From the IMG/VR virus record IMGVR_UViG_3300037515_000764: a DNA stretch of 20,000 bases, one strand, 5' to 3'. This stretch comes from an uncultured virus (IMG/VR IMGVR_UViG_3300037515_000764). Lineage: Duplodnaviria; Heunggongvirae; Uroviricota; Caudoviricetes. The notes under the pieces are model-generated. The model had not been told where the DNA came from, searched no databases, and saw only the letters and a program-made list of their open reading frames with translations. The translations under genes were made by a program, and so were the position numbers. Position 1 is the stretch's first letter; every line of letters begins with the position of its first letter. This document shows positions 1 through 20,000 of the stretch, piece by piece.

Positions 1-3000
1 TATATTCGGCAAATGCCAATGTTCCATCATCAGTAGTTTCGATTAGGTTAAGGAAACCGGCAATTGCACGTTGGTCGCCTAATGCCGAAAGTTGTTCGAT
101 AATTTCAACATCCGATAAACCTTCTTTTCTGAAATTTTCTAAGACAGGTATAAATTGAGACATAACATCTTCAAAGGATTTAGTATTGCCCTCCGCATCA
201 GTTAAGCCGATATTATATAAGTCTAAGAATTTTCTTGCTTCGTTAGTTGGATTAATCAACGAACTAAAAACAGAACGCAAAGCCGTACCTGCTCTAGCTC
301 CATCAATACCTCTATCAGCTAAGAAAGCAACAGCGGCGGAAACATCTTCTAGTGAAAATCCAGCAGCCGAAGCTATTGGTGCGACAAACGATAAAGCTTG
401 TCCAACTGATTCAATCGAACTTACCGAAATGTCAGCAGCACCCGTTAGCGTATTAACAATTTGGGTTGTATTTTCAACTTCTAAGCCGAAACCATTCATA
501 ATTTGAATAACAAGTTCAGACGTTGAACCAAGTTCTATTTGACCAGCAGTTGCTAAATCCAAAACATCTTTAAGAGCCAATTGAGAATCGGCAAGTGATA
601 AACCGGCTTTTTGTAGTTCTAGGAAACCAGCAGCGATTTCAACAGGAACAAAAGCAGAATTAGTTCCTAAATCCAAAATAGATTCTTCGATTAATTTAAT
701 TTCGCTAACTGTTGCTCCGCCGAACACTTGAATTTGTGAGATAAGAGCATCAAAATTAGCAAATTCATTTAACTGTTTGCCTTGTAGTAAACTAAATAGA
801 CCACCAGTCGCAATTAACTGTGTACCTAATCGAGAAATATCTCTACCAAAGTTTAGTAAATCTCTGCCTGTTTCTCTTAATCTTCTAGAAGCTTGAGTTG
901 TAAAGAAGCGTATTGCATCATCTAAACGCCCAAGCGTATTTTCAATTAAGAATTTGAACGGTTTTTCAAAGGCCGTCGTAAATGCTTCGGCTAATGTTTC
1001 GCCCAAACCGCCGAACAGTGTTGTAAAACCTAAAATCGTATCGGTAAAGCCAGTAGCAGTTAATCTTGCAATACTCGCCATAACTCTAGAAGGCGAAGCG
1101 ATTCCCAAAGTTTGTTTAACCGAATTTATAAAGGCGTTAGCTATATTTTTGCCGGAAGTTGCTAATTGTGTTCCTAAATCTTTAAACGAAAAACCGTCAG
1201 CTATTGATTGTCTGATTTGTTTAAATTCACCGACTAGAAAATCGAAATCTAAAGTTTTAGCAGTTTTGCGCAAACCTAATAGTTCGTCTTCTAGGCCGTC
1301 TAATTTTATTTTCTCTAGTTGCTTTAATGATACGACAGCCGTATCTGCTTTTCTAGAGAGTGCGTCAAAACCTCCGCCTAATTGCGGTTTAGTTATTTGT
1401 TCTATACTTATTGCAGTTTTTTGAGCACTTACTGAAACTTGTTTTAATTCTGTATTTGTTTCATCTAATTCCGAATTGAATCTGTCTACTGAAACACCGC
1501 GAAATGTAAAAGCATCAGAAGCAGATGTTTTGAATAGTAAGACCGTTTTTGTTAATTCTTTTAATTTCTGGTCGAAGTTTTCTAATTCTACAGTAGTTCC
1601 TTTTTCGAGAATATTAAAATCGAAGTTTTGTCCACCCAGAATATTTTTTACTCTATTCAAACCAGCAGTTAAAGCAGAAACTATTACATTTATAAAAGAA
1701 TCTTCGCCCGTGAAAAGACTTTTTATTTGTCTAGCTAAAAACTTAAAAGTTGTTATTAAACCCTGAAAAGCTAATTTCGCTGCTGGAATAACCAAACGAG
1801 TAAATGCAGTACCTAATGCTTTAGCAAAACCAGTTGCAAAGCTTAAAGCTATTTCAAAGTTACTTCGTGCAAAAGAACCTTTAGCAGACTTAGTTATAAC
1901 GTCAAAAATTCTCGGCAAATCTCTTTGTAAATCGTTGCCTATTTGACCTAAATTACCCGTTGAAAGTTTTTCTAATCTCTCTAAGGCTTTGGCTAAATTG
2001 TCGATACCAACAGAGAACTTTCTAAATTCATCTACATCTGGTATATCTTTTAATATTTTACTTATGCCAGAAACAAAGACTCTTAATGCGGGAATTAGTT
2101 TATTGTTAACATCTGCTGCAAATTTATTAATTGTAGATATTTGTACAGAACCACCAGTTCCAAAAATTCCAGAAAAGAGTTTTCCTATAAAGCTCGTTCT
2201 TTCGTTTCTATTAACCGTAGTAAAAGTATCTGTTTGGTCTGTAATTGTGGCAACAGATTGAATGAAACGGGGCAAGAAGTTTCCAAGTACCGATAGACTC
2301 TGTGAAACAGAATTCAATCTTTCCGGTGATATTTTAACAGACTCAAATGCGTTTATAGAATTCGCTAATTGTTGAAAAATTAGAGGGAGATTCTTAAGAG
2401 CACCTGTTATCTCCAAGGCTCTTTTGCCAAATAGAATAAATCTTTTTGCTCCCGTTGCAGAAACGGATTGCTCTAATATAGTAATAATATTAGGTAGTGT
2501 TTTAAAGAAAGTTCCCAGACCGGCAAATGTTTCACCGATTTCGCGTAAACCTCTTACATCAGGTATAGATTCAAATCTTTTAAGAGATTTAACTAATACT
2601 CTTATAACAGCATCGAAACCTTCGAAATCCTTAACGAAATCCCTAAAACCCGAAACTTCCAAATCGGCTTTTTTAGCTACATCTTGAAATTTTCTGAAAG
2701 TTTCTATTATTTTAGAAATAGCCGTTAAAGCTTCTGCTGAATTTCTGATAACTTGAGTATCTGCAATTTTATCAAAGCTGGCAAGAGACGAAGCTAATAT
2801 CGGAACTACTTTTTGCATCTCTTTTGCTATCATTGAAACAAAAACTAATGCCTCACCAAAACCTTGATTGAAATCACTACTTATTTCATTTTTAATTCCC
2901 TTTGATAACTCGAAAAAAGAATTAAAGAAACCACTAAACGAATTTAAGAACTGAGATAAATTTCTGAATAAATCTTCTCTGCCAATAACAGATAATCTAT

Positions 3001-3310
3001 TGATTGAATCTACAATTGCATCGGCAAATTTTGTTAAGCCAGAAAAATCTTCGGTATTAAATTTAGTAAAGTTTTTTAAATCGATATCGAAAGAATTAAA
3101 TAAGTTTTTAAAATTAGTTGTAGCGACACTAGAAATCTTTGAAATTCTTGCTAATTTTTGTTCAAAAGCATCGAAAGCCTTATCTGCTCTCTGTAAAGTC
3201 CCATCTAAGTTTGCAATTAAAGGTTCCAATTTTTCAACTTGGTCTATAAATTCAGTTAGACCAGTTATACGAATCTCAAAACCACCTGATGCAGTTGGGT
3301 TATCTGCCAT
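1..3310 (-). CDS. Tail tape measure protein, TP901 family (3' end truncated by window edge)
   Basis: ATG at 3310 with SD AAGGAGGT at 3316-3323, reading MADNPTASGGFEIRITGL. The same frame near the window start reads ...GQALSFVAPIASAAGFSLEDVSAAVAFLADRGIDGARAGTALRSVFSSLINPTNEA..., the typical PhageMin_Tail/TP901 core. Both ends were translated by hand; the middle was not checked codon by codon, but the six + strand shadow ORFs all share one frame, consistent with one long ORF. Not in the ORF track because there is no stop in the window. Confidence 0.93.
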   Translation of the reverse strand, partial: MADNPTASGGFEIRITGLTEFIDQVEKLEPLIANLDGTLQRADKAFDAFEQKLARISKISSVATTNFKNLFNSFDIDLKNFTKFNTEDFSGLTKFADAIVDSINRLSVIGREDLFRNLSQFLNSFSGFFNSFFELSKGIKNEISSDFNQGFGEALVFVSMIAKEMQKVVPILASSLASFDKIADTQVIRNSAEALTAISKIIETFRKFQDVAKKADLEVSGFRDFVKDFEGFDAVIRVLVKSLKRFESIPDVRGLREIGETFAGLGTFFKTLPNIITILEQSVSATGAKRFILFGKRALEITGALKNLPLIFQQLANSINAFESVKISPERLNSVSQSLSVLGNFLPRFIQSVATITDQTDTFTTVNRNERTSFIGKLFSGIFGTGGSVQISTINKFAADVNNKLIPALRVFVSGISKILKDIPDVDEFRKFSVGIDNLAKALERLEKLSTGNLGQIGNDLQRDLPRIFDVITKSAKGSFARSNFEIALSFATGFAKALGTAFTRLVIPAAKLAFQGLITTFKFLARQIKSLFTGEDSFINVIVSALTAGLNRVKNILGGQNFDFNILEKGTTVELENFDQKLKELTKTVLLFKTSASDAFTFRGVSVDRFNSELDETNTELKQVSVSAQKTAISIEQITKPQLGGGFDALSRKADTAVVSLKQLEKIKLDGLEDELLGLRKTAKTLDFDFLVGEFKQIRQSIADGFSFKDLGTQLATSGKNIANAFINSVKQTLGIASPSRVMASIARLTATGFTDTILGFTTLFGGLGETLAEAFTTAFEKPFKFLIENTLGRLDDAIRFFTTQASRRLRETGRDLLNFGRDISRLGTQLIATGGLFSLLQGKQLNEFANFDALISQIQVFGGATVSEIKLIEESILDLGTNSAFVPVEIAAGFLELQKAGLSLADSQLALKDVLDLATAGQIELGSTSELVIQIMNGFGLEVENTTQIVNTLTGAADISVSSIESVGQALSFVAPIASAAGFSLEDVSAAVAFLADRGIDGARAGTALRSVFSSLINPTNEARKFLDLYNIGLTDAEGNTKSFEDVMSQFIPVLENFRKEGLSDVEIIEQLSALGDQRAIAGFLNLIETTDDGTLAFAEY

Positions 3311-3315
3311 ATTTT

Positions 3316-3323
3316 ACCTCCTT
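3316..3323 (-). promoter_or_regulatory. Shine-Dalgarno site of tape measure gene
   Basis: AAGGAGGT 5 nt upstream of the ATG at 3310. Confidence 0.85.
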
Positions 3324-3325
3324 CC

Positions 3326-3874
3326 TTATTTGATAATACTAACAGTTATGTTAGTCAAACCAGCAATACCGTTCTGTTGCAAATCACTATTTATTTCGTC
3401 TTGGACAACCTGAGTGAAATTACGTGCTTTCATACCTTTTCTTGTTTGTCCGGCACGTATCCACGTTGTAGCTTGAACTTCACCAGCAGGTTTAATATTA
3501 AAAGTACCAGAAGATGTTCTATCCGGTTTCCGAATATCAAAATAGGGTGAATTCTTTGTGAAAACAGTATCACTAGTGCCTTCGTCTAACCATTTATAAA
3601 GTCTATGAGGGTCTTTAGTTCCAGCAACCACAACGGCAAATTTAATTACGATTTCTATTTGTTTTCCGACAATTTTAAAGTCGAAATCTAAATCTAATTC
3701 TGGTTCGCCGAATTGTTCTTTATTTACTATTTGAAATATCTCTGAATAAAAACCCTCAAAACGACTTTTCAAGTTTCTTCTGATAGTTTCTTTTTGTTCT
3801 TCATTTAGAGAAGCAACAACAAATCTATCTTTTATTTTCCTAAAACTGCTAAGAATACTTTTATATTTAGCCAC
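3326..3874 (-). CDS. Putative tail completion/neck protein, HK97 gp10-like
   Basis: Basic 182 aa protein with LYKWLDEGT ... GMKARNF, resembling the Y-x-x-x-E-x-GT ... G-x-x-A-R-P-F pattern of gp10-like proteins; lies in the tail module. Confidence 0.5.
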   Translation of the reverse strand: MAKYKSILSSFRKIKDRFVVASLNEEQKETIRRNLKSRFEGFYSEIFQIVNKEQFGEPELDLDFDFKIVGKQIEIVIKFAVVVAGTKDPHRLYKWLDEGTSDTVFTKNSPYFDIRKPDRTSSGTFNIKPAGEVQATTWIRAGQTRKGMKARNFTQVVQDEINSDLQQNGIAGLTNITVSIIK

Positions 3875-4235
3875 TATTCTTAGCCTTTCTTACTTCTTCT
3901 TTTTGCAATTGCGCGTGTCTATCTAAAATTGATAACATATTCTTAATTTGATAAATAGTTACCCATTTAGCTTGTTCCTCTAAAGATAGACTATCCCAAA
4001 TTTCTGTTAAATTCATATCCAAAGCCGCCCTTAGAACAACATATTCAGTCGGGGATTTTGTTATTTTAACATCGCCAAAAAGTTTGGCTGTATATTCAGG
4101 GCTATGAGAGGCGAAATACATAACAGCATCGTAACGAGTTTTTAAATCATATTCGTCGTAAGCATACTCGACTGTTGGCTGTAAACGCCTCATCCAAATC
4201 ATCATCCAATCGTTAAGACTGAAAGTTGTTATCAT
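3867..4235 (-). CDS. Putative tail assembly chaperone, C-terminal (T-like) part
   Basis: Overlaps the upstream ORF by 23 nt and has no convincing SD. Helical, with LTEIWDSLSLEEQ resembling GT-type C-terminal domains; lies between tail tube and tape measure. Confidence 0.5.
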   Translation of the reverse strand: MITTFSLNDWMMIWMRRLQPTVEYAYDEYDLKTRYDAVMYFASHSPEYTAKLFGDVKITKSPTEYVVLRAALDMNLTEIWDSLSLEEQAKWVTIYQIKNMLSILDRHAQLQKEEVRKAKNSG

Positions 4236-4827
4236 CTACGCTATCAAGCGCCCCTGCTAAAATCTTGCTAAAAAGCTGAGAAGCTAATAACTGTATTTCA
4301 TTTCCAAATTGGGGGTTGTCATTGGTTAGTGTTTCAATAACTGCTAATTTGCGTTCAAGTGGGTGGAATCTATTTAAACTTGGAAGAGGGGGTAAAAGAT
4401 TTTCAATTCTTCGCGAATTAGCCTGTTTTCTATCCCAAAAATTATCAGGGATTTTAACTTCTATTTCTTCGTTTGTAAATTCTATACTTTTTGATTTAAA
4501 ATTAGAATTTAAAAGTGCAAGAATAAAAGCTTGACCTCGTGTTTCGCGTTCAAATCTTTCGTGTTCGTTTCTAACAATAGTTATTAAACCATCGACAAGT
4601 TCTTCTGTAGCTGCGGGGGATTCATCGGCTAAACCGTTCTCTTTGGCATAGGCCGCTAAAAGTATAACGTCTCGGTGTGCAGCATTAATGTTTGAGGTGA
4701 TATCTCTTGAGGAAAGTAGTGCATCTGAAAAATCTGTGAATAATTTTCCAGTCTTTTCATTCAGAGATAAGATTAATGACCCTCCTCCATCAAGTACCAA
4801 TTCCTTTTTGATATTTATGGAAGCCAT
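4213..4827 (-). CDS. Putative tail assembly chaperone (G-like)
   Basis: 204 aa ORF with SD AAGGAGA, directly downstream of the tail tube gene; assignment is by synteny. Confidence 0.5.
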   Translation of the reverse strand: MASINIKKELVLDGGGSLILSLNEKTGKLFTDFSDALLSSRDITSNINAAHRDVILLAAYAKENGLADESPAATEELVDGLITIVRNEHERFERETRGQAFILALLNSNFKSKSIEFTNEEIEVKIPDNFWDRKQANSRRIENLLPPLPSLNRFHPLERKLAVIETLTNDNPQFGNEIQLLASQLFSKILAGALDSVDDNNFQS

Positions 4828-4850
4828 TAAAAATTTCTCCTTGTTAGTTT

Positions 4851-4870
4851 GCCCCGCTTTTACACGGGGC
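4851..4870 (-). other. GC-rich RNA hairpin after tail tube gene (terminator-like, but no U-tract)
   Basis: GCCCCG-TGTAAAAG-CGGGGC inverted repeat in an AT-rich intergenic gap; followed by AAACTAAC rather than poly-U. Confidence 0.6.
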
Positions 4871-4887
4871 TATTAGTTAATTAATTA

Positions 4888-6354
4888 TTAAGCGTTGGGG
4901 AATCTTGGTGAAGCAATAACGAGTTCGCCTGCATCAGTACCGGCAACAATCCAAAAACGTTGCAAAGAGGTATCAATGCCTTGAATGTCTGTGTAATCAC
5001 CTGCAATAGTCGTTGAACCATCACGGGCAACAACTTCTTTCCATTGTCGCGAAGAACAAGGGTCGGAACGGTAAATAGAACTACCAATAGCGGCATAAAC
5101 TTCATAAGCATCACCTGCAAGGTAAGTATCGCCAGAAGCAGGCAACAGACGGTCACTCCAAATTGAGAAATCATCTGATTCAGTATAGAAGTTAACACCA
5201 GCAACAGCAACCCAATTATCGCGGCTATGAATGTCAGTAATAGCTTGAGCAGCAGCAGTTGAAACACTAGCAGTAATATCAATAATAACTTGGATATTGC
5301 TGTTGTAAGTTAAAACTACACCCGCACCGCCATCAACACCACCAATTAAGAAGATACTTTGGTCTTCAAAATATTCGATAGTATAGAAATCAGCAGTAGC
5401 TGCAACAGTATTTGATACAGCAGTGAAAGAAGCAAGCGTATTACTTTGAGCAATATTACCGTCAGAACCAACAGCAACATAAGTACCACCTGCAAAAGCC
5501 ACATCAAAGAAAGCTTCAACGGGAGCATTGCCAGCGGTTGAAAGGTCGGTAAATGTAGTACCAGCATCAGCCGAAACAGCAATACCACCAGTTGTAGCGG
5601 TAGCGGGGTCTACATCATCAGCATAAGTAATAACAATGTTGTTACCATTAACTAAAATATCAGTAACGATTGACAAAGCAGGCAATGTTGGTGACAAATC
5701 TGTACCGCTAACGAAACGGTCAGTCGTAATTTCTAAGTTAAGAGCTTCCCCGCCATAATAGCCGTCCAAGAATCGAACGGAAGTACAACCAACACATTCT
5801 TCTTCTGCCCAAGCAACTGCATGAACGGCATCTTCATTAGTTTGAGCTAAAACGAAATCTGTGTAGTAGTAAGTTAAATCTTGGCCTGTTGCCGAAAGGG
5901 TCGTTTGGGCTGTTAATGGAGTACCACCACCGTCAGCACCTTCAACAAAAGTACCTTGACGTTGCAAAGAACCTACCGTAAAATCGGGAATTCTAACAAA
6001 GTGATTATATTCGGTACGTTGCGGACACAGATAACAAAGAATCAAATCGCGTCTACATTCGCTTTCGGATAAAACCTGAATTTCATTCCAAAGCGTATAA
6101 CCTTGCGGAATTGTTAATGTCCAGTCAACCTTTTGCACTCTTGCGCCACGCAATGTAATTGTAACAGGTACGAGTTGACCGCCTCTAAATTCGACGCAAT
6201 TAACTTCGATTGGGTCTGATAACGTATAATCTGCATCAGAAAGGGTATAACAGCGCAAATCAATTAAGTCGTCATATGAATGTTCAGCACTCATTAACAT
6301 ATGATAACTAAAAGTGTGAAGCGCCGGCCCCCATAATTTTTGAGTTTTTGCCAT
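4888..6354 (-). CDS. Putative major tail (tube) protein with C-terminal beta-propeller
   Basis: SD AGGAGG and a position before the chaperone pair and tape measure. N-terminal ~165 aa is beta-rich; C-terminal part has an Asp-box (SADAGTTF) and a blade motif (YVAVGSDGNIAQS). Confidence 0.6.
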   Translation of the reverse strand: MAKTQKLWGPALHTFSYHMLMSAEHSYDDLIDLRCYTLSDADYTLSDPIEVNCVEFRGGQLVPVTITLRGARVQKVDWTLTIPQGYTLWNEIQVLSESECRRDLILCYLCPQRTEYNHFVRIPDFTVGSLQRQGTFVEGADGGGTPLTAQTTLSATGQDLTYYYTDFVLAQTNEDAVHAVAWAEEECVGCTSVRFLDGYYGGEALNLEITTDRFVSGTDLSPTLPALSIVTDILVNGNNIVITYADDVDPATATTGGIAVSADAGTTFTDLSTAGNAPVEAFFDVAFAGGTYVAVGSDGNIAQSNTLASFTAVSNTVAATADFYTIEYFEDQSIFLIGGVDGGAGVVLTYNSNIQVIIDITASVSTAAAQAITDIHSRDNWVAVAGVNFYTESDDFSIWSDRLLPASGDTYLAGDAYEVYAAIGSSIYRSDPCSSRQWKEVVARDGSTTIAGDYTDIQGIDTSLQRFWIVAGTDAGELVIASPRFPNA

Positions 6355-6367
6355 TTCTTAAATCCTC

Positions 6368-6706
6368 CTAAAATTTAATATAAGTTGCTAATTTGCTTAA
6401 AACTCTTTGCGAGATATTTTTTACTAGGCGCGGATTATCTTCTAAATCTTCTAACGAAAAGAAACCGTTTTCCCAATAAATATTATTTAAAAGACCTTTA
6501 TCGAAACCAGCGAAGAAATCTGATACCTTGGGTAGCAACTTATATTCTTCTGAATAAAAATCTCTTTTTCCTTTTGGAGCTAATCTCAAATCTCCATTAT
6601 ATTCTACAACATCAGTTGTTTTATAGTTAGCTAAAAAAGAAGCTCTAACATCATGTTTCTTTTTTTCTTTAACTACTTCTTTTAACTCTTTTACTTCTTC
6701 TTCCAT
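6368..6706 (-). CDS. Hypothetical phage protein (neck/tail region)
   Basis: 112 aa ORF coupled by a TAATG overlap to the upstream gene, with GGAGG upstream. Confidence 0.75.
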   Translation of the reverse strand: MEEEVKELKEVVKEKKKHDVRASFLANYKTTDVVEYNGDLRLAPKGKRDFYSEEYKLLPKVSDFFAGFDKGLLNNIYWENGFFSLEDLEDNPRLVKNISQRVLSKLATYIKF

Positions 6707-7944
6707 TAGAAAGCGTAGCCTCCATCTATAATTCTTAAATTACGTATCGCATCCCAAGCCATAATAGCGCCTCTTCTAAAACCCCATCTATATGTGTTTT
6801 GCATATTGGAGGTCATAAAAACAGCCTCTTCGTTATTAACCATGCCAATATTTGGTTGTCTATAAAAGTGTAGCGGACTACATTTACAGGAACAATTTTC
6901 ACATGGTAATAAGGAAGCAGCCAACCAAGAAATTATTTGAGCACATCTAAAATTCATTCTACCGTTAGATTGTCTTGGACAACCTGCAATATAATTAATT
7001 GTTAATGTTTTATTTGTACAACATGAGCAGGTTCCACAACCACAACAATCAAATGTGTCTGTTTCTTCATCTAATGTCGCAATTCTGGTCTCAATTAAAC
7101 TTAATTTTTTGTTAATCGTATTTGCGCAAAAAGATTCTTGGGAAACAGTACAGCAGCCATTATCACATTGATATGAACCTGTATTAGTCGTATTTAAAGT
7201 TTTAGTGTAAATAGTAAAACGAGTTTCATAAAAATCTAAATCTGTTAGCTCTAAAGCACTCGGATTAGGTATTGTAACTTCATCTGCTTTTACAATTAAA
7301 AAAGATTTTCCACATATATTAATTTGGGTATCATCATTTATAAGTGTTGCCGTTATCGGCTTAACTTCCCATTCGAGACATTCATCATTCTGACAATTAT
7401 TTTGAACATCAGGGTGGTAAACTAAAACTATTTCATTAGGTAAAGTTCCACTTGGCAAATCGCCTACATCAATTACTAAATTAAATTCAGAAAGCGGGTC
7501 TATATCAACTGGCAATAAATTAACTTCATTTATTACTCTAGTATAAGTATAAGTTCCTAAACTCTGAATATATTTTCCGCCTAAAGCCACTCTATGAGCG
7601 CAGTTGTGACTATAATATTGTTTACTACTATAGCCACTTCCACGTAAGTAATCTCTAAGAATAAATTCTTCTGTAATTTCTCTTGGAGCGGGATAATAGC
7701 CCGTCTCTTCATAGAACATATGTTCTGCCTGATGAATGGCCCGTTGAATATCGTCTCTAGCTAACTCTTGATTTTGCCAAAGATATTCGTAAAAAACTTC
7801 ATCACATTCGTTATCATCAGAAAAGATTGGATTGGTATCTGAAGGGTCAACAGAACTTAATTGATGTAGTTGAAAAGGGTTTAAACCGATTATATGCGCA
7901 AATTCAGTTAATGTTAATAAATTGTCACAATAATGGTTAAGCAT
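6706..7944 (-). CDS. Cys-rich putative head-tail connector/adaptor
   Basis: N-terminal LTLTEFAHIIG ... IQRAIHQAEHMFYEETGY and later TINYIAG resemble gp6/gp15-type adaptors; lies after the major capsid gene; 22 Cys by hand count. Confidence 0.6.
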   Translation of the reverse strand: MLNHYCDNLLTLTEFAHIIGLNPFQLHQLSSVDPSDTNPIFSDDNECDEVFYEYLWQNQELARDDIQRAIHQAEHMFYEETGYYPAPREITEEFILRDYLRGSGYSSKQYYSHNCAHRVALGGKYIQSLGTYTYTRVINEVNLLPVDIDPLSEFNLVIDVGDLPSGTLPNEIVLVYHPDVQNNCQNDECLEWEVKPITATLINDDTQINICGKSFLIVKADEVTIPNPSALELTDLDFYETRFTIYTKTLNTTNTGSYQCDNGCCTVSQESFCANTINKKLSLIETRIATLDEETDTFDCCGCGTCSCCTNKTLTINYIAGCPRQSNGRMNFRCAQIISWLAASLLPCENCSCKCSPLHFYRQPNIGMVNNEEAVFMTSNMQNTYRWGFRRGAIMAWDAIRNLRIIDGGYAF

Positions 7945-8258
7945 TAATCTAAAGCTTTCTCTTTAAGTATTAGCGAAAGGCCAGCAATAGATGTGATAAA
8001 AAGAATTTTTTCGAAGATATTTTCACCAAGATAAAAGCCAAAGGGAATCGAAACCCAAACTGAATTGCAATAAAAACAGTTAAAGATTTCAGAAAATCCT
8101 TTGTATTTAACGACTGGTAAACCTGCTGGTGTTTCTGCACCTACTAAAATTCTAATCTTTTGAGACAGGTGTAAAAAACCATCTTCATAAACTAATAAGT
8201 AAGAAATTCTAAAAACAGCAAACGAACTAAGTATGACGTATAAGAAGTTCTCTAGCAT
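7944..8258 (-). CDS. DUF1360-like membrane protein with CxxC
   Basis: AVFRISYLLVYEDG ... EIFNCFYCNSVWVS matches the DUF1360 pattern; several hydrophobic segments. Confidence 0.75.
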   Translation of the reverse strand: MLENFLYVILSSFAVFRISYLLVYEDGFLHLSQKIRILVGAETPAGLPVVKYKGFSEIFNCFYCNSVWVSIPFGFYLGENIFEKILFITSIAGLSLILKEKALD

Positions 8259-8718
8259 TTTCTATTAACCTTTCTGCAGATTTTTTTGAAAGAAAATCAA
8301 AATTCTCTGCAAGAAATTCAACACCAACTTTAATAACATCTGTTAAACTTTTGATATTTTTTTCCGAAAGTGCAACGGCTCTAGTCTCTCCAATGCCATC
8401 TAGTTTAGAAAGTTCGTCTAAGATTTCACTAATATCTTTTTCATTTTCGAATTCTAATTGCTTTTCGGCGATTCTGAAAAAATAATAACGTTCATAATCT
8501 TCGTAAGAAACTTGTAATGTATCGCCTCGCGAAAAATATCCGTAAGCATGATTATTAGAACCAACTACTTGAACTCTACGGGTGTGATTCGGTTGGAAAA
8601 CTACAGTGACAGTTTCTTTATCTTCTAAACTAGTTAATATCTGTTCCTCTTTCTCTTTAGCTTTTCGCGCAGCTTCTTCTCTCATTTTTCTTTTTTGAGC
8701 ACATTTATTGCAACCCAT
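8227..8718 (-). CDS. Helix-hairpin-helix domain protein with N-terminal CxxC
   Basis: LSKLDGIGETRAVAL is an HhH motif; starts MGCNKC; immediately follows the major capsid gene. Confidence 0.7.
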   Translation of the reverse strand: MGCNKCAQKRKMREEAARKAKEKEEQILTSLEDKETVTVVFQPNHTRRVQVVGSNNHAYGYFSRGDTLQVSYEDYERYYFFRIAEKQLEFENEKDISEILDELSKLDGIGETRAVALSEKNIKSLTDVIKVGVEFLAENFDFLSKKSAERLIENARELLIRHT

Positions 8719-8720
8719 TT

Positions 8721-10103
8721 TTAGTCGCCGTACTCGTAACTAAATTGCTTGTCGGGAACCCATTCGTAATTAATAAATTTGGCAGCCAAGAACGGGGTAA
8801 GCAAGAGAACGCGCCATACGATACGACCACACGCCTTCAGACACCACTTAACCAACTCAATAGCCCAGATGTATTTACCATCATCAGACCAAAGCAAATC
8901 AGCAACGCGACTACCCAAACCAGCTAATTGTTCTGGCAATTGTGACCAGTCCAAATATTCCAAGTAAGTAGCAGGTGCTCCGCCGTCATAAGTGATTGGC
9001 AAAACAACAATTGGTGAAGAAACACTACCATTTGTAACATTGTCATCGGCGATTTCAAGTCCACGAATCGTTGGGTCTGCTGAGTTCTTAGACAAGGGAA
9101 TACCTGTATCTAAAACAACGTCATAGCGATTACCATTTAAGAACAAGAATTTATTTTGAAGCATTTGGTTGCGTTCGCGTCGAAGCTCATTAGCGTCAAA
9201 AAAGATTTGTTGTGACATAGCGCTTTCAGAAGAAGGCTCTTCACAGGTGAGTTCTAAACAGCACGACCATTGCTTAGTTAATTCCCACCAAGTATAGGGG
9301 TGCATGAAAATCTTCCAGAAATTGGGCGCACAAGCTTCACCACGAATAGTCCATTCCATTTCGGCGATAAATAATTCGCGAATCAAATCACAATCGAGCG
9401 GTGCATAGGAGCCTTCGGTATCACCATCAATTACTTGACTATCAACGTCAGGGCATAAGGTGATGCCATCAGTATCAGTATAACCAGTTGTTACCCAATT
9501 GAGCAAACCGAGTGGTTCTTTGTAGCCAGTACCAACATTGTTAGATGAAGTACCCGTCCAAATAGTTCTCGAAAGTTTTCTATGAAATAGCTTAGCAACA
9601 CCAACCATTTCAGAACGAATAACGGTGTTAAGCATATTATTTTGGTCAACAGGAGTTTGTAATGCGCCCATATCGCCAATTACACGGCAACGCAAACGCA
9701 AGTCTCTTGTATCACCGCGACAGGCATTCATAATAATTCGACCAGCTTCAACAGTATTCATGCACCGTTGCAAGTCACCGAATTCAGCCGTAATTTTACA
9801 AGTTTCCCACAAACCAGTTGGTGCATCTTCACACACAGTTTCTGGTTCAAGCGCTTCGGAATCTTCATTGAAACCAGTTAAAAGACCGAAGATGGGATTT
9901 TCATTTACTGTTGCAAAAGCTTCAATTTCTGCTAAAATGCCAAAAGGGTTAACAAGTGCTGAAACAATGTCACGCTCAATACAAGCATCAGAAAACAAGC
10001 CTGTTGAACCATGAAATAAAGTTGCTTCATTTTCAGACGCTACAGAAATTGTAACATCCTTATTCGCATCTTGCCCAAGCTGTAAAACAATCTTATCTTT
10101 CAT
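8721..10103 (-). CDS. Major capsid protein (probable HK97 fold)
   Basis: 460 aa, follows protease and scaffold. Contains LFHRKLSRTIWTGTSSNN...EPLGLL (spine helix followed by a G...P-x-GLL pattern) and IFMHPYTWWEL. Confidence 0.8.
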   Translation of the reverse strand: MKDKIVLQLGQDANKDVTISVASENEATLFHGSTGLFSDACIERDIVSALVNPFGILAEIEAFATVNENPIFGLLTGFNEDSEALEPETVCEDAPTGLWETCKITAEFGDLQRCMNTVEAGRIIMNACRGDTRDLRLRCRVIGDMGALQTPVDQNNMLNTVIRSEMVGVAKLFHRKLSRTIWTGTSSNNVGTGYKEPLGLLNWVTTGYTDTDGITLCPDVDSQVIDGDTEGSYAPLDCDLIRELFIAEMEWTIRGEACAPNFWKIFMHPYTWWELTKQWSCCLELTCEEPSSESAMSQQIFFDANELRRERNQMLQNKFLFLNGNRYDVVLDTGIPLSKNSADPTIRGLEIADDNVTNGSVSSPIVVLPITYDGGAPATYLEYLDWSQLPEQLAGLGSRVADLLWSDDGKYIWAIELVKWCLKACGRIVWRVLLLTPFLAAKFINYEWVPDKQFSYEYGD

Positions 10104-10106
10104 TAT

Positions 10107-10634
10107 CTATTTCCCTCCAAACAGAAGTTCTGTCATGTTTTCCGGTTGTTCATTGTTATTTACATTAGCTTCTGAAGCAGTTTTAAGTTCTTCTTCGCTA
10201 ATGGTAAAAAGCCCTTGCGCCCAAGACTTCTTTGAATCTTCAGGGGTTTGACCTAATTCCTTCAAAAGGTTGGCAACTTCGCCTTCAAGTTTTACAACTC
10301 GACTAGATAATTCTTTAACTAAAGTATTGGCAGCTTTAAACTGTTCAATAACCGTGTTAGCAAATTCATCATCATAAACGGGCGTTACTTCTTTAACCTC
10401 TTCTTCTTCCTCTTCAACAACTTCTTCTTCGGGCGTTAAAAGACCGACGATTTGTTTAAGAGTTTCTAAAACTTCATTTGATTCTTCGCTCGATTTTTGC
10501 GGAAGACCTAATGATTGCCCTGTTACAGAAATCGTTGTAAGGCTATCCGTAAATCCTTTAATATCTTCCGGCGTATAACCGGCCTCTAATAGAGCGTTAG
10601 CTTGCTCTACAGAAATGTTTTTTACTTCACTCAT
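10107..10634 (-). CDS. Putative capsid scaffolding protein
   Basis: Very acidic (EEEVVEEEEEEV) with a coiled-coil segment; lies between protease and capsid; SD AAGGAG. Confidence 0.6.
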   Translation of the reverse strand: MSEVKNISVEQANALLEAGYTPEDIKGFTDSLTTISVTGQSLGLPQKSSEESNEVLETLKQIVGLLTPEEEVVEEEEEEVKEVTPVYDDEFANTVIEQFKAANTLVKELSSRVVKLEGEVANLLKELGQTPEDSKKSWAQGLFTISEEELKTASEANVNNNEQPENMTELLFGGK

Positions 10635-11207
10635 TTAATTCTCCTTTAAATTAACAAATGTCAGAGTGTTTGCGGCTCTTTCTAATGGTAGAATAGAAAT
10701 CTCCCATGAGATATAAGATTTAATAATATTTTTTTCTTTTCTTTGATATATCATCCCATGCGAAACCCCTAATGGTCTTGGATGTTGGAATAAAAATTTA
10801 ACAAAACTTTTAGAATCTTCGTTAATAATGCCAGAAGCAAAAGCGACATTGTTTTGTTCGTCGAAACCTAAAATGTCAGTAGTGCCGATTAAATCAATGT
10901 TCTTATTGTGGTGGAAAAGCAGAACAGGGTAGGGTACAATACCAGTATTAACGGCTTTGGCGAATTTGCTATGTGATTCGGCCGACAAGAATTCACCGTC
11001 TCTATCTAAAAAATTGTTAGAGAAAGCTAAGAATAGTCGCAAACTTCCGTCTGACATTTCTTTAAACATGGCGATATTTTCAGTAGCAGATATGGCGGCT
11101 ATTTGTCTAGCTGCACCTGCTCTAGTCATATGACAACCGAGACTTTCGTTAGAATTATCCTTAACTACACAGTATTCGTTTTCTCTTTTAATAATTTCAT
11201 ACGGCAT
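10635..11207 (-). CDS. Prohead maturation protease, HK97 family
   Basis: DRDGE, LLFHHN (catalytic His), GVSHG (catalytic Ser) and EISIL...AAN motifs; short N-terminal MPY...YCV...GCH module. Confidence 0.8.
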   Translation of the reverse strand: MPYEIIKRENEYCVVKDNSNESLGCHMTRAGAARQIAAISATENIAMFKEMSDGSLRLFLAFSNNFLDRDGEFLSAESHSKFAKAVNTGIVPYPVLLFHHNKNIDLIGTTDILGFDEQNNVAFASGIINEDSKSFVKFLFQHPRPLGVSHGMIYQRKEKNIIKSYISWEISILPLERAANTLTFVNLKEN

Positions 11208-11604
11208 TTTTTCCCTCTTTACACGATACTACCTTATCTAATTTTTCTTCGACGACGTCCAATCTTTTATAAACACTTCCTTCAAAAACATCTAATCTTC
11301 CATAAATATTTCCTATACTATCTTTTAAATCAGTAACAGCTTCAACCAAGCTTTTCGTAGCAGTTGTTAATTCTTTTTGGTCTGCTACTATTTGTTGACG
11401 TATTAAAGAATCGCTTATTTTTTCATTTGAAAGAATAACAAAAACTTCTTTGAACGCTTCGATTGAATTTTGCGCCGTTTCTTCTTTTTCTATTTGGACT
11501 ACTGTTCTTAAGCGCATCAATAGAAACATCCCTATTAGTATGTTTGGAAAAAACGCGGTAATACCTAGCAACTCTCCTGTATTTTCTGGCAGGAATTCAA
11601 ACAC
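11197..11604 (-). CDS. Single-TM coiled-coil membrane protein, holin-like
   Basis: GTG start with SD AAAGGAG; N-terminal hydrophobic helix (LLGITAFFPNILIGMFLLM) followed by a heptad coiled coil. Confidence 0.5.
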   Translation of the reverse strand: MFEFLPENTGELLGITAFFPNILIGMFLLMRLRTVVQIEKEETAQNSIEAFKEVFVILSNEKISDSLIRQQIVADQKELTTATKSLVEAVTDLKDSIGNIYGRLDVFEGSVYKRLDVVEEKLDKVVSCKEGKNAV

Positions 11605-11622
11605 ATTTCTCTCTCCTTTCTT

Positions 11623-11904
11623 TTAATCAACTATACCATTAATTTCTTTATATAAATCTTCGAGTGTTTCTGAATCGCAATTATTAAGTGGACATTCTTC
11701 GTAAAAATCACCAGCACATTCAATTTTAGTTCCGTCGTTAAAGACAATATATTCTAGTTGGATGACAGGTTTTCCGAAACGCATTGAAATAATTATTTCT
11801 ATATCTTCAATTTTTAAACCTGTTAGTTTGTTTAGGCTCAAAACCCATTTGCTAATTTCAACGTCTTTTAGTCTCATTGTTCTAAATCTACTAGCCACAT
11901 GCAA
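11623..11904 (-). CDS. Hypothetical protein
   Basis: 93 aa ORF filling the operon gap; may start at the second ATG (MRLKD), which overlaps the upstream TGA. Confidence 0.6.
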   Translation of the reverse strand: MHVASRFRTMRLKDVEISKWVLSLNKLTGLKIEDIEIIISMRFGKPVIQLEYIVFNDGTKIECAGDFYEECPLNNCDSETLEDLYKEINGIVD

Positions 11905-12362
11905 GCACCGCCGTTCGGATTTGATAAAATATGATAATCATAAGCCGTACCATCGGAGCGCGGAAATTGTTCTAAACTGGTTTCGGTTACAAAATATTTA
12001 TCTTGGTATTCTGTAAATGTCCAGCGCTCATAAGTTCCGTCATAGCCAACAAAATAATAGATTTCAGTTTCGCCTAAGTAATCGAAATTAATACCAGAAA
12101 AACCGTATTCTTCTCCTAAGCGTTCTAAAACCCAGTAATTAGGTATATTACGAGGGGCATAACCTAACCATTTTACTTGTTCGCCTGATAGATTATAGTA
12201 GAAATCAACATCTAAATCTAATGGATAGTAACTTTTAGTTCCATAAATAAATTCTGGTTTTTCCATGCAGTGGTTTAGATATTTCGAATTGTCTTTGGCT
12301 AAAATTGTTTGAGAAGATACAGTTATGAACAAAATAATAAATAAAATTAACTTTTTGTTCAT
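11874..12362 (-). CDS. Secreted/exported hypothetical protein
   Basis: Sec-type signal peptide MNKKLILFIILFITVSSQTILA/K; Tyr-rich mature part. Confidence 0.7.
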   Translation of the reverse strand: MNKKLILFIILFITVSSQTILAKDNSKYLNHCMEKPEFIYGTKSYYPLDLDVDFYYNLSGEQVKWLGYAPRNIPNYWVLERLGEEYGFSGINFDYLGETEIYYFVGYDGTYERWTFTEYQDKYFVTETSLEQFPRSDGTAYDYHILSNPNGGACMWLVDLEQ

Positions 12363-12803
12363 TTAAGTTTCGCTTTCATCCGGTATTATTCGCCACGGAT
12401 TCAATCCAAACACATTTACCCGCTCATCATTGATTGTGGCTAACACATCCCCTCGCGTAAAATTAGCGATTGGAGGTGTCAACACACCGGAATTTGTCAG
12501 CACTAGCATATTGTCACTTTGTCGCACCGCGAAATATCGGCAACCATTACCCAGCGTCTCGATAAACGCTTCTAAGGCACTTCGCATGGCAGGCTTCACA
12601 GGTGATGACAGTCCAAAGCCTTGCGCGGGTAAGCTACCCGACGCGCTCAGCTTGACGACTGAATTGAACATTTTAATTTCGTCGCTAGCGAGTTCACCAC
12701 TGCCATTATCGGCGAATATGTCTGCGAACGTTTGCCGATTTTGCGCCGTGTTGAGGTTTTCGAGTACCACCATGTATAAAATGTGTTTCCAGTTACTTGT
12801 CAT
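12363..12803 (-). CDS. Hypothetical protein, partner of LamG-like gene
   Basis: Track ORF is 12363..12821; the more likely start is ATG 12803, which forms an ATGA overlap with the upstream stop and has GGGGGA upstream. Elevated GC. Confidence 0.7.
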   Translation of the reverse strand: MTSNWKHILYMVVLENLNTAQNRQTFADIFADNGSGELASDEIKMFNSVVKLSASGSLPAQGFGLSSPVKPAMRSALEAFIETLGNGCRYFAVRQSDNMLVLTNSGVLTPPIANFTRGDVLATINDERVNVFGLNPWRIIPDESET

Positions 12804-13585
12804 GCTAGGCTTATCCCCCACAGGCTTGATAGATAGGCTTCCATTTGTTGGCGCTCACTGGTTGAGTGTTCAGCGTCGTAAATGTGGACTTCGCCGATGA
12901 GTCCTGTATAAGCCTCACTCGGACTTGCACCATCATTACCGATAGCGCAAATACCACCAATTGCCTTACTCGTATAAGTATCGCTACCTAAAAAACTTCC
13001 ATTCCTATATACCGTGCCTGTTCCACTGCCGTGTACAAAACTTAAAATCTGTATGACATTTGTCGCGGCTCCAACATTTTTCCAAACAGAATCAAAAAAA
13101 CCAACTTGTCCATTCGTACTCGCTAGATGAGTAAAAATAAGTCTGCCTGCTTGTGAATCAAATAAAAATTCAAATGTGCCTGTTGCGCTATCTGGTTCAA
13201 TCACAAAATACGCCGTCACTGGACCCGCAATTGGCGAGCTAATTCCCGTCACAGCCCAAAAATCATCCGACCCATCAAACTGTGCCGCCCAATGCCCATT
13301 AATGCCATTATCAGACGTTTTCAGCAGAGGCTTAGCGGCGGTTGTCGTTTGGCTGGCATCCACCGCGCCTGTCAGTGGCGTAACACCGCCTATCACGTCT
13401 CCATCATTCGCGGCTAATGTCGTCTTAGCGTTGTCTTGAAACAAGTTTTCGTGGTAGTTTTCGTGGATACTCCACCCCGCCACTTGACCAGAAAGGACTG
13501 GCAAAACGGGTGTTGAAGTTGTTTTCGATACCGTATCGCCTAAATTTAACGGAAATTCGCCTAACCTCTTAATATTAAATCTCAT
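12800..13585 (-). CDS. LamG/concanavalin-like jelly-roll virion protein (putative adhesin/fibre)
   Basis: LFQD...DGDVIGG...SQTTTAAKP...AQFDGSDD and YTGLIGEVHIYD..HSTSERQQMEAYL..LWG are characteristic of phage LamG-like proteins. Confidence 0.75.
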   Translation of the reverse strand: MRFNIKRLGEFPLNLGDTVSKTTSTPVLPVLSGQVAGWSIHENYHENLFQDNAKTTLAANDGDVIGGVTPLTGAVDASQTTTAAKPLLKTSDNGINGHWAAQFDGSDDFWAVTGISSPIAGPVTAYFVIEPDSATGTFEFLFDSQAGRLIFTHLASTNGQVGFFDSVWKNVGAATNVIQILSFVHGSGTGTVYRNGSFLGSDTYTSKAIGGICAIGNDGASPSEAYTGLIGEVHIYDAEHSTSERQQMEAYLSSLWGISLA

Positions 13586-13905
13586 TATGCACCAGTAACA
13601 AATTGGTATTCAAGCGTAGCCGAAGCAACCTCTTCAATAAATTTGAGAACAGTATCTTCACCAATTGGCAAAAGAATAGGCGGTTGGTCTACTTGCAATT
13701 GAAAACCGCTAGAGGAAGTTGGGTCTGTTCCATCTATTGTATATCTGATATTTTCATCAATAGCTTGAACTAAGACACCTGTCCATTCGTAAAATACATC
13801 AGGTAGAGTCAAAGTAACAACCACATTTAAAGATGAATTTGAAACATGCGAACCTTGTGGATTTAAATTTTTAATACTTACTGTTTTCGATTGAGGTATT
13901 GGCAT
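13585..13905 (-). CDS. Small beta-rich protein, putative capsid decoration/fibre base
   Basis: 106 aa with VLVQA..ENIRYTIDGTDPTSSSGFQL; coupled by a TAATG overlap to the LamG-like gene. Confidence 0.5.
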   Translation of the reverse strand: MPIPQSKTVSIKNLNPQGSHVSNSSLNVVVTLTLPDVFYEWTGVLVQAIDENIRYTIDGTDPTSSSGFQLQVDQPPILLPIGEDTVLKFIEEVASATLEYQFVTGA

Positions 13906-13906
13906 C

Positions 13907-14947
13907 TTAACTCCTTAAAAGTCTAAAATAATCTCTATCCCATTCAGGGAATAAAGAAATCATTTGGTTGAAGTCTGAGTTTTCAGGGGTAGGTCTAAAT
14001 TTAGCAATCGCGTAGGCATCATGAAAACCTTTGTCAAAATCAGAAACAGTATCAACATACCAATAAGAAGAAGCCGTAACGGTATTTCCAACCATTTGAC
14101 GCAAAATATAACCATCCATTTTTTCTGCTCGATTTGAACCTTCTAAATGAACACCATATTCGCCTATATATCTAGCTTTACCATAAAGGTTTGCAACCTG
14201 TAAATCAATTGCGCTTTCTTCTTCAAAAGCAAATTTATTATCAGGCAAACCAGCTTCCCAGTAGTTATGAACATTGGCTAAGTGCAAATAAGGCAATCTA
14301 CCAAAAACATCGTGTGCTACTTGTTCAACGGTAAAATATTCCGGCTTAAAATGTCGCGTATTTATCCATCCGACTGTTATGGGTGTTTTACCTTGACTGG
14401 CATCATAAGCTACTTTAGTCAAATACTCCCAAGTTTTCATAAATGCTTCGTAATTTTCTCGATTTAAATCAGCATGAACAATTGCAGGTTCATTCATTAA
14501 ATCTAAAACAACGTGATTATAATCTTTTAGAGCGAAAGCAACTTCTTTTAAGCGCGTTTCATATTCGCCACGCCAAGCTTCATTTCTATACCAGTCAATG
14601 TTTAAATGATTTAAATAGCTGGCATTATGATAGCTATTATTAACATCACAATGAAACCCAGACCGAATTGAATCATCAAAAACTACAACTAATTGAACAC
14701 CAATAGAGGCTGTAAAATCTGCCCATTGTCGCAATTTAGACATTATCTTAGGAAATTGTTTGCCGTCTTTATGAAGATACATTCTTACATGTTTTATTTC
14801 ATAAATTGGATAATCCCACAAAACAGCCATAATATCATAATCGTCAAAGTGCGGACTATCTTCAGACCACATACCTTCTCTTAAATTTGCCCCGTTCCCC
14901 GAAAATCCATCCAAAACCCACTGGTCGAAATACTGTTTTAATTGCAT
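13907..14947 (-). CDS. Clan GH-A (GH5-like) TIM-barrel glycoside hydrolase
   Basis: GAN (strand 1), HVRMY, LDLMNEP (acid/base Glu), NVHNY and YIGEYG (nucleophile Glu) occur in the expected order. Confidence 0.75.
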   Translation of the reverse strand: MQLKQYFDQWVLDGFSGNGANLREGMWSEDSPHFDDYDIMAVLWDYPIYEIKHVRMYLHKDGKQFPKIMSKLRQWADFTASIGVQLVVVFDDSIRSGFHCDVNNSYHNASYLNHLNIDWYRNEAWRGEYETRLKEVAFALKDYNHVVLDLMNEPAIVHADLNRENYEAFMKTWEYLTKVAYDASQGKTPITVGWINTRHFKPEYFTVEQVAHDVFGRLPYLHLANVHNYWEAGLPDNKFAFEEESAIDLQVANLYGKARYIGEYGVHLEGSNRAEKMDGYILRQMVGNTVTASSYWYVDTVSDFDKGFHDAYAIAKFRPTPENSDFNQMISLFPEWDRDYFRLLRS

Positions 14948-14949
14948 AT

Positions 14950-15019
14950 CACCAGTTAGTTGAATAGTTCCATCATTAACGGGTGGGGCTACAGTTTTTT
15001 TAGATAAACTATATCACCC
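14950..15019 (-). promoter_or_regulatory. Candidate -1 programmed ribosomal frameshift cassette
   Basis: SD-like GGGTGAT (15019-15013), 11 nt spacer, heptamer A AAA AAA (15001-14995), 9 nt spacer, imperfect hairpin (14985-14950); the -1 frame is open into the GH ORF. Confidence 0.55.
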
Positions 15020-15348
15020 GCTGTAGTTCTTTCGGCAACAAAACCTTGTTCTTCTGGTATATAACGCCAAACATATTCGTCATTTAAAACAGTATTTAAT
15101 CCGAGATAATCGAGCATAGCTTCATCAACTACAACTGAATAAACACGTTTAACAGCACCAAAACTCCAAACTTTAGGCGGATTAAATAGTTGCGATAAAT
15201 TAGGAAATGGTCGAATGTTCATATCAGAACGAACAGTTTTCATTTCTATTTCTTCGTATTCTGTAGGTGGAACTTGTTGACCACTTTCAACAGAATGTCT
15301 GTAAATTTCTACACCGTCTACATACAAAACGGTTTCGTGTAATGGCAT
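14989..15348 (-). CDS. SH3b-like (putative cell-surface binding) domain protein
   Basis: SD AAAGGAG; MNIRPFP ... VWRYI...GFVAE fits the bacterial SH3 pattern (N-x-R-x-x-P ... W ... G-W/F-V). Confidence 0.55.
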   Translation of the reverse strand: MPLHETVLYVDGVEIYRHSVESGQQVPPTEYEEIEMKTVRSDMNIRPFPNLSQLFNPPKVWSFGAVKRVYSVVVDEAMLDYLGLNTVLNDEYVWRYIPEEQGFVAERTTAGDIVYLKKL

Positions 15349-15361
15349 TTAATCTCCTTTT

Positions 15362-15811
15362 TTATTTTTGGATATAACGACTCAAGCTGAACTGTGCTGA
15401 AGACAAAGTAATCGTTTGAGCGGGTGCATCAGAAACGGCATATAATTCAACAGTATCATCTGCTTCCAATGTAAGAATGCCGCTAATCGAAACATGAACT
15501 TCATCAGGTGTAGCATTAAATGTCGCATCGGCTTGATAATTTTGGTCATGTGTCGCACCATTAACATAAACGTAAAAATTCCAAACACTACTTGCCGTAT
15601 CAGTCGTTGCGCTAAAATCAACTTCTACGAAATAATCGCCACGCAGAGCAACTGTAATATCTGATGTTGCCAATGCCGGAACTACGTTTTCTGTAAAAGG
15701 CATCAACGTATCAAATTGGTCTATCAATGTTTCAGTTGTTCCAATCGCTTGCCCTGTAGAATTGCTATCAATGGCTAAACCACCGTACTCTTGGTTAACT
15801 CTAATTGACAT
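15362..15811 (-). CDS. C1q/TNF/BclA-C-like jelly-roll protein, putative virion decoration
   Basis: ITVALRGDYFVEVDFS ... VSISGILTLEADDTVELYA ... FSLSR is typical of C1q-like domains; SD AGAGGAG. Confidence 0.65.
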   Translation of the reverse strand: MSIRVNQEYGGLAIDSNSTGQAIGTTETLIDQFDTLMPFTENVVPALATSDITVALRGDYFVEVDFSATTDTASSVWNFYVYVNGATHDQNYQADATFNATPDEVHVSISGILTLEADDTVELYAVSDAPAQTITLSSAQFSLSRYIQK

Positions 15812-15852
15812 ATTTAAATCTCCTCTTTCTCATATAATTAAATTAAAAAACT

Positions 15853-17481
15853 TTATTCTTCTTGCAAAGCCGTATCTTCATTATTTAAACGCATTGCGGC
15901 TTCGGATGGTCTATCTAATCTAATATTAATATCTTCCTCTTCCTCCTCTAGTTCCTCACTATATTCCTTTAAAAGTTTTTCAATTAAGAAAATAGCCGCT
16001 CTATATTTAATTCGTATTTCAGTTCTCGAATTAACAAAACCATTAAAAGCTTCAGCTAATTTCTCTTCTAAAATCGCAGTCATTTCTTCTGAATCGTTTT
16101 TGCTAAAAGAAAGTGGCTTTATAGAACCAAAATCAAATAAGGTTCTGAATGGTTCTTCATCAACAAATAATAAAGCCTCAATTGGCGTGCCATCTTCTAA
16201 CCGTCCATCAGAAAGTTCATCTTCAATAAAATCAGATTTTGAGAGTTCATCTTCCTCATACATTTGCATACGTGCTGTTCGTTTTGAAATTGAGCCGGAC
16301 TGAATATCTCTAGCTCTTTGCACAGAACGCCTTTCAGAGATTTCAGCACTTGCTCTATCACTTGCACCGTCTTCGATATTAAACTTAAGCGAGTAGTCTT
16401 TCGGCAAAAATTTGTCTGAAATTTGGCTTTCTAAAGATTCAATTATTAGACCGAAAGAACGTTGGCGCGAATTAAAGTGATTCAATAAGGCATCTGCCTT
16501 GGTAGAACCAGAACTTGTTAGGGCAATATTTAGTTCGCTTTTTGCGTCAAGGCCAAAGGCCAATGCAACTAAATAAATTGTTAGATTGTATAATTCAGTC
16601 GTATCGAAGTTTTCAAAACCAGTAGACATTTTTATTAAGTCTAATTTAGCACCAGAATTGCCACCCCCAATAACAAGAGTTTTAGAAAGAGTTCCAACAT
16701 CCTTAGTAAAATCAGCGATTGCAATTGCATCTAAAATCTCCTGCGTCGTTATACTAGAGCCAAATAGAATTTGTTTAGGTGGTTTAACACCCAAAGTTTC
16801 CATTTGATAATTAACGATGCCTTGAAGAACTCGAATAACATCTAAAGCTCTAGAAACAGAGCAAAAACCAGTTCCGAACTTATGGAAATCTGATTGAGGA
16901 AAATCAACAAAGCTAATTAAACGACTTTTATGAACTCTATAGTTTTTTCCAGTAATTGGACTTTGATAGATGACAGGAAAATTGTCGTTATTAGTTCTAA
17001 AACAGTATAAAGAATCTAAATGCAATAAACCAAACGGTTGACCGACCAAAGGTTTATCGGCTGAAAACGGTTTACCCATTACGAGTAAAAACCCGCCGTT
17101 ATCAGTTGTCAATGTATCTAATAAGAATTTAGAAAGTTCTGGCTTAAATGGTTTTGTACCACTGTTTGTTAATAGCTTAATACGAAAATTTTTTGCATTT
17201 TCTATTTGTGTTAGAACGTTTCTTTTTTCTGGTAAAACTCTAATATCCATCGACATAATTTTACTAATTAATGTAAAAGCAACAGTCGCTAAAATATCAG
17301 ATTTTCTTAGACATTCTCTTAGATAGGTGTCTCTTGCTTTTGAAAAATATGCGGGAACTTCCGAATTCTTAGTTCCAAACATTGTTGCAAAATTGTTATA
17401 AGCTCGAAAAGACATAGCCTGATAAGCGGGGTCTTCCGACATGGGAAAAGGTGTAATTTTATTTAAATCTGAATTTGTCAT
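15853..17481 (-). CDS. Portal protein
   Basis: 542 aa directly after terL; SD AAAGGAGGT; portal-like helical motifs (FLLDTLTTDNGGFL, VALAFGL) and an acidic tail. Confidence 0.85.
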   Translation of the reverse strand: MTNSDLNKITPFPMSEDPAYQAMSFRAYNNFATMFGTKNSEVPAYFSKARDTYLRECLRKSDILATVAFTLISKIMSMDIRVLPEKRNVLTQIENAKNFRIKLLTNSGTKPFKPELSKFLLDTLTTDNGGFLLVMGKPFSADKPLVGQPFGLLHLDSLYCFRTNNDNFPVIYQSPITGKNYRVHKSRLISFVDFPQSDFHKFGTGFCSVSRALDVIRVLQGIVNYQMETLGVKPPKQILFGSSITTQEILDAIAIADFTKDVGTLSKTLVIGGGNSGAKLDLIKMSTGFENFDTTELYNLTIYLVALAFGLDAKSELNIALTSSGSTKADALLNHFNSRQRSFGLIIESLESQISDKFLPKDYSLKFNIEDGASDRASAEISERRSVQRARDIQSGSISKRTARMQMYEEDELSKSDFIEDELSDGRLEDGTPIEALLFVDEEPFRTLFDFGSIKPLSFSKNDSEEMTAILEEKLAEAFNGFVNSRTEIRIKYRAAIFLIEKLLKEYSEELEEEEEDINIRLDRPSEAAMRLNNEDTALQEE

Positions 17482-17493
17482 TGCACCTCCTTT

Positions 17494-18753
17494 CTAAAAG
17501 TTTGTTAAATAGTCTGCTAAGTTTACTGAAGATAGTCCCATAAATTTATCAATAGCTTCAACATAATAGCGCAATGTATTCATAGAGTGGTCATCATCGG
17601 GCGAAGGAATTTCAACTGTTTTTCTATTTTTCTTAACTTTAATCCAAACAAAGCTTCCAAATTCTTCAAAAATAGATGTTGGTTTATGCTTTTTGCGAAG
17701 TTCTTTATCGACATATTGCTGACAATTTTCAAAGAAGAATATTTCGTCTCTTTCAAAACGCGCATTAACTTTTTCAATTCCGCCGTCTATATCTTTTTTG
17801 GCTAGAATAGTCGGATAGCCGTTTTGTGCCAAATGCGCTCTTACTTGAGCATCATGGTCACAAATAAATTCGCGTATCGGATAATCTTCGCAAATATCAT
17901 CTAAGACTTCTACTAGACCATCGGGCGATAATTGACTTTGATAATGTTCTTTAATTAGATAAGCTATATCTTCTTCGTTTTTTCCCCAAAGATGTACAAC
18001 TGTAGGAGCCTTGTAACCAATATCTATAACAACGCGGTATTCCCACCCCTTTTGCTGTTCGCGGGGAATTGGTTCGACAACATGTTTAGCAAAATCGAAT
18101 GGATGAACGGAACCAGTATCAGAAACCCACATACCGTCATATAAACGTTGCTTTTTAGTACCCGAAAGACTTTTTAGGTCGTTTAAGTAGCTTTCCGGCA
18201 AAAACGTATTAACGTCAGGCAAAGGCTTATAAAGTTTGCCGATTTGTTTAAGAATTGTTTCTTGATAAATCCAATGTGAAGAAGAGCGAGGGTTGCAATT
18301 TAATATTATTTGTCTAAAATCTGCTGCTGTACCGCGCATACCCGCTTTGATATGTTCATATTGAGAAAAGTCAAATTCCGTCGCTTCTTCCATTAAAGCC
18401 AAATCAATAGAAAGAGAATATAATTTTTCGTAGGAAGCAGGGTCATTAAAACCTGAATAAAATAAACGAGAACCATTTGTATATTTAAAAGCGGATTCAA
18501 ATTTGTTATGTTTTACAAAAGGATTATCAAAACCAACAAATTCTTCTAAAACCGGTAAATTTGAATTCAGCAGAGAACTTCTTGTTTTACGAACTAATAC
18601 GCAAAAGGCATTAGGATTCTTAAGACAGAACAAATGTAATTTTAAAAGACCCGCCCAAGATTTTCCAGTACCCTTACCGGAAGCAGCTATAATTACTGGA
18701 CTTTTATTAGATATATAATCTTTCTGCCACTCTAGGAGTTCAATCTCTTTCAT
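17494..18753 (-). CDS. terL: Terminase large subunit, PBSX/SPP1-like
   Basis: Walker A SGKGTGKS, Walker B LALMEEA, motif III LNCNP, RNase H motifs VIDIG, ICD and DHSMNTLRY. Start moved from 18786 to ATG 18753 because of SD AAAGGAG. Confidence 0.92.
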   Translation of the reverse strand: MKEIELLEWQKDYISNKSPVIIAASGKGTGKSWAGLLKLHLFCLKNPNAFCVLVRKTRSSLLNSNLPVLEEFVGFDNPFVKHNKFESAFKYTNGSRLFYSGFNDPASYEKLYSLSIDLALMEEATEFDFSQYEHIKAGMRGTAADFRQIILNCNPRSSSHWIYQETILKQIGKLYKPLPDVNTFLPESYLNDLKSLSGTKKQRLYDGMWVSDTGSVHPFDFAKHVVEPIPREQQKGWEYRVVIDIGYKAPTVVHLWGKNEEDIAYLIKEHYQSQLSPDGLVEVLDDICEDYPIREFICDHDAQVRAHLAQNGYPTILAKKDIDGGIEKVNARFERDEIFFFENCQQYVDKELRKKHKPTSIFEEFGSFVWIKVKKNRKTVEIPSPDDDHSMNTLRYYVEAIDKFMGLSSVNLADYLTNF

Positions 18754-18769
18754 TATTCTCCTTTCAGGC

Positions 18770-18797
18770 AACAAAAAAGCTACCAATTAAGGTAGCT
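18770..18797 (-). terminator. Intrinsic terminator upstream of terL
   Basis: Minus strand AGCTACC-TTAATT-GGTAGCT followed by TTTTTGTT. Confidence 0.7.
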
Positions 18798-18837
18798 AAT
18801 AATTTAACGACAACATCGTTTCTTTTTAGGTTTTCGT

Positions 18838-19062
18838 CTAATTGCCAAGTTGTTTTGTCATTTCTTCTATTTGTATTTCAGTAATCTGTTTCATAACTTG
18901 GATGAAACTTTCGACTTCTTTTTTATCTTCTAAGCGAGAAAAATTGGTTTTCTGTTCTTCTTGTTCTAAAATATTCATTTCGTCGTCATAAAAGGTGGCT
19001 ATTACGTACCAATAACCATCTTTAAAGACGGCACTAAAATCCATCTTAGTTGCGTTATCCAT
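18838..19062 (-). CDS. Small acidic hypothetical protein
   Basis: 74 aa, SD GGAGG, overlaps the upstream stop. Confidence 0.75.
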   Translation of the reverse strand: MDNATKMDFSAVFKDGYWYVIATFYDDEMNILEQEEQKTNFSRLEDKKEVESFIQVMKQITEIQIEEMTKQLGN

Positions 19063-19537
19063 TGTTAATAGCCTCCGTATAATTTATTGGCAAATATGGA
19101 TTATCATCAGCAGTAAAATCTGTTATAGAAATATCTTCGTTGATAATAACAGAAATTTCAACATCTTTTTCGCCGAGAGCAGATAAGTCTGTAAGATTAA
19201 ATGTGTCTAAGTCGGAAAATATATAATCATAACGAATTGCTGAAGGTATACTATAACCGGTTTGCATTTTAATAACCGAACCATTTGCAAATACAAATTG
19301 GCTTGTACTCTTGTAGAAACTGTTTTCTAAAGTTATTAAAAATCTTATTATATTGAAGTGATAATTGGAATGTAGATTTCTAACCAAAACGAGAACTCTT
19401 GAATTTTTATTTTCTTCGGCAAATTTAACAGCCTTCATTAAACCTGCGACAGTTTTACCAGAAGATACGTCACCAGCAATAAGATTTACTCTTTTTGTCT
19501 GATTTAGAAATTCCTGTTGCTTTTTAGTCGGTATCAA
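19055..19537 (-). CDS. Stand-alone degenerate terminase large subunit ATPase domain
   Basis: Likely TTG start at 19537 with SD AAGGAG (19549-19544), 160 aa. PTKKQQEFL, Walker A GDVSSGKT, VLVLVR, FANGSVI, YDYIFSDL and terminal DNPYLP..Y are collinear with the terL N-terminal half. Confidence 0.75.
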   Translation of the reverse strand: MIPTKKQQEFLNQTKRVNLIAGDVSSGKTVAGLMKAVKFAEENKNSRVLVLVRNLHSNYHFNIIRFLITLENSFYKSTSQFVFANGSVIKMQTGYSIPSAIRYDYIFSDLDTFNLTDLSALGEKDVEISVIINEDISITDFTADDNPYLPINYTEAINNG

Positions 19538-20000
19538 TGATTTCTCCTTCAACAGTATTGCCATCATCCAACCAAAGATTTTCAACGTCTAGGTTTTTGA
19601 AGGCCAATGTAATATCAAGTTTTCTTTGTTCGGTAACTGTTTTGAAATCCCCGACCTCATGCCCTATTTGCTTTAATGTATCCATATAAACTTTAGAATT
19701 TACTAGACGACCATTTCTGTCTGTTGATAAATGCAAACCTTTATTTTCTATTTCATCTACGTAGCGCATTAGTTTAGCAGCGCGTTTTTCTTTTTCCCAC
19801 AAATCACCGTCTTCAATCTCAATTTCTTTTTCAGTGATTTTCTTTTTTATTTCATCAGAGTATTTTTTTCTGTAGTAGTTAACTAGAGAACGTTCAACTT
19901 GAAAGCCCTGTTTATCGCAAATTTCAACACACTCAGTATTTGAATAACCAGAGACTAAAAGTTCAATTAGATACTCTTTTTCAAAGTCCTCTAATTTCAT
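19524..20000 (-). CDS. Putative terminase small subunit (DUF2280-like)
   Basis: N-terminal HTH-like segment (GYSNTECVEIC...VERSLVNYYRK) and LKQIGHEVGD resembling DUF2280; lies upstream of terL. The ATG is at the window edge, so the start is unverified. Confidence 0.65.
   Translation of the reverse strand: MKLEDFEKEYLIELLVSGYSNTECVEICDKQGFQVERSLVNYYRKKYSDEIKKKITEKEIEIEDGDLWEKEKRAAKLMRYVDEIENKGLHLSTDRNGRLVNSKVYMDTLKQIGHEVGDFKTVTEQRKLDITLAFKNLDVENLWLDDGNTVEGEIIDTD

Follow-up and report, generated by a model that had tools for sequence, protein, structure and literature searches.

Genomic context of the ORF1-ORF2 locus

The 20-kb window (the whole stretch of DNA that was analysed) represents the head-and-tail region of a tailed phage, in which all genes are on the minus strand. 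The terminase gene was recognised by database matches and the tape measure gene by a match with TIGR01760, and the roles of the portal, protease and capsid genes, likewise on the minus strand, were assigned from gene order and shared synteny. An accessory-gene block, with the portal gene on one side and the protease gene on the other, contains a BclA_C-like gene, ORF1 (119 aa), ORF2 (346 aa), an Fn3/CHB_HEX_C-like gene, a LamG gene and small membrane proteins, and the protein collection places both ORF1 and ORF2 on a 72.5-kb contig. The 20 runs listed as containing the phage DNA are sediment and soil metagenomes, with no RNA run among them, and contigs of 4 of these 20 runs were compared. The features of the ORF1-ORF2 region, in the direction of transcription, are:

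15353..15361, minus strand: ORF1 start SD AAGGAG (-8.9 kcal/mol), immediately past the stop codon of the BclA_C-like gene located upstream
14989..15348, minus strand: ORF1, frame-0 product of 119 aa and 13.8 kDa, with a predicted N-terminal beta-hairpin, Pro-rich spacer and SH3b-type domain
14978..15022, minus strand: enclosing hairpin of 16 pairs with the A-run inside, whose 5′ arm is formed by the SD-like element and whose 3′ arm is formed by the beginning of the downstream stem
15013..15019, minus strand: SD-like GGGTGAT, 11 nt upstream of the heptamer, with no ATG, GTG or TTG after it at initiation distance
14995..15001, minus strand: in-phase slippery heptamer A_AAA_AAA of the X XXY YYZ type (Lys117-Lys118), at the frame break
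14989..14991, minus strand: frame-0 stop TAG, one sense codon past the heptamer
14948..14995, minus strand: bridge of 16 codons in the -1 frame, a Pro-rich linker plus the family motif TIQLTG preceding the catalytic domain
14950..14985, minus strand: earlier-proposed downstream stem, imperfect, 9 nt downstream of the heptamer, a weak candidate stimulator
13907..14947, minus strand: ORF2, 346 aa from an internal Met, a predicted clan GH-A/GH5-type TIM barrel with no SD at usable spacing

Signals at the frame junction

ORF1 ends with CTA AAA AAA CTG TAG, the heptamer being in phase at 15001-14995 exactly as the first-pass annotation had it, and a -1 shift at this site leads without a stop into the glycoside hydrolase (GH) frame, giving the 480-aa fusion that had been proposed (118+16+346 residues). 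Upstream of its ATG, the GH frame stays open for a further 22 codons, up to 15013, which is the longest such extension among 24 starts (the next being 14 codons), and of the 51 in-phase X XXY YYZ heptamers that were listed, from 25 genes, the one at 15001-14995 alone opens a long -1 frame (364 codons, the next being 40). The earlier caveat that A7 runs occur elsewhere was justified, with six such runs on the minus strand and no A8. One extra A restores the frame, and relatives such as P0010 also have Leu-Lys-Lys at this place. Since loss of one base from an ancestral A8 creates the heptamer automatically, the heptamer alone is no evidence of selection, and the case for recoding rests instead on the findings that the break persists, that ORF2 is under selection, that the bridge is preserved and that the GH ATG lacks an SD.

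The SD-like GGGTGAT is located where it had been described, and it reaches -10.7 kcal/mol when paired with an extended 16S tail, a value exceeded or equalled at no more than 0.9% of 4772 internal codon positions; with the core 16S tail only, it is in the top 10%. Stimulatory SD sequences are described as acting at 9–14 nt (PMC5009743), a range that includes the 11 nt found here, but GGGTGAT does not occur among the five experimentally proven stimulatory SD motifs given in PMC4066793. The ATG of the GH frame, for which the absence of a properly spaced SD had already been proposed, has an SD pairing of only -2.4 kcal/mol, compared to -8.3 kcal/mol or better in 6/8 starts located >10 nt from the previous stop. 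The terminase TTG, a doubtful start with a 51-nt gap, gives +1.3 kcal/mol; most of the remaining SD-poor starts abut the preceding stop or overlap with it, whereas the gap before the GH ATG is 41 nt. Structural occlusion of the GH ATG was dropped as an argument, as its accessibility (0.41 unpaired) is within the range of the other starts.

The downstream hairpin of the first-pass annotation does start 9 nt downstream of the heptamer, but at -7.4 kcal/mol (z -1.4) it is matched by 17/200 shuffled sequences, misses the threshold of ≥7.6 kcal/mol published for stems 4–10 nt downstream (PMC4066793, which used another version of RNAfold), and has approximately 0.21 kcal/mol/nt versus 0.45 in the IS3 elements covered there. 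A 3′ stimulatory stem is, from what has been published, not present in every prokaryotic -1 frameshift case. The proposed stem also shares an arm with the stronger enclosing hairpin (-17 kcal/mol, z -4.45, 0/200 shuffles), and as the arms of the latter are shared with both the SD-like element and the downstream stem, the three states are mutually exclusive. The enclosing hairpin is notable but not decisive, since z ≤ -4.5 is reached in 8 regions of the 20-kb strand and the segment for folding was picked after the fact. This hairpin has to be open while the heptamer is occupied by a ribosome. Speculatively, it could slow ribosomes or make the internal SD inaccessible to free 30S subunits. No Rfam match was obtained, and a promoter scan gave nothing above chance.

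Two further properties of this region were noted. The pairing positions of the enclosing hairpin include less common codons (GCG, 13% of Ala; CCC, 16% of Pro), a post hoc observation, and on the plus strand at 14965-15001 the complement of A7 forms the T-tract of a terminator-like antisense stem, one of 3 such sites where 1.4 are expected.

ORF1 resembles SH3b domains and ORF2 is predicted to be a GH5-type barrel

Neither ORF1 nor ORF2 had a direct match in Pfam, PHROG or NCBIfam, and the SH3-like and GH identities given previously are supported through relatives. ORF1 aligns with residues 1–113 of the in-frame homolog P0012 (E 2.8e-22 in a search of 45 sequences), which was the best of the 5/45 homologs whose N-termini it matched above the inclusion threshold. 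A family SH3 profile built without the five closest homologs of ORF1 matched residues of about 33–117 (E 9e-10, Z=1), the alignment named A8 matched the solved SH3b domains 9kz1_A and 5d74_A (an amidase and a phage lysin; E 6e-4 and 2.5e-3), and the homologs match PF08239. As judged from these relatives, ORF1 is a beta-hairpin (about residues 1–21) followed by a bacterial SH3b domain (about residues 33–117), with the strand layout taken from the model of P0012. An Atlas search with ORF1 named no family, its single-sequence fold was unusable (pLDDT 34), and a complex prediction with four copies of ORF1 scored 0.02, which was weighed in neither direction. No signal or membrane segment was seen in ORF1 or ORF2.

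For ORF2, the Atlas model matched GH5 clusters with TM scores of 0.75–0.82, and the best matches of the P0012 model (pLDDT 91, pTM 0.76) were GH5 mannanases (E 3e-14, 11–16% identity). ORF2 itself lacks a Pfam match (PF00150), while P0010, P0012 and P0015 are above the PF00150 cut-off. The predicted catalytic residues are the acid-base Glu153 (N152-E153, in NEP) and the nucleophile Glu263, with both glutamates invariant in 32 aligned rows. On the basis of these models, ORF2 is a clan GH-A, GH5-type barrel with predicted catalytic glutamates. The solved GH5 subfamily-7-like mannanases (PDB 3ziz, 1qnp, 3pz9) have the same TIM barrel and both catalytic glutamates, but are distant in sequence (11–16% identity).

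ORF1 and ORF2 correspond to two halves of one ancestral gene

When 1.84 billion representatives were searched, 46 matches were obtained, and after the strain variant P0003 the best six were proteins of 463–553 aa in which the GH match begins at residue 136–213. The ten nearest full-length relatives are all in-frame SH3b-GH5 proteins, and the read-through product aligns in one piece with P0012 (1–478 versus 1–463, 37.7%, E 3e-91) and with P0059 (1–468 versus 1–466). In a tree of 47 GH domains (midpoint root, with P0016 and P0033 left out), the 3 rows of the window lineage are enclosed by four nested starred branches together with 10 relatives, all of which have SH3 in frame. As the window lineage nests among in-frame relatives, the fused state is ancestral and the break derived. 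Members of the wider family with the GH domain first or alone constitute 14/47 tree rows, which makes a free GH structurally plausible.

The continuation of the -1 frame, previously described as linker-like, is indeed Pro-rich, and it keeps the family motif: TIQLTG-x-M-x-L of the bridge matches TLQLTG in P0011, TVQLAG in P0022 and similar motifs elsewhere, and the Gly of the bridge is common to 23/25 full-length homologs. When scored with a profile from 22 homologs, TIQLTG ranked among the best 4 of the window's 39,960 six-frame hexapeptides, with a mild circularity in this rank because the alignment behind the profile columns included the query. The bridge is thus homologous coding sequence, and the ATG of ORF2 therefore represents an internal Met of the ancestral protein. 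Together, these comparisons give strong support to ORF1 and ORF2 being the halves of one ancestral gene and to the GH ATG not being a real start.

Scans of viral contigs, metagenome contigs and genomes for the DNA of related or diverged split loci yielded none that was confirmed, and a 27-residue match found in the scan for the DNA of relatives (L001) was spurious. Searches by tblastn with the GH and the capsid protein did not give a match in GenBank phages.

The frame break is real and both halves are maintained

The break is real and not an assembly error. A separate assembly of the run from which the window may derive agrees with it without any difference across 2301 nt, and the junction is crossed by record 6 of run X2 (14636-15362, 727 nt) with 11 substitutions and 0 gaps, and by record 19 of run X6 (14878-15051, 174 nt) with 0 substitutions and 0 gaps. 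The heptamer is present without a gap in record 1 of run X1 and in the X2 and X6 records, the latter two runs being from other studies by their codes, and in run X3 the junction is covered at high summed depth. Of the 119 residues of ORF1, 1 is different in protein P0008 and 9 are different in P0009, but both proteins have the same terminal residues as ORF1, and three separate cluster members stop at the same place. A true A8 with a single 480-aa gene, which had been named as the outcome that would undo the frameshift proposal, could be expected at a homopolymer in a family with fused relatives, but the agreement between runs and between cluster members leaves it a negligible probability. The split with its heptamer is thus kept in close strains, as had been asked of homologous loci, but the 10 nearest full-length relatives lack it. 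Among proteins of 190–606 aa there was no near-identical fused protein, and longer forms of ORF1 were not found either, the latter being weak evidence. Since contigs drop rare alleles, a minority A8 allele would be compatible with the contig data.

Selection was assessed from the 40 listed of the 230 substitution rows, of which 39 were classified and one, intergenic, was left out. In these listed rows, all strain differences in ORF1 (6/6) and all those in ORF2 outside an indel patch (13/13) were synonymous, with about 0.2 expected without selection. The 12 indel rows listed are all at 13952-13985, and a further 4 indel rows are likely to be in the same patch, to judge from records 3 and 17, in which the gaps total 17 each, with 9 listed for each. 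Six substitution rows in this patch, 4 of them non-synonymous, were set aside; it holds a real five-residue indel that is also found in P0003. None of the contigs with differences in ORF2 extends across the junction; as the one junction contig listed in run X2 is split, we infer that these contigs come from split genomes. The substitution pattern in the listed rows shows that both halves are kept under purifying selection, and a dead pseudogene was ruled out on the same grounds, with the differences synonymous in both halves. No stop or frameshift was present elsewhere in the GH frame in five cluster members or in the listed variants. The five-residue indel (13952-13990), near the C-terminus of the GH domain, separates strains with 346 and 341 aa and keeps the frame.

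Host and predicted function

The host is probably a member of the Phototrophicaceae, within the Chloroflexota, a phylum that contains Roseiflexus. The SH3b-GH5 family is present in 40/261 Phototrophicaceae genomes, often joined to SH3b and M23 peptidase domains, and searches with the family alignment named A7 did not find it in a class-wide sample of 400 other genomes, where the single match among 401 was the centre itself. In 2 Phototrophicaceae genomes, prophage-like contigs share portal, protease, adaptor and capsid or terminase genes with the phage at 22–29% identity, and the fetched stretches of these two related contigs did not contain an SH3-GH5 gene. In both prophage-like contigs that are distant kin of the phage (L040-L042; G017:C629, G085:C164), the capsid gene is closely followed by very large ORFs, of 1190 and 918 aa.

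Four chromosomal homologs have ordinary genes as neighbours, and many relatives have added an M23 peptidase and further SH3b domains. As the family is found in Phototrophicaceae, has homologs among ordinary genes and adds M23 and SH3b domains, its distribution points to the ORF1-ORF2 read-through product being a cell-envelope glycan hydrolase. An endolysin-like attack on the envelope of the Phototrophicaceae host is the somewhat favoured role, given that there is no signal peptide and that a small membrane protein is encoded nearby (11197-11604). A virion-borne glycanase is a less likely role for the enzyme, although it too would suit a gene that has BclA_C and LamG genes as neighbours within the head region. 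One Phototrophicaceae homolog (G121:C60:22366-23341) has two matches approximately 20 nt apart within the GH domain, and is probably a broken gene or an assembly error.

Recoding at the A-run and alternative explanations

Recoding at the A-run, be it ribosomal or transcriptional, is the likely explanation for the locus, and within it we give -1 ribosomal frameshifting, yielding an excess of the SH3b module and a minority of the fusion, a probability of roughly 0.55. The ancestral gene would have encoded a beta-hairpin, an SH3b binding domain, a linker and a GH5 catalytic barrel, and the phage lineage would have lost one A from A8 at the SH3b/linker border and then kept the break. Ribosomes would start at the strong ORF1 SD, and most would reach the TAG and release the 13.8-kDa SH3b module, while in a minority, two lysyl-tRNAs on A_AAA_AAA would slip back by one base with the 16S tail paired to GGGTGAT 11 nt upstream, and these ribosomes would produce the 480-aa, 55.9-kDa SH3b-GH5 enzyme. 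Our guess for the slippage efficiency is 5–20%, and the short product would be useful, not just tolerated. Because the binding domain is N-terminal, a free binding domain via an internal start is impossible here, and a frameshift past a stop can give it. In a more elaborate and rather doubtful version, the SD-stimulated shift would be gated by the enclosing hairpin, which would alternately hide the SD and the slippery run, and many SH3b and few SH3b-GH5 molecules would be co-assembled via the shared beta-hairpin into a multivalent lysin, a recoding-based mirror image of CTP1L/Lys170 whose GH5-type domain would act on an uncharacterised Chloroflexota envelope glycan.

The earlier proposal of one SH3-GH gene read through A7 is thus upheld for its single-gene origin, and the slippage would more probably be ribosomal than transcriptional. 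RNA polymerase stuttering, by which some transcripts would contain A8 and be read in frame into the same two products, suits a site that is a pure homopolymer with a weak ribosomal 3′ stimulator, and there is precedent in cassettes with A7, A9 and A11, which shift more with run length (PMC3711429), and in a Roseiflexus IS630 element that uses it (PMC5009743). Efficient context-free slippage has, however, been demonstrated at runs of 9 in published work, no strong nascent hairpin is located directly 5′ of the run (the strong one encloses it), and the heptamer is in phase with a correctly spaced SD-like element, which together make stuttering an unlikely source of the fusion. Marginally less unlikely is gene fission, with the GH starting alone at 14947, either by re-initiation after the TAG 41 nt upstream or without an SD, and two separate proteins as the outcome. 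The ATG is located just before the first catalytic-domain strand in the homolog model, some in-frame homologs have a Met at or near this position, GH-only relatives exist, gene callers chose the 14947 start in two strains, and the window has other SD-poor starts. Those starts mostly do not have a gap like the 41 nt over which the GH ATG must manage with its weak pairing, and an untranslated bridge should decay, yet the family motif is kept; a rough and assumption-laden estimate puts the chance of six codons staying unchanged at 1–4% if the split is as old as the variant with 28 differences.

A lesion at the DNA level would be either a recent one-base loss that swept the population or a phase switch between A7 and A8, and the GH would then be made only from rare A8 genomes, or not be made. 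Homopolymers are particularly prone to deletions, the deeper relatives all have the gene in frame, a minority A8 allele could go unseen in contigs, and the synonymous differences could predate a sweep. We nevertheless consider this improbable, as the break is common to strains that differ at 9/119 residues, neither a near-identical fused protein nor a longer ORF1 was found in the searches above, and the GH frame of the five cluster members and listed variants is otherwise intact. Against -1 frameshifting itself stands the restriction of the split to one lineage, the 10 nearest relatives being without it, and A_AAA_AAA has been described as less shift-prone than A_AAA_AAG in E. coli.

Comparison with known recoding systems and two-product lysins

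The likeness to dnaX and IS911 noted in the first-pass annotation holds for the in-phase heptamer and the conserved coding sequence in the -1 frame, but not for the downstream stem, which misses the threshold. In E. coli dnaX and the IS911/IS3 family, as described in PMC5009743 and PMC4066793, an in-phase A-rich heptamer with an SD-like sequence 9–14 nt upstream gives a short product and a -1 fusion (OrfA/OrfAB), as would be the case here, and A_AAA_AAA and A_AAA_AAG together represent 72% of the IS1/IS3 heptamers (PMC4066793). The phage gene differs in having a heptamer that ends in A and not G, an SD of the extended type, a stem below the threshold, an enclosing hairpin and a glycoside hydrolase as its product. 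In the magnesium chelatase frameshift cluster (PMC3711429), a poly-A -1 site is located between two annotated ORFs that are fused in other species, and a 7-A cassette of this gene family gave 10% shifting in E. coli; this is a chromosomal enzyme with the site kept across six genera, whereas the phage split is in one lineage.

With respect to products, the closest parallels are the two-polypeptide endolysins CTP1L, CD27L, CS74L, Lys170 and LysIME-EF1 (PMC9430671, PMC4777826), in which one gene yields the full enzyme and a free wall-binding domain, as proposed here. In the CTP1L/Lys170 type, as reported there, this is achieved by an in-frame internal start before a binding domain located at the C-terminus, and catalysis is of the amidase, CHAP or GH25 type, whereas the phage gene has an N-terminal binding domain, a frame break and predicted GH5-type catalysis, with lysis and co-assembly being putative. 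Membership of the internal-start group was ruled out, since in the phage gene the binding domain comes first and is encoded in another frame than the catalytic domain. The main text of PMC9430671 nowhere uses the word frameshift, and no frameshift-built lysin was reported in the titles and abstracts searched, with most subscription journals being beyond the reach of that search; a genome announcement mentions putative frameshifts near, but not in, endolysin genes (PMC9671017).

The structural extensions of T3 gp10, A2 and A118/A500 and the lambda gpG/gpGT proteins (PMC5009743) also combine an abundant short product with a minority of an extended one, made in- and out-of-frame in related phages. 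As described there, these add a small binding domain to a structural protein, while here a catalytic part of 362 residues would be added to a binding module. Among cellular proteins, the chromosomal SH3b/M23-GH5 family of the Phototrophicaceae resembles the phage enzyme.

If frameshifting does operate here, a wall-degrading enzyme would join the short list of frameshift-expressed phage genes (tail chaperones, capsid and tail extensions), and a second route would exist by which one gene supplies a free binding domain and the full enzyme. The locus would also be a snapshot of the birth of recoding, with a homopolymer deletion at a domain border that became fixed in one lineage while near relatives are in frame. 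The SH3b-GH5 family in addition points to an unstudied envelope glycan of the Phototrophicaceae and to the way in which phages breach it.

Other features of the window

Contigs of runs X2, X3 and X6 diverge at 15360-15363, exactly between the BclA_C-like gene and ORF1, with loose ends of up to 255 nt or more; related strains thus appear to have extra or different DNA there, which would make it a gene-exchange site. The start of the terminase gene (18753-18786) is uncertain, as the listed TTG lacks an SD and an ATG is present 11 codons downstream. Upstream of the full terminase gene, a 176-aa ORF (19055-19585) resembles only the ATPase start of the terminase large subunit (phrog_979, E 2e-6), and may be a paralog fragment. 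The two genes at the usual tail-chaperone position (3867-4827) have no -1 frameshift route, with a stop right before the ATG of the second gene and no usable heptamer. Small proteins with an N-terminal hydrophobic segment, encoded at 11197-11604 and 7944-8258, are holin candidates, the second being a DUF1360 member, and a helix-hairpin-helix protein (PF14520) is encoded at 8227-8718, directly after the putative capsid gene.

Follow-up and report, generated by a model that had tools for sequence, protein, structure and literature searches.

A stand-alone and putatively non-catalytic TerL ATPase-domain homologue between terS and terL of an uncultured tailed virus

Introduction

For what reason some phages possess small proteins similar to the ATPase domain of the terminase is a question that the passages on such proteins in two published studies leave open (PMC11564622; PMC13601566), and the locus described here adds an independent case. 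The window, i.e., the whole 20,000-nucleotide stretch of DNA that was analysed (IMG/VR record IMGVR_UViG_3300037515_000764, from an uncultured virus of the Caudoviricetes), contains a short open reading frame (ORF) next to its terminase genes, referred to as mini-TerL in the following, which resembles the ATPase domain found in TerL, the terminase's large subunit. Mini-TerL stands by itself, and the gene for a complete TerL follows 300 bp further downstream.

Three features make the locus informative: mini-TerL clearly descends from TerL, it has lost residues for hydrolysis with the P-loop being retained, and it is placed by start-stop overlap between terS and terL. Taken together, these features point to a role that is tied to the terminase itself. 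We consider mini-TerL to be, probably, a functional pseudo-ATPase derived from TerL; the more specific idea that it acts as a modulator of the terminase is put forward tentatively, with somewhat less than even confidence.

Organization of the Locus

Over its last 4 kb, the window encodes every gene on the minus strand. The features of this region are:

19524..20000, minus strand: putative terS, 158 aa, complete
19564 and 19567, minus strand: alternative ATG starts of mini-TerL, giving 169 or 170 aa
19543..19549, minus strand: strong Shine-Dalgarno sequence AAGGAGA of mini-TerL, 5 nt before the TTG at 19537 and inside the terS coding sequence
19055..19537, minus strand: mini-TerL coding sequence, 160 aa from TTG, called from sequence, gene calls and homology
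18838..19062, minus strand: orphan gene ORF74, 74 aa, with a start that overlaps the mini-TerL stop
18768..18797, minus strand: terminator-like hairpin with T run, 7-bp stem with 4 G-C pairs, directly upstream of the terL ribosome-binding site
17494..18753, minus strand: terL, complete with ATPase and nuclease, 419 aa, assigned by Pfam and PHROG
15853..17481, minus strand: portal-position gene, 542 aa, homologues of which follow terL in 11 related loci

According to the list of ORFs, the frame that contains mini-TerL is intact over 19055..19585 (minus strand). On other contigs, gene callers place the start of mini-TerL either at the same TTG (160 aa) or at one of the two ATGs ahead of it, which lead to 169 or 170 aa. 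Within the mini-TerL ORF lies the stop codon of terS (19526-19524), i.e., the start of one gene overlaps the stop of the other. The original prediction of an intact 160-aa ORF, which overlaps the terS stop and has a Shine-Dalgarno sequence of its own, is thereby borne out, as both the AAGGAGA and the TTG at 19537 were found. The putative terS can be regarded as complete, because the identical 158-aa sequence is recorded as a called protein. A fusion of TerS and mini-TerL by frameshifting was considered as well and set aside: with respect to terS, the frame of mini-TerL is +1, a slippery site was not seen, and mini-TerL possesses its own Shine-Dalgarno sequence and start codon.

At its other end, mini-TerL is connected in a similar way to ORF74, the ATG of which is overlapped by the mini-TerL stop codon (ATGGATAA). 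This start-stop overlap suggests that translation of ORF74 might be coupled to that of mini-TerL. The two genes occur together on five other contigs (proteins assigned to contigs by matching length). The possibility that ORF74 is a remnant of TerL was discarded, since hhalign gave only 0.2 % for ORF74 versus TerL. The portal-position gene had no match in Pfam or PHROG.

The terminator-like hairpin is located in the 84-bp gap from the ORF74 stop to the terL ATG and stands between the mini-TerL cassette and terL. A hairpin scan of the surrounding 2.6-kb stretch found one such site versus 1.6 expected from shuffled sequences; hence, the hairpin alone does not constitute evidence.

Homology to the TerL ATPase Domain

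In BLASTP, mini-TerL aligns with the neighbouring TerL at 27 % identity over 128 aa (E 3e-9). Comparison of the mini-TerL family with a five-member TerL alignment in hhalign resulted in a match (97.6 %, E 4.7e-12) of 160 columns, which correspond to TerL residues 3-195 and cover the full ORF, in agreement with the original prediction, which had seen a stand-alone TerL ATPase paralogue in it. The best PHROG families of mini-TerL are three TerL families, with phrog_979 at the top (E 2e-6), and in the feature space of a protein language model (ESM), mini-TerL scores 0.96 to clusters labelled as TerL domain. In Pfam, no family reached its cut-off and no terminase family was found at E <= 1; the best match was DEAD, with 15.5 bits versus a cut-off of 26, and mini-TerL remains below the gathering scores of both Terminase_3 and Terminase_6N. 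A sequence search of the PDB with mini-TerL returned nothing significant (E 0.51). Judged by its profile similarity, mini-TerL is a remote, whole-length homologue of the TerL ATPase domain. The homology to this domain (of the Terminase_3 / Terminase_6N type) extends across the entire mini-TerL ORF, but the domain comprises ~205-215 aa in TerL compared to the 160 aa of mini-TerL.

The shorter length goes along with a distinct pattern of kept and lost motifs, for which three elements serve as landmarks:

19451..19474, minus strand: Walker A P-loop GDVSSGKT, residues 22-29
19205..19225, minus strand: YIFSDLD, residues 105-111, the degenerate strand of Walker B
19079..19105, minus strand: DNPYLPINY, residues 145-153, the motif with which the ATPase domain ends

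All motif pairs that had been listed from the letters alone (mini-TerL/TerL: TKKQQEFL/LEWQKDYI, GDVSSGKT/GKGTGKS, FANGS/YTNGS, IFSDL/LMEEA and DNPYLP..Y/VNTFLP..Y) were recovered in BLASTP and in the alignment, in which they are aligned with each other. Kept in mini-TerL, according to the alignment, are the Q motif, a canonical P-loop (GxxxxGK[ST]), the conserved R53 after the second strand, the NGS, D109, N133 of motif III and the DNP..Y motif. Lost are the catalytic Glu, the conserved RxRG-type Arg that lies between Walker B and motif III in TerL, the motif-III Pro and the lid with its HW helix. At Walker B, the S-D-L of mini-TerL aligns with M-E-E of TerL, such that D109 occupies the position of the Walker B acid and L110 stands in place of the catalytic Glu. 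The claim that the NP of motif III is absent turned out to be half right: the Pro is indeed missing, but the Asn has been kept (IIN versus NCNP). The Walker A positions G, G, K and T are conserved in every full-length variant of mini-TerL and also in its distant relative P0013 (see below), and the YIFSDLD stretch is invariant in 10 of 10 variants.

Relative to TerL, ~45 residues are missing from mini-TerL, spread over several gaps that keep the frame. Seven codons past the Tyr of DNP..Y, the ORF comes to its end, about where the linker to the nuclease starts in TerL, and the C-terminal RNase H-like nuclease domain is absent. That mini-TerL has neither a catalytic Glu nor a nuclease, as originally predicted, is therefore upheld by L110 at the Glu position and by an ORF that terminates at the domain border. 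Between 18754 and 19110, in any frame, no TerL-like match was obtained except for the tail of mini-TerL itself, and a remnant of a nuclease was not found.

A structure model was calculated with AF2 from an 87-row alignment, 82 rows of which are TerL ATPase domains (pLDDT 78.1, pTM 0.74). The best matches of this model in the PDB and in BFVD are all TerL ATPase domains (TM 0.61-0.71), including those of D6E (5OE8), T4 gp17 (2O0H), Sf6 gp2 (4IFE), HK97 (6Z6D) and P74-26 (4ZNI), for which TM by query length is 0.61-0.67; the 22 top PDB matches listed (ranks 1-30) are TerL ATPase domains as well, with TMq 0.55-0.67. Because the model leans on TerL sequences, it is consistent with the profile result and not independent of it. 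AF2 with the 5-row family alignment alone led to a pLDDT of 42.7, i.e., to an unusable model. A complex prediction of TerS, ORF74 and mini-TerL as three chains (two being advised) returned a score of 0.00 and is taken neither for nor against an association.

Relationship to the Resident terL

An HMM of the mini-TerL family assigns better scores to TerLs of another branch (L057, 8.5e-9; L041, 5.8e-8; L052, 6.5e-7) than to the neighbouring TerL (3.5e-6). In a quick maximum-likelihood tree, the mini-TerL variants and P0013 form a group (SH-aLRT 95) outside all 81 TerLs, and the resident TerL is found inside a clade of 28 rows; this tree contains 86 rows (L036, which contained X, was dropped), its search was unfinished, and the grouping joins two long branches. 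HMM ranking and tree placement together imply that mini-TerL is not a recent tandem copy. The original prediction had likewise spoken against a recent duplication of the neighbouring terL, and the preference of the profile for other TerL lineages, as well as the position outside the 81 TerLs, lends support to it.

Among 83 sources (82 loci of TerL relatives and the window), only two contain more than one TerL-like ORF, namely the window and L017, and the two TerL-like ORFs of L017 represent one terL that is split by a frameshift. When searched against 6,135 ORFs of these sources, the mini-TerL HMM detected only 22 full-length TerL ORFs and mini-TerL itself, and mini-TerL was absent from 82 of 82 related loci. 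In GenBank, 437 phage records match the ATPase domain of the resident TerL, each at one place, although a copy as diverged as mini-TerL could escape such a search. No match was obtained by tblastn of mini-TerL against 50,697 GenBank phage records or by blastn of positions 17400-20000 against GenBank phages, and a keyword search of full texts, which was not exhaustive, did not find a described terS-mini-TerL-terL arrangement or terminase decoy.

The sole terS relative that was found (in L018) directly overlaps the start of terL, and the upstream ORFs in other relatives do likewise. The position at which mini-TerL starts, overlapping the stop of the upstream gene, is thus the position at which terL begins in these relatives. 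According to a competing explanation, mini-TerL could be the drifting 5' part of an old terL formerly located behind this terS, which was left behind when a new module of terL and portal gene, along with ORF74 and the hairpin, recombined into the locus. Apart from the overlap with the terS stop at the place of terL, such a relic would account for the lack of a phylogenetic relationship between mini-TerL and the resident TerL, for the terminator-like hairpin and fresh ribosome-binding site ahead of terL, and for the absence of mini-TerL from the related loci and the 437 GenBank phages.

A Distant Relative of the Same Form

A HMMER search of 1.84 billion representative proteins yielded five matches at E <= 1e-3. 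One of them, P0002, is a 90 %-identical variant of mini-TerL. The best match apart from mini-TerL itself is P0013, a protein of 184 aa that is 30 % identical and covers the same span from end to end. P0013 has an intact P-loop (GNMRSGKS) and shares the KxAEEN and RYD motifs with mini-TerL; at the two Walker B positions it carries Asn and Phe, with no acidic residue at or beside them. Like mini-TerL, it is devoid of the Arg motif and the lid helix and ends soon after the DNP. Its best PHROG match is a TerL family (E 1.4e-3). The nearest relative of mini-TerL is, consequently, a short protein without Walker B and not a full-length TerL, which is the main argument for long-term retention of this truncated form and fits poorly with a drifting gene fragment. 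The argument is weakened by the origin of P0013 from a contig of 1,099 bp.

The remaining matches were rejected as family members: P0011 and P0012 contain repeats and are matched at numerous places, and P0014 consists of a TerL N-terminus fused to a C-terminal piece of YchF. The mini-TerL family is therefore tiny, with two repeat artefacts and one chimera among five matches. A profile search (A2) restricted to near lengths added no new members, searches with mini-TerL for related loci in viral contigs found none, and neither the A2 profile nor P0013 matched genome or viral contigs. With TerL as the query, viral and metagenome contigs yielded no usable loci. Searching metagenome contigs with P0002 returned only two unrelated, full-length TerLs of 492 aa.

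Variants, Conservation and Selection

Ten protein variants of mini-TerL were available, nine of them members of its 90 % cluster and the tenth being P0002. All ten are uninterrupted, end with the same terminal residue and are 87.5-100 % identical (nine full length, one partial of 70 aa). Besides YIFSDLD, most of the C-terminal half is invariant among them. The most divergent contig (9,921 bp) carries terS, mini-TerL, ORF74, terL and the portal gene, and subsets of this series are present on contigs of 10,372, 8,692, 2,880, 2,629 and 2,581 bp (in all cases, proteins were assigned by matching length). Two other samples provided contigs that run colinear with the window, gap-free over 18005-20000 (80 differences) and 18794-20000 (46 differences), respectively; the gap-free stretch spans terS, mini-TerL and ORF74 in both samples and extends into terL in one. 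Across four runs that were compared, indels occur only in terL and none in mini-TerL.

On the protein level, mini-TerL evolves faster than TerS, TerL and the portal protein and at about the pace of ORF74: identities on the same contigs are 87.5-96 % for mini-TerL, 98-99 % for TerS, 95.5-98.3 % for TerL, 95-98.7 % for the portal protein and 92-99 % for ORF74. Such divergence is compatible with relaxed constraint or with conflict, just as it is with an accessory role. Rough values of dN/dS, which were derived from total difference counts per contig, length-matched proteins and an assumed even silent rate, are ~0.2 for mini-TerL versus ~0.04 for terS on the 2,581-nt contig (46 differences, with nine amino-acid changes in mini-TerL and two in TerS; dS ~0.12) and 0.21-0.24 for mini-TerL on a 2,532-nt contig; among the differences listed (40 of 474), none is located inside mini-TerL, and these values are hence not site-level. 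An omega of 1 would need only ~2.4 of the ~33-35 silent or intergenic changes to fall into mini-TerL, which has ~37 % of the silent sites. The codon usage of mini-TerL resembles that of phage structural genes in its own frame (cosine 0.915) and less so in the other two frames (0.65-0.66), and its GC3 of 0.217 is similar to that of terL and the portal gene.

These observations bear directly on the relic explanation. Protein-level evolution that is 2-8 times faster than that of the neighbours would be in line with a gene fragment in decay. In contrast, the ten variants are uninterrupted, the codons are used in full accordance with the phage, none of the deletions that set mini-TerL apart from TerL shifts the frame, a clean end at the domain border is joined to a putatively coupled start downstream, and a nuclease remnant does not follow in any frame. 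Homologues eroded by stops, together with a dN/dS near 1, had been named at the outset as the signature of terL replacement; what was found are uninterrupted homologues and a rough dN/dS of ~0.2. A relic fits poorly with a compaction that preserved the frame, with the clean end of the domain, with the rough omega and with the shared truncated form of P0013, and we regard it as unlikely, even though it is the strongest of the competing explanations. Should mini-TerL nevertheless be a slowly decaying relic, it would still record an event of terL replacement.

Comparison with Known Stand-Alone TerL-Like Proteins

Two small phage proteins invite comparison with mini-TerL. T4 vs.8 is described as a stand-alone, ATPase-like homologue of the ATPase domain of gp17, with its Walker A as well as its Walker B conserved, which is toxic together with EcAvs2 (PMC13601566). 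Ksap2 (Bas60_220) is reported as a small protein of phage Bas60 that shows weak structural likeness to the ATPase domain of D6E TerL and activates KpAvs2 (PMC11564622). According to these descriptions, vs.8 and mini-TerL have in common that they are small, TerL-ATPase-like, additional to a complete TerL and confined to a narrow group of phages. In contrast, the gene of vs.8 (219 aa) is flanked by vs.7 and denV and remote from the terminase genes, whereas mini-TerL is found between terS and terL. Moreover, vs.8 reportedly retains its Walker B (PMC13601566), whereas mini-TerL is without the catalytic Glu. A comparison of both in hhalign gave a probability of 0.5 % over 42 columns around the P-loop; since the profile similarity is limited to the P-loop and this low, mini-TerL is not a member of the vs.8 family. 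For Ksap2, the published description states that there is no sequence homology to terminases (PMC11564622), unlike the clear profile homology of mini-TerL; Ksap2 is presented there as a trigger of defence, and it is by this description that it is compared with mini-TerL here. Read from sequence, mini-TerL is an independent case of the vs.8/Ksap2-like kind, with TerL descent, loss of catalytic residues and a location inside the terS-terL unit.

Short TerL-like proteins also occur as ATPase-only pieces of split terL genes in jumbo and other phages. In BFVD, 'terminase large subunit' entries of 235-244 aa from Pectobacterium phage CBB and Agrobacterium phage Atu_ph07 share the TerL ATPase fold and have no nuclease; these are presumably pieces of one interrupted terL. 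Here, by comparison, an uninterrupted terL of 419 aa with both domains is present beside mini-TerL.

Non-catalytic relatives of active P-loop ATPases exist outside of phages. In the clamp-loader subunit delta-prime and in Rad51 paralogues, the P-loop fold is kept, residues for hydrolysis are lost, and the proteins act as structural or regulatory partners of active paralogues. Such non-catalytic paralogues within ASCE/AAA+ belong to families different from that of mini-TerL, such that the analogy is a functional one only.

Proposed Role and Alternatives

Our favoured explanation is that mini-TerL is a real gene that is kept by selection and would encode a compact, stand-alone and non-catalytic core of the TerL ATPase. 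With the P-loop intact and hydrolysis residues lost, the protein might bind nucleotide without hydrolysing it. It would be translated together with TerS and could, as a TerL mimic, occupy a TerL-binding surface, either on TerS or on the neighbouring TerL subunit of the motor ring. Mini-TerL may in this way tune the initiation of packaging or the assembly of the motor, and it would not power translocation. A role at the virus's own terminase is favoured because the gene starts exactly where terL does in relatives, and because the P-loop has been kept in both lineages, i.e., in mini-TerL and P0013.

A broader and more speculative idea, to which we assign a low probability, is that phages have repeatedly and independently made stand-alone mimics of the TerL ATPase, of which vs.8, Ksap2 and mini-TerL would be examples. 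Mini-TerL might then serve as a sponge, which protects the real terminase from Avs/Upx sensors or from the TerS of satellites and forms neither a working motor nor an immune complex.

A further possibility, already raised in the original prediction, is a decoy: mini-TerL would bind to sensors of the TerL fold (Avs1-3, Upx), block their productive oligomerisation and thereby shield the real terminase. PMC13601566 reports that the TerL ATPase domain alone activates Avs2 and Upx and that catalytic mutants of TerL are mostly still sensed by Upx, and it raises an anti-defence origin of the small TerL-ATPase-like phage proteins as one possibility. Faster protein evolution would fit an arms race, and mini-TerL would probably be co-expressed with the terminase. 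However, the analogues Ksap1, Ksap2 and vs.8 are described as activating Avs2, not as blocking it (PMC11564622; PMC13601566), and a pure decoy has no need for an intact P-loop, which is nevertheless conserved in both lineages. A decoy is rather improbable, somewhat more so than a relic.

Alternatively, mini-TerL might be directed against competing mobile elements as a mimic that poisons the hijacking TerS of a satellite, or the TerL ring of a co-infecting phage, and spares the virus's own terminase. Satellites redirect the TerL of their helper via a TerS of their own. The core that forms the TerL surfaces appears to be kept in mini-TerL with motor function presumably being impossible, and the protein diverges quickly, both of which would suit such a weapon; yet, being tightly coupled to the terS of the same virus, mini-TerL is more likely to act on the virus's own terminase, and we think that there is little chance of a weapon being the correct explanation. 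Least probable of all is an active small NTPase with a displaced catalytic carboxylate, e.g., D111 of SDLD: although Walker A, D109 and the second Asp two residues on are invariant in the variants, an active enzyme is made unlikely by P0013, in which acidic residues are absent from these positions and from those beside them, neither lineage has the conserved Arg motif or the lid, and a TerL that relies on a residue displaced in this way is not known to us.

The very small and metagenome-only family limits the immediate reach of the finding; at the same time, mini-TerL offers a small, easily expressed protein for probing a role that is linked to the terminase. The family was found in sediment and soil metagenomes only, and the 14 listed runs, all of them metagenomes, come from sediment (10) and soil (4), with only one of the 14, possibly the source sample, containing most of the stretch.

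Short Proteins With the TerL ATPase Fold

Searching the viral structure library BFVD with the model of mini-TerL, the 160-aa homologue of the TerL ATPase domain that is encoded between terS and terL, returned several short viral proteins with the TerL ATPase fold, for instance an uncharacterised 185-aa protein from Yersinia phage fHe-Yen9-04, as well as entries that are 175 and 195 aa long. Some of the short matches may be additional stand-alone TerL mimics and not gene pieces. In the representative library, P0014 (150 aa) consists of a TerL N-terminal fragment, extending from the Q motif to Walker B, that is fused to a piece of YchF: its C-terminal part matches the C-terminal domain of the YchF GTPase (Pfam E 1.7e-9), of which it contains the last ~36 residues. 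This protein could originate from a prophage-chromosome junction or from an assembly chimera.

Genes Flanking Mini-TerL

Upstream of mini-TerL, the protein at the terS position has 171 aa in the most divergent variant (P0036, encoded on a 9,921-bp contig), compared to 158 aa in the window: the terS stop (window 19524-19526) is gone, and the reading frame continues for 13 codons, through the mini-TerL start. On the other side, the start of ORF74 (18838-19062, minus strand), a 74-aa gene, overlaps the mini-TerL stop. ORF74 is an orphan, which matched nothing in Pfam and PHROG searches, had atlas scores below 0.8, and for which no homologue was found in the 82 related loci that encode TerL relatives. 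Despite this orphan status, its variants are 92-99 % conserved, and mini-TerL is present alongside every time.

Between ORF74 and the ribosome-binding site of terL, i.e., mid-way in the expected single late operon, lies a terminator-like hairpin (18768-18797, minus strand) with a 7-bp stem, four G-C pairs and a T run; it could be the border between two modules or a site of attenuation. Within terL, one contig of sequencing run X2 has an extra base after 17803 and lacks the base at 17809; the two indels compensate each other and alter two codons. In a related viral contig (L017:251-1638), two ORFs of 306 and 187 aa that overlap each other take the place of a single terL (TerL profile positions 8-273 and 270-410); the split is due to a frameshift or else to an error in sequencing.

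Structural Module

The structural module (window 1-15811, minus strand) is very divergent, with a PHROG match at E <= 1e-3 in only five of its 21 large ORFs:

Large ORFs of the structural module with a PHROG match (E <= 1e-3)
2-3310, minus strand, tape measure
12800-13585, minus strand, virion structural protein
15362-15811, minus strand, minor tail (weak match)
two further ORFs within 1-15811, minus strand, families of unknown function
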